The notes under the pieces are model-generated. The model had not been told where the DNA came from and did no database searches. It worked only from the letters and a program-made list of their open reading frames with translations. 64,000 nucleotides of DNA from Eledone cirrhosa (Eukaryota): contig OZ024742.1 of assembly GCA_964016885.1 (NCBI GenBank), forward strand, positions 219,294,001 through 219,358,000. The letters run 5' to 3'. This document shows positions 1 through 64,000 of the stretch, one piece after another (the first letter of the stretch is position 1; each line of letters opens with the position of its first letter). The position numbers and the translations under genes were made by a program.

Positions 1-542
1 TATCATTTTGGTAAGGTGAATTAAGTTTGATGTTATTAAAGTTGACAGCATGCAGGAACCCTAGTCAAAGGTGCAATCTGATGGGATATGATATTCGTAT
101 TTGAAGGCAATGAAAGCACAAATAATTAATACAAAAAGAAAACCAAGGTTGTTATTTAAATTCCATCTTTAATTCCTACAATAGATTCTTTGGAGATAAA
201 TATAGTGTCAGTATACAAAATCAATTAATTAATCAGTCCAACTAATAATCAATAATTTAAATGGCACTTAAAAATAGTTTCAAACATTGAGTTACTTAAA
301 ATATCCATGAAAAAAAATAAAGGCAAGCTTTCAAAAAGCAAATAAAACACGTGAAATATATTGAGTAATGGATTTGTGTAACCAGAGAATAGTGTAATGA
401 TATAAGTATTACAGGTGAAGTTGTATAGTAAGGAGGCATATTGCTAGAATGTAGGGTGCACAGATTTGAAATAACTGCATATTTAGAACTATATTTAAAT
501 TGTGTAAACATCAATATTCTAGTGTACAGCTAACATGCATCG

Positions 543-544
<2 letters not shown>

Positions 545-608
<64 letters not shown>
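545..608. repeat. (AT)n microsatellite
   Basis: Uninterrupted AT run. Confidence 0.95.
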
Positions 609-610
<2 letters not shown>

Positions 611-928
611 TCAAGACCTGATACTACATGCATCTTCCCTCCTTTAAAAAGAATACATTAAAAAGCTCTAACTCATTAGCCTGTCACATATGGGAATTGA
701 AAGATGCTAATACTGACTACTCTTAATTGGAATATATTTTGAGTTGCCCAAGCATACAAGCCTGGAAACCATAGATATAATTTGTATCTCACTGAGTACT
801 TCTTGATAATTAAATCTGTTACCAATTTTAAATAGAAAATCTGAAATTCTCTCTGCTTGCCTATACAGAAATTCCTATTACTATAGTAAATATGACCCTA
901 CTTAATATATTATGGTAACATATTAAGC

Positions 929-962
<34 letters not shown>

Positions 963-1056
963 GTTGCTTCTATCTAATCTTACACCCATTGGTTATGAAT
1001 CGGATTCTAATAATAATTATCATCTAAATTTCATAAGTGATTGAACTCATAGTATT

Positions 1057-1663
1057 CACCTTGACCGACCAGTCTGTCGGGCGTCCATTCGGCGCCACTG
1101 GTCACAGCACGCCATCCATTCCTCTCTGGATCGTGCTTTCCTCACCCATGTAGTCCCAATCGTATTCTTAAAATTGTAACTCCACCCTCGTGGAGGCCTT
1201 CCGAGTGGTCGTTTCCGCTCGCGCAGGTACCACTCGGCAACTGCGCGGGTCCACCGATTATCGGTGAACCGGGCGACGTGTCCAGCCCATCTGAACTTGC
1301 TGCGCATATATTCCGTGATGACGTCCCTCACGCCGGACTTCTGTCTGATGACTTCGCTCCTGATGTGCTCTCTCAACAAGATTCCTAGCATTGATCTCTC
1401 CATGGCTCTTTGAGCCGTTACCAGCCTCTGCTCTTCTCTCTTCGTTGTAGCCCAAGTTTCACTGCCATATAACATTGCAGGTAAAACTGTTATTGAAGAG
1501 GTTGGTGTGGGTGGTCTTGTCCAACCTCCCCTTGAGCACATCCCTTATGCTGTTAAATGCCTTCCATCCGGCCCTTACTCTCCATGAGATCTCCCTCTCA
1601 ATGTCTCGGCGCATGTTCACTTCTTGTCCCAGGTAGACATATTCCTCCACCTCCTCTATTTCA
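1057..1663 (-). mobile_element. 5'-truncated RTE-clade LINE with 10-bp target-site duplication
   Basis: EEYVYLGQ, VLPAMLYGSETW, KFRWAGHVAR and KRPLGRPP motifs across one frameshift; tcatagtatt at 1047-1056 and 1664-1673. Confidence 0.9.
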
Positions 1664-2169
1664 TCATAGTATTAGGTTAATCTAAATATGTAATCTATAA
1701 CTCATCCTACTTGCTGACACAGGAATTATTTTTATTATTATTTCTTCTATATTAGAATTGTAGATCCATGTTAATTTATTATTTTTTCCCCTTATATAAT
1801 TGCCACTTGCATGCATTATGTGTGTATTAGACTAAATACAGTAGTTAAATTCATTCAAGTAAGTTACTTAGTATGAGATTTAATTATAATAATTGTCTTA
1901 TAGCAACTACTTCCTTTAATTCCATTACATTCTTTCTCACCTCCCCTAGCAATTGTTATCAAGTAATTTCTAAGTCTACTTAAGACATTATCATATTTGC
2001 CTACCTGTATATGAATCTATTACAGCGAGAGCTGGCATAAGTGACAGTCCTGTAATCTGTGCTTACTACACATATTTGGCTGGTCACTGTTATTACCAAA
2101 TGCTGTGACAATTCCCATTTTCAATATAACTATTTTGTTTATACATCAACATTTGCCCTGTTTCATACC

Positions 2170-3410
2170 AAAAAAGATGGAAGACTTACTATGAGTGACT
2201 GCTGAAAAAAGAGAATAAATGGGACAGTAAGGGTTTACCCCATGTAAATCCAACTGAGGGACCAGCTATAACAGTTGATAGCAATGTGATAGATAAATTA
2301 AGGACATGAAGGCAGCTGGTCCATCAGGTATAGCTGCTGGGATGCTAAAAGCATCTGGTATGGTAGGATATCTGCTAGTCAGATGATTAGTTAATCAAGT
2401 AGTAAAGGGAGGAGTCATACCCAATGACTGGCATAACAGTATCATTGTAAATTGCTACAAGGACAAAAGAGCAGCACTAGATAGAAGTAACTACACAGAT
2501 ATCAAGTTGATGGATAAGGTCATGAAAATTGCTGAGAGGGTTATAGGACAACTAATTAGGAACATAATTAAGCTAGATGAGATGCAGTTTGGATTTATGC
2601 TAGGTAGGAGTATCATTGATAACTTTAGAGCGAGATAACTGCAGGAAAGGTAATTAGCTAAGAGTAAGCCACTGTATCTGGCTTCTGTAGATATGGAGAA
2701 GGCCTTTGATAGGGTCCCATGCTCTGTAATCTGGTACGCACTTCAGAAGCTAGGTGTATATGAATGGCTTGTGAGGGCTGTGTGGACTGTATAAAGGAGC
2801 AACCAACAGGTTGAGGATTGGAAGTGAGTACAGTGATAAATTTTAAGTGCAGGTAGGCATCTACCAGGGCTCAGTCCTAAATCCACTCCTGTTCATAATT
2901 TTTCTTCAGACCATCACCGAAATGTTTATAACTGGCACTATGTGGGAGCTCTTATATGCTGATGTCCTGGTTTTTATAGCTGAATCCATAGAGTTAGAGA
3001 CAAAAACGTGGAAGAAGAACATGGCTTAAAACTAAACTTTGCAAAGATGAAAGTCTTAAGTAGGAAAGAGGACAGGAGAGTGAGATCATCATGGAAATGG
3101 CCTTGTTTGAGATGTCAGAAATTTTATAAGGTGCACCCAGTGCAATTTATGGATGCACATATGTAATGGGACTCCAGGCAGATTAATGGTAAAAATAGAT
3201 TTTGTATGTGGCAGATGCACAGGAGAAGTAAGCACTAAAACCTCACATGAAGTAGATTCCTTTAGTTGCCAGGGAGGCTCCTAAGAAGCTATCGACAGAT
3301 TTTGTTACTTAGGTGATCAAATTAGCTGTTGGGGAGGATGGACTAAAAGTGTGATAGCCAGGATCAGAACAAGCTAGAAGTTTAAAGAGCTGATACCTCT
3401 GCTGATAACC
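2170..3410 (+). mobile_element. Degenerate RTE-type LINE reverse transcriptase fragment
   Basis: MQFGFM, VDMEKAFDRVP, QGSVLNPLLF and LLYAD motifs with stops; Cys-rich segment downstream; boundaries approximate. Confidence 0.85.
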
Positions 3411-4089
3411 ATTTCCCCACATACACTTATAACTTCATACCCATTTCCCTCCCTAGAGTTGAAAGGACTCTACAGTTAGGTCTATGACCAACAACCACTC
3501 TAGTGATGGTACCACGAAAATGCACCCAGTACACTCTCTGTAAGGATGGTTGGCAACAGGAAGGGCACCCTGACTGTAGAAACTATGCCTGTCAAAGACA
3601 CAATAACTTCTCTAGTGTTAGCGATCTATAGGATAAACACATCCGGTACACACTGTAAAGTGGTTGGTGATGGAAAGGGCATCCAGCCATAGAAAGCTTG
3701 CTAAACAAAGGTTTGAGAAGTCCCTTTGTGAAGGATATCACAGCCTTCCTAGTTCTGATGATTTACAAGGTAAAAGCACACAGTAAATGCTGTAAAGTGG
3801 TTGGTGTTAGGAAGGGCCTCCAGCCAAACAAGGGGTTAGGAGGACCTTTTAGTTTGTGTCAAATGACATGGCAACTTTGCTGCACTTGATATGACCATTC
3901 TTAAGTGAGATACTGACCCTTTGGCCTGTCTGGGAGCTCTGTGGCCCTGCTTCTGTACTGACTTGGTCTATATAAACCCATCCAACCCTCTCTAGCAGGG
4001 AAAGCAGATGTTGAATGAAATATATATTATATATATGTACACACACACACGCACATTTGTTCATTGTGGTCTCCTCGCACAAAACAATG

Positions 4090-4845
4090 TATTATGAAAA
4101 TTGAAGTACCCAAACGTCAATTACAAAAAAGATTGATGGTTATGACAGGCCTTGGACTATTGGGGTTGACTAGAAAAACTCTTTCTCCAATGCTGCCATG
4201 AGCACTTCATTATCTGCATGATGTGGAAAATATTCCATAAGCATTGCCCAAATGAAGTTGGCATTATCTTTAAAACCGATCTAAGGCTTGAGCCCCGTAC
4301 TATCTACCCACTAAAAAAAAAAAAAATCAAACTTACATCTCATAACATTACGCACAATTATTTCACTTCAATTGGTCCTGGTCTCTTTAACATCACACCA
4401 AAACACAAAAACCGATCCCATAAAATTCAAATTGTCTTTGGACAAATTCCTCCAAGGAATTCTGGATAAACCCTCTACACCTAGATATATCTCTCAAAAC
4501 AATAACTCTCTACTTGAGTGAGCCATAGTGTTCAAAATATGACTGAGGTGTGAATCGTGATTTGAAAGACTTTGCAATGTGGTGCTATTAAGCCTTTAGA
4601 ATTTACATTACTCTATATATATTTTCATGGTAAAAGCTTTGACATAATTATCTCATATAATATTGAATCTATGAGATTTTGATATGCATTTTGAGAACCT
4701 TAACATCAGTATGAGTGGCTGGTTACAGTCTGTTTGAACAGAAAGAGGTGAGAATTCTGGCCGGATATGGCCGGTTTAAATGCTAAATAGTTAAGTTAGA
4801 CATGGCCTGGGCCAATACTGGTCGAAACCTATCAAAGTTATATAA
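4090..4845 (+). mobile_element. Degenerate 3' end of a CR1/L2-group LINE, interrupted by a MITE
   Basis: LDYW, MWKI and FTSIGPGLFN motifs typical of LINE ORF2 C-termini; boundaries approximate. Confidence 0.55.
4592..4790. mobile_element. TTAA-flanked piggyBac-like MITE
   Basis: TTAA at 4588-4591 and 4791-4794; colinear with the copy at 59567-59773. Confidence 0.7.
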
Positions 4846-5340
4846 ATAAACAAATATATATACCATTTATGTTGTATAGTTTACCATTGGGTAGATCTGG
4901 TTAGCAAAACGTGATGCAATAAGTTAAAGCACAACATTATGCAAACTATCCATCATAGATGTGGTATCTCGTGGTTGGTGCAGGGACAGAGTTAAATATT
5001 TATTTAAATATTCTTTTAATGTTCTAATACTTATTTCTATGGTCTGGTTACATCATCAGATCATGACATAAGACTTTGTTACAAACATCATGTGTAGATT
5101 GCAAGGATTAGTTAGGTAATTGATAACAGCAAATAAACACAATAGGCTTGATTTGAAGTGGTGCACCATTTAGTGCTCTTGGAACCAACCACATCCGAAT
5201 GGCACACACTCAGCAACACTAAGCATTGTGGATTGGATCAAGGAGGCTGAGGGCTGCTTGGTGGTGACAGAGATTCTGCTGCCCTCAGATATTGCTACAC
5301 CATTAATCAAAACCAACTATATATATATATATAATGTAAC

Positions 5341-5673
5341 AACCCCACTTCGGTCATGAATGACCATTAGATTTGTACCTAGAAAGTGGCCCCCTGAGGC
5401 ACGAGTCTGGGCAAGGTTGTTTGTGGAAAACCAGCAGTCATCCATGCATACCAGTCTCCCCTCTCCACACCACCAATGTTGTCAAAGGGAAAAGCAATGG
5501 CTGATGCAGCTTGGCACCAGTGATGTTGCAACTCATTTCTTCAGCTGAGTAAACTGGAGCAACATGAAATAGTGTCTTGCTTAAGGACACAGCACATCAC
5601 CCAGTCCAAGAATCGAACTCACAACCTCCCAATTGCAATCCCAATACTCTAACCAGGAAGCCAAGCACCTTCA
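5341..5673 (-). mobile_element. tRNA-derived SINE, family B (long variant)
   Basis: Reverse complement of the copy at 46468-46815; B-box-like gagttcgattc. Confidence 0.8.
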
Positions 5674-6606
5674 CTATATATAGTAATAATAATAAATTTG
5701 GAAACTAAAATCCAAAGAGGGCTCGATAAGGATAAATATACATCAGATATATAAGAACCGTATGGATAGTACGAACTATACATGGATATTTTACGTCTTG
5801 ATGTGGTAGCTAAGTATATGTTATGTTGATATCATTACTTATTTGTATAGCTAAGTATATATTACCTGTATGTTTTGTGAAGGTACATATGCTTTCTTGT
5901 AGATGTTATGGCGTATATATTATATATACTGGTACATGTGCATTTGGTTATGTGTATACGTGAATTTTGCGTCTGTGTGAGTATGTGGGTTCGTACGTAT
6001 GTAGGGTGTGTGTATATGTGTACTTTGTATTTTGGTTGACATACGTCCGCGAATATGTGTGTATTTACATGTAGGTACGTGTGTGCACGCGTTGTATACG
6101 TATTTATGTGTGTATATTTATATGCGTTTTAATTATGTATACATGCACACACACACACACACATATATATTTTTATGTGTATACGCTCGTATGTGTGCGG
6201 GTACAGGCGTTGCATGGGTTCTGATTATACGTGCATTTTTTTTTGTTTTTGTTTTCTGTGTAAGTGCTTGTATTTGCATACCCATGGCGAGTGTTTTCGT
6301 GAATGCTTGTGTATGTATATGGATGCGTGTATGTATATATTTAATTTCAATTACCTCTGTATTTTATTCTTAACTCCGAAGCCAAGAATCATTTGGTTTC
6401 CTAATAGAATTTTAGTCTATGACTTCAATTATACCATTTACGTGGTTTTGTCTGTGTGTAATTGTTCTCACCGCTCCACATGACGTATTATCTTCGTTTT
6501 TTTTCATTCTTTGCCAGGGAACATTTCCACGAACCAAAGTATTGTCTTCCTTCAGTTGCAACGTTTTTTGAAATACTTACTTCTGCGTTCACAGATTGAC
6601 TTTTTT

Positions 6607-6656
6607 AGTTTCAGAAGATCCCGTTAGGGTGAAAGCAGCAATTCTTTGCTTAAACT
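6607..6656 (+). ncRNA. Hammerhead-ribozyme-like motif (core U4->A variant)
   Basis: agttt-CAGAAGA-t-ccc(gtta)ggg-t-GAAAgca…tgcTT-aaact; all three stems can be paired by eye. Confidence 0.5.
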
Positions 6657-6849
6657 TTAATCTGTTATTTTAATAAATATATAATTATAATATACAGCTC
6701 AGCTCTAAGAAAGAGATATTTCTATTTTATTGTAAGAGACTATTTTGAGTTCTTAACTCAATATATATACCTTATATATAAGTTAAAACAGAAAACAAAA
6801 ACAATAATGAAGAGTGCAGTAAAAAGTGTAAGTATTAGGTTCATGCTTG

Positions 6850-7460
6850 AGAGTGGGGGGTGTTTCGGGCATAAGCTCTTCATCAGGAGAAAAGTGGGAA
6901 GGAAAAGAGTTCCAAGGGTGTGTGGGGGAGTGGCGGAAAGACATTAAAAGGGGAGAAATTAAGGGAAGGAAAAAAAATTAAAGAGGGTAAAAAAAAAAAA
7001 AAAAAAAAAAATGGACAAATGACACAAGTGGTGAAAGGGTGTGTGTGAGGCATATGGAGGTGGTGGTGGGTGGATGGATGGGGGTGACGGGGGGGGGGTC
7101 CGGAAGGTGGCGTGTGTGGATGTGAGGGTTTGGGGAACGAGGTTCCATGTTCGGGTAATAGGAAAACCGGTGTGTTGTGTCGCGTCGCGTCGGTGTGTGG
7201 TCAGAGAGGGGGGGGGGGGGAGAGGTATGCAGAGTCCGGTGTGTGGGTGCCTAAATTTTTTCCCTGTGGAGTGTAGGAAGAGATGGTGAAAAATCCGAGT
7301 ATAGCAGGGTGGATGTCTGGAGCGTGTGACCAGCGGTGTAGAGGAAGTAAAGAGTTGGGGGGGGGGGGGTGCTCGCACAACAGGAAGTTGCCAAGACGGT
7401 CCAGGGCGGGCGAAGGATGCAGGTAGACAGGCAGTGGTAGGGATGAAAGTAGTGAGGGGA
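6850..7460 (-). mobile_element. Decayed Penelope-like element fragment with a partial hammerhead core
   Basis: Minus strand has CTGATGAagagcttatgcccGAAAc at 6862-6886 and a Pro/His-rich ORF relic (NFLFVRAPPP); stem III not found. Confidence 0.4.
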
Positions 7461-10400
7461 ATGGCAGACGGACGAGTGTAGTGTAGAGGGGGAGAGAGAG
7501 AGAGAGCGGTGCTGGGGACAGTATGAGTGAGTGTAATGTACAGGTGTGGGTGGGGGGGGGGTTAGTGGTGGTAGTGTGGGTGAGTATGCTGGTGTGTGTT
7601 CGTGGGTGTGTGGTGAGGTGGAAGGTGGGTTGGAGGGATGTTTAGTATTATTAGTGGTAGGATGGATGGGGGTTAGTGGTGGTAGTAGGGTGTGTGAATA
7701 TATGTACTGGTGTGTGGGTGCATGTGTGATAGGGGGAGGGGTGGGGTGGCTGGAAGTGGAGAGGACTGAATATTGGGAGTGTTTTAGTGGTGTTAGTAGG
7801 GTGTGTGTAGGGGATGGGCACAGTTGAAGGCTAAAGGAAGAGGTGTAGGAAGTTCAGGCCAGGAATATATATATATATATATATATGTATTATATATATA
7901 TATAAACACACACACACAATTTATTAATTAGAGTATGTGTTAGTTTATCAATGACACTTCATACAAGTCAACAGGTTATAATTCACTTTGTTTATTCAGA
8001 ATCGCTGGTATATATATTTCGGTGATAACCGTTATGCAACAGTTTATATATATATATATATAAAATGGAAAGAATAACTATAACACAGAATAGTTCAAAA
8101 TGTATTTATTTACATAACAAATATTAACAGACAAAATATAAAGTAAAACATCTGTAAGATAGAAGGAATACCATTTCATTCTACATAACTTTAATGCTTG
8201 TTCAGCTGTAACTGTACAACAAATGAGATCCCTTTTAATCCAAGTTAAAAACAAACACAAATAGGTCTAAGTGGAATGTATATTACAGGTTCAAGGTTAA
8301 TTATTCTGAGCTCTAGAGAATATAACTCAGATGTTGAGGAAAGTAAACTAAGTTTAATGAGTAACCCTGACTCTAGTATGGACTAAGATAATATATGAAC
8401 TTCTAACTATAGAAAACTATAATGAGAATTGTAAGTCAGCTATCATGCAAGAAACAAAAACAAATTAAATTAAATTTGGTACACTAATAAAAAAAAAACT
8501 ATTTCTAACAATATTGAAACGAGAGATGACTAATAATTATTATTGATATAATTAAAAATTCAGCATGAACAGATCAAATAAGTTAGAAGACAGTCTCAGT
8601 AAAATAGCATGAGATACTAATCCTATGTAAATTAATTGAAGTAAATAGAATTGAATAATTGAAGATGTAAGTAAACTGGCAAATTACATTTAATGTACAT
8701 TGCATATCAATTTAGAAATTTTTTTTTGAAAATCTTATGCATTAACACACACATATGCACACCAAAAATACATACAAAGATATACACACAACACACACGC
8801 ATATGTACATACTTATGGCATGTATGCCTTGGACGGAATAAGTATACAAAAACAGTTATGAAGACATTGTTTGCACGCTGTCATGATAACTGCTTGATTA
8901 TATTTGAATGGAAGAACAAGGCACTTTTAAAGAAAATTCAAGTATCTTGGGATCCAAGTCAAAGAATTGGTGTATATTTACTTACAATTGACAAAAATGA
9001 CTTGGAAATAATTTTGAAAGGTTTCCCCTCACTGATTCAAGGTAGATAAATTAGGAATATATTTAGACGATTCCAGAAATATCAACCCCACAATAGTTTA
9101 GCTATTGGTTATATTTAAGAATCTACATCTTTGCAGGAAATAATTTAAGAAAATAAATAATATAAAGTGTAAGAACATTTTAATCTTTTTCTCTAATATA
9201 GTCACCTTTAAAAATCTAAGAAATATATTTAAATCTTTGATAGAAATTAATAATATCAAAGAAGGAAAAAACAAAATCAACTGCAGTTTATAATCAATTC
9301 AATGATCATTATATAATACAGATCATATTTTAAGTTTTGAAGTCTATAGAGCTACAAGCAGAGCAATTCTCAGAGAGGAACTAAAAAGAAGTTTTGTAAC
9401 GAAAAAATTAAATACATCTTTGAGAAAAATTTAAAAAAGGAAACAGTTACAATGAAAACAAAAACAAAAATACTGTGCAAAGTATGATATAAAATTTGTC
9501 AGCACACTTCGTCTGAGAACCCGTTTTGTTGAGCAAAACAAAAATTATTGATCATCAAAGTACTTTTTTTCTATAGGAGAAATAACCGTTTCTAATTTCG
9601 CCACAAGGCCGGAATTCTGGTGGGGAGAATAAAGTCGAAAAATTCGACCCCAATACTTGACTGGTACTTTATTTTATTGACCCAAGAAGAACAAAAGGCA
9701 AAGTTGGCCTCAGCAGAATTTGAATTGAGAATATAAAGAGCAGGAACAATACTTCAAGGCATTTCATCCATTGCTCAAACACTTCTGCTGATCCACCAAA
9801 TTAAGTCTTAATAGGTAAACTGGTAACCAATGAATATATTTCAGTGATTATCAATCTGCCGTACATTGGAAAATAACAGTTACTATTTCTCTACTTTCAA
9901 GCAACATTGTCATACACAAGGGAGTGGTTTGAAAGAGAAAGAGATCAATAGATAAAGATAAAGAATGAAATATGAGGAGATAGATGTAGAGATATTGATC
10001 ACAGTAAGTTGATCATCTGATCATAGGTGAATGGCAAGGATGTAACCCATTGGAAGCACACAGATTGAAAATCATCCTCAAGTCAGCAGATAAGTATTGG
10101 AAAAAGAGGCAAAGAGAAAATAATTAAGATAAAAAGTTTTTTTTTTTTAAATTAAATTAAAAAAAAAAACATTGTTTTCAAAGAAAATATTACAATGTTT
10201 TATAGTAACTATTATAAAAAAAAACAATTACAATAGACTAAGTTGGCTTGTTAAATGACAAACTAAGTGGAAGATAAAATTTGTGTAATTACAAACTCTA
10301 CATACTAATGAGAAAAATTAATCTGATATTTATAAAACAATTTTTATTTGTGGTTTTCATAGAATTGCCAAAAAGAAAAAAATAATTAACAGAACCTCTT

Positions 10401-12129
10401 TTATTTTATTTTTAATTACAAACTGAACAACATTATAAAATAAAGTACCAGTAATACACTGGGTAATTGCTGGCCTTGTGCCAAAAGTAGAAACAATTAT
10501 ATCTACTAATATATTTTCTTTATCATAAAATTTCTGTAGAATTTTCATTGCAATTAGACATTTGAAAAAAAAAAAAAGCAAAAAGTAAAATAAAAGATAA
10601 ATAAATACCCCCAAAAACTCTTTAGAAATCGTTTTGATAAATGAAATAAATTCACTGGAAATTTCATTTGTGGAAAAAAAATCTTTCAAGAAAAAAATAT
10701 AGTTGGCAGGGAATTGGTCCCATATTTGATGAATTTGTCAAATATAAAACTTTGATACTGAAGTTAATATTAACAGTATACACCCCTCCAGATGTCCTTT
10801 TCTCAGTGCCTTTGCTATTGCTACAATAGTGGACTCTGCTCCTTGGAACTGGCTAATCCCTTTCATAACCCCAGGTTATGCACCAATCACTAACCAGTCC
10901 TAACCCAACAATGTCATTCCATTAGAATTCTCTCTCTGCCCATGTTTTTCCTGCAGCTGTCAACTTGCAGCTGTTCAACTGGTCTCACTGGTCTTTGAGA
11001 GTCTTCAAAGGTCATAGGCACTGTCCCTTCTGCCAGACCAAATCATTAATAGTGACAACTACTGATATTTACATGCAAACAGTCACTGACTACTTAAATA
11101 ACCAAACATTTTACTTTTGAAAAACAAATTATAAACATAACGTTTACTAGGGCATGTATTAAACCCCTTTCAACAAAAAAATATTTCTATTTATAGCCAT
11201 CTGACAATTCTATCCAATTTTAGATAAATTTCAGTATTCACAGTAGATGTTTAAAGATGTGATAATTAGTTATTTGTCCTGAGCTAATCCAATTTAACAC
11301 TTTAAAACCATACTGCAAAATTTATTTTTACATCACTGTCAGATTCACAAAAGAATTATTTAAAATTCTTTAAAAAATATAGTTACATGATCATCATCGT
11401 TTTTATGTCGTTTTGTACGATGATGATGAGGTACATTTTGTGTAAAACAAGATTAAATTGGCATATACAAGTTATTTTATATTGCTTTGTGACCAATAAA
11501 TACTGTTGTAAATTAGGTTTCCAACTGGTCAGTTATTGGTTCATTGCATTTCTGAGAGTCTGAGAGCAAGAAAGACAAGGGAGTATCAAACTCAATCCAG
11601 AACAAATATCTCAAGGAACTTAGTAAAGGTTTCGATTTATATTTTTCACCAATATTCAATGGTTAAAAACATTCACATATGCACACATTTATATCAGCTA
11701 AATACTGGAAGTACTGCAATACCAGGCCAACCTATGCCAGGAAGCAATTATATATATATGCCAAAATCTCCATTGGGTGGAATATATATATATCATGTAT
11801 GTATATATGTGGCAGGCTTCCACGCAGTTTGTCGAGTAAGGTATTGGTAAACTTGTCAAGGTATTGGTCAACTTGTGGTTATGCTAGAAAACATTTGCTT
11901 TATGTGCAGTATTGTGGAATCAAACTCAGAACCACATAGTTGTGAAGCAAACTTCTTAACCATATAGCCATGCTTGCGCCTAATTATATGCAATATTCAC
12001 ACTATAGTTTTTGAGCATAACTTTCAAATAATGAGTATTAATTCAAGATTGCATAGTATTATATTTCACAGATACGTAGTATTTGTGAAGATTTCTTTAA
12101 TATTCTATTGGAAATTTAACAATATCTAG

Positions 12130-12162
<33 letters not shown>

Positions 12163-12419
12163 TCACAGTATCTTTAAATTAGTTAAAATAACAAATATAT
12201 TTTTATTATCTAAATCTGACCCCTATCCCCACCCCATAATTAAAAGGTTCCAAATTCAAAATCAGATATATTATGAACTTGTTCAACTTATGACATTTAT
12301 ATTATAACTTTTGATAATAAGCTTTATTAAAATTAGAGTAAACTTGTCAAAAACCAAAGTTTTACTAAGTAGAAAAGACAGGACCTGACCCCCATAGGGA
12401 AGTGGCCTTGCTTGATAAA

Positions 12420-14380
12420 TAGAAAAAAAAGCAGGTGGAGTGGGATAGTAAGCAGACTAAGAGAAAAAGTAGATTTTTTATGTGGAATACATACAGAGAT
12501 AATTGGTAATAAGAATTTCAGCAAAATATACTTTTTCCAATCCCAAGAAGGCTCTATAGAAATGGTTGATAGCCTCTGCTACCCATGTGACTTCATTAGC
12601 AGTGGAGGAGGGTGCTTTGAGAGCATAGTAGTTTGACAAAAAGGTTTTTATGAACAAAAGATTGGTTGTATGATCAATGCAACATTACACATCATATGCA
12701 TGTTAGTGAGACAAGAGCATTGGATGTAAAGGATATGCAAAGGCTGGAAAGAAATGAAATAAGTTTGCTTCAATGGATGTGCAATGTTAATGTGCATGAC
12801 TAATATAGCATGAATGAGTTAAGAAAAAACTGAGTGTCAGAGGCATCCAATGTAGTGTGCATGAGAGAAGACTATGCTGGTTTGGACATGTGATGCATAT
12901 AAATGATATGGAAACAGATTAATGAGAGAAGCAGAAGGAAGGCAACAAAATCAAGCATCATTTCAGAAATCAGTAAGGAAGAGCATGTTCAAAAGTTCTA
13001 TCAGCACTTCAGCCTTGGAAAGTCTCCACTTATTAACAAAGAGGTTGAACACATTCAATCTGTCTTCAACAATCTCACCTGCAAAGCCAGGCCTTTTGAT
13101 TTGAAAAAATTTCAGTGAGCCAAGAACAGGCTGAAAGGAGGAAAAGCTGGTGGCCTTGATGGAGTTCCCCTCGAAGGTTATCAAAAGATGCAATCTGAAC
13201 AACATAATACTGGATTTTGCAAATAGGCTTTTGCAAAACCAGGAAAGTCCTGATCAGTGGCCTGAGAATGATTTGATATCAATACCAAAATCATAAAACG
13301 TCAGTAATGAAACTACAGAGGAAGAGTACTGTCCAACATCTCACTCAAGGTCATCAACACAATGATTCAACCAGTATTCAATAGCCACCTGATACCAAAC
13401 CAAAATGGATTTAGACCTGGGTGATCAACATCACAGATCTTAGCTCTGCAGCACATCATAAGTGTTAAGACAACTTCCTGCCATCATCACCTACATGGAC
13501 TTCAGTAAAGCCTTTGATAGCATTCATTGTGGCAAGATGCTGAAGATTCTGTGAGCACATAGGCTCTCTGAATAACTAGTTCTCACCAATGCAAAGACCT
13601 ATAAAGGGACCAGAGTTTGTGTGTTGTCACCTGACAGAGAAACAGGATTCTTTCAAATTGTGGCTGGGGTGCTTCGAATATGCATTGCGACAGGCTATTG
13701 ACAATAGTCAAGAAAGCCTTGGTTTCACTATTGACCGGCAGAGATCCCAGAGAGTACCAGCAGTAACCATCACAGACCTGGACTTTGCTGATGATTTAGT
13801 GTTGTTGTCAGATAAAATCAGTCAAGCACAGAGCTGCTAAGAAGCATAGAAACATCATCTGCTAAAATCAAATATATATGACCTTCAACCAATCGAGTAA
13901 CACAAAACTGTTCTAATTGATTGTTCCCCAAATTGAACGTTATTGAAGACATTAGGTAGTTGGGTAAACAATCCTGTAGCAGATATGACGGTGAGGAGGA
14001 CGCAAGCATGGATAGCTTGTCACAAACTAAAGAGAATTGCCTAAAAGGATAAAAATCAAACTGTTCTTTTCAACTGTTGAATCAGTGATGTTAGACCAAG
14101 ACATGTGGCAGAAGGACTTTGTTGTAGCCCGGGTTGAAATTGGCTAAGAAGAAGAAGATAGATGATAATCATTGGATAAAGAAGTGCCAAGAAATGCCAG
14201 TGGAAGGTAGATGCAATAGAGGGAGAGTAAAGAAGACCTAGGCAGATGTGGTGTGAGCTGAACTCAAAATGCTGAATGCCACAGAGGAGATGACAAAGAA
14301 AAACAATGAATGGAGAGATGCTGTGCAGGGAGAGACCCATCTCACCAAGGAAAAGCAGACATAAAATGACAATGATAATG
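12420..14380 (+). mobile_element. Nested, degenerate RTE-type LINE fragments
   Basis: FCYP/WFGHV-like segment at 12560-12900; QNGFRPG, DFSKAFDSI and ITDLDFADDL at 13400-13810; RTE 3' end and tail near 14200-14380. Confidence 0.8.
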
Positions 14381-15079
14381 ATTTCATTAAATTCTTTGGT
14401 AAATTTTCAGTAGAAAATTAGATAAGAATCTCAAAAAATCATAATAAAGATTATGATCAAAAGTTATGACTATTTCATATACTCAATTTTTGATTTTGAA
14501 ACCATTTGATTAAACTTTTAAGAAAAAATAAGATTTAAATAAATACATCAACTATTTTGACTAATTTAATGCCCAAGAATTTAATAATCTATTGATAGAT
14601 TTGATCAAGTCTAATGATTCAGAAACTAATTAGCAGATTAATGCCCTGCATTGAATACTATTTTTAATAAATTTAAATCCCAGGATTGTCTATTTTTTTA
14701 CCAGAATCAATTAAAATAGTGATTTATTTCCTCATTACAAGTGTAACTTCTTGCTTTACCATACTATGTTGGTGTTGGCTTTAATTTATTCTCATGTTGC
14801 CAACTATAATCTATAAAATATATATTTTTTTTATTGAAATTGGTCTTTTTTAAAAAAAAAAAGGAAAACAAATTATCATTTGTCCAATTATTCTCTCTCA
14901 CATTTTACTTTGTACAAAATAAAAACAATCGAAAAATAATAAAATATTTTTTGGTCCAAAGAGAATTGAACAATAAATTGCTCAAATATTTAAGCATTTT
15001 AAATACATACATTTGTAATGATAACTTCTACATTTGAAACACTGGGTAATAACATGATAAAAACATAAAATGATTGACA

Positions 15080-15815
15080 CATGCAGCCAGGTTGAAAGAG
15101 GTATCAAAACCAGCTGGTGTAGGATCAGTTGGTCAATACTTGCAGAGAATATGGTGCTATTAACTCATTGGATGGTTATATCCAACATGCACTTGATAAG
15201 TTTGCTGGCAAGTGTTGCTCAGCAGTAATTTAAAATCAATGCAGCAAAGACTGAAACATTCATCCTCCCTAAAAAGCCTGCACAGTGCACTCTGAATTAA
15301 GTGCAATAATTGGCGGAGCTGGTGTAGTAATGCATCAGCTTCAGCATTCAGTCATCAGAAGAAGTAAATGTAAAAGCCAAACTCACTATCTTCAATTCAG
15401 TATTCGTGCCAACCTTTACCTTTGGCTATGAATCTTCAGTAATGATCGAAAGAATACAATCACGAATACATGCAGCTGAAATGGGATTCCTCTGGAGAGT
15501 CTTTGGAGTAATGTTACTTGATGGAGTGCAGAGCTTGGAGATGAGATACACTCCAAATAGTGCCGCTACTTCTTCAAATTGAGAGATCACAGCTCCAATA
15601 CTACAGATGTGGTCAGAATATATCAGGAAAGAATCGCTGGACAGTTTATGGGCAATGGCAACTGTCAGGAAATCCAGAGGCAGACCACAAGCGAGATGGC
15701 TGGATAACATAGCTTGGTTAGTCTCATTTGGAGATGGTTGCTTTCGATAGGACACCCTGGATGGCATGCCTGAGGACTACCTCCATGACCCTCTCAGGAA
15801 TAAGTGGGTGAAGGA
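15080..15815 (+). mobile_element. Degenerate RTE LINE 3' fragment
   Basis: FVPTFTFGYES, AAEMGFLWR and RGRPQARWLD motifs; the same 3' end recurs at about 50935-51130. Confidence 0.8.
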
Positions 15816-15886
15816 GAAAAGAAAAAAATATTTGAATAGCAAAATTTAATATTAGACTCTCTAACAACAAATAAAATCAACAAGGG

Positions 15887-15934
<48 letters not shown>

Positions 15935-16084
15935 CAGCACAATTACCTTTTTCAATAACAAAATGTTTTCAAAATGTTCCAGGAATGGATATTTGTAACA
16001 ATTTTGAACAGTTTTAAAATAATTTGCTATATAGCAAGCTATTAAACATGAGTGAATTTCTGCCATCCTTCTTCATTGGATTAG

Positions 16085-16151
16085 TTAAGGACAAGGATTT
16101 CTGTGAGCTTCCAAATAATTCCGTCTTTTCCAGATACCCACAGTGCAGTCA
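16085..16151 (-). CDS. KIF21: Alternative terminal exon B, coding part (N-DCTVGIWKRRNYLEAHRNPCP*)
   Basis: Strong acceptor tttttctttcatcttctag in phase 2; D.TV.IWK fits the canonical WD ending; TAA at 16085-16087. Confidence 0.85.
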
Positions 16152-18235
16152 CTAGAAGATGAAAGAAAAACAAATAAAATCATTCTAGAAAAGACAAATT
16201 CTGAAATGGGCATCATTCAAACTTTAACAATTACTTTATATTTGAATATTAATCAATGTATATCAATATATTCAACATTCAAAATATATTTAAATAATTT
16301 TTAATTAAAAGAACCCTTTTTGTAAAAAATATATTACAAGTGACCTGAACAATGGCTAGCCTCTCACTCGTTAGGAACCATTATTTTTCTAGAATTTCAA
16401 GGTGTCTGCTGATGATTGCAGCTTTAGGCTTAACCATTTGCTGATGTTAATCAATGGTAAATGTTGATTTTTGCGGTGTGAAATGGTACCATATAGGCCT
16501 TGTAAAAACGTAGTGGCTATGTAAGTATAATACCTATTTTGTCTATGCTTTAACCTAATTAGATTATTTAGTTATGCGGTTTCCTATGATATTGGCAGTG
16601 TGCAAAGCTCTGACGTTTTGGCATTTTAACTCTAATCCTCTCAGAACCACATGATCATTATATATATATATCATCATCATCGTTTAATGTCCATTTTCCA
16701 CACTGGCATGGGTTAGATGAGCTGTCCCATTGTGAGACAAGCCTGATTGGACGACCATGTTTTGCTCACACACAACTGATTTTGGCTTAGTTTTGCAATT
16801 CCTTCAATGCCTGTCTCTTGGACTTGTTTCATCCACTACTATTACATCACCAAGTTACTCTACTACTCTCTGGACCCCTGCTCCAAAAGCACATTTGTAG
16901 CCTTCAGTAGATTATCTTTCAGGAACTCCCACTGCTCCTCTATATCATATGCCACTATTTCTTCTTCCTTATTGTCAAAAGCATCAAGTAAGATATCCTT
17001 ACATTTGTTACAGGCTGAAGGCTCCTTTAATTTCCATATCCTTCTCCTCCAAGTTGCCCTCTGTTTCCGAGTTCATCTAGCTCTAATTAGTAAGTCACTA
17101 ACTACCATGAAAAAATAGAGTATGAAATCTATTTGGCTGGTGTGCTCACCTGATCTATAGATGATTAATTTACAGTCAGGTTTTTTGAAGTTAGCATTAC
17201 AGATCATTAGCATCTCAGCATTCCAGGAACCTGGATCCTTCCTCATTTCTAGCACAAAACCCATACTCACTGTGCATCCTGTAGAAGCCATGACTGTGTT
17301 GCCCGACATGTCCATAAACGTCTCCTGCTATCATTTATAGTTTGTTGTCATTCACTAGAGAAGTAGTTTGTATTAGGGATTTGTAAAAGTCGTCTTTCAG
17401 TCCATCTGGTAGTCCTGAATGTGGTGCATATACAGATATAATTGTCACAGTGGCTCTATTTAGGACTATCCTGAGCTTAATGATTCTATCATTTACTCTA
17501 TGTACTGCAATTACATTATCTACCCATTTTTATGCTAACAAAATACCTACCCCGCTTAGCCTATAATTACCCAGAAAAATTTGTAACATTTTTTTTTTAC
17601 CAACAAGGTGTCTAGCTGATCCTCCTCTCCACCTAGTCTCTTGTACAGACCACACATCTATCTTTTACTCTAACATCTCTACAATCTATCCTGATCGTCC
17701 TCTCATTGTGCCTACATTAATGGTTGCAGCTCTGAAGTTTTCAAGTTTGCTGGGAAAGGAGGATGGGAGATTTGGAAAGAGTGGAATCTGTACTCACTCT
17801 CATCTACCTCTCTATTTCTTCATTCCATCTTCTGGTGAAGAACAAACATCTGAAAAGTTAAGACTCTTTTCCTAGGGTTAAACTAATATATATTTTCATT
17901 GTACTAGATCATTTTCCTGTGTTGTTTATCTATCTATTTATTTTTGCATGCAAATATATATATATTATCACCGTTTAACATCCATGTTTCCATGCTAGCA
18001 TGGATTTGACGAGTTGTTCAATTGTGAGATAAGTTCGATCAGATCATATCTTGTGCATACAGAACTGTTTCTGGCTTGGTTTCTATAACTGTATGCCATT
18101 CCTAACACCAACCACATTTACAGCATGGACAGGGTGCTTTTTATCATGGCACCAAAACGATCAACTAACAAGTTGGACTGGGTAATTTTTATCATGTCAC
18201 CAGCATGACCACTTTACAGAATGGACTTTTTTTAC

Positions 18236-18282
<47 letters not shown>

Positions 18283-21200
18283 ACCAAAGATAGAGTGTGT
18301 AGCATTGCAATAGTAATAAAGTAATTAAGTGACTTACTTCTTGATGTGTTACAGAAAGTAGAATACAGATGTTATTGACTCCATATAAATTTAACATTTC
18401 ACTTCAACTGATTCAACCAGCCAAATGGTTTAAATTAAATTTCACAGTCAAATTACATATAAGAAATTCTATATTCATATACACATACATTGTTGGTTGA
18501 CTATCAGTTCCAAAACTAGTTCCAATTGTTTGAAAGATGAAACAGCCTGCTCAAGAAATTATGCAAGTAGCTGAGCATTCCACTCCACAGACAAAAGCAC
18601 ACCAAGTGTAGTTTTCGGAGGTTCAACATAACACAGTAAGAAAGCAAATCTGTTGAATTCTTTCCAACCGAGTGGACTGAAGAAATGTGGAATAAAGCAT
18701 CTTGTTCAAGGACACAACATGGCTGGTAATGAAACATGACCTTACAATCACTGCTTATGTCTCACTACAATGCATTATACATACATACAATGTATATACA
18801 TACATACAAACGTACATACATACATACACATATAGATACAAGTTGACTGCTACTTCTTGTCAGAAGAGTGCCATCCCTTCATTGAATATTGCACAATCAT
18901 GTGCAAGCAGGTGACTTTTCAGACCCGCTTTTGTTTTGTAGGTACATTCACAGATGTGACACTTGAACTGTGTCTCCTGGTAAACCCATTTGGGGTGTGT
19001 CTTCATGCATTTTACCATATCTGGTCAGTCAACCACTGACTTGAAAATTAAGCCACACTCGCTGCGTGGTGGTAAAAACACCATGGTGGTAAAACCATCT
19101 CACAGTTGGCTCGATTTCTCACCAGTTCATGTGATTTGAGATGGTTAACAAAACCAGCTCGTGTTAGAAGAAATCGACCATGTACATTGCACCTCAATTC
19201 TTGCAGGTATTGCACTCGAGTCCCACTTACGAAGTGAACACTTCAAAATACCATGCTCCACTTGCTTTTTCTAAAAAAAACATCACATTTATATTTGATG
19301 ATCTTTCTCGGTGATGTATGGCCTTTAGCCAGTCTCTCCCAGTTCTCTATATCAATCTTCAGAGCTTTAAGATGGTCTTTTATGCCATCCTTAAACTGCT
19401 TCTTTGGTTTCTGATGTGCCCTTTTTCCTATGGTCAGCTCGCCTTAAAATAAATGTTTAGGCAGCCTTCCATCTTCCATTCTGATCACATGACCAGTCCA
19501 GCGCATCTGGTTCATAATAATCCTCCTCTCAATACTGGTGCTACCCACTTTCTCAAATACCGCACCTTCAGGTGTGTAAGAGGACCACTTGATGTTTAGG
19601 ATGTGTTGTAACCCATGCTAGCGTGGAAGATGGACATTAAACGATGATGATGTATATATAATGCTGATGAAATCTTTCCAACTGCCTGTAAGTTGAACAC
19701 GTTTTGCATCCGTATAGCTGGGCTGATACAGAGATACATACATACAGATACACAGATACACACACACACACATATACATATACACATGCACACACACACA
19801 CATGATAATGGTTTCCAATTTAAGCACAAGAGCAACAATTTTAGGGGAGGAGAAAGTCAATTAAATTGACCCCAGTGTGTTAACTCCATAAGAATGAAAA
19901 GCAAAGCTAACCTCGGCAACCCAAAGGGATGTAACTATATGCCGCACAGCATGACCAACGCTTTACCAATGTTGCTAGCTAGGTTTGGTGCTGGAGAGTA
20001 AAAAGGTCTAATGGTGTTCCTGTTAAAGATAGTGTAGTACTTGTGTTGTGTGGAGAAGTGTTTGTTTAATAGTTTAAAGAAGACCTTAGCTATTGGTGTA
20101 GACACTGCCCTGTTGAAGGGGGAGCTGTACCAGCTAATTCATCTGTGTCTATTTCTGTTAAATGGTCTAGGTGTGCTATCTATGTAGGTGATTTTGTCCT
20201 TAAAACCACTGTGGGCTAGGCCTTGTAGTAGGAGCAGAAGCTTTGACAACGTCTTCATTAGCTGAAAGACTCAAAATTCTAAGGGATATGCTTCTAACAA
20301 GATTGTTTGTTATATTTTTGGGGTGGTTGGAGTTAAGGTTAATATATTTAAGGGATTCGTTAGGTTTATGATAGGGGTAGTAGAAGGAAGTGGTTAAATC
20401 TAAAGTAACATCTAGGAAGTTAGCCGTAGTGATGTTTGATTCAATGGTGATCTTTATGCCTAGATTATGGAAGAAGGTAAGTTTTTCCGAAACCCATCGG
20501 TGGTTCTGGAGTTCACTCAGTGCAGAGTGAAGAACATCGTAATGGTATAGTCCTCTGGAAATCCTGGTGAAGAGTTGCTTCAGTTTATGTAGGATGTACA
20601 AGTCCACCAGGTCACTTATTTCTACCGAGTCACTTACCCCCTTCGACATTAGCATGGGAGTATCTGATTTTTTTGTTAATCCAATAAAAACGTTTGTGGT
20701 ATAGGAAGGTTTTATGAGCATGGAGGACGATGTCATACTCTTCAGAGATTTTAGTTAGTGTCCTGGTGTAGGCAAGTGCATCCTATAGCAGGGCTTCAGT
20801 AATAGAGACATAATAATCCTGTATGTCAAGTTGTAGGAAGTGGGTGGTTCTCTTCCCCGGTAAATCCTGGAACAAAGTTATAACCTCAGATGTTTTGCTC
20901 CAGAGGGGGAGTGGTGAGGCTTCTTGGAGAGATGGAATAATCATGTCAAGGATCTTTTTCCTAATTAATCCAATGTCAGATTGTGTAGAATTAATTAGCT
21001 GGACAGTTGGTTTTATCTCTATATGCATTAAGATTCCTCTCAACCTACTTAAAAAATGTTCTTCCTACTTTTTTAACCCCACCTCCTACCTCCCCTCTAA
21101 TCCACTACTCAATACCTGCCCCTAAAAATAACCCCCCCCCCCCCCCTCACCATTACCTCCAATCACTATGAAAGTTATAAATACCAACGGCTTACTATAT

Positions 21201-21307
21201 CAACTAGCATTCCTGATGATTTCATATGAATGAAACAGTTGTCCTGTAGAAGCCATTTCTATATTAAAATTCATTCTCTATAAACACAGACACATCCAAA
21301 CACATGT

Positions 21308-21350
<43 letters not shown>

Positions 21351-24300
21351 TAAACAAGTCCATCCTAAGCTGGTAATAAGCCTAGGTTATATGTGAAATA
21401 TAAGCCCCTATTTCAAACTCATGATTAAATATTTTAGTTATCAGTGCTAAATACATATGTCTGATTATGTAAGGGTTATGAGTATATATATATATTTACA
21501 TAGTGTACACAATGTACTTATAAGTAACCGAACAGAATACCATCCTCACCACAATCATAGGCCCATACCAACTGATCCTCATCACCATTATTATTGTATG
21601 TCCTGTTTCCATACTGACTTGCATTGGAAGGGTTGTAAGATAGTTTGGGACTGGATGGGTTGGAGAACCTCGTCTTACACCTATCCTCCATTTTTTGGCA
21701 TGATTTCTATAGCTGAATGCCATTTTTAATGAAAAGAAAAACAGTTTACTGAGTGCTTTTTATGATGGCACCAGCACTATTTTACTGAGTGTTCTGGGTT
21801 CATTTTATCGTGGCATCAGTACAAGAGAGATTATATCCCCAACAGGACTAAAAGGGGAATTTTTTAACCCTACATGGTTTCTATTAGAATTGCTACTATT
21901 TTATAGTGTACTAGATGGATTTTACGATGGCTCCAGAACTAGTGACACTGCTTTCGGACTTAGAAAGTTAAATGGAACTCACTACTTCAAATTGTTTCCA
22001 TTCAATCAGGGCATGACCCTGTGGGTAGATATGGCTATGAAGGTATTATGGGAGGGACAGAGAATTGGTATGCGTACCAGAATTTTAAGGTTTGTTTCCC
22101 CAGTATTGCATGGGATGGTGAGTCTCCTGTACTGTATGTGAACAATCATCACAATATTTTGTCATCTTTGCAATAAAATTCACACACACTAAATCATTCC
22201 TAATGCAAAAGTTTATTTTAATAGATTTAGATTATATAGTTACTAGCATACTTCTTTAATTTTACATATTAACTCATCTTTTATTTAATTTTTAAATAAA
22301 TGTCTTTAAGATACAAAAAACAAAAACCTGTTAGATGCCAAAGCTAAGTATGTGAAAATAAGTATACTTTGATACAGAATGCATTTCAGCTGATCAATAC
22401 ATTTTCGTGCGCTCTGAACGATCTGGAAACATGTCAAAAATTCTGGTATAGCCAAGCTCAGTTCAAAGACAAAATTATTAGAACTAAAAAGATTATGAAA
22501 CAAGTTACAGCCTCTATCCAACAATCCCATGAAAATCATTATAGATGAAGTGACAAGCAGTTAAGTAGTTCTATGTGATGAGCTTTATCACTGTCATGGT
22601 TGATATAGCTTTTTCATTCCTCAAAGCCAGTTGATCAGGATGCCAAAGGAGTTTATAATAGAAAGTGTCAATAGTTTCACAGTATACTAATCGATGTAAT
22701 TTATGTAATCAATTGTGTGCATTATATAATAAAGTGTGGTGCTGTATGTAATAAAGTGTGGTGCTGTATGTAATAAAGTGTGGTGCTGTATGTAATAAAG
22801 TGTGGTGCTGTATGTAATAAAGTGTGGTGCTGTATGTAATAAAGTGTGGTGCTGTATGTAATAAAGTGTTGTGCAATGTGTAAATGGCATGGTCTAAAAA
22901 GCATAATATCAGTTTTAAGATTAAGTTAATTAGGTGTTAAAGTTGGTTAGGTGTTAATTTGATAAAGCAAGTGATGAGTTGTAAAAATTTAGAAGTTATT
23001 GTTGTCACACAGAAAAGCAAGAGATTGAAGATATCATGCCCAGAACAAAGCATTTAACCACGAGAAGGCTTGGAAAAACTTTCTTATATTTATGTTAATA
23101 ATTAGAAATATAGCCATAAAAATGATTTTCTTTTAATTTAAAGAAATAAGTTTTTGTTCTTTTTCCACTTTAGAAAACAAATTATTAGAAAACCACCTCA
23201 AAACTATATTGATATGTTGGAATCCAGCCACATTTTATAAAATTACTTTAAAATACAGACTGATAATTTAATGGAAATATTATAACCATTACCCCAAATC
23301 TTTATTTTTAGTTTTTAGTTAAGTAAAAGAATATTTTTCCAAGTTCAGAAGCAACTTTTGTTTGCAGTGTGTCTGTTCTATAAGTGACACACACTGCTAA
23401 CTGATAGAAGAAAAGATGTAAGACTGAAAGTGAATGTTAGATCCAGTAATAAATATAGCATGCTAAACTGTAAATAGAAACATACAAAATATAAAAAAAC
23501 TTATGCGACGTCTCGTAGTTTCCAGATATAGCATTTGTTGGATTCAGGATCACTGGAATCAAAATAAGGTTCATGAAGAGGTTAAAGGTTGGGTGGAACA
23601 GATGTAACAAGAACTTCTGAGAGAACTAAGTAGTTGGTATATTATCAACAGTACAGGGAATAGAATACAGACAATTCAAAGATGGTTGACATGCATAATA
23701 TATTTGTATAAACTAATGAGGTGAAAATTTTAAATGTATTCCTAAATATGAAGGTGATTGTGTTTTGTTATTGAGGAAACAAAAGAGATAGTTTTAGATT
23801 TATCTTTGAAATAATACTGGCACAATTTGATAGGTAAAAAGAAAAAGATCTGATTGGCCAAGATCAATAAGGCCAATTAAAAGGTCAGGACTTCAATTTT
23901 AAAAAAAGGTTTCAGAAAATTATAATTTGTAATGTAGTTTTCAAATTGAAATTGTCCCAGTTTACGTACATAATGCTTTAACTATGGAATGTAATTTAAA
24001 AAAACCTAGCCTATTATAGATACAACATATATGTTAAATATATTATTCCTAAGATAATTAATAAATAAATATGAACCTGTTTGATAACCAAACCACCCTT
24101 GATTTTATGATACAAAACTATTTTAAAGTGTTTATATATAAATTTAACTCTTCCATCAAAATTTTATGAACAAATTTTGATATGTTCCAAACACCATTTT
24201 AATTATGTAAAAGTTAGTTATTTTACTAAATTCTAAGTAATGACATATCGTAGGAAAGAGTTTTGTCTTTTATCCTTTCAAGGTTGATAAAAACAAGTAC

Positions 24301-27300
24301 CAGTCTAGTACTGGCAGAATTCTTCCTCTCTTTTTCTCTTCCTCTGGAAGAAACCTACTGTGTTCAAACCTGGAGAGATGGGCTCTGCCAGGGTTTAAAA
24401 TTCCCAAGAAATGCTTTATGTCACTACAGTGCCTCTATGACCACCAGGAGTTACGAGTCTAGAAGAAGAAGGAAAGTGTTAAACTTAAGTGATATAATGT
24501 TATATCTTTTTAGAATCTACAACTTAGTGAAGCCATTGCTATATTTTGTGCACTGGGATTGAAGTCCAAAACATACATTTTTCTCTGCTATGAAAATAAA
24601 GATGTAACATCTTATTTGCTAAATCTTTACCAACATGTCAGCCCCACAACTGATTTATTTTATAGACAGATTATGTCTGATTTTTTCCCTAGTTAAGATT
24701 ATTTACTTCTTCATGTAAACATAATAATAATAGGTAACAACTTTCAAAATAGAAGAGGAGACAAGTGTATAACAAAGACTATAATTTTCAAATATGTTCT
24801 CTTCTAAGACTGCACTTTCAGCACCCCCTATGTCAATTTATACTATCTCAAGACTCATAAACCAGAAAAATAACGTTTGAAACAACATTATGCATTCCAC
24901 TATAAACTAACAATTCTATAGTTTTCAAAATAACCATAGAATTTTTCAAGTGCCATGGCCTAATGGTTAGGATGCTTGCAATACAATTGTAATGTAATCA
25001 GTTCAATTCCTGGACATGTTGCTGTGTTGTGTTCTTGAGCAAAACACTTTATTTCACATTGCTCCAGTTACACTCAGCTAAGAGTGAGTACCAGCAGTAG
25101 CTGGGAAGTTAATCCTGCAATAGACCGACGTCCTATCCAGGGAGAGTCTTGTACTCAGTTGCTTAACGCCAAGAAAACCAGGGATAAACACCGGCCTGAT
25201 ATGCCTTCAGACTAACTTTTAACTAGTAGTGTAAATTGTCACAGTTTGATTTAGTAAAACATAAATAGGTTTAAATGGCTTCAACTGAGTTTTTAAAGGA
25301 AAATTCATCAAAATATATTTGCTAATCTTCAACAAAAATTTTAAAATGTTTAAAATCACATAATTCTTTTATATTTTTATATCTATTTCAACTTCAGAAT
25401 AGATATTTCAGTTATCAATATGTATACATCCCTATCATACTCTCCCAATCGAACCACCAGAAAATCATACTTGCATCTGTTTATACCCACTTTTAACATT
25501 GTTGGTTACTTGAAGTATGTCTATTCTGGAATACTAGAAACTACTTAATAATCAAAGGTTTGAAAAAATATAGACTTTTTTCCTTAAGTAAAATGAATTT
25601 TTTCATTGCTTCCAAAATATTACTTCAATATTAAATATACTATGCAGCTCTATTCAGTATAATAATAAAGTATATACTAATGTACATAATGTAGTGAGAT
25701 AAGAAATCTTAATCAGAATTATACTTATAGTAAGGAGAATCTATAATTCAGCCAACCACTGAATTTAATTTTAAAACTTGTCATAACTACATTTTAGATT
25801 TTCTTTACATATGCTGTGTTGTGCATAATTAATCATGTCACCATCAAATGAAAATTATGCAAATTTGGTTTGTATTTTTTTATAAATAGTAATTTGATAT
25901 AAAGTCTCTTTGTAGAAAGAAGTCTAAGAGTACTTATTTTCTGATGAATAGCCAATAATGCAAAGGCAATTTATATTTTTTGTGCACAAGCAGACTAACA
26001 AAATGTATTTAAATTTGTTTCCATTTTCACAGCAAGGCTTATTTAAAAACTGCAGTTATACCTATATATAACACTGGCCAACAATTTATTGTCTAATTTT
26101 TTTTGGTTTTAGCTGATTTAGGACAATTTTAATGTGCTGAATCCCAAAATCACATTGGCTTTGTTCTATCAAGTCAACCTTTTGCTGTATCACCACGTTT
26201 CTTTTACGCTTTTTGTTTATATGTACAGGTATTTTCTATTTATATGATGAATTTATAATTTATCTTAGATTTTCTAATATATGTTGCTTTATGCATAAAT
26301 ATTTATTATTTGATTAAAATTAATTAAAAATAGATTACAGTGGGACATGAGTCTATTAAAATGTATGTTGGGCAAGATAAGAGTTATGTATATGAGAAAT
26401 GAAACTACTTGCATGAAACCCAAAATGCTATAGAAATATATTAAACATAAGCACAGGTACATCACAGCACAATTTTCATTTGATATTAGGTGACCTAAGT
26501 TAGTAGTGCAAAATACATTCAAATATTGACTATATTTGAACATTTGTAAAGAAAATGTTTTTAGATTCCATTTGGTTAATATTGACTCAAATATTCTGAT
26601 TATCTAAGAGAACGTGATAGAGGTGCACATGAAATGTACTCCTGTTTTCAGTGATAGCCATCACCTAACATGCTAAAACATTCTTTTGAAAATGATAACT
26701 ACAAAGGAAAATATAAAATTTTGAGAAATGATAGATATATATATATAGGAAGTATTAACCAAAAAAGTGTTTATATTTCGAGTAAAACTAGTAACAGTAC
26801 TTACTCATTGCAAAGGTAATAGAATGATTATTATAGTAGTACTCACAGTAATCTCAGAACTACGATATACAAATATATATAACTGTTTCTACTTTAGGCA
26901 CAAGGCTAGCAATTACCCAGTGCATTACTGGTACTTTATTTTATCGACTCCGTAAGGATGAAAATATAACATCATTTAATTTGGTTTCCCTTGCTAGCAA
27001 CAACTGTTACTTCAAGAAGAAATAGGTATTACCAGAAGTCTTAATTAAAAAACAAAAGTTTAAAGATAAACTTTGATAACTGATTTCAGCTCTAAAGATA
27101 GAATGTGTGTCAGAAATAACTTTCAGGATTAGTATATAAAAAAACAAAAAAAAACTAGAGAATATTTTCACTACTACATTGAACAAGTCAGGCAACTATG
27201 TAGAAAATACTTTGTTAGATTATTTGTGAGTAAAAGAGACTAATTGACAGTCTGATTTGAAACATATCAAAGGTAAGTGTATGTTGTTATTGCTAAGGGT

Positions 27301-30300
27301 AGATAGTCAAGTAGGAAATTTGGAAATTTTAAGAAATGGTGGAAGAAGTATGGCATGAAGAAGAACTGGATAAATGTCATTTTTTTTAAAGTAGAGATTT
27401 CGTAATAAAGTTTTATAGAAGAGATGTGAAGTGTCAGATGTTGTACAATGTCAGATGTGAAATAAATTTTATCATTAAGAATGATCTTTGATGGAATTAG
27501 CAAACTGAAAAGATGTTGCTTAATTGAATTTAAAAATTTCCACACAAGAATTATTTGGAGAAAAAAATTATAATCTGTTTCCTCAAACACCATTTTGAGA
27601 GTGCCATAATCCTCCAACTTCAGTTTATCAATATTTTGATCCTAAAAATCAGTTTAGGTGGCAATTTGAAATAACTGGTGACACTATTCAGTTTGAAATC
27701 TAAAAATAGTTTACAAATATTTTGGAAATTCTTCCTGCTGAAAAATTAAAACATCTAAAAACATTTAAAAACTGGTTATTTCTTTACAATTCAATTTCAT
27801 ATGGTAGAAGATACTTACTTTGAAGCTGTGAATATTGCTGATTTATTTGTGGCCAGAGCAGTAATTGCAAAGTTGTGGGCTTTTATTGAACCAATTGCAG
27901 AGCAATTCCCTTCAGTCTGCCATAATTTTAGGTAACCACTTCGACAACCACTAAGCAAGATTTGGTGTTCAGGCATCACTGCTAAGCCATTAATCCAATC
28001 TCTATGAGCACAGTAAAGAGACTGAAAGGAAAATAAAATAAATAAATAAATAAATAAAACATTAAATATTTTAAATCATAGCCTTTTTTTTCAAAAATAA
28101 TTTTATTTGAAATATAGTCATCACAACATAAATAATTCTCTCCACTTCTTTTCCATCTCCCAGAGATATTTTAACAGATTTTTTCAACTATTTTTTTTAT
28201 AATGATCCACTATTGTTATAGTCATTAATGTTGAGATGACTATATTTCAAATTTTCTCAATGATTCATGTCAACTGGATCTTCCTATTATCTTATTTTGT
28301 AATAGTCATTGTGTAACGGTTTTCAACAGGCCAATCACTGGTTCACTGAAACTGACACTGACAATAGAATGTCTTACTTGGTGCAAAGAATTTTGAAGGG
28401 CATCAATTTTTTTTTTTACTAATGTTTATATCCTTTGCCAAATGGCACACACACAAAGACAGACACACACATGCACACAAACACGTTCGTGCATCTGCAC
28501 AGTTTTCATCTACTAAGTTCCACTAATAAATAAAGTACTTGTCCAGTACTGGAACTGAGTCTTATCTCTTGCTTTCTTTCTCTATTTGAAGAAGTTGACT
28601 TTGGTCAAACCTGGAGATCGATGGGATCGAGCAGCTTTAAATGCATCATGACAGCATCATGACAGCATCCCCAAGACTCCAACAGGGGCTAAGAGCTCAG
28701 TGAATGAATCATTTCTAATAGTCACAAAACCAAGGAATTTTAGGAGAGAGAGAAGACATGAAGAATATATACCACCATCACATCTGCAAAAAACAAACAA
28801 ACAAAAAACTGTGCATAATAACCTGGATGATTTTTTTATCTTTGAGGTCCCATTTCTTGATACAGCGATCTCTTGATCCACTAAATAATATTTCATCTTG
28901 AATAACTAAAGACTGAACTCCATCAAAGTGAGGGGGTTCAAGATTGTATGTTGGACCAATAACATTTGAAGTCATGGAATTCACTTCAAATATCTAATTA
29001 ACAAAAAATAGACATATGTTTTCATTAAAATATAAAAATAAACATTTTTCATTAACATTTCAATTTTCAATATTTAAAAATACAAAGAAAACATATTCCT
29101 ATGAAGGCTTCCCACCCTCACCAACTATCTATCCTATTGCTGCTACACCACCACTACCGTCTCAATACTATTCCAGCTATCACAATATAAACCCCTGCTC
29201 TCATTATTTTACATCTATTTCAACATGGAGAGAACAGCTTATTTATTGCAGCTTTCATAGCTATCTATTTTTACACATTATTTACCCTTTCCCTGCCACC
29301 ACTGTCTGACATTCCATTCATCATCCTCTTCCTCTTACAACCATTTTTCATGTTTGCATTGGTTAAACAGGTCTTCATTGTTTATGTCAGTTCTAATCTG
29401 GGGTTGCTGGTCTCCTAGATGGGTCAAAGAAACACATCTTTCTTGTGTTTAACAGCCAGTTAAATTTTTATTTCATAAGCTAAGAAAAACCAAACCTTTC
29501 ATAGCATTACTTGCAGTCTTAACCCTTTAGCATTTAGGTTTAGTTAGAAGGGAGGATCACTATCCTATTGGATTTCATATTTATATACTTTTAGACAAAG
29601 TTTTTGTCTACTAATTGCTTGGATAATCTTATTTGATTGAAGTTTACCAATTCACACTACTACATTTGCATTTAGTCTGCAAAATGCCACCTCTGAGTTC
29701 CTCATTCCTCAGACATATCTTAAATATTATTAAATGACTTCTTGATATGTTCAAATATATCAATATAAAACTTGATATTGATAGTTTCTCCTGTTGATAA
29801 TACAAGGGCAATCCCAAAAGTAAGGTCTCCAAAGCGATGGGGACGCAGAGAAACTGTTCGTACTGCTGTTGGCAACACTGTTGTGATTGATGCTTCCTTC
29901 ACTCCCAAACAAGCATGCGCACGTTTCACTGGGATGCTCAATCTTGGCTTGGCAGCCGTTGAGAATGTAGGTCCATTGAACGCTACCACCAAGTGCAAAG
30001 TTCATGCAGTTATTCGGTTTTTGAACGCAAAAGGTGTTGAACCGATTGAAATTCCTCGCCAATTGACGGAAGTGTATGGACAGTCGTGCATGGATGTCAA
30101 AAACGTTCGCAAGTGGTGTAGAGAGGTTACAGCCGGTCGTACTGAAATTCACGACGAACAAAGGAGCGGGAGATCGTCAATTTCCGACGAGACAGTCGCA
30201 AAGGTTGAGGAAAACGTGTAAAGATCGGCGGATCACTCTGGATGCTCTCTGGATTTTGGTTCCTGAGGTTTCCCGAAGCACCATCCACGGGATTTTAACG

Positions 30301-33300
30301 GAAAAAGTGCAACTGTCTCATTGGAAATTGACGGTATCCCGCTCCTTTGTTTGTCGTAAATTTCAGTACGACCGACTGTAAACTCTCTACACCACTTGGT
30401 GGTAGCGTTCAATGGGAGCTCTATTCTCAACGGCTGCCAAGCCAAGATTGAGCATCACAGCGAAGCGTGCGCATGCTTGTTTGGGAGTGAAGGAAGCACC
30501 AATCACAACAGTGTTGCCAACAGCCATACGAACAGTTTCTCTGCATCCCCATCGCTTTGGAGACCTTTGTTTTGGGATTGCCCTCGTATTTGAGAATCTT
30601 TTATTGACAATTATTTATGTGTAGGCGGCGAATTTGCAGAGTCGTTACAATGGATAGAATGCTTTGCAGTATTCGTTTTGGCTCTCTGAGTTCAAATTTC
30701 ACTGAAGACAACTTTGCCTTTCATCCTTTGAGGTTGATAAAAAAAGGTACCAGTCAAGTACTGGATCGATTCTTCCTCTATATCTCTTTCTCACTTCCAT
30801 TATCTCATTCTTTATCCATCTCTGGAAGAAATCTGCTGTATCCAGCCCTATAAGAAGATGGTCTCCACAAGGTTTTAATATGTGTTACAAACACTGTATG
30901 TCAATATGGCACCCTTATGACTCCCTTGGGAGTTATGGGACCATGCCGTACAAGCACTTATTTGTGTGTATCAGGGTAAAGTTGTCACTTGCAGGGTTTG
31001 AACCCGAAACATTGAATCAAAATATTGCCATCATTATCTTTTTGTGTCCACTGGCTGAATGGGTTGTTATGGTCTGAGTTACTTCTTATTCAAAGTTACT
31101 GCCCTCATAGATGTATTGCAGGACCATGACTTGCTCATATACATACCACTAGCTGAGGTGCCGGCTTTACCCGGGAGAACAGTTAAGAAAAGACGGATAG
31201 AAGAGAAAATGACTATTGGATGTGTTGTCCGGATGAGGTAAGACCGTAATGTGTGTGTGAGAGAGACATAAAAAAAAACAATCATGAAACTTCCTTATTA
31301 GGCTGGGGGAGTAAACTGCTGATTAAATGGTAATGTTGGCCTTGGATTTTAAATGTGAAATAACCGTAGTCAGTATGATCTTTTTCAGTTCCAAAGGACG
31401 TCATCTGAAACACAGCAATATACTGCATAACATTGTTTCTGAAGTGTTAAGCTTTGTTAGTACAGTCTGTAAGCAGTATATGGATAAAAGCTGGAGGGTC
31501 CTCTATCAGTGGAAGTCTGACCGTTTGGTGGACATTGTAACTCCCCTGGTAGATGAGCAGTGTTTTGGTGACATGATGAAATTAATTTTCTTGGAAAATA
31601 TCGCAAAAAAACAAACAAAAAAAAAAACAACAAACAATACAATGCAATATAAAAAAAATAAAAAAAATAAATGCAAATAGCAGCCTTAGAGAATAGGTTG
31701 ACACTCATCTGAATTAGGTCAATAATATGACACTAGCCTCAAAAAGCTAAATTAATACACCGTAGATTAATTTCAAATAGTATCAATTTTTCTGTGTTCT
31801 GTAAAATCAAAGACTGGTATAAAACGACTTTATAAAAGCTAACACAATATTGTTAAACCATCAACTGATACTTTGATCTAGAGTTTAAGCTGATTCTAGA
31901 CTTTTGTGAGACATTACTCTCTCCCTCTGAATATCTAACACTTTAATTGTATCTCTCTCTCTCTGCCTCTCTTTAGATGTGTGTGTGTGTGTATGTAGTT
32001 TTTGTGTAATTCAACCATCCAATCAATAAACATCTCTCTCTTATATATAGATTAATTGTAAATCATCATCATCATTTGACTGCAGTAGCAGATGACACCA
32101 ATCCTCCCCTAATCCTCCCATAATCAGTTGTGGTCTCCTGGTCAGGTGATTAACCATGGCCATCAGTGGAATTTGAACCCAGAATGCTAAGTAATCCGAA
32201 CAGACATTATTACTAGCTATCTCATCTGATGGTTTATCAATTCTGCCAATCCATCACTATGGATTGGTACTTTATTTTATCAACACTAAAAGCATGAAAG
32301 GCAAAGTTGACCTTGGTGAAATATAAACTCAAATTCATTTACTATGTAACTACTGCACTACAATTTCACAAATAATCATCATATTTTACTGTTTAACATT
32401 CATGTGTTGGAATAGTTGTTTTTGAAGTTAGAAAGTCTTCTTTCCTCTAATAAGCAGTGGAAACTATGTTTTTGTTCAGTTAGGCAAATTGAATCAATCA
32501 GTACTAAGTGCTTTCTTTACAGTCATAATAAGATGTCAGTACCAAACATTGAATTCATGATTTATCTCTCTACATTGATTATATCAAACCTTCACTTAAC
32601 TGTATGATGGTCAATAGTTGTGCACCTTAAACTTATAACAGATGAGTTTGCTGTAATGGGAAAGATAAATTACCTTGATATAGTGGTCTTTTGATCCACT
32701 GACCACAAGTTGACTCTGATCATTACTTGTTAAGGCAAGAACCATTACCTGCGCCTGATGGCCAGTCAACTTGTTGATGCACCCAAAGCTATAAAATAAA
32801 AAAAACAATAACCTGTATTAGGATACATGAAAAACTTACATTAAAACTAAATCATTGACTTAAATATTGACTTAATATCTCGCATAGCAAACAACCATCT
32901 AATACTATCTCTTTTTGTTTCATCATCATTAATCATTTTACATCTATTTTTCCATGCTTGCATGGGTCATCTCCTACATTGCATTTAAACACTTTATTTG
33001 TTCTTTAAGCTCAGCCTTTTGAGGCCATTTATTTTGCTATTTCTTCACATGTCTTTCTTTCCCACAAATTCCAATCCACCTGGAGTGCTAAGTAATTATT
33101 TACCAAACTGTCAGTGCAGTCTCCTCTCTTGCATATGATTCCCCTAGAACCTAGTTTTTCTCTCAGCTTATTTCTACTTCATAGTTCATGCACCATGATG
33201 TCCATCAGAACATGCTGGCCTTATCTTGCTCTTTCCAATTTTTGCACATCCTTGCATTCAATGTCTGTATTAGTCCCATGCATCATCATATTTCTTAGAT

Positions 33301-35626
33301 TTCTTAGATAAGCATCATACACCTTGTCTTTCACTGAGAGAAATCCTTTGTGTTCAGCAGTAGAAATAACTCCCTAAACTCTTCCCAGCCACTTCTTAAT
33401 CTGTATAAAGTTTGTCTCAAGTCCAGAGGATCATCAGGTCAGTGCTTATCCCGGTTTCCATGACATGAAGCAACTGAGACTACAAGACTTCCCCTGATGC
33501 CAATCCATCACAAGGTTAAACCTCCAACGACTGCTGGTACTCACTTTGAGCTGAGTATACTGGAGCAATGTGAAATGAAATGTTCTGCTCAAGAACACAA
33601 CAACCCACTCCAGGAATCGAACCTACAACATTATGATTGTAAGTACAACACCCTAACCACTAGGCCATGCACCTCCACTTCTTACTTTGGCTAGTATACT
33701 TTTGGAAGTCTCCCCTCCTCCACAGCCAATTAAGATACTTAACGCTATCACTTTGAGTGAGTTCTTCAAGCATTGGAAAGAATTTATTATATGGTTGTTC
33801 TTGTTGCAAACCACTCCTATGCATCTGATATATATAAAGTCCCCCTGTCAGTCTGTGATCCCACACTTGTACACCCTACATCTGTTATGTACAAAGTCCT
33901 CTATCAGTCTACCTGTGTCCCTTCTCTAGTAAACCCTGCATCTGCTATATATAAAGTCCCCCGTCAGTCTGATCTCAGTCTTGCACACCCTACATCTGCT
34001 ATATATAACTTCCATCCACCAAATTTCACTCAAAAGGCATTGGTCAGCCTGAGGCTATGAAAAAGGACACTTGCCAAGGTGCTGAGATGTGGGATTGAAT
34101 CCCAAACCATGTGGCTGTAAAACAAACTTCTTAACCACATAACTTTGCCTCTTCTCCCATATGAGCTGCATGGCTGGGTGCCTTGAGGGAAGCATAAGGG
34201 GGAATTGATGTTATGGGGCTGGGTGCCTTGAGGGAAGCATAAGGGGCATTGATGTTATGGGGCTGGGAGCCTTGCCGAAAGTCTAAGGGTGAGTAAGCAT
34301 AAGTAGGACCAGTGTGGCATGTCTCTCTCACTTTTAGACTGCCGTGTCCACTGGACATGTTTTTGTTGTGCGAGCTCAGGATATATGTAGATAGTTTCTG
34401 ACTAGAGGTTACGTGGGTAGGACACTCATGGATATGCCTCACTGGACAAGATCAACAACAGGAGACGACCCCATGATGTAGGTGTGCTACACTCCGCCCA
34501 CAACATTTTCTTAACAGAAACTATATAGTATTCAACCAAGAATACCTGATGTTTTCTTCCATATAATTTGCAAAACAGAAAATATCCGATCAAAAATCAA
34601 AAGCCTATTGCTTGATATGCTAATATTGGATTTCTTGGCACAAGGTAAAAATTTGAGTGTTAGAAGAAGGGGCTCTAATATACTAAGGTGAATGAACCTT
34701 AGTATATTACTGATATTTAATAAATTGCTTCCAGGATAGTGAATGGTAAAGTTAATTCTGATGAAATTGGACCTAGAACCAAAAGATATGAAATTAAATA
34801 CCAGAAACCTCGCACTATACAATTTCCTACACTGCCATATCTATAGCTTAACGATATTGTCATATGTAGGCAAGATAAACAGTTGATTAAACCAAACATT
34901 AAGATACATGTTAAATTAGTCATAATCTAAGGTCATTCAATAGGTTTGAGTATTGCAAGGATACAAGTCAACCTTGTAGGTGCTAGTGCCTTGATAAGAT
35001 GCAGTCAGTAAATCCTTTAAAATGATTGGTGCTATGAAGGGCATCCGGCTACAATAGCCATGCCCAAATTGGAACATACAAGCAAGATATATTTAAGAGG
35101 ATAATAACACCAAATAAAAAACTGACTTGGACTGTCTATCTGCTCAAACCACGCCAGTCTAGAAAGCGAATGTATGATGATGATTCTGTAGGAAAAATAT
35201 TTTTGAAGGAGAGCTGTTAAGCAACTTACTTTCTGAGATCCCACATGCGTACAAGGTTTCCAACAGCTGCGAACAAAGTCTGGCCATCATCACTCAGAGC
35301 GATGGCATTTATTAACTGTTCACGTCGATTAATTTCACCCTGGCGTGTTTGATATAATACTGGTAAAGATGAAGGACCAGAAGAGCTGAAAACGAGAAAC
35401 AGAAACCTTACATTATTAATAACTCCTTTAATGAAATCAATTTAAAATCAATCATAAATTTAGAGTTTTCAAAATAAAATTATAAACACGTGAATTTATA
35501 AGTTGAAGCAATATTTTACCAAATAAATATAAAAATTAAGTGCTCTTAGGCAATTACCTTCTATTACAAGCCATTGTTCGATCCTAATCGAACAATGGCT
35601 TTGAGAGACGCACACATACACACATG

Positions 35627-35668
<42 letters not shown>

Positions 35669-38600
35669 TCAGTGATATTTGTTTAAGTCCCATTGCTCAG
35701 CAGTTTGGTATGTGAAGATTCATACCTTATTTCGAAACAGGAGGTGGCTGGTGTCAAGAAGGGCATCTAATCATAGAATTCTATCTCAAAAAATCTCATC
35801 CAACCTATGTCAGCATGGGAAAACAGACAAACCAGATGAGATCATCATCATCATCATCATCATTGTTTTACATCCATTTTCTATGCTTTCATAGATTGGA
35901 ATGGTTGCCACAGTCCAAGACTAAATGGTTCTGAGGATCAGGTTATATCATACATTCCATTTGTATGGTTTCTATGGCTGGATGCCCTTACTATCAAACC
36001 ACTTTACAAAGAGTACTGGCTGCATTTTATTGTAGTACCAACACTACCATTTTACAGAGTGTACTGAGCACTTTTTATCATATCACTATCACTTTATATC
36101 TATTATCCCAAAAGAGCAGAAAGTAATTTTTTGTGGCAGTGTCCCAGCATGGCAACAATAAATAGGCTGAAATCAGTGAAATAGTACAAACTATATAAAT
36201 TTGGTTACAAATAAAAAAAGCCAAGAACTTAAAAACGAAACAAAAAGAACTTACTTAAGAGTAATAACACAGGTGGGTGTTTTGATGTCTCTAATATCCC
36301 AGACTTTTACTTCAGACTGTGAGACTGTGTATAGTCTATGGGATGGTTCATTGTACTTTAAAGACACAACATTATTAGGATGATCAGGAAAGACTTGTAT
36401 TTCATCACCAGTGTTGAGATCCCATACTTTGGCAGTACGATCTAAATGACAAAATGTTAATACAGTTATTACATGCAGTTTCACTGGAAAGACTTACATT
36501 CTTCCTTATCTATAAATTACATTGATTGCAGAATAGAAAAAGTAGATTAACATTTAACGTTCTGTACTGCATGAAACCACATTATCAAGACATTTTTGAA
36601 AAGTACAAAACAGCACTATTAAGCATTATAGTTTTTACTCTAAAACTGCAAATTTTCATAACTATGGAGTGGTACATTATTTTATTGATCATGAAAGAAT
36701 GTTAACCACAGCAGTATAAAAAGCTAAAACAAATATGGCAAAGAATTTTGACCTACACTTCAACAACTATTCCAATTTGCCACCAAATCTTTATTCCCAT
36801 GTTGTAGCTGCTTCATACAAATACATTTAATTTTGTTTTTGTTCTAATTACACATCTATGTATTGACTGTGTAAGAAATGGATGTTCATACATACATAAT
36901 TTATAAAAGACATTTTTACATTTTATGCACACTTTTTATTGAGTCACTATATTTCAATAACTATATAAAATGATTTTGAAGTTTGCTTGACGAATTGTGT
37001 AATGTGCAAGATCTGGGCATAGGTGGCGAGAGCTGATCTCAAATCGCTGAGACTCACAGAGGATATAACGAAGGAATGCGGCAAGATGAGAGATGCTGAA
37101 AAGGACCCGTCCAACCCATGCGAATGCAAAAAAAAACAAATATAAAATTGATGAAGATATTAAAAGCAACTAGTTGGAAAATATTTAATTTTAGTTGAGA
37201 ATATAACATGCTCAAGTAAATTAAGGGACATATGCAACAAACTTTTGAAATGTGATCACACAGAAGATGGGAGAGAGATTAAACAGAAGAAAAAATGGAC
37301 ATAGTAAATAATTAGTTTCTACCTTTGCTGCTGGTAAATAATAAATCTTCTGTAGCACATACAGACAGTACTGGTTTAGCATGACCTTCCACAACATGTG
37401 AGCAAAATACTGGTGATGTTCTTCCTCCAGAGCTCATCCGATTCAGTTGTGTAATTGTACCCCTGAGTTTCAAAAAGAAATATATTTTTTATACATGACA
37501 AAATAAACATGTGCCAAAGAAACTACACAGTGAAATTGTATGTATTGGATTTGTTTAATAACCATATCATTTAACTTAGCTCTAATGCAATTTTTATAGG
37601 GAGGGGATATAGTGGACAGAATTGTATACATATTACTGGTATTTATTTTTATATATACTGGAAGGATTAAAGGCAAATTTAATACTGGTGACAGTTGATC
37701 TCAGAATGTGGTAAGAGAGACTATAAATTTTAATGGTATAACATTTGTCACTTTATGGTTTCTGCCAGATAACTGTCCTGGGATCTAGAGTGTAAAATGA
37801 AAGACCGATTTTAGTCCAAACACTTACCTATTTGATTCTGATGAAGAGATATCTGCTTTCAAAGTTAACCGTTTAAAGACATCATTACATCTTTTTCGAG
37901 GAGTTTGAGGTGATCTGAGAGGACTAACTGGTTCACTATAAAGTATGAAATAAATATGGTTTTATAGTAGCACTGAACAAGTTTCAACATAGATATGTCT
38001 TAGTACTGAATACAAGTAAGCTTCCAAAGTTAATGAAATAATCAAACATTAGAAATCCCTGGCATTTTGCAAATATGATCTGATATGGCTCAGGCAGAAG
38101 CAATATGGCTTAAGTACAGGAAATATGGCTCAAGCAGAGGCAACATGCCTATGACTCAAGCAGAAGCAACATAGCTATGACTCAAACAGAGGCAACATGG
38201 CTCAATTCGAAGCAATATGACTATGGTTCAAGTAGAGGCAATTTAGACAAGTGGATAAAGTATCAGGCTACTTGTTAATGGGTCAGGAGTTCAAGTGAGC
38301 TGCTGACATTTTTTGCATCTTCTCAGAACAGTTGACCCTACATAGCTTCAGTTTACCTAGCTATCAGAAATAACTACCAAATTATTTGGTTCAACCTTGG
38401 ATCAGTGATCATTTATCCTCTACAGTCATCTCATTAGTTCCAGAGTGCTTCTGATAATTGGCAGGTGTACACCACAGTAACTTCAAGCTAAACATGTCAC
38501 ATACACATCAGCGAGTGCACATTTTCCTTAACCCATCACTAACATATTTTTAAAAAATTTTTTTACTGCACACTATTTAATAACCGATTCCTGAAATATT

Positions 38601-41600
38601 AAAACAAAATCCTTTACTAACCTGTATTTGGTGGGTCTGGATGCTTCAGAGGCACTATTGACTCGACGAAGTGGAATAGGAGAAAGTTGAGGATCCACTT
38701 CATTGGACAATCTAGAAATAATTTTGGAGAAAAAAAAAAAAAATTCTTTTATTCATTCTTGGTTCTTAAAAAGTGAAAAAAAAAAAAAAAAAAAAAAAAA
38801 AAAACATTCAATAAAATCCTTTTTAAATAAAAAATAAACTGAAAGAGCTTTGAAATTGACTAAATACAGCTTTGATACATTGTTTTTACATTTGCTTTTC
38901 CATGCTCACGTTGGATAAAGCATTTTGAGACAGTTTTTCTATAGGTGGATGTCTTTGCTGATGCCAACACATACTTTAAGTTCTTTATAAATATGATATA
39001 TACTACACAGATTTGACTGCTACACTACAAATGTTACTGCCTGCTTTAAACATTGTCAATATTTAAACAAACAAAAACACACAAATAAACACACAACACA
39101 CACAACACACACAACACACACAACACACACAACACACAAAACACACACACAACACACAACACACACACACAAAACACACACACACCACACCACACACACA
39201 CCACAACACACCACACCACACCAAACACACCACACAACACACCACACACCACACACCACACACCACACACACACACACCATCATCATCATCCATATGGCC
39301 ATTTATAGATCCAATTATACTGCATTGTTTGGCCCCAAGGTTATAGTAGCAAATAATTGGGATTAAATCAGAAACCATGTGGTTATGAAGCAAACTTCTT
39401 AACACAACTATACGTGCACCAATTATCACAGTCCTCAGTCACCTGTACGGGGTTCAGCTTCACCACTTTGACCCTTTCCTTTGGTCTCTTCCATAAGTCC
39501 CTTCTACTTCAATCATTCTCTCTCCCTCTCTGCACACACATATGTATACACACACACATTTTGGGGGTGGGGGTAGGGGGGGGTAGTGACAAAAAGTTAC
39601 AGTAATTCAGAGTTCATCGGGAATCCAAAGGGTAAACAAATGAAGAACCACGATGCCAGGTAGATTTTCAGGTTCCAATTTTTCTTTTTCCTGATAAAGG
39701 ACTAATGTGATACATCGAAACATTCATTTTCCTTTTCCATCAAGAAAGAAACTAAGATTGTTATTGTATCTGTATTCTTTTTCTTTTAATCTTAAACTAT
39801 ACAGTAGATACATAGCTTTACATTAAATATAATGATGCAGTAGAAAATAGGAAAACACACACACTTAAGGATGATACTACAACTACAATATGAACAAAAG
39901 AAAAACATATTAAAGTGATAGTAATTTAATATAAAACCAGACATGTTAAATCACATACACACACACACACAAAAGAAACCAACATTTTATATGATAATGA
40001 ATTATTAAATTAAAATCTCACCCAATCTTTTCAAGTGTGTCAACACTTCTCACTAAAGATTTGCTAGGATTTGGACTGGGTATTTTGTCAGGTGAAGTTA
40101 CTTTTTCTTGAGATGTTTCAATAAGTGGCGTTAACATAGTGTTCATATACGATTCAACTGAATACAGCAATTCTTTGGGTGTAGCAGTACGTCTCCGAGC
40201 CTGTTGATATGAACCATTTTTTAATTTATACCTTAACTCTTAACTGAATTTTAATGATATATACAAAGTATTTTAAAGGTGTTTTTAATAATCTAAAAAA
40301 CTAAATTATCAATACAATTAACAAATATATTGACAAATTATTATAGTACAGTTAATACGAAGCATTGTGAGATATGTAATAAATGACTGATAAGTTTCAG
40401 AAAGCCAGTACAATGTGGTAGAAATATATGAATAGCCCTGAAATATGTTGAAATACATTGGGTAAAACATTACTTTCTTTTGCTTTAGTCATCATTTGCC
40501 CTTTATATATTTCTACCGCAGTGTATCGACTTTTTGAAACTTATTCATAAAAAATTATTATATTTGGAATATCTAACATAAAAAAGAAGGTACTGTAAAG
40601 TACAAAAAAGGAGAGAGGACGAGAAAGAGACGAGAGAGACGAGAGAGGAGACGAGGAGACAAGAGAGCGAGGAGACGAGAGAGGAGACGAGGAGACAAGG
40701 AGACAAGAGAGACGAGAGCGAGGAGACGAGGAGACAAGAGAGACGAGGAGACAAGAGAGACGAGAGCGAGGAGACGAGGAGACAAGAGAGACGAGGAGAC
40801 GAGGAGACGAGGAGACGAGAGCGAGGAGACGAGAGCGAGGAGACGAGAGCGAGGAGACGAGAGCGAGGAGACGAGAGGAGACAAGAGAGACGAGAGGAGA
40901 CGAGAGCGAGAGGAGACGAGAGCGAGAGGAGACGAGAGCGAGAGGAGACGAGAGCGAGGAGAGGAGACGAGAGCGAGGAGAGGAGACGAGAGCGAGGAGA
41001 GGAGACGAGAGCGAGGAGAGGAGACGAGAGAGAGGAGAGGAGACGAGAGAGAGGAGAGGAGACGAGAGAGAGGAGAGGAGACGAGAGAGAGGAGAGGAGA
41101 CGAGAGAGAGGAGAGGAGACGAGAGAGAGGAGAGGAGACGAGAGAGAGGAGAGGAGAGGAGACGAGAGAGAGGAGAGGAGACGAGAGAGAAGAGAGGAGA
41201 GGAGACGAGAGAGAAGAGAGGAGAGGAGACGAGAGAGAGGAGAGGAGACGAGAGAGAGGAGAGGAGACGAGAGAGAGGAGAGGAGACGAGAGAGAGGAGA
41301 GGAGACGAGAGAGAGGAGAGGAGACGAGAGAGAGGAGAGGAGGTGAGAGAGAGGAGAGGAGGTGAGAGAGAGGAGAGGAAGTGAGAGAGAGGAGAGGAAG
41401 TGAGAGAGAGAGGAGAGGAAGTGAGAGAGAGAGGAGAGGAAGTGAGAGAGAGAGGAGCGGAGGTGAGAGAGAGAGGAGCGGAGGTGAGAGAGAGAGGAGC
41501 GGAGGTGAGAGAGAGAGGAGCGGAGGTGAGAGAGAGAGGAGCGGAGGTGAGAGAGAGAGGAGCGGAGGTGAGAGAGAGAGGAGCGGAGGTGAGAGAGAGA

Positions 41601-44600
41601 GGAGCGGAGGTGAGAGAGAGAGGAGCGGAGGTGAGAGAGAGAGGAGCGGAGGTGAGAGAGAGAGGAGCGGAGGTGAGAGAGAGAGGAGCGGAGGTGAGAG
41701 AGAGAGGAGCGGAGGTGAGAGAGAGAGGAGAGGAGGTGAGAGAGAGAGGAGAGGTGAGAGAGAGGAGAGGTGAGAGAGAGAGGAGAGGAGAGGAGAGAGA
41801 GAGGAGAGGAGAGAGAGAGGAGAGGTGGTGAGAGAGAGGAGAGGTGGTGAGAGAGAGGAGAGGCGAGATAAAGTGAGAGAGCGAGAGAAAGCGAAAGTGA
41901 GAGAGCGAGAGAGAAAGAGAGAAGGAAAGTGAAAGATTAAAAAATTATTTAATTTTCACAATTTCTTAATATGTAATTAAACATTTTTAATTATTTCAAT
42001 CACATTGAATACTATAAACTCAGACAAGTCACAGCATTTTACTAAAAATAACAGACAAGAAAAACTTCATGAATCTTGTCTACCAGACATTGTTCTAAGC
42101 TTTAAATATGTAGCACTTTTACATATACATAAAAATGATTGATCATGTAGAATAGGTTGGTCATGTCACTACTGAAACTATATGAATATGGTTATTATAA
42201 ATAAAATATGCCTTGATGAAATCTGGCATGAAAATGATTTTGACATGGTTGAAATATACATCATTTTCTATTGGTTAAGCTATAATCCATAATATGCTAC
42301 ATATATATTTGTTTCTACTATTGGCACAAGGCCAACAATTACCCAGTACATTACTGGTACTTTATTTTATCGACCCCGTAAGGATGAAAGGCAAAGCTAA
42401 CCTTGGCGGGATTTGAACTCAAAATGGCAAGGGCCGTAACTATGCGTCAAAGCATGGCGTCCGATCCTCTACCGATACTGCCAATCCACCGCCTAGGTTA
42501 ACGATCCAATATATATGCTACATATATATTGTCAGTCAATTAGAAATAGAGATTTAAAAGTACCAATTAATGTGTTCATTCTGGACATAAATATACATTG
42601 CTATGGTATCTAGGGCCTCAGGAATTTGCAAGAGATTGTACCAGTAGATATTGTGATAGTTTTAGCTAAATATTCTTTTTTATTTAAACACAACTGCAAG
42701 TGAAGTATTTATGAAAAGCAATATGCAACTTATTCAGGTCAAAGGCTGAAGCTAAAATATTATAACCACAAAGGGTATGTGACATATCTACCACTGCAAT
42801 TTGCACCAAGTTTATATGGTAGTTCTGATTTTAACAAAATTATAAAAAGAACTTTATATTGTTAAAACTAAATTACTTATGAAATGCACAAAAAATTTAA
42901 ATTGAACAAAACAAAACAAAACAATTATGAAATATAAATATCAAAAACAGATTTTTATAAAAAATAAATCTTAATACATAAACATGAATTTCACTAGCAG
43001 AAAAACCACCCTTCGGGTGGTTCTCTGCTAGCATGTGTAGTGTGCATATTGATATTATAAGGAAATATATATGCATGTAGACATGATACGTCAAATGAAA
43101 TCGTAATTGACAATATGCACAGAATTTGAATGAAGTCTGCGTTACACTCTCTTCTGTAATAAGTAAAGTAATCCATGATACATAAAAAAAAGAGGATATT
43201 ATATATAAACTACATATATAATAAACTAAAATGTTGAAAACTAAAATGTTGAAAACCAAAAAGGAGAAAATTAGCGACGTAAATATAAACCTTATGTAAT
43301 GATGTAAATATATGAACGTTTATATAAGCGATGTGATAAGTGTTATAATATAACGGACGCTAACTGGAAATGTTGACATTTGAAAATTTTAAAGTAGTGA
43401 ATCTTAAAATAAGCAATACTTTATAATAATATTTATGTTTAATCAAGAGCTACAAAATTTAGTAGATAAATTACATAATATTCATTCATTATTTATTCAA
43501 AGTAATCCAACTTGTTTTACTAACGAGATAAACAATATAAAACAGACACTGTCCTGCACTCCTCCCTTTTATTATATTATAGATTTTCAAAAATAAAAAT
43601 AAGGATGGAGAAGGGAAACGATCCCAAAAGACAAATTATCCAATAGAGAGATTTGTGGATATGTTTATTTATTTAATATAAAATATAATTGAATGATAGA
43701 AAGAATTTCTTTTCCTAATTGTTTGTATAGCTAATTTATCATTGTTGAATGGTGGCAATGATCTGTTAGGTGAAACAATTGTTTTACAGAGAAATACAAT
43801 TCCTTAGAACCATAAAATGTATGTTTATATTTTTTAAACCAATCCTGTAAACTGAAATTAGATGTCAGACATAGTAGTAATAACTTCACAACCATTGCAT
43901 ATGAATTGAACAAATAATCCTTATTTACTTCAAAACTCTTCCAGAGTTCACAAATATCGTGGATAAAGGAAAGATTTACTTGGTGGCATCCTCAAAAACT
44001 TGTGATCTCAGGCCACTGATAGAAGTAATTATTGTTCAATATAATTTCTAAAAGATACATAATACATTTTGATGGGAGGGACCAGTGGATCATATTAAGA
44101 CTAGATCTTGAGAGGTGCTTATCTTATTGATAGTGGAAGGATGAACTGCAAATCTGACCTTGGCACACATACACATACAAGTTTATTGTCCAACCCATGC
44201 AAGCGTGGAAAAATGGATGTAAAAACGATGGTACACCTCAAATGGTGTTGCTTTAGTGCAGCTTCAATGTGATACTTAAAATTATATATATATATATATA
44301 TATATATCATCATCGTTTAATGTCCATCTTCCACACTAGCATATATATACACACACACACACATATAACAACTTCTCCACTGCAATCGATATGACCATGC
44401 GTAAGCGAGATACAGACATCCTCAGCCAATCTGAGAGGTCAGTAGCCCCACTTCAGTATTGACTTGGTCTATGTAGACCCATCCAACCCATGTTAGGAGG
44501 GAAAGCAGACATTAAATGGTGATGATTATACACACACACACAGTGGTTATCTGCTCCTTGCAAAGCTTGACCCCTTCTTATACCTATAATTGCTCCTTCC

Positions 44601-47600
44601 TAGATTTTAAGTGTCTTTTGAGCCTTGAAATGCATTTGAAGACCTGACTGCAAATACTGCAGCAATGTCTCATTTCAGCATTGGCTCTATTTTCCACTTG
44701 TTTATTATAAATGTTCAAGTGCTGCTTCAATCCTCCATGTGACTTGCAGGTGTTTTTGACAAACATGGCATTGAAACTGGTCATCCAGAATGAATTTCCA
44801 ATAATTCATGTGTGCCTTACCTGCATGAGTGCGATAGAGTAGTGTAAAGCATGCATACTTTTGTGCCAAAGGAACATTAAAAGAAAGAACAAGAATCACT
44901 CCCAACACTTGATATTAATCTTCTTTTTAATGAACTTTTCTTTTTGTTTCAGCATGCTTAAGACAGTAAGCCAAAGAAAAATACAAAGAATTTTTTAAAT
45001 CAAATTTTAACTTTTTTTCTTTCTCTATTTTTTCTTTCACCATAAAATTTGTTTGGGAATGCGCTAATCGTCTATACTAATGAAATGGCCTGTCCATTGT
45101 AATTGATTCCTAATAAGCATGGCTTTGACTGATGTGATCCTAGTTTCAATGAGAACCTCAGTATCAGGAAAAAGTGAGATTCAGCTTATTCTGAGTATGT
45201 GATGGAGGCATTTCTGGTGAAATCTTTCCAAAATTGTTACATGATGTCCAAGTTTCAGAAGAATACAGCAGTGTTGAAAGAACAAATGAGAAACATAGCA
45301 TCATCTTAGTGTCAGCTTTGACAGTTTAGAATCTAAAATCTGGTCACAATGCAATATCAAAGGCCCTTTGAATGCAAGAAGTGATTGTCTAAGTTTCCAT
45401 TAACATGGACCAGGCGACCCAGGTATTCAAAAGAGGTCACAACATTAAGCGCTGTACCCTTAACCAGTATCAGGAGAGCATTGATTTGTTCTCCAGGGAC
45501 AGCTTGATGCATTACAACAGTTTTTTTTTTGTTTTTTTTTTTCAAATTAATTGCGAGACCAAATACGCCACATGTAGAATCAAACACACTAATTAGGTTC
45601 TGTAAGTCTTGCTCAGTGTGACTTATTAGGTCATTGTCATCTGTGTATAACAGATCACATTCAAGAGAGGTAAAGACTTGGATTTGAAGTTCATTCTTGT
45701 CAGATTAAAAACATTACCTTAAGAGTGGCACCATATATAGATGCTATCAGTTGAAATTGCAAATACATTTGTTAGCACAACTGCAAAATAAATATCGAAG
45801 AGTGTCAGTGCATCAAGATCAACTTGCTTAATTCCATTTTCAACTGGAAATGGTTCTGACAGGGTTGCACCAAAGTTAACTTGAGCCTTCATATCCTTGG
45901 TTATATTCACAAACTTTTCAGGTCAACCAAATTCCTTCAGCACTAACAGTGCATTTCTGTTAACTGTGTCAAAAGATTTGTTAAGATACACAAAACAATG
46001 GTATGAGCCCATTCATTTTTCTGTGCATGCATGCTTTAGACAGGTTGTCATGTTGTGAGGCAAGTCAGGTCCAAAGACCACATTTTGCTCATATGGATTG
46101 GTATATGTAACAACAGTTTGTACGAAAAGGGTCCGTAAAGATGACTGTATATTTGTTATTTATATTTGTGTATTACCCACTCTACTACCCTAAGTATTGA
46201 GTACTCTGGTGCGTTACAGTCTACCTGGTTCCTTACCATACTTCCTTCGTTATATATATATATAGTAATTGTTTCTACTTTTGGCACAAGGCCAGCAATT
46301 ATTCCAGTGTATTACTGGTACTTTATTTTATCGACCCCGTAAGGATGAAAGGCAAAGTTAACCTCGGCGGGATTTGAACTCAGACCGTAAAGGACCGTAA
46401 CTCTTTGCTGCAAAGCATGGTGTCCGACCCTCTACCGATACTGCCAATCCACCGCCCTATATAGTAATGGCACATATACAGTGACAGTGGTAAGAGTGTT
46501 GTGCTTGCAATCATAAGGTTGTGAGTTTAATTACCAGACTGGGTGATGTGTTGTGTCATTTAACAAGACACTTCATTTCACATTGCTCCATTTTCTTCAG
46601 CTGTAAAACTGAGTTACAACATCACTGGTGCCAAGCTGTATTGGCTATTGCCTTTCCCTTGGACAACATTCCCTTGTTATGGAGCAGGGAGACTGGTATG
46701 CATGGGCGACTGCTGGTCTTCCACAAAAACACCTTGCCCAGACTTGTGCCTCAGAGGGGAATTTTCTAGGTGCAAATCCCAAGGTCATTCATGACTGAAG
46801 GGGTCTGTACCCTTTACATATATACATACACACACGTGATAATATTGCACTAGTGCGCATACTCTAGATTTTGACTGACTATGGTTACATCATATATAAA
46901 ATATACTCAAGATTCTGTAAATAAAATTTTAGAACAATATCACCAATTAACCAACAATATGGGGATATATATTCTCTTACTTATGTGACTTCAACATTTT
47001 AGTTTTAGCAAAAATTAAAGTTTTTCAAACATCACTAATCAATAAACTCTCCATCCTTTTAGTACAAAAAAAAAAAAAGAAAATGGTCTTTAATTAGATT
47101 CAAATAGATAAAATTTGCTTGGCTAAAACTTCTTAGTCATGAAACTAACTCGTATCTACAATATTCTAGCAGAAGAGATATAGGACTTGCTGAAGAAGTT
47201 TTTGAGATAGGTTTTGGTCATGGTTTTTGGAAGTGAATGAATAAAAAGAAATTCAAATGCAGAGACACTCAAGGAGAAAGAAAATTTAGAGGAAGACATT
47301 TTAAACAATTTCCAAGCAAGTTAGATTCCATGATGGCATGCTCCATGCACTGGCAACAAGATTTAAAGAGACAAGTATTATTTAGATATGTCTAATCTAA
47401 CTAAGAAAAGAAGCGCATGAATTAACCGATTAGGTCTTCTAATTTAGGGTCAATATCCAAAAATAAAACCAAAAACCCTGAAAATACTTTTACTTTTGAT
47501 ACTTTTCAAAAATAGTATACCAAGCACAACTGCTTATTGATGATTCCTGTACTTAAATGGTTAAAGATCAATTATTAAGATGACATGATGAAGCCCATTT

Positions 47601-49719
47601 TTAGTTATTGGAATGAATTTGCCATCTATTAGGAAAATTTATATATTTCAATTATTTTCAAATAATTTTCCTGGAATAAAAATTTACATTGAAATTTGAA
47701 ACCTGTAATGTTCCAACAGTTGGTGATCTGTCAAGAATTAATACTAGTAATTGCAAGTTATATACATAATCATATTAGCTTGTGCTGATCTAAAATTCAC
47801 TTTAAATTATTTCATTTTCAGAAAGGGACTTGTAAAAGGTCTTTTTTCTTAAACTTGTTTATAATTTCACCAATTATCTGTACATTTTGTCATTTTTCTA
47901 TTTTTTCACACCAGCAAAAATTGAATAGCTTTGTACAATTTGGAGAAATTTGTTTTGTTTATTGTAAAATTTGCAACTGAGATTAAATGTAGAAATGAAA
48001 CTATGATTTTGTGAAAATGTAATGAATAAAGGTATTCTAGCCATAACTCTCCCCACCACTAACACCACCCTATATTTTCTCTTTTTTTATTTAGCAGACA
48101 GTTTATCTTGGAAGACTTAATAAAAGTGTATTTTTTCTTAAAGACAGTAGGATGTTTTTTGAAAGATTTAGCTGTTACCTCTAGAAAAGTCAGTCTTACT
48201 AGTTGCTTTGCCAAACTGATGGAATCCTGTGTCAGAGAAACACTTTGGAACTTCTGGACCTCTCACAGTCTTATCCGGCCCTCGCAATTTGGATTTATCC
48301 CCAACTCCAGTGATCAACTTATCGAGTTTCTTGAAGACATCACCCGGATCACTGATGGCAGCTCATGGGTGGGTGGATGTTTACCTTGACTTTGCAATAG
48401 CTTTCAATTCTGTGCCACACAAGGCTTATGGCAAAACTCTCTGCAATGGGTGTGAAGGATGATCTTTTTAACTGGTTGAAGTCCTTCATTCTCAGTCGAA
48501 GAGAGGTAGTCACTGTTCTGGGACAGCATTCCTCACCATATGAGATGTCATCTGGTGTACCACAGGGATCTGTTCTTGGCCCCCTTTTGTTTGTGGCATA
48601 TATTAATGACATAGATGCCAACTTAAAGAATGCCACAGTACTAAAGTACGCAGATGACATCAAGCTGTACCTTGAGATAAAAAGGACAGATCCTGAACAC
48701 TATAGATCTCGCTTGCAGTCTGATCTGGACACAATGCAACAATGGATCTCAGACTGGCAACTCAAGCTACCTGTGGACAAGTGCACCACCATGCATTTGG
48801 GAGTAAAAACCCAGTGTCCACATACTCCCGCCACAGCACTAATATCAAGAAGTCTTGTGAACGTGACCTGGACATTACGGTCAGCAGCGATTTGTATTGG
48901 ACGAAGACGTCTCTAAAATTGTCAAGAGGGCTGAGGGTGTCTTAGCATCACTCAGCAAGACCTTTGTCAGCCGCTCTCCAGCTATCTATTTAAGGCTGTA
49001 CATGGCTATGGTGCGGCCACACATAGAATTTGCATCACCAGCCTGGAACCCCTATCTTGCTCAGAACATTGACCGCCTGGAAACTGTTCAGAGATGGGCA
49101 ACCAAGCGAATACCCTCCATCAGGCATCTACCATACTCTGAACGCCTTGCTTCCCTGGGCATGGATACATTGGCGCTCCGACGCCTGGCAACTGACTTAG
49201 TAAACACCCACAAAATTGTTAATCATCTTGCCAACTACAACCCTGAGTACCTTTTTGATTTCCATGTGTCTAACACACGTGGGCATGCCCACAAAGTCAG
49301 AAAACAGCAGTTCCCATGACTTTCGGAAACATTTTTTCACGCTCAGAGTTGCTGAAGCATGGAACAAACTACCTGCATCAGTTGTTAGCTGCCGAGACAC
49401 TGCATCCTTTAAAACCTCCATGGTTCCCGAGATTCGCCAACACTACACCTAATGTTCCACCTCCACACACATATACACATTTATATCATGACTCGTACAC
49501 TATTCACTTCCCTGACATTTGTATATTATTCTATGTACTATACATGCATCTTTGACGAGTTGTAGTGCACCCGAGCACTTTACACAATAATTTCATTATA
49601 TATTATATTAAAATCAAGTAACCCTGTATAAGCCCCTTTGTCAGTGGCTTCAGTAAAATGTAATGGAAGGTACAACCACTTGAATGTCTAAAACAGTTTA
49701 AATGTCAAATATGACCCGC

Positions 49720-49751
<32 letters not shown>

Positions 49752-52700
49752 AAGGCAAGTTAAAAGATTATCATGTTACATTATATTGTAAATTTTCTTG
49801 TATTCTGGTTTTTAGAATAAATACACTATATCCCTGCATGCCATAAGAAAGTTGGTGTCAGGAAAAGCATATAGCTGTAAAACTGTCTCAAAATATCCCA
49901 TTCAAGTCATGCTAGCATGGAAAGTGGACATGATAATGATATATAGATATATCAGTCAACAGAAAGTGAAATAAAAAGGACCTGGTACTCTAAAAACAAC
50001 ATAACCTTATTTTATAGACACTTATGCTTATGCATTGGTTTCAGTCACTGACAAGCAGTGTAAACATCTCTAGAACTGGATACAACTCTAAGAAATCTAG
50101 ACAATACCAGAAATACTCTAATGAAGTACAGCATATTTGCTGAAGTCATGCTCACCACCACTAACACCATCATTATTGTTATTATTAACTCCAGTGCATT
50201 GCCAAAAGGAGGACATGCTAAGACATTCTCAAACTCTTATTCCCTACAACATTTAATAGCAATTGGACTCCCTAGTTTTATATTTTTCCTACAAAAATAT
50301 GAGACTTTGCAAGTGAGGGATATTGTTAGGATCAATTAAAAATCTAATAAAGAGGGATTTAATCATGGAATATGACAAATAGTAAATGATGCAGAAAATA
50401 TCTTATTTGTGAGTTGGAGTTAAAATTATATCTTAGATGGGGAAAAATAGTTTATTTGAATTTAAAACATGCAAGAAAAGATGTATATCACAAACTTATA
50501 CAAGAAGCTAATTACCATTGAGTAGATATTTCATTATGAAGGAGAATAGAGGGTGAGGGAGAGGGTAATTAAATGGGTGACAATTGCTACAGATGTAGTT
50601 ACCAAAAGTAATACTTTCAACGAGGAATGTGCAAATCTGTGAGAAATTGCATGAAATTTGTTGCAGTGTGTGTTGATCAGGTAGGATTGCCTATAAAGTA
50701 AATAAGTATCAACATAGAGAAGCTGATTCAGCACACATTCATCAAATTGAATACAAAATAACATTATATTAAAAGGAAAAGGATAAATACTGAAAACAAA
50801 AAAGTGACCAAGTTAAATTAATTCAAATCAATGAGAATAGGTTTTCTACTGAATCTAAAAAGGCAAACATATGGTTAGTAAATTAGTTACATCAAGAGGA
50901 AATATTGGTTTCACAGATGACATCTACATAGTTACAGGCAAAACCAATTGGCAGGAAACCCAGTAGTAGACCCCAAACAAGATGGTTGGATAACATCCAT
51001 GAGCTTAGCTGATCTCGCTTGGGGATCAAGCCAGATCAATTGGAGACGGTTGCTTCTGACAGGACTTGTTGGAAGGAGTATTTGAGGACTGCCCCCACAA
51101 CCCTTTCAGGAATAAGTGAGTGAAGAAGACATCTACATGGAGGATCAAATTGACTAATTCCCCCAAAATAATACAAGATTATTTAATCAGCAACTTATTT
51201 AGATTGAACAAGCAAATTAAAATGAAATCGGAGTAAACATTTACTTCAAACTTTTAAACACATTCCTGTAAAGTCTTAAGATGTTAAAAATCAAAATTAA
51301 TAGACAAACTTAAATGTTCAAATATAAATTCTCCCCCAAAAGGGAAAAGCAAAGCTGTCCTAGCCAGCCTTGATCCCTAAATAGAAAGTGACATCATTAA
51401 ATAAGCAAAGCACTACCACTTCCACTATTATTTCTGCAACTTCACAAATCTCAAAATATTATTTTCAATTATATTTTAGCAATCTTTCAGATATAATCAG
51501 TAAAGTAATATAAATATTGAATATAAATAAGAATATAATTTACAAAAGTAGATGGGAGTCAAAACAGCAAAACACATTGTCTCAATTACAAACAACAAAA
51601 GGGAATACTGGTATTTCTCTTTAAACATTATTGAGACAACTCTGAACACTCATGACATTACCATGAATAACCACAAGACTGAAGTGCTGGAAGAGCTAAA
51701 CACCTTCATGAGCATAACTTGATATTTTCATATGATGAACTACAAAATTTTGTTCATGGCCCAGCTCTTGAGAAAGTTGATTCACCAGCAAATTATAATA
51801 TTTCAAATTATAATATTTCAGAAGTAACCATCACTCCCAGCACAGAATTTTGGATGTGTAATAATACAAAATAACCACTAACAGTAACACCCACTTGAGG
51901 CATCTACCTATAGCCTACAAAAGATAAAGGAATTTCTCAGAAATAGTATCCGAAATTTTATAGCTAGGCATCAATGAGATTTCCGTGTACAGTCAAAAAC
52001 AAAATTCTTTGTACATTAAAAACCGTTTCAAGACCTTAAATTTAAGACCAAACATAAAACCAAACACCATTTATTTCATCATTATCATCATCGTTTAATG
52101 ATAATAATGTTTAATATGTTTTAGTATTTTAAATCTTTTAATACCAACCTACATGAGACAGCAAGACTGCATTTAAATAAAATCTTAATCAAAACCACAT
52201 AACATGAATGATAATGCAAGTTTTTAATTAGTCAACACCAATATATTGTTACCATTTCATGTGCTTTTTCCATACGAGCCTGAATTGGATGGATCATCTC
52301 AGCCCAAGTCAGTAGTTATTCAAAGTTACTGCCATTCTAGACAAATCAGAGGACCACATCTATTATGGTATGGTTTTTACAGCTGCATGTCCTTACCAGC
52401 ACCAATCATTTTAAAGAGTGAACTGGGTTATTCTGGCAGCAGCAATAGAGAGGTTACCATGTCCTCAACAATACTGAAGAATCCTTTCTACTCAATATTT
52501 ACGGGGTCGATAAAATAAAGTACCAGTAATGCACTGGGTAATTGCTGGCCTTGTGCCTAAAGTAGAAACAATTATTTAATCACCAAGAAAGGTAATGGAT
52601 AGGCAGTATTGGTAGAGGGTCAGACACCATGCTTTGAAGCATAGAATTACAGCCATTTACATTCTGAGTTAAAATCCTGCAGAGGTTAACTCTGCCTTTC

Positions 52701-54130
52701 ATCCTTTCGGGGTCGGTAAAATAAAGTACCAGTAATGTACTGAGGTAATTGATAAGTAGAAACAATTATTTAATCACCAAGCTTTTTACAGCGTGTACTG
52801 AGTGCATTTTATCATGACACCAAAACTAGAGGGATAGCCTTACAAAGCACAATGAATACTAATATAGAAAATTAGATATTTTACTAAACTCTTTAAAATC
52901 TTTATATTTCAAATTAATTGAAACAATAGCACTTTACTCACTAGCTGTAGTCAGTCATAAGAGATTTAAAGGGATAGACAAAGATTGGCAAGTAACAATA
53001 CCGAACACACACACGCACACAAAAAAAAACAAAGAAAGAAATAAAGATAACAGCCAAGGCGACCTCAAAGATATGAAGTAAAATGATATTGTTGAGACAA
53101 GAGAGACAAGATTAAGACTGATTTAGAAAAGACAAAATAGAATTAGTATTTACCTAGTCGACTCTATAAATCAAAGTTAATAAATATGTATTAGTTTACC
53201 GGTTGTGACAATGTAGGTAGATGAAATCTATAAAGTTAAACATTTTCAATGCTACAGGAAAATAAATTGCTTTGCTACAGATTAATTAATTACTGTTTTA
53301 AAGCAGGATCTAATAATAAACACAGGTTAGATACATAATTTAATTTGTTATTAGACCTATAGTTAAATCTATGATATCTAAACAACTAATGATATAGAAA
53401 TCCTGGAAAATTTAATGGACTCTGCATGGCAATAATAGCAGAAAAGACGACTCACTGGTATAGGCTTCTCAAGCCCCGGGCAACAGCATCGCACCTAAAT
53501 GGAATGAAGTTAGAAATGTTCAAATTAGTCAAAGACACCTAAAATAAAGATCAGAGTCCCCTTGCTGTTTAGGTCAGCTCTCGTCAATAAACCACAATCA
53601 AAAGCATTCTAGCCATGACTATCAGGCTCCCTTAATGGTGATGGCTCTGGAGAAGGGAGTGAGAGTAGTAAAGATTTTTTTAATTCTTTAGTTATAATAG
53701 AATCTGTGAGAAATAAGAGTAAACATAACTAAAACATGACTGTCTCATCTCTGAGGAAGCAACTACTGATCTATCATGATCAGTTTCAAAAGTTGATGAG
53801 AAAAGTTGTAAAGGACCATTCAAGACTGCCCTACTCCTTTACCACCAGTACAGCAACAGCAACAACAACAATAATAATAATATAGCTAGATTTAGAGAGA
53901 TTTGGTTTTCTATATCACATCAATAGATTTACACCTTCGAGAGACCTTGGTAAACACCATGTTGCTTGCCTTTAACATCAGCCAAGCTTTTAACAGTATG
54001 AGAACCTCTTATAGTGTAATCATATCTATGATGTAAACCTGCTGAAAGATTAACAATGTATAAGAACTGATTTTCTATTTCAAACTAGACTTTCACTAAG
54101 ATCAGAGACTTCAGTGACGGTGCAGAGTAG

Positions 54131-54184
<54 letters not shown>

Positions 54185-57100
54185 CAAATAGTCTTGTAAA
54201 CCTATGGCCACCTTCCTACTCAAAACCCTACAATTTCTGATCTCAAAACTATATCCTAAAAAGTGCCAAGAAATAGTTTTGCAGTGCCAAGAAACAGTTA
54301 ACAGTTACTGATCTACCTCTATAGTCTAAAAATATGCTTGATTGAAAGACAAACTGAAGCTGTACTAAAATCACAATTGATTTCACAAGTTTCTACTCCA
54401 CCCCAACCCCACAATAAATAACTAGTTAAAACTGAAATGAAAAGAATATCACTTATGATACACAGAATTCTTTCTGAGTTACTTAGAGACTAAGTAAGTA
54501 AATAGATAAATAAATAAAAACTTGATAGCATATTTTAGTTTTAATAAGATATCAATATTTCTAAATATAATTTAATAAATTTAGTACAGTATATGGTTAT
54601 TGAATAGCTTATCTGTATGGCTGTTCTATTTTTGAGATGTTTTAATTTCAAAATCTATTTCCTTTTAGTTATAACAACTGATCATTTCTCTAAATCTCTA
54701 TATTTAAAAAAAACCAAAGTCAGTAATACTTTGCTGTATGCTATGATATGAAGCCACCATTCCTGATTGAGTTGTAGGGGTGCCATGTTGACAGAGCCTT
54801 TCTTAGGGTATTTTTTTAAAATTTGGCAGAGCCCATCTCCTCTCCAGTTGACTAATGGTGCACTCTATGTCTACTTGTATTTATACCTAATTTCCTCCCC
54901 ATATCTAAAGACGGCCCCCTACAATCACCTTGTAACACTTTTTCACAATCAATTAATATAAAAAAAGATTCATATTAATCCAGATATTTATTTTGCAGGC
55001 CTAGTTTCTGATTTAGGCACAAAGCCAACAATTTTGGGGGAGTGGAAAGTCAACTAAATGAACCCCAGAGCATTACTGGTACTTTATTTTATTGACCCTG
55101 TAAGGGTGAAAGGCAAAGTTAACCTCAGTGGGATTTGAAATCTGAATGTAAATGGCTGCAACTATATGCCACAAAGCATGTCCAACACTACCAATACTGC
55201 CAATCCACCACCCTCAGGCCTCAACTAATAATATTTGGTTATTTCCTTACAAATTAATTTACATTAAGCCAAATCAGTTTTAGCTCATTTTTTTTTCCAC
55301 ATTGGATAATTTACTGAAAAATATATTTTCTCTAAATACCTAAAAATAAACTAAGTTTAAAAAGAAAAAAAGAACTAAAAAAAGAAAAAAAAAGAACTAA
55401 ATATATTTACAGAGAGTTAGTAATTAAAGAGGAAAAATAAAAATTAGTAGAATATAAAAAAAAATCAGACAAAATCTCAACTGGCACCATAAAATTGTAT
55501 AAAACTGCAAAGAAAAATAGCTGAGTTAAGTTTCTACTACTTGAAAGATTAAAAGAAAGAAGTAAAATAGGCATGGTTGTATAATCCAATGAAACCCATA
55601 TGTAACTATAAACAGTTATTTCAAATCTATCCAACTAACCTTTAAAAACAAAATGAAATGAAAAACAGCAAGATTCTTTTAAAAAAACTACTTCATTATG
55701 ATTTATTGGCCATCATGCTTGATTACTATTATTTGTGTAGTTGGTGGAGTTGTAGGCATATAAAAGAAGAAATGAAATAAGTTTCTTGCAAACATGGGTT
55801 ATTTAGATATATATATAGATATATATAGATGTGTTCAGTTAATGCCGAGAGTTGACTAATGATAAAAATGATTTTTTCAAAGCAACATTTAGTATCTTGA
55901 GTTGTCTGTCTCCTTCCGATATATACCAAGCTGAGAATATTCATGACCAAAAGGCAATGCAACAATGTGTGTGTGTGTGTGTATATACATGGAGAGAAAG
56001 AGAATAAGAGAGAGAGAATGTTGTAGAAATTAAAAGAGAAGCTAGGTGTAAAAACACCAAATAACCCAAAACAATTAAATAGATAAGACATCCAACTGTG
56101 TAAAATATCACACACGCACACAAAACACACTTGCATGATGGCCAAACTAAAACAAGAAAAGACTATCTACATGCAGAATTAGTAAAGATTTGAATGAGAC
56201 AAAATAAAAATAAAATAAAAATTTGAAGGAAAAAAAATTGAAATAATACCCCAAAATGAGCAAGACCGGACCAATACTGACCTTTGTTTTCTTTAAAGAA
56301 TCTCCAGTGGCCATATTGGGAATGAGTTGTTGGTTTGTTCTCTGTCTGTCGAACATGCTGGTTAGTCCATGTGGATATACAGGGCAGGCAACAGAGGAGC
56401 GGAGAAGTAACAGCGAGGAGTAGTAGTAGGAGGAGGAGCAACAACAAAAATATGAAAAAAATACACATGCAGTGATTTTGATTATTATTTTTTTTCTTCT
56501 TAATGTATGTGTATCTTTTCTAAAAAGTCCACAACATCATTGAGAGTTCTATGTGATTACAATACATTAATGCCACAAACTAAATAAATGAAACTAAAAA
56601 AAAGCATGCAGTTTGGAATCCTTATACAGTCCAAAACATTGGGAGTCATCATAGGTTTTCAAGATGAAGGTGAAAGAACTACAGGCGAGGATCAGCAGAG
56701 ACACATGGGTAAGGGATGGGGAAGGGGCTTCAAGAGCTTCTGAAATAATGCAGCAGTAGAGTAACTGTATTAAGCTTATATGTAATCTTTGTAAAATATG
56801 TAACTCTTGTAGTGTATATAAGTATGGTGCACATCTGTATGTGTGCATGTGAATGGTGCACTTCTCACAAGAAGTGTGCATGTCTCCCCATATGCATATT
56901 CAATTTTCACCATATGTGTGAACATATTTATGTACATTATTATATATGAGGGCTGGGCTGAGTGAGTGAAAGAAATGTGCTGCATGTCGGGGATATGTCT
57001 TGCGAGAATGTATGTGTCTTTAAATATGTTGGAAAGAGATGTGCATAGACAGTGAAAAAGTTATTTAAACAAGTCAGCTCTGATTGAGCAGATATATGAA

Positions 57101-57300
57101 CAAAGATATTCCAGCAGTGACCAAACCATCTCATTTTTTCCAGACATATCTAGCTAGGTCTACACTATCTGATATTACCTTTTCTCCCAAAGATGGTAAA
57201 TTGTGATGTGAGGGAAATTTGACAACTATGACTAGCAGATTGAGCAACCACAAACTGGCTCCTTCAAAGCTGTGTGCAGTTATGTACATCTGTATTTCAG

Positions 57301-57382
<82 letters not shown>

Positions 57383-60300
57383 TACATACAAGCTTTAAAA
57401 TACAATATTTTTCACCAATCTCATGAAATTCAAAGACTTCCCTAACATGTGTAGTATTGGGAACATTTTAGGTAAAAATAACTGGAAACCTTATCAGATG
57501 TAATCCAAGACAAAATGTCTACGTAAATAAGTTGCAGATAAGCAGAAATGATAAGCAACACCAACATTCCAGGAACTCTTGGAGTCATTTTCCTTTAAGA
57601 ATGTCAATGAAGAAAAGAAGTAATCACCACTATAATTCCATCTTATATCACAGAAATGGTACAGGAACCTTAATATTTCATAACTATTCAAAGATTCCAT
57701 TTATGTATTAATTTATATGTGTGTGTGTGTGTATGCACACACACACACTAAAAAAGAAAAAAAATACAGCCATCACTTGCAATTGAGGATGACATAGTAT
57801 CAGCATGTACCATGCTTTTGCTAATGGTTTTAGGTGATCATGTAGTTAAGAGCATGCATAAAACCCTTATAACCTCCTCACTATTGAAGTGGAACATGCA
57901 GGATGTGTCAGAGTAAGTGAGAGGTGCACCAGCATTACAGGGTACTTTCTTTATTGACCCCAAAAGGATGAAAGAGTAGACCTTGATGGAATTTGAATGC
58001 AGAGCACAGAGAACAAAATATAGTAATTATGTTCTAACAACTCTACCTAGTCAATCACCTTATACATGCAAAATGATATACTACAAAAAGAGGCTATCAA
58101 GCCGGCACTTATCCCAGTTTCCGTGGCATGAAGCAACTGTGTACAAGATTCCCCCCTGAACAGGATGCCAGTCAATCGCAGGGTTAGACCCACAGCTACT
58201 GTTGCTGGTACTCATTTTCAGTTGAGTACACTGGAGCAAAGTGAAATGAAGTGTTTTGCTCAAGAACACAACACACAAGCCAGTCTGGGAATTGAACCCA
58301 TGACATTATGATCGTAAGTCCAACACCCTTACCACTAAGCTATGTGCCTCCATAAAATGATATACGCACATTCACAAATACATATATAATATTCTATGTT
58401 CAGCAGTTTAGTTGCCTTTAGTTTTTATTCTCTCCCCACACAATTTGGTGGTAGATTCTTATGAAACCAAAATGTGCCCAAATATTAATGATATACAATG
58501 TGGTTAATACGTTAACAAAATACATTTTTCAGATAAAAAAATAAAGATTGGAGAATGAAATAGTGTGGTAATATATGAAAATATGGCAATATTTGGGAGG
58601 TAGGCCTCAAATAATAATAATGATAATAATGGGCACTGGGTGTGTGTGTATGTATATATAAATATATATACACATATATATAGTTATTAGAGAGCCTGTG
58701 ACAACACACAATATTTGAACTGCAGAGGAACCCATACTTACACGTACAGGGGAGATACATTTTTTGACAGTCATGCTAGAATGTTTAGAAAAATAATCAA
58801 AGGCAACAATGATAATATAACAACAAAAACTTTTTTTTTTTAAATTGTCAAATTATGATTATTGTGGTGGGAATGATAACAACAACAACAGTTTATGTAG
58901 AAAAATAATAAAAAATTATATATAAAACTAGAAAAAAAGGCAGCATTCAGTTGACAGGCACAGGAAGGTGATGTGAGAATTCCATTAATGTCACAAGAGT
59001 GGTAGCAGCAGTAGAGACTAAAAAAAACATGGAGTGGTTTTTCAAGACCATAACAATTCTAATGCAATGAAGCACACTAAGACAACAGCAGCAAAGCAAC
59101 AAAAGTCACTGGAAGTCAAACCAATATCACAACAAAAGGGGCAGGGTGGATATGGGACAGGCCACCGCAATGAAGAATAAAAGAGAAAAAAGTAATTTGT
59201 TAATAACATAGCTTTAATAAAAACACTTATTTAATAATAGTAAAATATTAAACAGGAATAATAGACAAGGTTCTATACAAAATTAATCTGAGATCAACTA
59301 TACAATTAACAGGATTAACAGCTAACTAGTCTAATTATGAAATTACATGAAGGATTAGAAAAACAAATATTTTTAAGGCTAATACAAAATTTTGGAAAGA
59401 TTTACAGTATACTACCTTTTTTGTATTTTTTTTTTCAAGATATTTTATGTGAACACGCGTGTTGAAACATTTTATACTTTGGGAGGACCATGCTGCCAAT
59501 ATAATCACATGCACCAGTTGAATTTCACTTCAATTTATTATTATAATTTTCCATTGGTTAGTTTAACCCTTTAGCATTCACATTACTCTCTATATACTAT
59601 TATATTTTCATGGTAAAGGCTTTACCTCACATAAATACTTTCAAAATCCCATAGATTCAATATTATTTTGAGAACAATACCTTAACATCAGTTTGAGCGA
59701 CCAGTTACAGCCAGTTTCAAGAGAAAGCGGTAGAGAATTCTGACCGGTTTTGGCCGGTTTGTACATTAAAGGGTTAATAACCAGATGGTTGTTTAGGTGT
59801 CAATTGTCAAAGTTCTTTCGTCACATTCTGTGAACTCTTCAGTGACCACTTTTGTTACTTAGTGTCTCTTTATTTGTTTTACACCATCTTGTCACATTGA
59901 AAGGAAACCAAACTCAACTACAACTACGTGTGTTTTTATTGGCAGTATGACCCTTCCAAAGTATAACAATATATATATATATAAATTAATAAGTATAACA
60001 AAATGATTTCAGACAATTTACTTTAGAAATTTAGAGCCTTTTTGAATAAAAGAAAAAATAATCCACGGACATGATTTACTATTGTGACTTTTGTCAACCC
60101 GCTTTGAAACTACATTTGACTATATAAAAAAACAAACCACAAAGGAGTTATCTCTTACACAAAACAATAACATTTGGTTCTATTAGATTATAATAAAGGC
60201 AATCATTGTTGAAATCGATTTTATATTGAAGGTATCATTAATTAAAGATGTACAATTTGTTTGATCAAGACTAAAGTTCTGGCTAATCAAATGTGAATAT

Positions 60301-62639
60301 CATTTTATTAGTTGACAATGTTAACATTTTTGGAAGAAAGAATACTTGACAGATCAAAGTCATTTTCTATCACGTCATTAATGCCTTTGTAAAAGTCATG
60401 AAACTGCATGGCTTAATGGTTAGGATGCTTAATGTAGAATTGTAATATTGTTGGTTTGATTCCTGGACAGGCTGCTGCATTGTGTTCATGAGCAAAACAA
60501 TTTATTTCACATTGCTCCAGTGCACCCAGCTGAGAGTGAGTACCAGCAATAGTTAAACCTGCGATAGACCGACTTCCTGTCAAGGAAGAGTCTTGTAGTC
60601 TCAGTTGCTTAACGCCAAGGAAACCAGAGATAAGCACCAGCCTGATGACCTTCAGCTTAAAACAGACTTTAACTTAAAAAGTCATGATCATAACATTCCC
60701 ATTTTTACCCTCCTTTCTAAAACATTTCAACTTATTTTTTAAACTGGATACATTGTAATTTCAGTTTGCTTCCATATCTTAAACTGTTTAAGCAATTAAC
60801 TAGACATTGTTAGCATGGAATTATGAAGAGTCTAAATACAGCATTCCTTATTTTAACCATTTCATTATCACATTTCTAATAAAATACACTCTTTTTGAAT
60901 TATTGAAGAATTTGGACGGAGGGGATTTACTAAAATTATTTCAGTTATTAAGATGTTATTTCTAACATAACAGAAGGTTCATGTATAAAATTATGCTGGA
61001 AGAACTTAATTTAAATCAGAAGCATTTTAATAGATGACTTCGTTCCATAGAAGTAGCAGCCGTTTTGGGCGGAATGGTATTAAAAGGGTTAATGATTTCC
61101 AGTTAGATTGCATTACTATACTAGTTGTTGGTCTGTTTTATTTTAAATGTAGAGATAGCACCAGTATGGTTGTTCAACTATGAACTCGAGTTCTAAAACT
61201 ATGAACTCAAGTTCTAAAACTATGAACTCGAGTTCTAAAACTATGGAGAGTCAGGAGAAAGTTTATGTTTTGGAGTGTGATACTAAAATGATTCTAAATG
61301 GACAAATGATAAACTAAAAGCAAGAAAAAAATGAGGACTTGAATAATTAAATAACTTTACATGTATTCAATAATTAACATTTCACAATGAAAACATCCTA
61401 AAATACTATAATTTGAATGATCATTTAATAAAACAATTTTGAAACTAATAAAATGTGGAATCATCATCATCATCGTCGTTTAACATCCAGCTTCCATGCT
61501 AGCATGGGTTGGACAGGTTTGTCCCACTTTAGGCAAGATTGGTCGGGTGACCGTGTCTCACTCATACAGAATATAGTTGAAATTGCAGGTTAGGTCATGT
61601 GTCAGGGCACATGTCAAAATAACTTTAAAAAATACACTACACTGATTAAATACTTGAATGAATCCAGCAGAAGAGTGCCAACATGAAATAGAATTTAATC
61701 TCTTACACTGGGAGTACTGTGCCAAAGAAGGTACAAATTTATTTAAGATATTAAATTCCATTCATAAGCCATAGCTTCAAATACACTAAAGGATTTTCAA
61801 TGTGTTTCTGATCAGGACAGTTAATTCTGCACCATCTCAGTTTACTTAGCTGCCAAGAATCAGTAGAAGAACTTTAAGGCAAATTATCTGTGATAAATTA
61901 GCATCCTGTTCAAAGGGGATGTGTATCTCAGATGCTTAAATCAATAAAGTACCCAGTTATGGAAACTCAATTTTTAACAAAAAATAATTTTCCTGGTTAA
62001 TATATTTCCTAAGCTTTTTTTTTTCTTTAAAATGATTGACAAAATCCCAGACCTTATTCGCTTACCGAGTGGGGTAGAACTAGTCAAATCAAATCAAGGA
62101 AACAATGTTTCCCTTGATGATACTATCTACTGGTTGCAATTCCTGGCAAAATGAGCTACGTGAAATATCTTATTCAAAGACACAATGCATCACCTGGTCT
62201 GGGAATCAAATTCACAACCTCACAATTGCAAATCCAATTCTCTAACTACTAAGCCACGCACCTTCACATTTAGCTTACGCATTAGCTAACGGAGAGAAAT
62301 ATACATTAAAATAGGTTTGTCACCCAATTTTCATCAAATATCATTTTCATAAAATTAACATACCAAAATGTTTCCTAAATGATCTGAGAACAATTTTACC
62401 AATTTGATAATATAATTGTTTCTACTTTAGGCACAAGGCCAGCAATTACCCAGTATATTACTGGTACTTTATTTTATTGACCCCGTAAGGATGAAAGGCA
62501 AAGTTAACCTTGGCAGGATTTGAACTCAGACCGTAAAGGGACGTAACTATGCTAGAAAGCATGGCGATATTATATTACTGAAATAGTTCACACATCATAA
62601 TTTGTTTTAATAGTTTCCAGAAGTTTCATGTTAATAATA

Positions 62640-62670
<31 letters not shown>

Positions 62671-63162
62671 TTAGTAGAGCACAAAGCAACAATTTTTACA
62701 GAGGAAAGGTTTTGATTGGTAAATTATTAAGGTTTTGATTGGTAAATTATTATTGAATTTCAATATACTAACCCCCAGGAGTTAACTTTAAGTATGTAAA
62801 AGGACAAAACTAAACTGCCAAGAGTAAGTAGTAGAACTTTAGTAGAATATAGTTCTAATACTGTAGTAGCCAATGAATGCACTTGGAGTTTATAACTTGA
62901 TTGCTCATACATAATTAAATTTTAAAATCAACATGAACTTGCAAATTATACTACATACATTTTCTCCAAGGAATAAGGCTCATATTAGAAATATCATACA
63001 CTAAATAATACAACCAAGACAAATTACATTATAAATGGTAAATTATATGCTAATATGATATAACTATGAGAGAGTAAAAAGAAAAAAAAAAAATGAAATA
63101 TTGTGGTAGTCTTACTCACTTGTCAACAGGTGAGGTGGAACCTGAACTGACACTTTCAGTCT
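16085..63162 (-). CDS. KIF21: KIF21A/B-like kinesin-4, 3' part of a spliced gene (linker + WD40 tail); 5' part lies beyond the window
   Basis: Exons with canonical ag/gt ends join in frame. Peptides ARRRTATPKELLY, NDVFKRLT, EGHAKPVLSV..EDLLFTSSKDRTAKVWDL, SGSKDHYIKIFEV, NLEPPHFDGV..LFSGSRDRCIKKWDL and AHRDWINGL resemble the KIF21 tail as I recall it. Confidence 0.93.
16790..17740 (-). mobile_element. Degenerate LINE AP-endonuclease fragment (RTE-like)
   Basis: NVGTMRG, VQETRW, ISVYAP and SQIDFIL motifs on the minus strand. Confidence 0.8.
18845..19595 (-). mobile_element. RTE LINE 3' fragment ending in C2H2 zinc-finger-like motifs
   Basis: MRWTGHVIRMEDGRLPKHLF.GEL followed by FKCHICECTYKTKAGLKSHLLAH; (TACA)n tract at about 18775-18830. 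Confidence 0.8.
19980..21040 (-). mobile_element. Penelope-like retroelement RT fragment (degenerate)
   Basis: LINSTQSDIG..ILD, LDIQDYYVSI, NFLDVTLDL, YHKPNESLKYINLNSNHP and WYSSPFN motifs; catalytic DD is decayed. Confidence 0.85.
21207..21253 (+). ncRNA. Hammerhead-ribozyme-like motif beside the Penelope-like element
   Basis: gcattc-CTGATGA-t-ttcatatgaa-t-GAAAcag(ttgtc)ctgTA-gaagc; intact core, short stem I. Confidence 0.6.
22727..22869. repeat. 22-bp minisatellite (taataaagtgtggtgctgtatg), about 6.5 copies
   Basis: Perfect head-to-tail units. Confidence 0.95.
23501..23552 (-). CDS. KIF21: Alternative terminal exon A, coding part (N-DPESNKCYIWKLRDVA*)
   Basis: Acceptor ttattttgattccag in phase 2; D…IWK completes the last WD repeat; TAA at 23501-23503. 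Confidence 0.7.
24951..25210 (+). mobile_element. tRNA-derived SINE, family B
   Basis: A-box tggcctaatgg, B-box gttcaattcc, CORE-like ttcttgagcaaaacacttt; similar to 60405-60655. Confidence 0.85.
27819..28021 (-). CDS. KIF21: KIF21-like WD40 exon, 203 nt (SLYCAHRDWINGL…SGCRSGYLKLW…AHNFAITALATNKSAIFTAS)
   Basis: Acceptor tcctttcag, donor AA|gtaagt; phase 0->2. Confidence 0.95.
28823..28993 (-). CDS. KIF21: KIF21-like WD40 exon, 171 nt (IFEVNS…NLEPPHFDGVQSL…SGSRDRCIKKWDLKDKKIIQ)
   Basis: Acceptor taattag, donor CAG|gttatt; phase 0->0. Confidence 0.95.
29803..30586. mobile_element. Non-autonomous foldback mariner derivative with TA target duplication
   Basis: TA|caagggcaatcccaaaa … ttttgggattgccctcg|TA; long inverted arms; N-terminal HTH transposase relic (AVIRFLNAKG..EVYG..VRKWCRE..DEQRSGR), no catalytic domain. 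Confidence 0.92.
32674..32788 (-). CDS. KIF21: KIF21-like WD40 exon, 115 nt (FGCINKLTGHQAQVMVLAL…SGSKDHYIK)
   Basis: Acceptor attttatag, donor AAG|gtaatt; phase 2->0. Confidence 0.95.
33000..33400 (-). mobile_element. Degenerate RTE LINE 3' fragment
   Basis: RSGWEEFRELFLL and LSVKDKVYDAYL-like segments on the minus strand. Confidence 0.55.
33437..33675 (-). mobile_element. tRNA-derived SINE, family B
   Basis: Reverse complement starts ggtgcatggcctagtggttaggg…ggttcgattcc. Confidence 0.85.
35230..35385 (-). CDS. KIF21: KIF21-like WD40 exon, 156 nt (SSGPSSLP…INAIALSDDGQTLFAAVGNLVRMWDLR)
   Basis: Acceptor cgttttcag, donor AA|gtaagt; phase 2->2. Confidence 0.95.
36255..36441 (-). CDS. KIF21: KIF21-like WD40 exon, 187 nt (DRTAKVWDLNTG…VKVWDIRDIKTPTCVITL)
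   Basis: Lies within ORF 36251..36484; acceptor catttag, donor AA|gtaagt. Confidence 0.95.
37323..37462 (-). CDS. KIF21: KIF21-like exon, 140 nt, start of the WD40 domain (…CSHVVEGHAKPVLSVCATEDLLFTSSK), phase 2->1
   Basis: Acceptor aaactcag, donor AAG|gtagaa; WD40 GH motif. Confidence 0.92.
37828..37935 (-). CDS. KIF21: KIF21-like exon, 108 nt (EPVSPLRSPQTPRKRCNDVFKRLTLKADISSSESN), phase 2->2
   Basis: Acceptor ctttatag, donor AG|gtaagt; SP-rich segment plus VF.RLT motif. Confidence 0.9.
38622..38711 (-). CDS. KIF21: KIF21-like exon, 90 nt (LSNEVDPQLSPIPLRRVNSASEASRPTKY), phase 2->2
   Basis: Acceptor atttctag after a poly-T tract, donor AG|gttagt; open frame. Confidence 0.85.
39070..39280. 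repeat. Compound CA-rich repeat (GU-rich on the gene's sense strand)
   Basis: acacacaac/cacac units. Confidence 0.95.
40022..40200 (-). CDS. KIF21: KIF21-like exon, 179 nt (ARRRTATPKELLYSVES...TLEKIG), phase 0->2
   Basis: Acceptor atcaacag, donor GG|gtgaga; carries the ARRRT..ELLY motif. Confidence 0.9.
40611..41935. repeat. 1.3-kb GA-rich compound minisatellite (CU-rich on the sense strand)
   Basis: Units drift from gaggagac variants to a 17-mer and then to the 21-mer gagagagagaggagcggaggt. Confidence 0.95.
42310..42493 (-). mobile_element. tRNA-derived SINE, family A
   Basis: Reverse complement ggcggtggattggcagtatcggtag…gagttcaaatcccgcc (A and B boxes); many copies in the window. Confidence 0.9.
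42994..43583 (-). mobile_element. Non-autonomous Helitron, 590 bp
   Basis: Minus strand reads A|TCTATAATATAATAAAAG … aaccaccc-gaa-gggtggtt hairpin … CTAG|T; A/T target and no TSD. Confidence 0.8.
44584..46030 (-). mobile_element. Degenerate RTE LINE ending in two C2H2 finger-like motifs
   Basis: DLTKSFDTVN-like, LSEPFPVENGIKQ, LLYTDD and FEYLG motifs, then FQCHVC…KSHGGLKQHL and CSICSQVFKCISRLKRHL. Confidence 0.75.
46268..46456 (-). mobile_element. tRNA-derived SINE, family A, with TSD-like tatatagtaat flanks
   Basis: Near-identical to 42310-42493; tatatagtaat on both sides. Confidence 0.9.
46468..46815 (+). mobile_element. tRNA-derived SINE, family B (long variant)
   Basis: Inverted relative of 5341-5673. 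Confidence 0.8.
48187..49605 (+). mobile_element. 5'-truncated CR1/L2-group LINE, RT and C-terminal region with frameshifts
   Basis: SQFGFIP, VYLDFAIAFNSVPH, SGVPQGSVLGPLLF..YINDI, KYADDIKL, VRPHIEFASPAWNP and FFTLRVAEAWNKLP. Confidence 0.95.
52591..52768 (+). mobile_element. tRNA-derived SINE, family A (preceded by a partial copy at about 52500-52575)
   Basis: Forward-orientation copy of family A. Confidence 0.85.
53200..53227 (-). CDS. KIF21: Candidate microexon, 28 nt (FHLPTLSQP), phase 2->0
   Basis: Acceptor tttaactttatag, donor CCG|gtaaac; phase-compatible alone or after the 39-nt exon. Confidence 0.45.
53456..53494 (-). CDS. KIF21: Candidate symmetric microexon, 39 nt (K-CDAVARGLRSLY in phase 2, or VRCCCPGLEKPIP in phase 0)
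   Basis: Acceptor cattccatttag, donor CCA|gtgagt; GC-rich island in an AT-rich intron; open in both usable frames. Confidence 0.55.
55004..55212 (-). mobile_element. tRNA-derived SINE, family A
   Basis: Shares cattactggtactttattt…gaaaggcaaagttaacctc…actgccaatccacc with the other copies. Confidence 0.85.
56282..56357 (-). CDS. KIF21: KIF21-like linker exon, 76 nt (N-MFDRQRTNQQLIPNMATGDSLKKTK), phase 2->0
   Basis: Acceptor ctaaccag, donor AAG|gtcagt; splicing to 40200 gives K-ARRRT, as in the KARRRT motif of KIF21. Confidence 0.7.
57179..57269 (-). CDS. Weak candidate alternative exon, 91 nt (N-FEGASLWLLNLLVIVVKFPSHHNLPSLGEK), phase 2->0
   Basis: Donor AAG|gtaata is good; acceptor actgcacacag has a poor pyrimidine tract; frame is open and phase-compatible. 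Confidence 0.25.
57302..57379. repeat. (TG)n microsatellite
   Basis: Uninterrupted TG run. Confidence 0.95.
58091..58351 (-). mobile_element. tRNA-derived SINE, family B
   Basis: Reverse complement of the 24951 and 60405 copies. Confidence 0.85.
58742..58775 (-). CDS. KIF21: Candidate alternative microexon, 34 nt (N-MTVKKCISPVR), phase 2->0
   Basis: Acceptor atttttctaaacattctag, donor CGT|gtaagt; bridges exon 63120 to exon 40200 in frame. Confidence 0.55.
59567..59773. mobile_element. TTAA-flanked piggyBac-like MITE
   Basis: TTAA|cccttta … taaaggg|TTAA. Confidence 0.8.
60405..60655 (+). mobile_element. tRNA-derived SINE, family B
   Basis: catggcttaatggttagg…ggtttgattcc…gagcaaaacaattt. Confidence 0.85.
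62415..62565 (-). mobile_element. tRNA-derived SINE, family A (5'-truncated)
   Basis: Matches family A but lacks the head. Confidence 0.85.
63120..63162 (-). CDS. KIF21: KIF21-like exon, 43 nt (TESVSSGSTSPVD), phase 1->2
   Basis: Acceptor ttgttttcag, donor AA|gtgagt; open Ser-rich frame. Confidence 0.8.
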
Positions 63163-63761
63163 CTGAAAACAAAGGTAAATTTGTTTTTAAAAGAAATGAA
63201 ATAAAACAGTAATGCTTTTTTTTCTTGATTGATATGTAACATTAACTTATATGAAAAAGTGGATCAGATGAGTGGAGAAATTGAATGGGTATTAAAAAGA
63301 TCACACCGTGTGAGTAGATGAGCTTACTGAGATAGTAAGGACATGTGAATAAATGAGGAGTACTCATTTAAATGTGCCATGTATTATCAATGTAAGAAAG
63401 GGCACCCCACTTTAGAAACTATGCCAAAAAGAGTTGAGATGACTTTAGTTAAGCCAAGGGCACAACACCCCCCCTGGTGTTGGTGATCTGCATGATAAAT
63501 ACACCTAGTACATTCTAAAGTGGTTGGTGATAGGAAGGACCTCCAGCCATAAAAAACTTACCAAACAAAGGGGTTGAGAAAGCTTTTCAACTTTGACAAG
63601 GACATTACAATTTCCTTAGTGTTAGTTCTATAAAATACACATGGTATAGTACAGAATCATATGTCAGGCCCCTGGCCCACTTGGTGTCAGAGGTTCTGCT
63701 TGAATACTGGCCATTCTGTAGCAACATGTCCATCCCTTGCTAGCAGAAAACATTTTAAATA

Positions 63762-64000
63762 ATTATTTCTACTTATAGCACAAGGCCAGCAATTACCAGT
63801 GATGTACATTACTGGTACTTTATTTTATCGACCCCGTAAGGATGAAAGGCAAAGTTAACCTCAGAGGGATTTGAACTCAGTCCGTAAAGGGACGTAACTA
63901 TGCTGTAAAGCATGGCTTCCGACCCTCTACTGATACTGCCAATCCACATTTTAAATAATTGTTTCTACGTTTGGCTCAAGACCAGCAATTACCCAGTGCA
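63762..64000 (-). mobile_element. Two tandem family A SINE copies (the second is cut by the window edge)
   Basis: Copy at 63762-63947 followed by a new copy from about 63957. Confidence 0.85.

What the first reader, a model, noticed from the sequence alone, without database searches (positions are those of the whole stretch)
53200..58775. Candidate array of mutually exclusive microexons in the KIF21 linker
Seen: exon 63120-63162 ends in phase 2 and exon 40022-40200 starts in phase 0, so direct joining shifts the frame. Several spliceable segments each bridge 2->0: 58742-58775 (34 nt, MTVKKCISPVR), 56282-56357 (76 nt, MFDRQ…KKTK), 53200-53227 (28 nt, FHLPTLSQP) and, more weakly, 57179-57269 (91 nt). 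All have length 3n+1, so including any two breaks the frame. The 34-nt and 76-nt exons both begin ag|CATG. Known: vertebrate KIF21A is alternatively spliced in its tail linker. Inference: a choose-one cassette changes the peptide immediately before the conserved ARRRT motif.
Basis: partly seen in the sequence, partly recalled or inferred. Interest (0 to 1): 0.75.

Follow-up and report, generated by a model that had tools for sequence, protein, structure and literature searches.

The report
Choose-one exons split KIF21's KANK site
An octopus-type kinesin gene (KIF21) has three alternative exons, also found in cuttlefish relatives, that each restore the reading frame and would change one contact residue of its predicted binding site for the cell-cortex protein KANK, plus a highly conserved stop exon that likely switches the gene off but might instead make a membrane-anchored motor.

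Summary
The coordinates and frames are right, but the exon list is half wrong. The 34-nt (A) and 76-nt (B) exons are real: Octopus and cuttlefish-type KIF21 proteins use one or the other. The 39-nt exon (C, 53494-53456) is an in-frame add-on after B. The 91-nt segment is a dispersed repeat, and the 28-nt segment scores like chance; neither appears in any of 39 cephalopod proteins. Two conserved exons were missed. D (50690-50603) is a third frame bridge. T (59108-59042) encodes 21 hydrophobic residues and a stop, 21/21 identical to cuttlefish-type proteins that end there. The junction at 40200 cuts the KANK-binding peptide (PDB 5YAY) just after the K1154 contact. That residue is K in B, R in A, P after C and L in D, against K in 135 of 135 vertebrate proteins with the motif. 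One-at-a-time use is most likely enforced by frame and nonsense-mediated decay; strict exclusion at the splicing step is untested. T is probably a poison exon (about 0.5) but may yield a tail-anchored kinesin (about 0.3). No junction reads could be examined for this species.

The parts
63120..63162 (-). Upstream constitutive KIF21 exon, 43 nt, ends in phase 2
   Evidence: matches O. sinensis KIF21A 1072-1086
59109..59170 (-). Conserved intronic block before the T acceptor
   Evidence: its translation matches the genomic read-through ORF P0203, with a frameshift
59042..59108 (-).
   Evidence: 21/21 identical to P0144 and P0146, 20/21 to P0020 and P0150, which end there directly after the upstream exon; single copy in G000
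58935..58975 (-). Conserved non-coding block between T's stop and exon A
   Evidence: 9 of 12 pseudo-residues match P0203 (read by eye)
58742..58775 (-). Bridge exon A, 34 nt, 2->0, last codon Arg; a second GT donor 6 nt upstream would give 28 nt ending in Pro
   Evidence: used alone in P0003, P0010, P0011, P0012, P0015, P0018; short form in P0009; best splice score of 443
58424..58429 (-). First AATAAA downstream of T's stop (about 610 nt on, beyond exon A); possible poly(A) signal, untested
57179..57269 (-). 91-nt candidate: rejected, dispersed-repeat pseudo-exon
56282..56357 (-). Bridge exon B, 76 nt, 2->0, last codon Lys; weakest acceptor of the set (score -1.0), with ACTAAC 9 nt before the exon
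   Evidence: used in Octopus, Argonauta and Sepia proteins; scores and motif
53456..53494 (-). Cassette C, 39 nt, 0->0 after B, Cys-Cys motif, last codon Pro
   Evidence: B+C in P0001, P0005, P0008, P0013; a longer counterpart in Sepia-type proteins
53200..53227 (-). 28-nt candidate: unsupported, scores like chance pseudo-exons; not formally excluded as species-specific
50603..50690 (-).
   Evidence: matches the Sepia P0136 bridge (tblastn E 1e-5 in 23 kb; global score 60, 0 of 5000 shuffles reach it); P0147 begins inside the counterpart and runs into ARRRT; rank 3 of 443
40022..40200 (-). Downstream constitutive exon, phase 0, begins ARRRT: second half of the KANK-binding peptide

Best explanation
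The intron after the KIF21 coiled coil holds three frame-bridging exons (A 34 nt, B 76 nt, D 88 nt), an in-frame add-on (C 39 nt) and a stop exon (T), all with counterparts in cuttlefish-type proteins; only one-bridge mRNAs keep the frame, so wrong combinations are likely removed by nonsense-mediated decay, and the choice would tune binding to KANK. Shown: exon identities, phases and conservation; every combination with zero, two or three of A/B/D frameshifts to an early stop; the junction falls between the K1154-equivalent and ARRRT. Inferred: (1) tissue-specific RNA-binding proteins choose the acceptor, and decay rather than steric hindrance makes the set look exclusive; (2) B (Lys) and A (Arg) keep the site-II salt bridge to KANK, while C (Pro) and D (Leu) would weaken it, changing how much motor is held at the cortex; (3) T most likely works as a poison acceptor 333 nt upstream of A's, splicing out through A's donor and switching off full-length KIF21.
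For: Of 32 cephalopod proteins holding the upstream exon (39 examined): A 6, short A 1, B 7, B+C 9, D 1, T-stop 4, stop at the donor 2, composite gene models 2; none has A+B. Frame table. PDB 5yay_B and 5ybu_B span the junction. PMC8368038 (passages) names 5YAY as the KANK1/KIF21A complex and K1154, R1156, R1157 as site-II salt bridges; that K-x-R-R spacing fits the Lys before ARR. G000 has a KN motif over the Pfam cut-off and ankyrin-like exons about 70 kb downstream. Gastropod proteins show the same K-versus-P alternation before ARRK. For T as poison: no GTRAG donor seen between its stop and A's donor (read by eye); no AATAAA before 58429; no T form among 15 Octopus cluster members; hydrophobicity largely follows from 49% T content (7% of 7683 open shuffles match it).
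Against: No junction reads were examined for this species. Protein collections cannot show frameshifted A+B products, so their absence is expected under any mechanism. D rests on one Sepia model, one composite model (P0137, which holds B, C and an extended D together) and one Logan fragment, and is absent from the 15 Octopus proteins. KANK binding was not tested for the cephalopod proteins, and R1156, R1157 and the helix lie in the constant exon, so the effect may be small. T is the commonest continuation among unnamed Logan proteins that extend past the upstream exon (4 of 9), which is unexpected for a decayed RNA. Its 21/21 identity exceeds the nine other exons compared (53-83%).
Confidence: 0.6

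Rival explanations
1. T is an alternative last exon: the mRNA is stable and makes a KIF21 of about 1,100 residues with motor and stalk but no KANK site or WD40 propeller, ending in a short transmembrane tail that would tie the motor directly to a membrane.
For: 21/21 and 20/21 identity with no indel and the same stop, in two decapodiform-like lineages 88% identical to each other, while the flanks show frameshifts. Most hydrophobic C-terminus of 159 distinct stop-ended frames in the intron (KD19 2.59). Full-length 1,107-aa ORFs P0144, P0020 and P0150 end in it.
Against: Composition alone gives mean KD19 1.97, and a neighbouring frame scores 2.45. An intron read-through ORF (P0281) is as hydrophobic. 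T against the three best flank blocks (21/21 vs 20/25, blocks picked by eye) gives Fisher p 0.054. Another alternative exon of this gene is also 13/13 identical among octopods. No T form in the 15 Octopus cluster members, and no T-like tail recognised among 149 further representatives. KIF21B without WD40 is fully autoinhibited (PMC5383399, passages).
Confidence: 0.3
2. Exclusion is enforced at the splicing step by competing RNA duplexes, as in Dscam or 14-3-3zeta.
For: The best duplex covers A's acceptor and pairs with 53624-53605 (-27.7 kcal/mol; 4 of 200 shuffles as strong). The upstream donor can pair with a stretch just after B's donor (-24.9). The introns before T and before B share a short motif (by eye).
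Against: The 53624 partner overlaps a segment with a second genomic copy and pairs across an A codon that varies between species. No common docking site for A, B and D emerged. None of eight local folds beat shuffles (z -0.93 to 1.35). Covariation could not be tested.
Confidence: 0.12
3. The first reader's four-member array is right, including the 28-nt and 91-nt segments as species-specific exons.
For: Both are open and have AG/GT ends. B, a real exon, also scores modestly (rank 14). The 28-nt segment is single-copy.
Against: No homologue in 39 cephalopod proteins; chance density is the same in control introns; the 91-nt segment is a repeat copy.
Confidence: 0.06

Closest known systems
Vertebrate KIF21A KANK-binding peptide (PDB 5YAY, 5YBU)
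   Same: Same ARRRT...ELLY core after a basic residue, between coiled coil and WD40; KANK-like gene present.
   Different: In vertebrates the residue before ARRR is K in 135 of 135 proteins with the motif; here it is supplied by alternative exons and is K, R, P or L.
Regulated cassette exons of mammalian Kif21a (SLM2/Sam68-controlled exon; distal-element-controlled exon)
   Same: Same gene family under tissue-regulated splicing (PMC5199341 passages; PMC10790352 passage).
   Different: Those are described as cassette exons; the vertebrate proteins held show no alternative at this junction. Which Kif21a exons those papers mean was not mapped.
Mutually exclusive exon clusters (Dscam, 14-3-3zeta, ATE1)
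   Same: One-of-several inclusion between constant exons.
   Different: Members differ in length (34/76/88) and show no clear similarity beyond ag|CATG in A and B; no docking-selector structure was found; all are 3n+1, so frame alone can explain the pattern.
Ultraconserved poison exons and non-triplet splicing (NMD-sensitive versus alternative C-terminal isoforms)
   Same: T is a very conserved stop-bearing exon; the same two outcomes are described in PMC13247117 (abstract) and PMC13228269 (listing).
   Different: The host is a motor, not a splicing factor; T has no evident donor of its own and encodes a transmembrane-like peptide.
Tail-anchored splice isoforms (DMPK, SLMAP3)
   Same: An alternative C-terminus adds a hydrophobic anchor (search listing only).
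   Different: No kinesin with its own tail anchor was seen in the listings; whether T is translated stably is unknown.

Membership tests
Mutually exclusive exons | Each member is used alone between the same constant exons | tested here: met
   A and B in several species; D in Sepia P0136 and fragment P0147
Mutually exclusive exons | Never both, never neither, at RNA level | not testable with these tools
   protein sets cannot show frameshifted products; no junction reads available
Mutually exclusive exons | Same frame class, so substitution keeps the frame | tested here: met
   34, 76, 88 nt are all 3n+1, 2->0
Mutually exclusive exons | Tandem-duplicated, similar length and sequence (typical; recalled) | tested here: not met
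   lengths differ; no self-match among exon regions at E 1e-6 (D itself was not among the labelled segments but lies in no repeat interval)
Steric or U2/U12 exclusion | Very short intervening intron, or mixed U2/U12 sites (recalled) | tested here: not met
   A-B intron 2,384 nt, B-D 5,591 nt; donors GTAAGT, GTCAGT, GTAACT are U2-type
Docking-selector (Dscam-type) cluster | Conserved competing duplexes to one docking site | tested here: inconclusive
   no orthologous DNA for covariation
Microexons | Length at most 27 nt (strict) or 51 nt (loose); thresholds recalled | tested here: not met
   only A (34) and C (39) pass the loose bound; B 76 and D 88 do not
KANK-binding motif of KIF21 | Basic residue + ARRR + hydrophobic helix (ELLY) | tested here: met
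   basic residue present only with A or B
KANK-binding motif of KIF21 | Binds the KANK ankyrin domain | not tested
   no cephalopod KANK protein sequence was held
Poison exon | Premature stop well upstream of later junctions | tested here: inconclusive
   the stop is present and conserved, but whether T splices onward is unknown
Poison exon | Transcript rises when NMD is blocked | not testable with these tools
   needs experiment
Tail-anchored protein | Single hydrophobic segment at the extreme C-terminus | tested here: met
   KD19 2.59; summed Hessa scale (values recalled) -1.77
Tail-anchored protein | Stable protein inserted in a membrane | not testable with these tools
   needs proteomics or expression

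The most novel reading that the evidence does not exclude
Coleoid cephalopods use one splice choice to switch a kinesin-4 between cortex-bound forms of graded KANK affinity (A, B, B+C, D) and a tail-anchored form (T) that drops the KANK site and WD40 propeller and inserts directly in a membrane: a kinesin carrying its own transmembrane anchor, unchanged between octopods and cuttlefish.
Probability: 0.3. Interest if true: 0.8.

Novelty: new variant of a known kind. Interest (0 to 1): 0.52.

Why it matters
KIF21A-KANK binding links microtubule ends to the cortex and shapes dendrites (PMC11246154, PMC9145010, passages). Here the binding peptide is split by an intron and its site-II lysine is set by exon choice, giving a natural series (K, R, P, L, absent) that can be tested with short peptides. 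The K/P alternation also appears in gastropods. If T is translated, it would be a kinesin with a built-in membrane anchor, bypassing cargo adaptors. If T is a poison exon, it is a deeply conserved off-switch in a motor gene. A, B and C are already present, unremarked, in public Octopus protein models; T and D are not in those 15 models.

Tried and rejected
No RNA holder listed for this species; three contig runs of one sample were laid instead. They cover T with no difference (3 of 3 runs) and A (2 of 3), show no difference in C or the 28-nt segment, one missense difference in D, and no cover over B. They may be the assembly's own sample and give no independent support. A 10-nt candidate at 53162-53153 seemed to match the Sepia D peptide but was coincidence once D was found. 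A hit at 43385-43362 has an in-frame stop upstream and was dropped. A duplex between the block after T and the 40200 exon (-24.1) does not fit the P0203 letters. No Rfam family at T, A, B, C or D; the six weak matches lie on simple repeats or other intron sequence. Orthologous intron DNA was not found: 0 matches in two metagenome pattern scans. The Atlas search gave no result. The 40200 exon alone found no PDB match at E 10; the link to 5YAY runs through a mouse stretch. The first splice scan missed early stops and used some wrong training sites; it is replaced (25 acceptors, 23 donors). The primary KANK-KIF21A structure papers were not held. No complex was predicted: one job cannot compare isoforms. 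No earlier scan findings were returned. No supplements were read; they could hold unremarked cephalopod splicing tables.

Full report
Gene and observation. The window carries the 3' half of a KIF21 gene on the - strand. tblastn of O. sinensis KIF21A X1 against the window plus 60 kb of adjacent genome maps the exons from the motor to the last exon. The linker exon is 72-79% identical to O. sinensis, so this is another octopod-like species.

Chance. With a splice model trained on this gene's own sites (25 acceptors, 23 donors), the intron holds 443 open 2->0 candidates. A ranks 1, D 3, B 14, the 28-nt segment 18 and the 91-nt segment 25. Control introns of 23.8 and 11.5 kb hold 20 of 486 and 11 of 264 candidates at or above the 28-nt score. 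The 91-nt segment matches 11 other genomic places. Score alone cannot exclude an exon, since B itself is weak; conservation decides.

Which exons are used. Of the 15 members of the Octopus cluster, 5 use A, 1 a 6-nt shorter A, 5 B and 4 B+C. Across 39 cephalopod proteins, 7 lack the upstream exon. The other 32 give A 6, short A 1, B 7, B+C 9, D 1, T-stop 4, stop at the donor 2, and two composite Sepia models, P0135 and P0137. None has A+B, the 28-nt or the 91-nt peptide. That RefSeq models rest on RNA alignments is recalled. That the unnamed Logan proteins come from spliced RNA is inferred from ORFs of 1,107-1,559 aa on 3-6 kb contigs, whereas the gene spans over 100 kb here.

Missed exon D. 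The Sepia protein P0136 uses a different bridge, which maps to 50690-50603: 88 nt, AG/GT, with the exon ending the same number of codons after the shared core. Its global alignment score of 60 was not reached in 5000 shuffles. Logan fragment P0147 starts in its counterpart and runs into ARRRT. D is absent from the 15 Octopus proteins, so its use in octopods is inferred.

Missed exon T. Four Logan proteins end 22 residues after the upstream exon's last full codon. Their last 21 residues are encoded at 59107-59045 behind an AG, followed by TGA: 21/21 identical to P0144 and P0146 (about 98% identical to Sepia pharaonis KIF21) and 20/21 to P0020 and P0150 (88% identical). An ENA read-through ORF, P0203, shows T just upstream of A in a cuttlefish-type genome. 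Its flanks are conserved but frameshifted, and it has W at the stop position, probably TGA read under another code, which was not tested. Nine other exons match cuttlefish-type proteins at 53-83%. T is the most hydrophobic ending of 159 intron frames, but 7% of open dinucleotide shuffles match it and a second frame is nearly as hydrophobic. An intron read-through protein, P0281, does as well. No T-like tail was recognised among 149 further representatives.

Mechanism of choice. Every combination of zero, two or three of A, B and D frameshifts to a stop within 19-83 residues, with or without C. The in-frame sets are A, B, D, A+C, B+C and C+D. Introns of 2.4 and 5.6 kb exclude steric hindrance, and the donors are U2-type. 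The best long-range duplex masks A's acceptor (4 of 200 shuffles as strong), but its partner overlaps a segment with a second copy in the genome. I therefore favour regulated acceptor choice plus decay. Candidate elements are untested and their assignments recalled: ACTAAC 9 nt before B (Quaking-type), TGCATG on both sides of B (Rbfox-type), and 9 YGCY in 179 nt from T's acceptor against about 1 per 100 nt in the intron (Muscleblind-type).

Consequence for the protein. The mouse stretch around ARRRT is the KIF21A chain of PDB 5YAY and 5YBU. PMC8368038 (passages) identifies 5YAY as the KANK1 complex and lists K1154, R1156 and R1157 as site-II salt bridges. PMC11246154 (passages) gives a 28-residue region, 1142-1169; counting along it puts K1154 directly before ARRR, which is my inference. 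That residue is the last codon of the bridge: K in B, R in A, P after C or short A, L in D. It is K in 135 of 135 vertebrate-type proteins with the motif (136 held), and K or P in 17 of 19 gastropod proteins (9 K, 8 P). G000 has a KANK-like gene, and PMC9145010 (passages) reports the motif conserved to Cnidaria. T removes this site and the WD40 tail, which binds microtubules (10.64898/2026.07.29.741364, abstract). KIF21B lacking WD40 is fully autoinhibited (PMC5383399, passages).

Poison or anchor. T shows no GTRAG donor before A's (by eye), the first AATAAA lies beyond A, and no Octopus model has T. Another alternative exon of this gene is also 13/13 identical among octopods. These points favour a poison acceptor (about 0.5). 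Exact peptide and stop conservation, and T's frequency among Logan proteins that extend past the upstream exon (4 of 9), favour a stable last exon (about 0.3). The contig lengths cannot tell the two apart.

Literature. Six searches bear on novelty, seen as listings only: 14 of 17 papers listed; 25 of 55; 20 of 66; 14 of 16; 5 of 5; 20 of 46. None showed cephalopod KIF21 splicing or a tail-anchored kinesin isoform. Vertebrate Kif21a splicing is regulated by SLM2/Sam68 (PMC5199341, passages) and by distant elements (PMC10790352, passage). PMC10074678 (passages) lists Kif21a as differentially spliced. PMC13247117 (abstract) describes NMD-sensitive and alternative C-terminal outcomes of non-triplet splicing. 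The library lacks most subscription papers, and no supplements were read.

Verdict. A real, coleoid-conserved choose-one cassette with a revised membership. It cuts a known binding motif and includes one unexplained, very conserved stop exon. New variant of a known kind; interest 0.52.

Noticed in passing
G000:C3, about 21.4 kb beyond the window's end (offset 85408-85370): A 39-nt in-frame alternative exon of KIF21, 13/13 identical among this species, Octopus and Argonauta; a 7-residue alternative segment lies before it in Octopus and Sepia proteins, and the T-form P0144 includes that segment.
   Followed up: partly
window 53456-53494: Cassette C is open in two frames (after B, or directly after the upstream exon, then D); its Cys-Cys pair is kept in Sepia-type proteins and could be a palmitoylation site (recalled motif, untested).
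   Followed up: partly
P0023, P0167, P0019, P0204: Gastropod and unnamed proteins show further inserts or different bridges at the same junction, suggesting alternative acceptors here beyond cephalopods.
   Followed up: no
window 50666: One difference in exon D in the sample's own contigs changes His to Gln; the frame stays open.
   Followed up: partly
window 40600-41950: A 1.3-kb pure C/T/G low-complexity tandem tract just before the 40200 exon.
   Followed up: no
window 48200-49570 and 45050-46100: Decayed reverse-transcriptase-like (LINE-type) fragments in the intron, judged by eye.
   Followed up: no
G000:C3:326780688-326854107: KANK-like gene: KN motif in a 2,045-codon open frame, with ankyrin-like exons about 70 kb downstream.
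   Followed up: partly
window 58739-58757: A 7-bp hairpin is predicted over A's donor (window z -0.53, not significant).
   Followed up: no
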